This document shows, piece by piece, positions 1 through 23,056 of a stretch of DNA of 23,056 bases (its first letter is position 1; every line of letters starts with the position of its first letter). Under the pieces are notes generated by a model that saw nothing but the letters and a program-made list of their open reading frames with translations, was not told the origin of the DNA and searched no databases. Both the position numbers and the translations under genes were made by a program. This DNA comes from Paramoeba atlantica. Taxonomy: Eukaryota > Protista > Discosea. The stretch is from NCBI GenBank assembly GCA_977017575.1, contig CDRNVI010000112.1, positions 1-23,056 of the forward strand. The letters run 5' to 3'.

Positions 1-57
1 ATATCCCCTGCGCATTTTAACTCCCTCTTAAATGATAACAGCGCAGATGTTAACTCT

Positions 58-2949
58 TTACTCTTGGATTTTGAACAGGCTCTCAGCTACCGCGGCTCTG
101 ACATACACACTTGCATCTTTAAGGCGGGCGACCAGCGCGCGCACCACCAGTTCTGGCAAAGACGTTTGCTCACCTAAGGCACGAGCCGCCGGGATTCTGA
201 CGTGCTCTTCCACATCATCAAGGCGAGCGGCCAACGCGAGCACCACTGGCTCTGACAAGGACGTTTGCTTGCCCAAGGCAACAGCCGCCACGGCTCTGAC
301 CTTCCCTTTCGCACTTTCAAGGCGAGCGGCCAATGCGAGCACCACTGGCTCTGACAAGGACGTTTGCTTGTCTAAGATATGATACGCCGCGATGCCGGTG
401 TACCCTTGCCCATTTTCAGCAAGGTGAGTGAGTGCGAACACCACCCGCTCTGGCAAGGACGTTTGCTTGCTTAAGGCATCAGCCACCGCAGAGACGACGT
501 ACTCTTCCCCATGTTTAAGGCGAGCTACCAGCACGAGCAACACTGGCTCTGGCAACGATGTTTGAGCGCCTAAGGCACCAGCCATCTCGGCTATGAGATC
601 CCTATCCGCAGTATTCAGATCTGTAAGGCAAGCAGTCAGTGCTACGATAAGGGATTCGGGGAGTTCAACGTGTCGCTTGCCTAGTTCTTTAAGGAAAATG
701 ATAACCGCTCGTTGATACTCTCCCCGTTCGACTGCTGGCGGTGCTAACGCATTCAGCAACCTGCCTTCTTTCACTAGGCGTGCACTCAATGCCACACTAC
801 TTATCAGCGATTGTCTAGCTTTTTGCAGGACACTATCAGCACCATTATCATACCTCCTCGCGTAATAACCATACTTGGCGATCTGCGTAAGCTGATGATC
901 AGCATGACGCAGCCAGCGGTTGTGTCGTTCCTCAGGTAACCCAGGCTGTCCTGCGTCGGTAACATATTCTTCCAGCAGCCGAATACTCAAGCTAGCCTGT
1001 CGAAGCCCTAACACGTCATAGGGTGCTTGCTCCAACAAGTCAAAGAACCGCTTGGCGTGTTGTTCTCCTTTGTTTGCCAGTAGTCCTACCACAAACCACC
1101 ACACCACTTCATACTGCTCATCAAACTTATACCGCTGGATGAACTCGACTACGGTCGGATAAGGTGGCTGCGCTTGCCCCACTGGCCGGTACTCAGCCAA
1201 CCCCCATGGCTGAGTCCCATCACTAAACGCTTCGACAATGTGCCACGCTGCATAAAATTCTTGAAAGGTCAGGTGAAGGAAATAATAACTTGCCGGGCTG
1301 CCCTCAGTGGCCGCAATTTCTTTGAGTAAACCAATAGCTAAGATAGCTTGCAGCGATAGACGCTTCCTCTCCCGTTTTGACCAGTACTGCAGTACTTGCT
1401 CTACCTCTACTTTCGGTAATAACAAGTCCCCCGTTACCAATCCACGAATAGCCATCATGCCCAAACAACGTTGTTCTCGTTGGCATAGCGTTAATACTTC
1501 ATCATCTCTAAGTTCATCATTGACGTATGCCGCAAATTCATCACCATATTCACTTTTTAGATAAGCAATGCGCCGCTCGCACCCGCGCTGTCCAACTTCA
1601 AGATAGCGCGATAATAATCGTTGATTTAGTTGCGTATAGAGTATGGTCATGGTAATCGTGCTGGGATTAGCTTTTTGCCATAGGCTGTCATGCTGCCATA
1701 CATAACAGATAAGCGCTAACTGAATCGGTATATGCGCAATTCCCCACACCGCACGATTCGCTTGCAAGTGCTGAGTTAACGCATGGCCTTTTTTAACTTC
1801 TGCTGCACTTTCACTTTTAAAATAGCACGTAATGTATTTCGGAATATTCTTATCAATAAACCCCATGACTTCGAGCTCGCGGTCAACTTTTTCTCCAGCA
1901 CAGTCTTGCCGGAAATTTTGCATGTGATGCGGGCGTGAGGTCACTATCCACCGTGCTTTGCCAGTCAACTCTGCAAACAAATTCCATACCGGGTGGCGCT
2001 GACAACTGTCATACATGGAATCTGCTCTGGATAAATTCGCTATCTCATCATACCCATCAAGGATATAGAGAATGTGCGTTGCTTCATCTACCAATGCTGC
2101 TACGTCTTCAGCGTTGATGCGACGCCGTTTCGCTATCTGTTGGAATCCAGCCCGTTCCCACACAAAGTCCCCCAGCGTTGGGGTATTGCCACGGGCACGT
2201 ATCTGTTTAGCATAGCCTGCCAATTCTCGTAATGATATTCCGATGACCGCAGTAAATTGATTAACGGGGTCATTTTGCCATGGCGCGTCAGTTGCCCATT
2301 GATGGCATAGATAACGACACAACGTACTCTTGCCAATCCCCGCACGGCCTAGTACCAATAACCGATGAATGGGTTTATTGGGCTCATCAGCTGTCCGCCG
2401 TTGTTTGGGCGCGTCTGTTGCTGGCTTCCGTTCAATTGGCTTAAATAATTCTGCTGGCGTAATCGTTTCAGTGTGTTTTACATTATGCAAGCTCTCATAC
2501 GTGTGTAAGCGTGCATCATGTATCGATGAACCATCTGCTTTTGGTTTATCTTCTGAAGAAGCTTCTTTTTCTAACTTATTCGCTTTCTCTAATTGTTCCT
2601 TTTCTAATTTTGGTGCCACTTTCTGGATAATGCTCAAGTTGATATAGCACTCGGCTAATGAGGTTTCCCCTTTGTCAAACAAGCGGGGCAATGTCGACTG
2701 GGACTTGGTTTGGTAATAATCTCGAAACACATCAGCTAACTTTGCTTTGTTTTGTTTTATATTAATCTGAACTAGCTTTTCTCTTGCCTGGTAAAGCAAG
2801 TCTTCAGGGATAGTTTCCCCTTTTAGTTTAATAATTAATTTCGAAATGTGAACAACCCCTACCTGTGAAAGCACGAGATTACCGGCTAACGCTCGTGCAA
2901 TGGTTGTTGCATTTACATCGCCGCTTACCTGTGCACCAGACTCAACCAC
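58..2949 (-). CDS. NACHT-family STAND NTPase (NLR-like) with C-terminal HEAT-like repeats; main uninterrupted ORF, 963 aa, probably the 3' part of a longer gene
   Basis: Walker A GRAGIGKST (2323-2349), Walker B ILYILDGYDE (~2045-2074), WIVTSRP sensor motif, HIPIQLALIC motif, winged-helix motif FLHLTFQEFYAA (~1250-1285), then 33-aa helical repeats. The annotated start is a GTG inside a frame that stays open upstream to 3021. Confidence 0.9.
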   Translation of the reverse strand: MVESGAQVSGDVNATTIARALAGNLVLSQVGVVHISKLIIKLKGETIPEDLLYQAREKLVQINIKQNKAKLADVFRDYYQTKSQSTLPRLFDKGETSLAECYINLSIIQKVAPKLEKEQLEKANKLEKEASSEDKPKADGSSIHDARLHTYESLHNVKHTETITPAELFKPIERKPATDAPKQRRTADEPNKPIHRLLVLGRAGIGKSTLCRYLCHQWATDAPWQNDPVNQFTAVIGISLRELAGYAKQIRARGNTPTLGDFVWERAGFQQIAKRRRINAEDVAALVDEATHILYILDGYDEIANLSRADSMYDSCQRHPVWNLFAELTGKARWIVTSRPHHMQNFRQDCAGEKVDRELEVMGFIDKNIPKYITCYFKSESAAEVKKGHALTQHLQANRAVWGIAHIPIQLALICYVWQHDSLWQKANPSTITMTILYTQLNQRLLSRYLEVGQRGCERRIAYLKSEYGDEFAAYVNDELRDDEVLTLCQREQRCLGMMAIRGLVTGDLLLPKVEVEQVLQYWSKRERKRLSLQAILAIGLLKEIAATEGSPASYYFLHLTFQEFYAAWHIVEAFSDGTQPWGLAEYRPVGQAQPPYPTVVEFIQRYKFDEQYEVVWWFVVGLLANKGEQHAKRFFDLLEQAPYDVLGLRQASLSIRLLEEYVTDAGQPGLPEERHNRWLRHADHQLTQIAKYGYYARRYDNGADSVLQKARQSLISSVALSARLVKEGRLLNALAPPAVERGEYQRAVIIFLKELGKRHVELPESLIVALTACLTDLNTADRDLIAEMAGALGAQTSLPEPVLLVLVARLKHGEEYVVSAVADALSKQTSLPERVVFALTHLAENGQGYTGIAAYHILDKQTSLSEPVVLALAARLESAKGKVRAVAAVALGKQTSLSEPVVLALAARLDDVEEHVRIPAARALGEQTSLPELVVRALVARLKDASVYVRAAVAESLFKIQE
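76..570 (-). repeat. Five tandem 99-bp (33-aa) HEAT/PBS-lyase-like coding repeats, plus a degenerate sixth copy upstream
   Basis: Units begin GAQTSLPE, SKQTSLPE, DKQTSLSE, GKQTSLSE and GEQTSLPE, 33 aa apart. Bases 218-271 and 317-370 are identical at 53 of 54 nt. Confidence 0.9.
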
Positions 2950-3665
2950 GTTAATGTTGACGACAACATTACCCTCTGCATCTGATGCTTCTACTTCTGG
3001 AATGAGCTCGGGATCTCTTCCTCATGCTTCTCCACAGATAAATACACGTGATCACTAGACGACAAGCTACTGCTGGATGAGTTGCTAAAAGAAGCGGCAG
3101 CAGGGTAATAGCCCCGCTGCCGTTCCGAATGAATTGATGTTGGATTTGAGTGGCTTATGGACTGCCTGATGGTTGTATTACCGCTGCTTCCTGTTGCTGC
3201 TGCAACTTTGGGGAAGTATTTTCTTCCTCATTTCCAGGCACATCTATTTCTTCTTCCTTTTCCCACTCTTTAGAGCCATGACTGCCACCGACGTCCAAAG
3301 GAAGAGTATTCGGAGAAGGTGGAGAGAACATACCTTGAGAAGATGCAGCTTGTGCTAGAGAAGGAGCGGCTGATGGCACGTGAGTGAATTTAAATCCTTG
3401 AGCCTGTGCCTCCCTCGTTATTACTTCAACATCTTTACCGACTTTGCCACCCTCAGTTACAACAGTTGTATGTATATCAACGTTTGCCTTCGGCAACTTG
3501 CTTGCCTCTTTCTCATATTTTGTCTGTTCTTGTAGCCCAATTGCATACAAAGCACCCCGCTTCCTGCGGATTTACGAAATCTAGGTTAAACTCAGCCCCT
3601 GCTGCAGCCCTCCCATGCTCGGTGACAACCCTAACACTTCCGCCTATTATCAGTTTTTGCAGGTT
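2950..3665 (-). CDS. Probable N-terminal continuation of the NACHT-HEAT gene, broken by three single-base slips and cut off at the junction; includes track ORF 3155..3550
   Basis: Three one-base corrections (+1 at G3 3010-3012, +1 at T3 3207-3209, -1 at C4 3555-3558) give one open frame NLQKLIIGGSVRVVTEHG...NPQEAGALYAIGLQEQ...TSPKVAAATGSSGN...VEKHEEEIPELIPEVEASDAEGNVVVNINVVESG. The first in-frame stop upstream is at 3666-3668, at the composition switch. Slip positions are inferred. Confidence 0.6.
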
Positions 3666-3674
3666 CTAAAGGTT
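3661..3674. other. Junction between GC-balanced bacterial-like DNA and AT-rich mitochondrial DNA
   Basis: Abrupt composition change. AGGTT-CTAA-AGGTT direct repeat at 3661-3665 and 3670-3674. Reading frames on both sides end here. Confidence 0.85.
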
Positions 3675-3863
3675 TTTTGATAAATTAGCTATAAATAAAA
3701 TAAATGGTGTATTTGAAGAAATGGTTTTAGAAAGTAAAAAATTATTTTGATTACCTTTTTTTCAATTTTAAATGATGTAATTCATCCTGATAAAGTTGGT
3801 CTAAATTATAACTTTTTAGAAAGTTTTTTAGGCTCTTATAATAAATGATGTATTAATATTTAA
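3670..3863 (+). CDS. 3' remnant of an unidentified mitochondrial protein gene (5' part lost at the junction)
   Basis: With UGA=Trp and +1 T at the T7 run 3756-3762 it reads RFFDKLAINKINGVFEEMVLESKKLFWLPFFSILNDVIHPDKVGLNYNFLESFLGSYNKWCINI*. It stops 5 nt before the cox2 ATG, the tight spacing seen elsewhere in this genome. Confidence 0.5.
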
Positions 3864-3868
3864 AAAAA

Positions 3869-4889
3869 ATGATTAATTTTGTAAATAATATAATTTTTTC
3901 AAATTTAGAGGCAGATTATGCTTTACCTGGACAATTAGGTTTTCAATACCCAGCTAATACTATAGCTCGAGGAATTATTGATTTGCATAATCATATTATG
4001 TTTTTTTTAGTTTTTATTGTTGTATTTACTTTTGCTATGATTTATTTCACTTTAAGTACATTTACAATAAATAATAATAGTAATTTAGAGATTTTTAATA
4101 AAGTAAAAAATTTTTATAATGTAAGAATTTCGCATAATACATTATTAGAAACTCTTTGAATTATAATACCAAGTTTAATATTAATATCTATAGCAATACC
4201 GTCTTTTGCTTTATTATATGCTATGGAAATATCTGGTGTAAGTCTGTTAACAATGAAAGTTACAGGACATCAGTGATATTGATCTTATTCTTTTGTATTT
4301 AGTTTAGATAATCCTCAAAATTGTATATGATATTGCGAGTAATACAAATATAGAGTTAGGAGGTTCTTTTTCAAATAATATAGCTGAATTTAGTTTCGAT
4401 AGTTATATGGTACCTACTAATGAATTATCAGATAAAGGTTTACGTTTATTAGAAACTACAAATCCAGTAGTATTGCCTGTAGATACTTTTATAAAAGTAT
4501 ATGTAACAGCTAGTGATGTATTACATTGTTGAGCTGTCCCTTCATTAGGTATAAAAATAGATGCTTGTCCTGGTAGGTTAAATCAGGTAAATTTATTTAT
4601 AGATAGAATTGGTCATTTTTATGGTCAATGTAGTGAATTATGTGGTGTAAATCATGGTTTTATGCCTATTGAAATATATAGTATAACTAAATTAGATTAT
4701 ATTACATATTTATGTTTAGCTTGTGAAGATTTTAGAAATAATTCGTTTAATCAACTAATAAATTATTATCATTATTTTTATGAAGATGGAAGTAATGCTA
4801 TTGTTTTTACTAGAGGTTTCTATGATTGATGACAAGATCAACTTAATTTATCAATAAAAGAATTTTTAAATAAAGAAAATAGTATATAA
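3869..4889 (+). CDS. cox2: Cytochrome c oxidase subunit 2 (UGA=Trp; one frameshift near 4317-4320)
   Basis: [32 protein letters not shown] and the CuA motif [16 protein letters not shown]. The frame changes between 4308 and 4340 and is restored by removing one A from the A4 run. Confidence 0.95.
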
Positions 4890-4892
4890 AAT

Positions 4893-5761
4893 ATGATTAA
4901 TAAATTTAAACATTTTCATTTTTGACATATTGTAACAATTAGTCCATGACCTTTATTATTATCTATGTTTGCATTATCAATGCCAGTAGGTTTAGTAACT
5001 TTTTTTCAAGGATTTTATTATGGTGTACCTGTATTTTTTATAGGTTTAATTATGGTAATATTTATTATATGTTTATGATTTAGAGATATAGTAATTGAAG
5101 CAAGTTATGAAGGTCATCATACTAAACAAGTTCAATCAAGCTTAATTATAAGCTTTTTACTTTTTATTTTTTCAGAAGTAATGCTTTTTGTAGCTTTTTT
5201 CTGAGCTTTTTTTCATTCAAGTATTTTTCCTACAGTAGAATTAAATTGTAGTTGACCTCCCGTAGGAATGAGTGAAATAATTATGGATCCTTTGGTATTC
5301 CTTTATTAAATACTTTATTATTATTAACATCAGGTGCTACTTTAACTTTAGCACATTTATATTTAAAACAAGGATATATGGATAAATGTTTATTAACTAT
5401 GGTTGTTACAATTGTATTTGCTGTATTATTTTTATCTTTTCAGTTTTATGAATATAGTGTTTCTGCTTTTGATATTTCAGATGGTGTTTATGGTTCAACT
5501 TTTTTTTGTTGTACTGGTTTACATGGTTTTCACGTTATTGTTGGTACTATAGCTTTAAGTATGACTACTTATCGTATATATTTATCACATTTTTCACGTA
5601 ATCACCATTTAGGTTTTGAATTTGCAGCTTGATATTGACATTTTGTTGATGTAGTATGATTATTTTTATATATGATTATATATTGTTGAGGTAGTGATAT
5701 GGTAGCTCCTCTTATATTAGAATTAAAAGATGGAAAAGAGAATATTTTTTATTTAGTATAA
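4893..5761 (+). CDS. cox3: Cytochrome c oxidase subunit 3 (UGA=Trp; one frameshift at 5291-5293)
   Basis: HIVTISPWP, FSEVMLFVAFFWAFFH, DP(F)GIPLLNT after adding one T, GLHGFHV, AAWYWHFVDVVW. Confidence 0.95.
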
Positions 5762-5768
5762 ATTTACA

Positions 5769-7430
<1,662 letters not shown>

Positions 7431-7446
7431 TAATTTTACTAATATA

Positions 7447-7520
7447 ATCCCTCTGGTCTAATTGGTTAAGACATATCACTCATAATGGTACTGATATAGG
7501 TTCAAGTCCTATGGGGGATA
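7447..7520 (+). tRNA. trnI: tRNA with CAU anticodon, most likely tRNA-Ile(CAU), lysidine type
   Basis: Full cloverleaf with loop CUCAUAA. C4:G69, C5:G68 and U6:G67 are shared with the tRNA-Ile(GAU) here. Acceptor stem fully paired. Ile versus elongator Met is an inference. Confidence 0.8.
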
Positions 7521-7521
7521 A

Positions 7522-7593
7522 ATAGTTGTAGTGTAGTGGTTAACATATTAGTCTTCAAAACTAATGACATAGGTTCAAATCCTATCAACTGTG
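7522..7593 (+). tRNA. trnW: tRNA-Trp(UCA)
   Basis: Cloverleaf, anticodon TCA at 7555-7557, G73; matches UGA use at conserved Trp sites. Confidence 0.95.
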
Positions 7594-7625
7594 TTAATTA
7601 TAGATGATATAATTAAATATAATAA

Positions 7626-7697
7626 AATAGGGTGACTGAAAGGTAAAGTATTGTTTTTTGGCAGCAAATCGTGTAGGTTCGAGTCCTACTCCTAAGT
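7626..7697 (+). tRNA. trnQ: tRNA-Gln(UUG), mismatches at 1:72 and 2:71
   Basis: Anticodon TTG 7658-7660; T arm GTAGG-TTCGAGT-CCTAC; acceptor AATAGGG/TCCTAAG. Confidence 0.9.
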
Positions 7698-7710
7698 ATT
7701 AAAATTTTTT

Positions 7711-7783
7711 TTAAGGATAGTATAAATGGTTATTATAATTGATTGCAAATCTATAGATATCGGTTCGAGTCCGTTTCCTAACT
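7711..7783 (+). tRNA. trnC: tRNA-Cys(GCA), mismatches at 1:72 and 3:70
   Basis: Anticodon GCA 7745-7747; U73; acceptor TTAAGGA/TCCTAAC. Confidence 0.9.
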
Positions 7784-7810
7784 TTTTTAAATTTAATATA
7801 AATATAATAA

Positions 7811-7883
7811 ATACCTATAGTTTAATTGGTTAAAACATGCATTTGATAAGTGCAAATTGATAGTTCGAGTCTATCTGGGGTTA
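7811..7883 (+). tRNA. trnI: tRNA-Ile(GAU), mismatches at 2:71 and 3:70
   Basis: Anticodon GAT 7845-7847; acceptor ATACCTA/TGGGGTT. Confidence 0.93.
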
Positions 7884-7892
7884 TAAATAAAA

Positions 7893-7965
7893 AAATAGTT
7901 AGCTCAATTGGTAGAGCATCGGCCTTTTAAGCTGAGGGTTATAGGTTCGAGCCCTATACTATCTA
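7893..7965 (+). tRNA. trnK: tRNA-Lys(UUU), mismatch at 2:71
   Basis: Anticodon TTT in loop CTTTTAA 7924-7930; acceptor AAATAGT/ACTATCT. Confidence 0.95.
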
Positions 7966-7971
7966 TAAAAA

Positions 7972-8044
7972 TATGGAATGGTGTAATAGGTTAGCACATC
8001 GAGTTGTGATTTCGATAGTATGAGTTCAAGTCTCATTTCTTACC
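7972..8044 (+). tRNA. trnH: tRNA-His(GUG), mismatches at pairs 1, 2 and 3; G-1 not encoded
   Basis: Anticodon GTG 8006-8008; C73; acceptor TATGGAA/TTCTTAC; base -1 (7971) is A. Confidence 0.92.
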
Positions 8045-8110
8045 TAAATTAAGAATAATAAAATTAATAAAATATATATTTTATTAAAATTTTTTTATTA
8101 ATTTGTAAAG

Positions 8111-8184
8111 ATAGATGTGATGGAATTGGTAGACATATTAGTTTTAGGCACTAAATTTTAGGGGTTCGAGTCCCCTCATCTGTA
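8111..8184 (+). tRNA. trnL: tRNA-Leu(UAG) with a short 5-nt variable region
   Basis: Leu-type D arm ATGGAATTGGTAGACAT; anticodon TAG 8145-8147; A73; variable region ATTTT 8155-8159. Confidence 0.9.
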
Positions 8185-8218
8185 TTGTATGTATAAAAAA
8201 AGAAAAAATATTTTTTAT

Positions 8219-8289
8219 AAGGATGTAGTTTAAAGGTAAAATATCTATTTTGGGTGTAGACGTTATAGGTTCAAATCCTATCGTCCTGA
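8219..8289 (+). tRNA. trnP: tRNA-Pro(UGG), mismatch at 1:72
   Basis: Anticodon TGG 8251-8253; acceptor AAGGATG/CGTCCTG; A73. Confidence 0.95.
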
Positions 8290-8302
8290 TAATTATAATA
8301 AC

Positions 8303-8376
8303 AAGGAGGTAGCTTAATAGGCTAAAGCTTTAACCTGTCGAGTTAAAAGATGAGGGTTCGAATCCCTTCCTCCGCA
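8303..8376 (+). tRNA. trnD: tRNA-Asp(GUC), mismatches at 1:72 and 2:71
   Basis: Anticodon GTC 8337-8339; acceptor AAGGAGG/CCTCCGC; discriminator A. Confidence 0.93.
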
Positions 8377-8676
8377 TAAAATATAATAAAATATGTTTAT
8401 TTTATTACTATATAATCAAGATGTTTTGTATATAAAATATAAAATATTATCTATTATATCTATTATATCAATTTATGATAAATGTACATTTACCATATGA
8501 AATAACAGTCATAAAACATACATATTTTACTTAAAATTTTTTTAAAAAGAGAAAAAATTATAAAATAAATAATTATAGTAATTTAAAAGATTTTATTTTT
8601 TTAATAAAATAAAAAATTAGTAAATTAATATGATTATTTATTTTAGATATATCTTACTTTAATAATATATGATTTA

Positions 8677-8748
8677 TTTTTCTTCGTCTAATGGTTAGGA
8701 CATTGCTCTTTCACAGCAGAAATAAGGGTTCAAATCCCTTAGAAATGA
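8677..8748 (+). tRNA. trnE: tRNA-Glu(UUC), mismatch at 2:71
   Basis: Anticodon TTC 8710-8712; acceptor TTTTTCT/AGAAATG. Confidence 0.93.
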
Positions 8749-8849
8749 AATTATTTTATCCGTATTAATTTAATTTAATAAAATTTTTTTGTAAATTTTT
8801 GAAATCTATTATACACTGATTTAAGTATATTATTTGTCACATATAATAA

Positions 8850-8868
8850 GGGGGGTTTGGGGGGTTTG
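8850..8868 (+). repeat. (GGGGGGTTT)x2+G tract between two AT-rich hairpins; possible control element
   Basis: G6-T3-G6-T3-G is the only such intergenic G-tract I found in the AT-rich segment. The function is not shown by the sequence. Confidence 0.6.
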
Positions 8869-8922
8869 TATAAGAGATAATATTTTATTTTCATATACAA
8901 AAATTTTTATTAATTATTTTTT

Positions 8923-9005
8923 AATGGTGTGATGGAATTGGTAAACATGATAGACTTAAAATCTATTGCCTTTTAGGCTTGAGGGTTCGAGTCCCTCCTC
9001 CAATA
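8923..9005 (+). tRNA. trnL: tRNA-Leu(UAA) with long variable arm; mismatches at 2:71 and 6:67
   Basis: Anticodon TAA 8957-8959; variable arm TGCCTTTTAGGCTT; acceptor AATGGTG/CTCCAAT. Confidence 0.93.
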
Positions 9006-9023
9006 ACGATGAGTTAATTATTT

Positions 9024-9096
9024 TTTAAGATGGAGTAATAGGTTAACTCAGTGGTCTCATGAGCCACAGATGTAGGTTCGAGTCCTACTCTTCTTA
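9024..9096 (+). tRNA. trnM: Initiator-type tRNA-Met(CAU), mismatches at pairs 1, 2 and 3
   Basis: D stem GAGT/ACTC (A11:U24, initiator-type); loop CTCATGA; acceptor TTTAAGA/TCTTCTT. Confidence 0.9.
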
Positions 9097-9120
9097 TATA
9101 ATTACGTAAATATTATTATG

Positions 9121-9142
9121 GATTACATTTGAATATGTAATC
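9121..9142. repeat. 8-bp inverted repeat (hairpin) upstream of atp9
   Basis: GATTACAT-ttgaat-ATGTAATC. Confidence 0.5.
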
Positions 9143-9195
9143 AATTTTGAATTTTTATTAATTAGTAAAATATATGTATAAAAATATTTTCGAAA

Positions 9196-9435
9196 ATGGC
9201 AGGACAAGAAATTATGTTAATTTTTGCAAAAAAAGTAGGTGCTGGTTTAGCTACTATAGGTTTAGCAGGTGCTGGAGTAGGTATAGGAATAGTTTTTGGA
9301 GCTTTTTTAATTGCTTATTCACGTAATACTACAATTAAAAACGATTTATTTGGTTATACTTTATTAGGTTTCGCATTAACAGAAGCAATTGCTCTGTTTG
9401 CCCTAATGATGGCTTTCTTAATCTTATATACTTAA
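9196..9435 (+). CDS. atp9: ATP synthase subunit c (subunit 9), 79 aa
   Basis: [21 protein letters not shown] glycine zipper and [11 protein letters not shown] with the proton-binding Glu. Confidence 0.97.
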
Positions 9436-9462
9436 TCAACCTATTTTTGTTGTTTTGTATTT

Positions 9463-9536
9463 AATTGGTTAGTTTAATTGGTTAAAATTATGATCTTCTA
9501 AATCATTAGATATAGGTTCGAGTCCTATACCAATTA
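9463..9536 (+). tRNA. trnR: tRNA-Arg(UCU)
   Basis: Anticodon TCT 9497-9499; fully paired acceptor AATTGGT/ACCAATT. Confidence 0.95.
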
Positions 9537-9544
9537 TAATTTTT

Positions 9545-9625
9545 TATAGTGTGGCTGAGCGGTAAAGCGGTAGACTGTAAATCTATTGTATTTATACATC
9601 GTAGGTTCGAATCCTACCACTTCCA
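9545..9625 (+). tRNA. trnY: tRNA-Tyr(GUA) with long variable arm; mismatches at pairs 1, 2 and 3
   Basis: Anticodon GTA 9577-9579; acceptor TATAGTG/CACTTCC; A73. Confidence 0.95.
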
Positions 9626-9682
9626 TTTGATTAAAATATATAATAATGTTGAATAATTTTTAAACAAATCATTTTAAAATTT

Positions 9683-10682
9683 TTTTATAAATTTAAAATA
9701 GTATTAAACGGATATCTTGCCAATAATAAGTTTATAGACGTTTTAAAACGTAATGTGAAAGTAAAATAATAATAATTTTTCAATATTCACGTATCTAAAG
9801 GGAAAACCCAATTAAATTAAATAATTAAAGAATATCTAATGAATTGAATCATCTTAGTAATTAGTTAAAAAAAATAAAAATGATATTATTAGTAGTGGCG
9901 AGCGAAAATAAAATAGCTAAATTAAACAATAATATAAATAAAAAATATAATAATTTGGAATAATTAACAAAATAAGTAATAGTCTTGTTATTTTTTATTA
10001 TTATTATTGGTTTTGAGTAAAATAAAAACTAAATTTGTTTGAAGATTAGAGTACCATCTCTAAAGGCTAAAGAATTATTATTGAGCGATAGTGAAAAAGT
10101 ACTGTGAAGGAAAGATGAAAAGAAATTTTTTAAAAATGTTGAAATAGATTTTGAAATTTAATACTAAATAGCACTTTAAGCATAAATAATTATATGTTAA
10201 AAGGTACCTTTTGCATAATGGGTCAGTGAGTTAATTATTGTAGCAAAATAAAAAATTATTAAATTTTTTAATTGTAATTAATATATTTATAGTTATAATA
10301 ATTAGACCCGAAACCAAGTGATCTAGTCATGGGCAGATTGAAGTTAATTAAATATTAATGGAGGATCGAACCCGTTTATGTTGCAATATATTGGGATGAC
10401 CTATGATTAGGGGTGAAAGGCTAATCAAACTTGGAGATAGCTGGTTTTCTACGAAATCTATTTAAGTAGAGATGAAATTTAAATTTATATAAGGTAGAGC
10501 TACCATATTGGGTTGTTGAATCCATATGAACTTCAAATAAATATAAAGTAAAAATTTTAATTTCGATATATGGCGAAAAGGTTGTATATCAAGAGGGAAA
10601 GAGCCCAGATTATAAATTAAGGTTTCTAAATTAATATTAAGTTAAAAAGTATATTATAATATTAACAATGAATAGGAGGTAG

Positions 10683-10716
<34 letters not shown>

Positions 10717-12465
10717 CAGCTCACTATTGATAGATATTTATATACAAAAATATAACGAAAATAAATATTATACCGAAATTATAAAATATTATTTAAAATA
10801 ATAATATTGGTAGTAGAACGTTTTATAAAAGAAAAAAAAAATTGTTAAATTATAAAATTAAAATTGAATATACTGGCATAAGTAGCAAAAATAATGTTAT
10901 AAACATTATCATCTAAAAATCTAAGGTTTCTAATGTCAAGATAAACTGCATTAGGTTAATCGGTCCCTAAAATGAATATGATAGTAATAATTGAAGGGTA
11001 GTTAAAGAGTTATAAGGATAACATAATATTTTTAACGTTATTAGTAGATGACAGTTTATTTTTTAAATATTTTAGGATCAAATTTTAATAAATATAGTAA
11101 AACATTGTGTGATATATTCGAATATATTGATTGAAATATTTAAAAAATAAATTCAAGAAAGAATACTAATATATAAAACCGTACTAAATCCTACACAGGA
11201 GGATTAGTAGAGAATACTAAGATGAATAATTGAATAATATCGAAGGAACTCGGCAAATTAACTCTGTAACTTCGGGAGAAAGAGTATTTTTATATATACA
11301 TTATATGTATATAAAAATGTAACAGAATAGAGGATGGCGACTGTTTAACAAAAACACAGGACTTTGCAAAATTAATTAATGATGTATAAGGTCTGACACC
11401 TGCCCGGTGCTATAAAGGTAATTGTTATTGTTAATATATTATTTAATGTATTAGCTTTATATAGAATGAATAGTAAACGGCAGCTGTAAATATAACGGTT
11501 CGAAGGTAGCGAAATTCCTTGTCGAGTAAGTTTCGACCTTGCATGAATGGTGTAACGACTATCCTACTGTCTCCGGTATTATATTAGCGAAATTGAATTC
11601 TCTGTGCAGATGCAGCGTATTAATAGCTAGACGGAAAGACCCTATGCACCTTTACTGCAGTTATATTTTGTTATTAAAAATTAAATTTATAGGATACAAA
11701 CTAATCGTTTTAAAATTTTAATATTAGTTAATTGTTTAGATAATCTTGGAATAGTTTGAATTTAATTTTTAAAACTTAATAATTTTTTATTGACAGAATA
11801 TATTTGGTAGTTTCTCTGGGGCGGAGACCTCATAAAATGTAACTGAGGTGTACAAAGGTAATTAAAATTTTATTAGAAAATTTTGGCGTGTAATGGCTAA
11901 AAATTACTTAACTGTGAGATTTACAAATCAAACAGAGATCTTTTTTATTAAAAAGGTCGGTCATAGTGATCCAATATAATTGAATGGAAAATATATTGCT
12001 CAACGGATAAAAGGTACGCTAGGGATAACAGGCTTATGACTCCGGAGAGAAGATATCGACGGGGTTGTTTGGCACCTCGATGTCGATTGGTCACATCCTG
12101 GTTAAGAAAAATGTTCCAAGGGTAAGGCTGTTCGCCTTTTAAAGTGGCACCTGAATTGGGTTCAGAACGTCGTGAGACAGTTCGGTTCCTATCTACTATT
12201 AATTAATTAAAATTGAAGGAATCTTATCTTAGTACGAAAGGACTGGAGAAGGAATATCACTGGTAAATCGGTTGTAATTATAATTGCATAGTCGAGTAGC
12301 TAAATATTAATAATATAATTATTGAATTCAATCAGATATAAGAAGATTATCCTAAAATATTTTAAAAGTATTGATTGTAAAAGATTATTACGAAATTAAG
12401 TTATGTGTGTAAGTCCTGTGAAGGATTGAGCTAAATAATTTTAAGAATCAATCTAATTTATAAAA
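9683..12465 (+). rRNA. rnl: Mitochondrial large-subunit rRNA (23S-like), no intron evident
   Basis: Conserved blocks GACCCGAAACCAAGTGATCT, GGAACTCGGCAAA, GTAGCGAAATTCCTTGTC, GGATAACAGGCT, GGCACCTCGATGTCG, CGTCGTGAGACAGTT, CTTAGTACGAAAGGAC. Ends inferred from pairing of 9683-9693 with 12455-12465. Confidence 0.95.
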
Positions 12466-12550
12466 AGAAAAAAGAAAAAAGAAAAAAAATTTCTATATAA
12501 GAAAAAATAAAATATATAATATTTTGAAAATATTATATGTAATAAAACAA

Positions 12551-12571
12551 CAAACTTTAAATTAAAGTTTG
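12551..12571. repeat. Perfect 10-bp inverted repeat between rnl and trnN
   Basis: CAAACTTTAA-a-TTAAAGTTTG. Confidence 0.5.
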
Positions 12572-12586
12572 TAATTTGTAAAACAA

Positions 12587-12659
12587 TACTTGGTAGTTTC
12601 AATGGTAAAATAATTGGCTGTTAACCAATCAGATGTAGGTTCGAATCCTGCCCAGGTCG
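12587..12659 (+). tRNA. trnN: tRNA-Asn(GUU), mismatch at 1:72
   Basis: Anticodon GTT 12620-12622; G73; acceptor TACTTGG/CCAGGTC. Confidence 0.95.
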
Positions 12660-12673
12660 TTGTATAAAAATAA

Positions 12674-12762
12674 GTTTATGTGGCTGAGTGGTTTAAAGTA
12701 ATCCTCTTGAAAAGGATCGTATAATTTTAATTATACCGTGGGTTCGAATCCCACCATAATCT
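12674..12762 (+). tRNA. trnS: tRNA-Ser(UGA) with long variable arm; mismatch at 2:71
   Basis: Anticodon TGA 12708-12710; acceptor GTTTATG/CATAATC. Confidence 0.93.
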
Positions 12763-12824
12763 TAATATAAAAAAAAAGGAAAAAATTTATGTAAATTATA
12801 TAATATATAATATATTATATATAA

Positions 12825-14358
12825 ATACTTGTATGTTTTATTCTGGCTTTGAGTAAATGCTAGTAGTTCGCTTAACACATGCTAGTCAATTAAAATTTAA
12901 AATTTAAAATTAATGGCGTAAGGGTGAGTAATATATAAAAACGGGACTTATAATTATGTTTATATTATAAACTGGTTTATAAAGATTTAGGTAGTTGGAG
13001 GTGTAATAGACTAACAAGCCGATAATTCTTAGTTGATCTTAGAAGGAGGTACAACCACATTGGGAATGAGAAAAGGCCCAAGTTCCATTAGGAGGCAGCA
13101 GTGAGGAATATTGAACAATGAGCGAAAGCTTGATTCAGCGAAACTACCTGAATTATGACAATTTATTGAAAAATTCTTGTTTAAGTGAGCATAATGAGGT
13201 TAAACTTAAGAATAAGCATCGACTAACTTCGTGCCAGCAGTCGCGGTGATACGGAGGATGCGGGTGTTACTCAGCATTACTGGGCGTAAAGCGTATGATA
13301 AGTGGTTTATTTTTTAATAATATAATTTTAAAGGCGTTATTAGTAATAATGAATAAATTATATATTAGTAAACTAAGAGTATTATTCAGATATATAGTAT
13401 TCATAGAGGAAAGGTGAAATTTTATGATACTATGGAGACTATCAGAAGGTGAAAGCTATATATTAGATTTATACTGACACTAAAGTACGAAGGTATGGGT
13501 ATCAAAGAGGATTAGAGACCCTTGTAGTCCATACAGACAACGATGGATGCTAACTGTAGGAAATATTTTTGTGGTTTAGCTAACGCGTAAGCATCCCGCC
13601 TGGGGAGTATGATCGCAAGATTTGAACTCAAAGAAAGTGGCTGAGATTTGGTACGAACGGTGGAACATGTGGTTTAATCTGATATAACGCATAAAATCTT
13701 ACCAATTCTAGATTGAAAAAAATTATAATAAATATAGTAAACTTTATATAATTTTTTTAAGCAGGTGTCGCATGGCTGTCGTCAGCTCGTGTAGTGATAT
13801 GTATGGTTAGGTCCTGTAACGAGTGTAATCCTTACAATATAATAAAATATATGATATATTATTATATTATTATATGTTATATTATTATATGTTATATTAT
13901 TATATTTTATTATATTGTATTATTAATTATATATTAAATGAAATAGAGGAGGACGTCAAGTAGGTATGGCCCTGATGAATTGGACTACACACGTGTTACA
14001 AAAATAATTACAAAAAAAAAATAAATTGTGAAATTTATTTAAATTATAAAGATTATTATAGTTCGGATTATTTTTTGAAAATAAAAATATGAAGTTGAAA
14101 TCGTCAGTAATCGAAAATTAGAATGTTTCGGTGAAATGGGATCCAAATCTAGTACACACTGCCCGTCACGCCAAGAAAGTTGTTAATATTGGAAAAATTA
14201 TAATTAATAATTTATATTTATTAATTATTTTTAATCTATTGGAGATAATTAATTTTTAATAAAATATTATTAATTATTTAATTTGAATGTATTGATAGTA
14301 ATCAGGGTGAAGTCGTAACATGGTAGTGGTAGGGGAACCTGCCGCTGGATGGAAAATA
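12825..14358 (+). rRNA. rns: Mitochondrial small-subunit rRNA (16S-like)
   Basis: TTAACACATGC, GGAGGCAGCAGTGAGGAATATTG, GTGCCAGCAGTCGCGGT, GATTAGAGACCC, CATGGCTGTCGTCAGCTCGTG, GTACACACTGCCCGTC, GAAGTCGTAACATGGTA. No anti-Shine-Dalgarno at the 3' end. Ends approximate. Confidence 0.96.
13866..13910 (+). repeat. Three tandem copies of a 15-mer inside an SSU rRNA expansion
   Basis: ATTATTATATGTTAT x2, then ATTATTATATTTTAT. Confidence 0.8.
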
Positions 14359-14359
14359 A

Positions 14360-14465
14360 ATTTATATTTTTTTAAAGGTAAGCTTATCGAACCCCTTTAA
14401 AATATTATATATTAAATTATATTCTCGTAAAAATTTTTTATAAGAGTGTATAATTTATATTAATA
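14360..14465 (+). rRNA. Candidate divergent AT-rich mitochondrial 5S rRNA
   Basis: Hairpin ATATT(TTT)TTAAAGG/CCTTTAAAATAT closes a loop ending in CGAAC (5S loop C motif). A second hairpin AAATTATA...GAGTG-TATAATTT follows. About 105 nt, directly after rns. Helix I is not clearly identified. Confidence 0.5.
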
Positions 14466-14479
14466 CAAATCATATTTTA

Positions 14480-14568
14480 GGTGAGTTGACCGAGTGGTTG
14501 AAGGTGTCGATCTGCTAAATCGATATATTATTCATATAATATCATGGGTTCGAATCCCATACTTACCT
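14480..14568 (+). tRNA. trnS: tRNA-Ser(GCU) with long variable arm
   Basis: Anticodon GCT 14514-14516; fully paired acceptor GGTGAGT/ACTTACC. Confidence 0.95.
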
Positions 14569-14601
14569 TATAAAAAAATAATTTGTAATTAAAAAAAGTT
14601 T

Positions 14602-14674
14602 TTGGGGGTAGCTCAGTAGGTAGAGCGAAAGCCTGAAAAGCTTTAGGTCATTGGTTCAAACCCAATTCTCCACA
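14602..14674 (+). tRNA. trnF: tRNA-Phe(GAA), mismatch at 1:72
   Basis: Anticodon GAA 14635-14637; acceptor TTGGGGG/TCTCCAC. Confidence 0.95.
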
Positions 14675-14791
14675 TAAAACTTATATTAAATTTAATTATA
14701 TATGGAATCATTAAAAAGAAAAAGAAAGAAAATTAAAAAAATAGAAAAAGTTTAAAAAAATAGAAAAATTAAGGAAAGAAATAATACAAAT

Positions 14792-15373
14792 ATGTTTGAA
14801 AAAAAAGAAAGTTTAATAAAAAATAGAAAAATTAAATTAATAAAAATTAATAGATTTAAATTACCTTCAGTTACTTGATTATATAAAAAAAGGTTTAATA
14901 TAAAATTAAAAAGCAAGTATATATATGCAGCAAAATTATCTTTTTTTAAAAAAAGATATTTATTTATTAATATACTAAAAAATTTTTTAAAGGGTTCAAA
15001 ATTAGATTGGTTATCTTTGAAATTTTGTACTATTAATTTAATATTAAAATTTAGAAAAAATACTTATTTAAATTTTTCGCATATTAATGGTAATGTAATA
15101 AAAAATTTTTCATGTGGTTTTTATTATAAAAAATCATTAAAAAAAACATATTTTGCTTTAAATTCATTAATTGTAGCTTCAAAAATTGATTTTAAATATT
15201 TATATATGAAAAAATGATTCATATTAAATATAATTTATAAATATTATACTCGTAAAATTTTGAGAAATTTAAAAGAATTATTTGAGACTACACCTTATAA
15301 TTTAAAATTTATTAATTTTATAAAATCAAAAGCTCATAATGGTATAAGAAAGAAAAAGAGAAGAAGAAAATAA
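14792..15373 (+). CDS. rps11: Ribosomal protein S11 with basic N-terminal extension (193 aa; might start at ATG 14702)
   Basis: S11 core FRKNTYLNFSHINGNVIKNFSCG and C-terminal KAHNGIRKKKRRRK*. The frame is open from 14756 to 15373 with UGA=Trp. Confidence 0.8.
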
Positions 15374-15376
15374 TAA

Positions 15377-15700
15377 ATGAAAAAGAAAAAAATTATAAAT
15401 TATTTAGATAATTCTTTTTTAAGTTTATTATCTATAGAATATAAAAAAAAATTAAATAATAATATATCTATTGAATTAAAGTATTTTTATTGATTATATA
15501 AGAATGTATATATACGTAATATTAAAGGATTAATTATAAATTTTAATAAAAAACAATATTTAAATATGGAAAGTTTTTTATTATATTATAGGTATAAAAA
15601 TATACGATTAAATCAATTATATTTTGTTACTTCACCTTTTAATCTATTTTTAAAATATAAAATTAGTAATATTAAAAAATATAAATTATATATATTATAA
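15377..15700 (+). CDS. Unidentified K/Y/N-rich ORF (~107 aa, UGA=Trp), possibly a very divergent ribosomal protein such as S10
   Basis: ATG 3 nt after the rps11 stop and stop 12 nt before nad9, filling the gap in a compact genome. Only weak S10-like features (ISIELKYF..., LYFVTSPF). Confidence 0.55.
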
Positions 15701-15712
15701 ATAAAAAAAAAT

Positions 15713-16303
15713 ATGTTATTAAAAAAAAATAGTAATAATTATGCTGTAAATTATATATTAAATTTACTAATTAAATATATTTCGCATATAAAAATAACAG
15801 ATGAATTTATTAAAATTAAATTAGTATCAAAAGATTATTTAGGTTTTGTTTTAAATATTTTTAATAAGCATACTTTTTTAAGATATAAGGTAATAACTGA
15901 TATTTGCTGTAGTGATTTTATTGATAGAGCTAAACGTTTTGAAATTGATTATAATTTATTAAGTATAGATTATAATTCTAGATTAATTATTTCTGTATCT
16001 TGTGATAAATTAGATGTTATAAGATCTATTACTGATATTTATTTAGGTGCCGATTGGTTAGAACGTGAAGTTTGAGATATGTATGGTATTTTTTTCATGG
16101 GTCATAAAGATTTAAGACGTATATTAACCGATTATGGTTTTGAAGGTTATCCGTTTCGTAAAGATTTTCCTTTAAATGGTTATTTAGAAATAAGGTATGA
16201 TGAAGATAAACAATATTTGATTTATGAGCCTATTGAATTAATGCAAAATATGAGATCATATAGTTTTACTAATCCTTTATTAAATAAAAAATATATACTT
16301 TAA
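15713..16303 (+). CDS. nad9: NADH dehydrogenase subunit 9 (196 aa)
   Basis: [58 protein letters not shown]. The two track ORFs are joined by UGA=Trp at 16073. Confidence 0.96.
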
Positions 16304-16307
16304 AAAC

Positions 16308-17492
16308 GTGAATAAAATATTTAAAAAAATAAAAACTTTTACAATTAATTTTGGACCACAGCATCCAGCAGCTCATGGAGTTTTAAGATTAATATTAGAA
16401 TTAAATGGTGAAATTATAGAAAGAGCTGATCCTCATATAGGATTATTACATAGAGGTACTGAAAAATTAATAGAATATAAGACTTTTATACAAGCTTTAC
16501 CTTATTTTGATAGATTAGATTATGTATCTATGATGGCTCAAGAACATTGTTATTCATTAGCTGTAGAAACTTTAAGTTCTACTAATGTACCTATAAGAGC
16601 AAAGATGATACGTATGATTTTTGGTGAAATAACTAGAATATTAAATCATATTTTAGGGTTAACTACACATGCGTTAGATGTTGGAGCGATGACACCTTTT
16701 TTATGACTTTTTGAAGAACGTGAAAAATTAATGGAATTTTACGAAAGGGTATCAGGTGCTAGAATGCATGCAGCATATATAAGACCAGGAGGTATTAGTC
16801 AAGATATACCTATGTCTTTTTGTGATGATTTATATAAATTTACACAAAATTTTATTAACTCTTTAATGGAAATGGAAGAATTATTAAATAGAAATAGAAT
16901 ATGAAAGCAACGTTTAGTTGATGTAGGTATATTAGATTATAATCAAGCACAAACTTGAGGTTGTAGTGGAGTTATTTTAAGAGGATCTGGTATTCCTTGA
17001 GATATTAGAAAAAGTGAACCTTATGAATTATATAATGAAGTTGATTTTAAATCTTATATAGGAAATAAAGGTGATTGTTTTGATAGATTTTTAATTAGAT
17101 TAAAAGAAATGCATGAGAGTTTAAAAATAATTTTACAACTTTTAAATAATTTAAAAGAAGGTCCTATTTCAAATTACAATAATAAATTAACTATACCTTC
17201 AAGATCATTAATGAAGTTTTCTATGGAATCTTTAATACATCATTTTAAATTATTTACAGAAGGTGTTAATATACCTTTTAATGATGTTTATAGATCTATA
17301 GAAGCTCCTAAAGGGGAATTTGGTGTTTTTTTAGTTTCGGGAGGATTAAATAGACCGGTAAGATGTAAGATAAAAGCACCAGGGTTTAATCATTTACAAT
17401 TATTAGATACATTATCAAAAGGACATATGATAGCCGACGTTGTTACTATTATAGGTACTTTAGATATAGTTTTTGGGGAGGTTGATCGTTAA
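16308..17492 (+). CDS. nad7: NADH dehydrogenase subunit 7 (394 aa), GTG start
   Basis: [66 protein letters not shown]; one frame with UGA=Trp. Confidence 0.97.
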
Positions 17493-17525
17493 TCAAATAT
17501 TAATATAATATTAAATATTATATAT

Positions 17526-17981
17526 ATGCAAAAAAAATTAAATCGATTTTTTAATTTAAGAATTAATTCTAGAGGTGCCGCTTTTGAAAATTTAAATATA
17601 GGACCTAATTTAAGTCCTTATATGAATAGAGAGAAAATCAAAGAATTTTGTAATGAATTTAATAAACAAACTTTTATATATAGATCGGAAGATTTATTAA
17701 TATATGTTAGATTATTTTTATATACTGATAAATCATTTGTTTTTTTAATAAAAGGACCTTCTTTTAGTACTTTATTAAAATTGGTTTGAAATATTATGAG
17801 TTTAACTAATAAAAATATTATGGAAAATTCAATTACATTAAGAAGTCTATATGATATTGTTATATTGCGTAATTATTATTGATTTAAATTATATAATAAT
17901 TTAAATCAAAATTGAATAAAATTGCGATTTAAAAATAGTTTTTTTTCTATATCAAATTTACAAATTAATAAAATTATATAA
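17526..17981 (+). CDS. rpl11: Ribosomal protein L11 (151 aa)
   Basis: IGPNLSPY, IKEFCNEFNKQT, DKSFVFLIKGPS; position ahead of the S12 cluster. Confidence 0.85.
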
Positions 17982-17987
17982 AAAAAT

Positions 17988-18368
17988 ATGAATAATAATA
18001 TTATAGCTTTTTTTTATGTAAATCAATATAAATCGTTTAATAATTTTGAACAAATTTATTTAAACATAATGAATTTATCTAATATTAATTTATTATATAA
18101 AATTTTTGTTAATATTAAATATTTTCTAATTATTAATAAGAAATATTTTAAAGATTATTTTACTAATCTTTTAAATAATGATGAATTATTATTTTTATGA
18201 TATAAAAATAAATTATATAGTAAAGGAACTTTAGAACAAATAAATAATAGTTTGTTATTAAATTTAAATAAAAAGTATTATTTATTTAATGAATTAATGA
18301 AATTCAATTATGAAAAAAAAATTATTAATACGTTAATAATATTTAAATATAAATTATGGCTTCGTTAA
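17988..18368 (+). CDS. 126-aa ORF, probably a divergent ribosomal protein L10
   Basis: Open frame with UGA=Trp at 18198. It lies between rpl11 and rps12, the ancestral position of rpl10. The N-terminal IIAFFYVNQY is compatible with L10, but similarity is weak. Confidence 0.5.
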
Positions 18369-18765
18369 ATCAATTAATAAGAAATAAAGGCAGAGTAAAA
18401 AAAAAAGACGTACAAAAGTTCTTTTGTTAGATTCTTGTCCACAAAAAAGAGGTGTTTGTATTGAAATTAGAAATAGTGTTAGTCCAAAGAAACCAAATTC
18501 CGCTAAAAGAAAAGTAGCAAAAATAAGGTTATCAACAGGTAAAAAATTAATAGCAGTTATACCAGGTCAAGGTCATAATTTACAAAAATATTCAGTTGTT
18601 ATGATTAGAGGAGGACGTGCTAGAGATATTCCAGGTGTACGTTATAAATTGATAAAAGGAAAATATGATTTTAGTAATTGAGAACGTGAAGAACGAAATA
18701 AAAGTCGTTCTAAATATGGTTTGAAAAAAAAAAAGAAGGAAGGAAAGATTTTAAAAGATGAATAA
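18356..18765 (+). CDS. rps12: Ribosomal protein S12 (one frameshift in A10 run 18397-18406)
   Basis: [61 protein letters not shown]. Confidence 0.95.
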
Positions 18766-19153
18766 TTGAATAAAATATTTAATACAATTATTAATAAGAA
18801 AAGGAAAAAAACAACGAATTATATTAAGTTTAGAGAAAATTTTTATTAATATAAAAAAAATATATGGTTGTTTAAATACTTTTTTTAAACAAATAGAAAC
18901 TAATATATTCATTAGAATGTTTTGTTATATTAAAAAAGTAGGAGGTAAAAAATTATTAATACCACATATTTTAAAATCAAAAGATTCTATACCATATTCT
19001 GTTAAATTAATAGTTAGATCTATTAATTCTAGAACTGAGCGAAAATTTCAAGAACGTATTCAAAATGAATTAATAGATGTATATAATAATAAAGGTTTAT
19101 CTATAAAAAAAAAAAATGATATGTATAGATTAATAGAAAGCAAATTATACTAA
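18758..19153 (+). CDS. rps7: Ribosomal protein S7 (may end at 19178 if one A at 19137-19139 is spurious)
   Basis: LLIRKGKK, KKVGGKKLLIP, IQNELIDVYNNKGLSIKKKND. Removing one A gives a more S7-like C-terminus IEANYTNIRFKRKK*. Confidence 0.88.
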
Positions 19154-19181
19154 TATTAGATTTAAAAGAAAAAAATAATAT

Positions 19182-19924
19182 ATGTTAAAAAGAAAAAACA
19201 GTCAAAAACAATAAAATATTTAACATTTGGTTTAAAAAATTATGCAGGAGTTAATAATATGGGTCATAAAACAGTTAAATCAAAGGGAACTAGAGTTAAA
19301 AAGAAATATAGATTAATTGATTTTTTTAGAACTTACGTTGATATACCTGCAATGGTATTAAGAATTGAGTATGATCCTAATAGATCTGCAAATATAGCTT
19401 TAATATGTTATAAAAATGGATTTTTATCTTATATTTTAGCAGCCGAAGGTTTGAAAGAAGGTATGGTTTTAAATTCAGTAGATAAAATTGTTGGTTCTAC
19501 ATATCCTTTAGTAAATATAAAATTTGGTTCTTTTATATCTTGTATGGAATTAAAAAAAAAAAAAGGAAGTAAAGTAGCTAGATCTGCAGGTTCTTTTTGT
19601 TTATTAATATCACAAATAAATGAAAATTATTATTTAATAAGATTTCCTTCTGGTTTAGAAAAATTAATTTTTAAATATAATAAAGCTATGATAGGTATTG
19701 TATCAAATAGAGGGCATAATTTAATAAAAAAAGGTAAAGCGGGTGTTAATATAAGATTAGGTAAAAAATCAACAGTTAGAGGTGTAGCAAAAAATTGTGT
19801 AGATCACCCTAATGGTGGTGGTAGAGGTAAAACTTCTCCATGAGTCGATTGTCCAAATTTTACAAGACGTGTATTAAAATTTGTACCTACAACTAAGAAA
19901 AAAAAAAAAAATGAATTTAAATAA
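19182..19924 (+). CDS. rpl2: Ribosomal protein L2 (frameshift in A6 run 19193-19198)
   Basis: AGVNNMGH, IEYDPNRSANIAL, VARSAGS, TVRGVAKNCVDHPNGGGRGKT. Confidence 0.95.
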
Positions 19925-20189
19925 TATTAAAAATATTAAAAATATTATTTATTTTTTAAATTTTTCAAAAATAGATAAATTTATTTGATTAAAGTTAAAA
20001 GTAAAAGGTTTTAAAATAAAAAATTATATGATTAATAAAAGATTAACTGTATATAATGGTCGTTATTTTATTCCAATTAAAATTATAGATAGTATGGTTA
20101 ATTATATGATTAATTATTTTTTTTTTTCAAAAAATATATTAATAAAAGATAAAAAGAAAAAGAAACGTATAAAGAAAAAGAAAAAATAA
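19911..20189 (+). CDS. rps19: Ribosomal protein S19, divergent (92 aa)
   Basis: LTVYNGRYFIPIKIIDSMV matches the S19 motif V(H/Y)NG..F.P..I...MV; lies between rpl2 and rps3. Confidence 0.8.
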
Positions 20190-20191
20190 TT

Positions 20192-21384
20192 ATGGGACAT
20201 TTAGTTAATCCAATAACATATAGATTATCAAAAAGTAAATATTGAATTTCGTCTTGAAATAATATTACAAAAAAAAATTATAAATTATTTTTTTTTAGAA
20301 GATTATAATATTATTAAATTTTATAATTGAATTAAAGTTATAATTAATTGAAACAAGTTAAATTTAGAAATATTACCGTTAAATATAATTAAAACATATA
20401 AAATGATGATAATAAATTTAAATTTATTAAATGATGATAATAAATTTTTAATTAATGATATTAAGTCAAAAAAATATAAATTAAAAAAATATTATAATCA
20501 GTCAAAAAAATATATATTTAAATCTTTTTTAAAGTATAAACAGTCAAAAAGAAAAAAAAAATATAATTTTTTAAAAGAAAAAAAAAAAAAAAAAATATAT
20601 ATTAAATTTTTTACGTAAATTTTTTTATAGTAAAAGAAAAAATTTTTATAAAAATAAAAAATATGTTTGATTTAATTATTTTTTTTGAGACATGCATAAT
20701 AATAAATATTATTTATTTTATAATAAGTCTTGTAGAGGGTTTTATAGAAAGAAAATATTTAAAAATATATGAAAAAAAAATCAATAAATAATTTTAATAA
20801 TTTTAAATATTTTTATAAATATAAAAATATTTATATTTATAAAAATAATAAAAGATTAAACAATTTTATTTTTAAATATAAATGATTTAATTTATTAAGA
20901 ATTCCAACTAATCGTTGATTAAATAGATTAAAATATATTAAAAATACTAATTATTTAACTTTAGATAAAAAATTTATTTTTATATTAAAAAATTTTTTAT
21001 CGTTTTTTATAAAAAAAATTTTTAAAGTTAATAATCCTATAATTAATTTTATAGATAAAAAAGAAGTAAATTATTCTACTTATTCTTTATATAAGCTAAT
21101 TTTATGAAGATTGCGTGTAGGTTATAAAATAGAGCATTATGCTTATTTATTACATAATAAATTAAAAAAATGAAAGAGGTATTATAGGTTTTAAAATAGG
21201 TTATGCAGGGAGATATAAAAAAAAGTTAAGAAATAAAAAGTTTATTAAACAATTTGGTGCTATTTCACCAAGTAATATAAATTCTCCTTTAAGTTATAAT
21301 CAGTTTATTTTAATTATGCGGTATGGTGTTTGTGGTGTAAAAATGAGTTATGTTAGAAAAGTGTATTTATCTTCTATAATATAA
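20192..21384 (+). CDS. rps3: Ribosomal protein S3, long and K/N/Y-rich, with four homopolymer frameshifts
   Basis: N-terminal MGHLVNPITYRL and C-terminal GIIGFKIGYAGRY...RYGVCGVKM. Continuity needs corrections at T9 20288-20296, A18 20578-20595 (or T6 20607-20612), A9 20772-20780 and A7 21164-21170. Confidence 0.88.
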
Positions 21385-21432
21385 AAAGAAAGAAAAGAGA
21401 AAAAAAGTTGATTTATTAAGAAATAAATAGAA

Positions 21433-21847
21433 ATGAAAAAAATTTTTGTCAAAAAACATTTAATATTAAATTATTCTAATACTAAAAATTCGATAGAAAA
21501 AATATATAATGGTCAATTTGCTATATATTTTTTAGAAGGTGGTATACTATATAATAATGAATTTAAGGCTTTATTATTTTTTTTAAAAAAAAGATTAAAA
21601 TTTTTTACTAAATTATTTATACGTTTTCATCCAAGTTTTAAAAAATACATCAAAACCTATAGGTGTTAGAATGGGTAAAGGTAAGGGTGCATTAAATGAA
21701 TATTATTTTAATATATCAAAAGGTCAAATATTTATTGAATTTGGTTTTTCTAATAAATTATTTATATTAAATGATAATGATAAAAAAAAATTATTAGAAT
21801 ATATTAAAGGAATTGTTAAATTAGCCTCATTAAAATCAAATATTTAA
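21433..21847 (+). CDS. rpl16: Ribosomal protein L16 (frameshift in A6 run 21640-21645)
   Basis: GQFAIYFLEGG, then TSKPIGVRMGKGKG after removing one A; synteny rps3-rpl16-rpl14. Confidence 0.92.
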
Positions 21848-21874
21848 ATTTAAATTAGTTTATAATAAAGAAAA

Positions 21875-22233
21875 ATGATTTTAGTAGGTAGTTATTTAAA
21901 TTGTAGTGATAATTCTGGTGCACGTATTGTAAAATGTATAAGAATTTATAAAAAGAAAAAAATATGGATCTATTGGTGATGAAATATTAATAACTGTTAA
22001 AACAAATAATCCTAAAAAAAGAATAAAAAAAGGAGAATTATATAAGGCTTTAATTATTAGAACTAAATATAATTTTAAAAAAAAATATAAATTATTATAA
22101 ATTTAGTGATAATGCTGTTGTTTTGATAAATAAAAAAAAATTACCTTTAGGTACAAAATTATTTGGTATTAGTTTAAAATTTTTAAGATTTATAAACCGT
22201 AAAGTTTTCTTATTGATGCAAAGTATAATATAA
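21875..22233 (+). CDS. rpl14: Ribosomal protein L14 (frameshifts in A7 21956-21962 and A9 22077-22085)
   Basis: MILVGSYLNCSDNSGARIVKCI, GSIGDEI, KFSDNAVVLIN, PLGTKLFG. Confidence 0.93.
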
Positions 22234-22237
22234 AAAT

Positions 22238-22747
22238 ATGAAAAGTATAGATTTCAAAAGTAATTTAAATATAATACAAAAGGATAACATTAGTAAATTG
22301 AATATAATGAGTTTTAATCAATTATCAAAAATTGATAAAGTTGATGTAAAAGTTAAATTATATTCTTCAGATGGTAATATAGTTAGAAGGTATCTTATTT
22401 TAAATAAATTATTTAAAAAATTATTTAATCAAAGAGTTTCTATTATAAAAATACAAAAAGAGACATTACGTAATTTTTCTGTTAGATCAAGACGTAATAA
22501 TTTATCTTATTATATAGTTTTAGGATTAAGTTTAAGAAAAAATAATATTTATTCTAATTTAAATTATTTATATAATATTATTTTTAATTTATTAGATAAA
22601 AATAATGAAAGTAGTTTAATTTATAGAAAAGAAAATAAATATATAATAGAATTAAAAAATTTTAATTTTTTATTAGGATTAAATAGTGATGAAGATATAT
22701 TGGTAAATAATTTAATTTTTAAATTAAATTTTATTATAAATTTTTAA
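22238..22747 (+). CDS. rpl5: Ribosomal protein L5, divergent (169 aa)
   Basis: NIMSFNQLSKIDKV N-terminal motif, LRNFSVR, LSLRKNNIYSNL; lies between rpl14 and rps14. Confidence 0.78.
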   Translation: MKSIDFKSNLNIIQKDNISKLNIMSFNQLSKIDKVDVKVKLYSSDGNIVRRYLILNKLFKKLFNQRVSIIKIQKETLRNFSVRSRRNNLSYYIVLGLSLRKNNIYSNLNYLYNIIFNLLDKNNESSLIYRKENKYIIELKNFNFLLGLNSDEDILVNNLIFKLNFIINF

Positions 22748-22767
22748 TAATAATAATAATAAATTAC

Positions 22768-23037
22768 ATGAAAAAATATTTTTTAAAAAATTATAAAAAT
22801 GAAAGAATATATAATAATAATAATACATTAGTATTATTATTAAAAATTTTAAAAATATATAGGAAAAAGAAAATATTTTTTTTGAATTTTCCTATACAGA
22901 ATATTTTAAGAAAGAATTTTTGTATAGAAACTGGTTTAAAGAGATCTGTTTTTCGAGATTTTTCTTTATCTAGAATGAATATAAAAGAATCTCTTAATAT
23001 GAAACAAATTAATGGTTTAAAAAAAATATCTTGATAA
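22768..23037 (+). CDS. rps14: Ribosomal protein S14 (89 aa; ends KKISW*)
   Basis: RKNFCIETGLKRSVFRDFSLSR and GLKKISW; TGA 23032-23034 is Trp, followed by TAA. Confidence 0.92.
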
Positions 23038-23040
23038 GTT

Positions 23041-23056
23041 ATGAATTTTTTTTGTA
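23041..23056 (+). CDS. Start of the next gene, cut by the window edge (rps8 expected from ancestral order)
   Basis: ATG 3 nt after the rps14 stop; identity from synteny only. Confidence 0.35.

Follow-up and report, generated by a model that had tools for sequence, protein, structure and literature searches.

Contig CDRNVI010000112.1, from the Paramoeba atlantica assembly GCA_977017575.1, sets a gene of bacterial type beside DNA of mitochondrial type. The question is whether two genomes have been joined in living cells, or whether the join was made in vitro or during assembly. The whole stretch, 23,056 nucleotides of the forward strand, was analysed and is referred to here as the window. Positions are those of the window unless another sequence is named. 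GC content, by region, is approximately 0.41–0.55 within 1–3500 and approximately 0.09–0.34 within 4001–23056. The switch is abrupt, with a GC content of 0.55 in the interval 3547–3646 and 0.21 in the interval 3647–3746. An earlier note on this DNA, prepared from the sequence alone, had recognized the abruptness of the switch and placed it at ~3666. A three-way alignment, with both parental sequences, puts the breakpoint at 3646/3647. Hence, the real join is ~20 nucleotides to the left.

Parental sequences of the two halves

The parent of the left-hand side was found by a word search with the NACHT open reading frame (ORF). This detected a 100% identical product, of 700 amino acids, encoded by a contig of 2,447,832 bp (ena:ERZ24900291:ctg4025c; the locus is called L001 below). 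The contig is closed and deposited as OZ220716.1, with the description 'MAG: Gammaproteobacteria bacterium ... chromosome: 1'. Window positions 1–3646 correspond to L001 12160–8516. There are no mismatches; the three differences are each of one base in a homopolymer, at window positions 2157, 3010, and 3555. Past position 3646, the bacterial contig runs on with unrelated GC-rich sequence, which is the remainder of a gene encoding 369 amino acids. The earlier note had proposed a search for the NACHT gene in uninterrupted form. The region is present in this form on the closed 2.45-Mb bacterial chromosome, which runs through the breakpoint.

The layout of L001 is compact and bacterial, with IS66 and IS4/5-type transposases and a phage lysozyme. 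Eukaryote-like Pkinase, SH3, Sel1, and MLKL_N proteins are also encoded. Judged by these predicted genes, the content of the locus looks like that of an intracellular bacterium. Note that the window begins within a mobile element. The bacterial parent has an IS4/IS5-type insertion sequence, of ~873 bp, at L001 12075–12947. Here, 20-nucleotide inverted repeats (12075–12094 and 12928–12947) flank DUF4096 and DDE_Tnp_1 ORFs. The fragment of this element in the window is at positions 1–86, on the minus strand, and window position 1 is L001 12160. The left end of the contig is, in other words, 86 nucleotides inside an insertion sequence repeat.

The parent of the right-hand side is mitochondrial DNA (mtDNA) of the amoeba. 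The window's atp9 product is on record in four contigs, two of which were used for comparison. The first, ctg3923c (39,429 bp; L002), carries the circular suffix 'c' and is from the same sample as the window. The other, ctg2721l (36,635 bp; L003 and L005), is from a second assembly. Window positions 3645–19434 match L002 4448–20240 at 99.94%, and positions 12234–23056 match L005 1–10818. The mitochondrial part is colinear with L002 and L005 at 99.9%. Since the L002 match is continued by the L005 match, colinearity with mtDNA extends to the window's final base.

All genes on the mitochondrial side are on the plus strand and, in ORFs read with code 4, TGA encodes Trp. Closest to the join is the 3' end of atp1 (codons 427–499 and the stop codon; positions 3645–3863, plus strand). 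Homopolymer deletions at 3673 and 3766 shift its reading frame in the window. The rest of the 19.4-kb colinear mtDNA half, at 3869–23056 on the plus strand, starts with cox2 (ATG at 3869), followed by cox3 and then cox1. It also includes 19 tRNAs, atp9, the rRNAs, nad9, nad7, and genes for ribosomal proteins (rpl11, rps12, rps7, rpl2, rps19, rps3, rpl16, rpl14, and rps14). Rfam locates the LSU rRNA at 9685–12465 and the SSU rRNA at 12825–14360, both on the plus strand. A plus-strand tRNA at 7522–7593 has the anticodon UCA, which fits the use of TGA for Trp. The gene set, the UGA-decoding tRNA, the rRNAs on one strand, and colinearity with a circular contig of organelle size identify the right side as a segment of a mitochondrial genome.

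The order of genes in this mtDNA is atp1-cox2-cox3-cox1, with cox1 and cox2 as separate genes, and the circle is 39.4 kb. Outside the window, at L005 12207–15686, an ORF of 1159 codons lies between the ribosomal-protein cluster and cob. No Pfam match is on record for its product.

In intact mtDNA, the breakpoint has on its left the remainder of atp1 (499 amino acids; L002 3169–4668). The earlier note had also suggested looking for a circular mtDNA with a different left neighbour at this point, and the 39.4-kb contig is such a molecule. Full-length atp1 is on record in four contigs, and the nearest named relative is that of Paramoeba pemaquidensis, at 80% identity. These records bear on the idea that bacterial DNA was taken up into a subset of mtDNA molecules, generating heteroplasmy. 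The junction itself would be an instance of such uptake, and nothing beyond it points the same way. The join destroys atp1, yet the gene is intact in the circular mtDNA and in every other recorded contig that contains it. Furthermore, the bacterial part of the window ends in an insertion sequence, with no return to mtDNA. We consider heteroplasmy of this kind scarcely credible.

With both parents identified, a nuclear origin can also be weighed. The window might be an amoeba nuclear locus, at which a very recent transfer of bacterial genes lies adjacent to a very recent insertion of mtDNA (NUMT). Both types of event are known in protist nuclei, and the window is from a mostly eukaryotic assembly. 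However, neither end of the 23-kb piece carries nuclear DNA or any other third sequence, and the left end stops within a bacterial insertion sequence. In addition, both halves are identical to their free parents save homopolymer errors. Hence, two very large insertions would both need to be extremely recent. A nuclear locus is, in our judgement, very improbable.

The join and the accuracy of the flanking sequence

The dinucleotide TA, at 3645–3646, is common to both parents. Identity with the bacterial chromosome ends at 3646 and identity with mtDNA begins at 3645, such that the parental matches overlap by these 2 nucleotides only. In a simulation of random joins between the two parents, 17% had an ambiguity of at least 2 nucleotides (P = 0.17). 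There is no target-site duplication at the join, and no end of a transposon or other mobile element. Both breakpoints are inside coding sequence: at codon 427 of mitochondrial atp1 and codon 207 of the bacterial gene for 369 amino acids. In the full-length parents, these sites are near position 1,201,950 of OZ220716.1 (L001 8516) and near position 5,605 of ctg3923c (L002 4448).

The earlier note described a direct repeat, AGGTT-CTAA-AGGTT, at the breakpoint. The string is certainly present, on the plus strand at 3661–3674, but it is inside atp1. It is native sequence that also occurs in the intact mtDNA contig, and the two AGGTT copies, in the atp1 tail, are 15–28 nucleotides to the right of the join. 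Note that 5-mers repeated with a spacing of 5–15 nucleotides occur ~65 times per kb in the AT-rich mtDNA here. We rejected AGGTT as microhomology since both copies are native mtDNA, located off the real join, and such repeats are frequent by chance. Repair by microhomology had been put forward as a route to a large mtDNA insertion; as the AGGTT repeat is not located at the breakpoint, that proposal loses its footing.

The position of the join also alters how the truncated frames are read. As the earlier note stated, a minus-strand frame is open to 3665, but its last 19 nucleotides (3647–3665) are mtDNA on the wrong strand. A plus-strand frame of mitochondrial style does open at 3670. Both genes were said to lack their 5' parts, and this is true of the two genes that meet at the join. 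The NLR gene, however, is not one of them. The start of the NACHT ORF (~3048–3066) is within the window, and it is the separate gene for 369 amino acids that is cut.

Across the length of the window, 21 sites depart from the parental sequences, or ~0.9 per kb. Three of the differences are in bacterial DNA (1–3646), nine in mtDNA between 3645 and 19434, and nine in mtDNA between 19435 and 23056. By type, 19 are one-base indels in homopolymers and 2 are G>A changes within G runs. Between the two independent mtDNA consensus contigs, there is a difference of only ~0.1 per kb. The window's copies of several genes, including cox2, cox3, rps3, rpl16, rpl14, and the tail of atp1, are frameshifted; the parental copies are intact. 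Hence, because errors of sequencing type break genes in the window only, the window is of low-depth or single-read quality. All 21 differences are of the sequencing-error type. Not every one is an error in the window since, at 2157, the NACHT ORF is whole in the window and split in the deposited chromosome. As far as can be judged from the sequence, the profile of errors would fit one or very few long reads, and not a normally covered locus. It also appears unlike the profile expected of a decaying insertion, in which substitutions would dominate.

These properties invite comparison with organelle DNA insertions made by end joining, of which NUMTs are the model. In both situations, a large stretch of near-unchanged mtDNA lies directly against non-mitochondrial DNA, with 0–2 nucleotides of homology at the junction. 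The window differs in having no second junction and no divergence of the substitution type. Recipient DNA on both flanks of the mtDNA was sought and not found, as the mtDNA continues to the window's end. Moreover, the insert is missing from the closed assembly of the bacterial chromosome that would be the recipient; the 2.45-Mb consensus has an uninterrupted gene for the 369 amino acid protein there.

Could a recombinant nevertheless have formed in vivo, confined to a minority of the cells? If so, end joining would have brought 19 kb or more of host mtDNA into chromosomal DNA of a gammaproteobacterium living inside the amoeba, with either the chromosome itself or a linear piece of it as the recipient. 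A rare event of this sort would look identical at the assembly level. The bacterial locus is also symbiont-like, with Pkinase, SH3, Sel1, and MLKL_N domains, NACHT-HEAT, and many insertion sequences. Since such features are typical of intracellular symbionts, contact with host mtDNA is conceivable. Against this, the site is uninterrupted in the closed chromosome, and there is a single junction, after which 19.4 kb of mtDNA follows without return to bacterial DNA. Microhomology at the join is not beyond chance and, where the window departs from mtDNA, the changes are of the sequencing-error type rather than substitutions. On balance, we regard a rare in vivo recombinant as improbable.

Genes of the bacterial half

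The NACHT-HEAT ORF encodes an NLR-like STAND NTPase of 963 amino acids and occupies 58–2949 on the minus strand. Pfam assigns a NACHT domain (E = 8.6e-16; residues 196–379) followed by HEAT_2 (E = 1e-9; residues 872–958). Homologues are encoded by chlamydial and Glomeribacter endosymbionts, fungi, and rotifers. Bacterial and eukaryotic NACHT proteins with HEAT/ARM repeats likewise have a NACHT NTPase domain and then the repeats. Unlike these proteins, the gene described here has its MLKL_N-like part in a separate ORF and an insertion sequence that interrupts the 3' end. A further difference is that it has no match among PADLOC models. Specifically, PADLOC defence models returned no family, at E ≤ 0.001, for either the NACHT protein or the product of the gene upstream. 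Hence, we rejected a described antiphage NACHT system.

The true start of the NACHT ORF is probably near 3048–3066 (L001 9096/9114). In the window, the homopolymer difference at 3010 places this upstream start out of frame. The ORF is not cut by the join, since it comes after a stop codon and ~90–107 nucleotides of spacer. At the opposite end, the stop codon (58–60) is within the insertion sequence, which overlaps the 3' end of the ORF. Because of this, the HEAT array may be truncated. Tandem units of ~99 nucleotides (33 amino acids), ~74% mutually identical, are found at 114–584, in the 3' end of the gene. The motif of this HEAT-like repeat array is LGxQTSL(S/P)EPVV. Position 2157 (L001 10004) is of particular relevance to the reading frame: the window has CCC and the deposited chromosome CC. 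There is one ORF of 963 codons in the window, as opposed to overlapping ORFs of 304 and 700 codons in the MAG. Either the consensus of the deposited chromosome has a homopolymer error here, or the difference reflects a genuine polymorphism or a pseudogene.

The gene interrupted by the join is directly upstream of NACHT-HEAT. It is intact at L001 7897–9006, and its 369 amino acid product has an MLKL_N-like N-terminus (Pfam MLKL_N, PF22215; E = 8.3e-7). The window has only the 3' part, comprising codons 207–369 and the stop codon (3155–3646, minus strand), and an extra C at 3555 frameshifts the fragment. A search of PDB sequences with the 369 amino acid protein gave no match. About 7 kb further upstream, L001 271–2370 encodes a protein of 699 amino acids with MLKL_N, protein kinase, and Sel1 parts. 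On the basis of its predicted domains, this would be an MLKL-like architecture in a gammaproteobacterium. It matches no PADLOC model. Fungal NLRs carry N-terminal executioner domains; an MLKL_N-like four-helix-bundle gene upstream of NACHT-HEAT recalls these. Note that likenesses to NACHT and NLR proteins carry no weight for the junction question.

Origin of the contig and its use

We conclude that the window is very likely an in vitro or assembly chimera, rather than a biological fusion or a genomic locus. The earlier note had ranked a chimeric read or misassembly first among its readings; this is borne out, with both parents found intact through the breakpoint. Indeed, because both are in the same sample, as complete circles running straight through the join, an artefact is almost certain. 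The junction must be present in at least one read, since an assembler cannot join sequences sharing 2 nucleotides only. Beyond this, we infer both that the origin was in vitro and how many molecules support the join: a single DNA molecule, or very few, would have been made during library preparation. In such a molecule, a chromosome fragment from the co-sequenced gammaproteobacterium would meet a piece of the amoeba's high-copy mtDNA at an essentially blunt join. Ligation of fragment to fragment, or template switching by a polymerase, could provide the route. The resulting read would not be mergeable into either true circle, and the assembler would then keep it as a short, poorly corrected contig.

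Chimeric reads account for 0.02–3.17% of long-read libraries, are commoner with ligation-based preparation, and can mimic DNA integration (PMC8495745). The window resembles chimeric long reads and contigs, from libraries prepared by ligation or amplification, in several ways (PMC8495745). Thus, the join is abrupt, between unrelated sequences with no meaningful homology, and both parents are intact in the same data. In addition, one partner is the most abundant molecule, mtDNA, and the sequence is of read-level quality. The difference is that this piece survived into a released assembly rather than being filtered out. From the naming style of the contigs and MAG, and from comparable genome notes only, we infer that the data originate from PacBio HiFi sequencing and metaMDBG assembly. 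A literature search did not yield a paper describing this genome.

The earlier note had added that a chimera would itself record a host-symbiont pair. This goes too far: what is recorded is the co-presence of two DNAs in one extract. A host-symbiont relationship is not proven by the chimera, because the latter shows only that the DNAs were extracted jointly. The switch in composition and both truncated genes do exist in the sequence, but that sequence is a chimeric contig of low depth, and the fusion is not a real biological feature.

The main value of these results is as a quality flag. The contig is not evidence of lateral gene transfer, of a NUMT, or of a foreign gene in mtDNA, and should be removed or split at 3646/3647. 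Were the join real, it would offer a direct and rare sight of DNA flow from organelle to symbiont in a Paramoeba-like amoeba, but the evidence points the other way. For the biology of NACHT-HEAT, the proper reference is the closed bacterial chromosome; for the mitochondrial genes, it is the complete 39.4-kb mtDNA.
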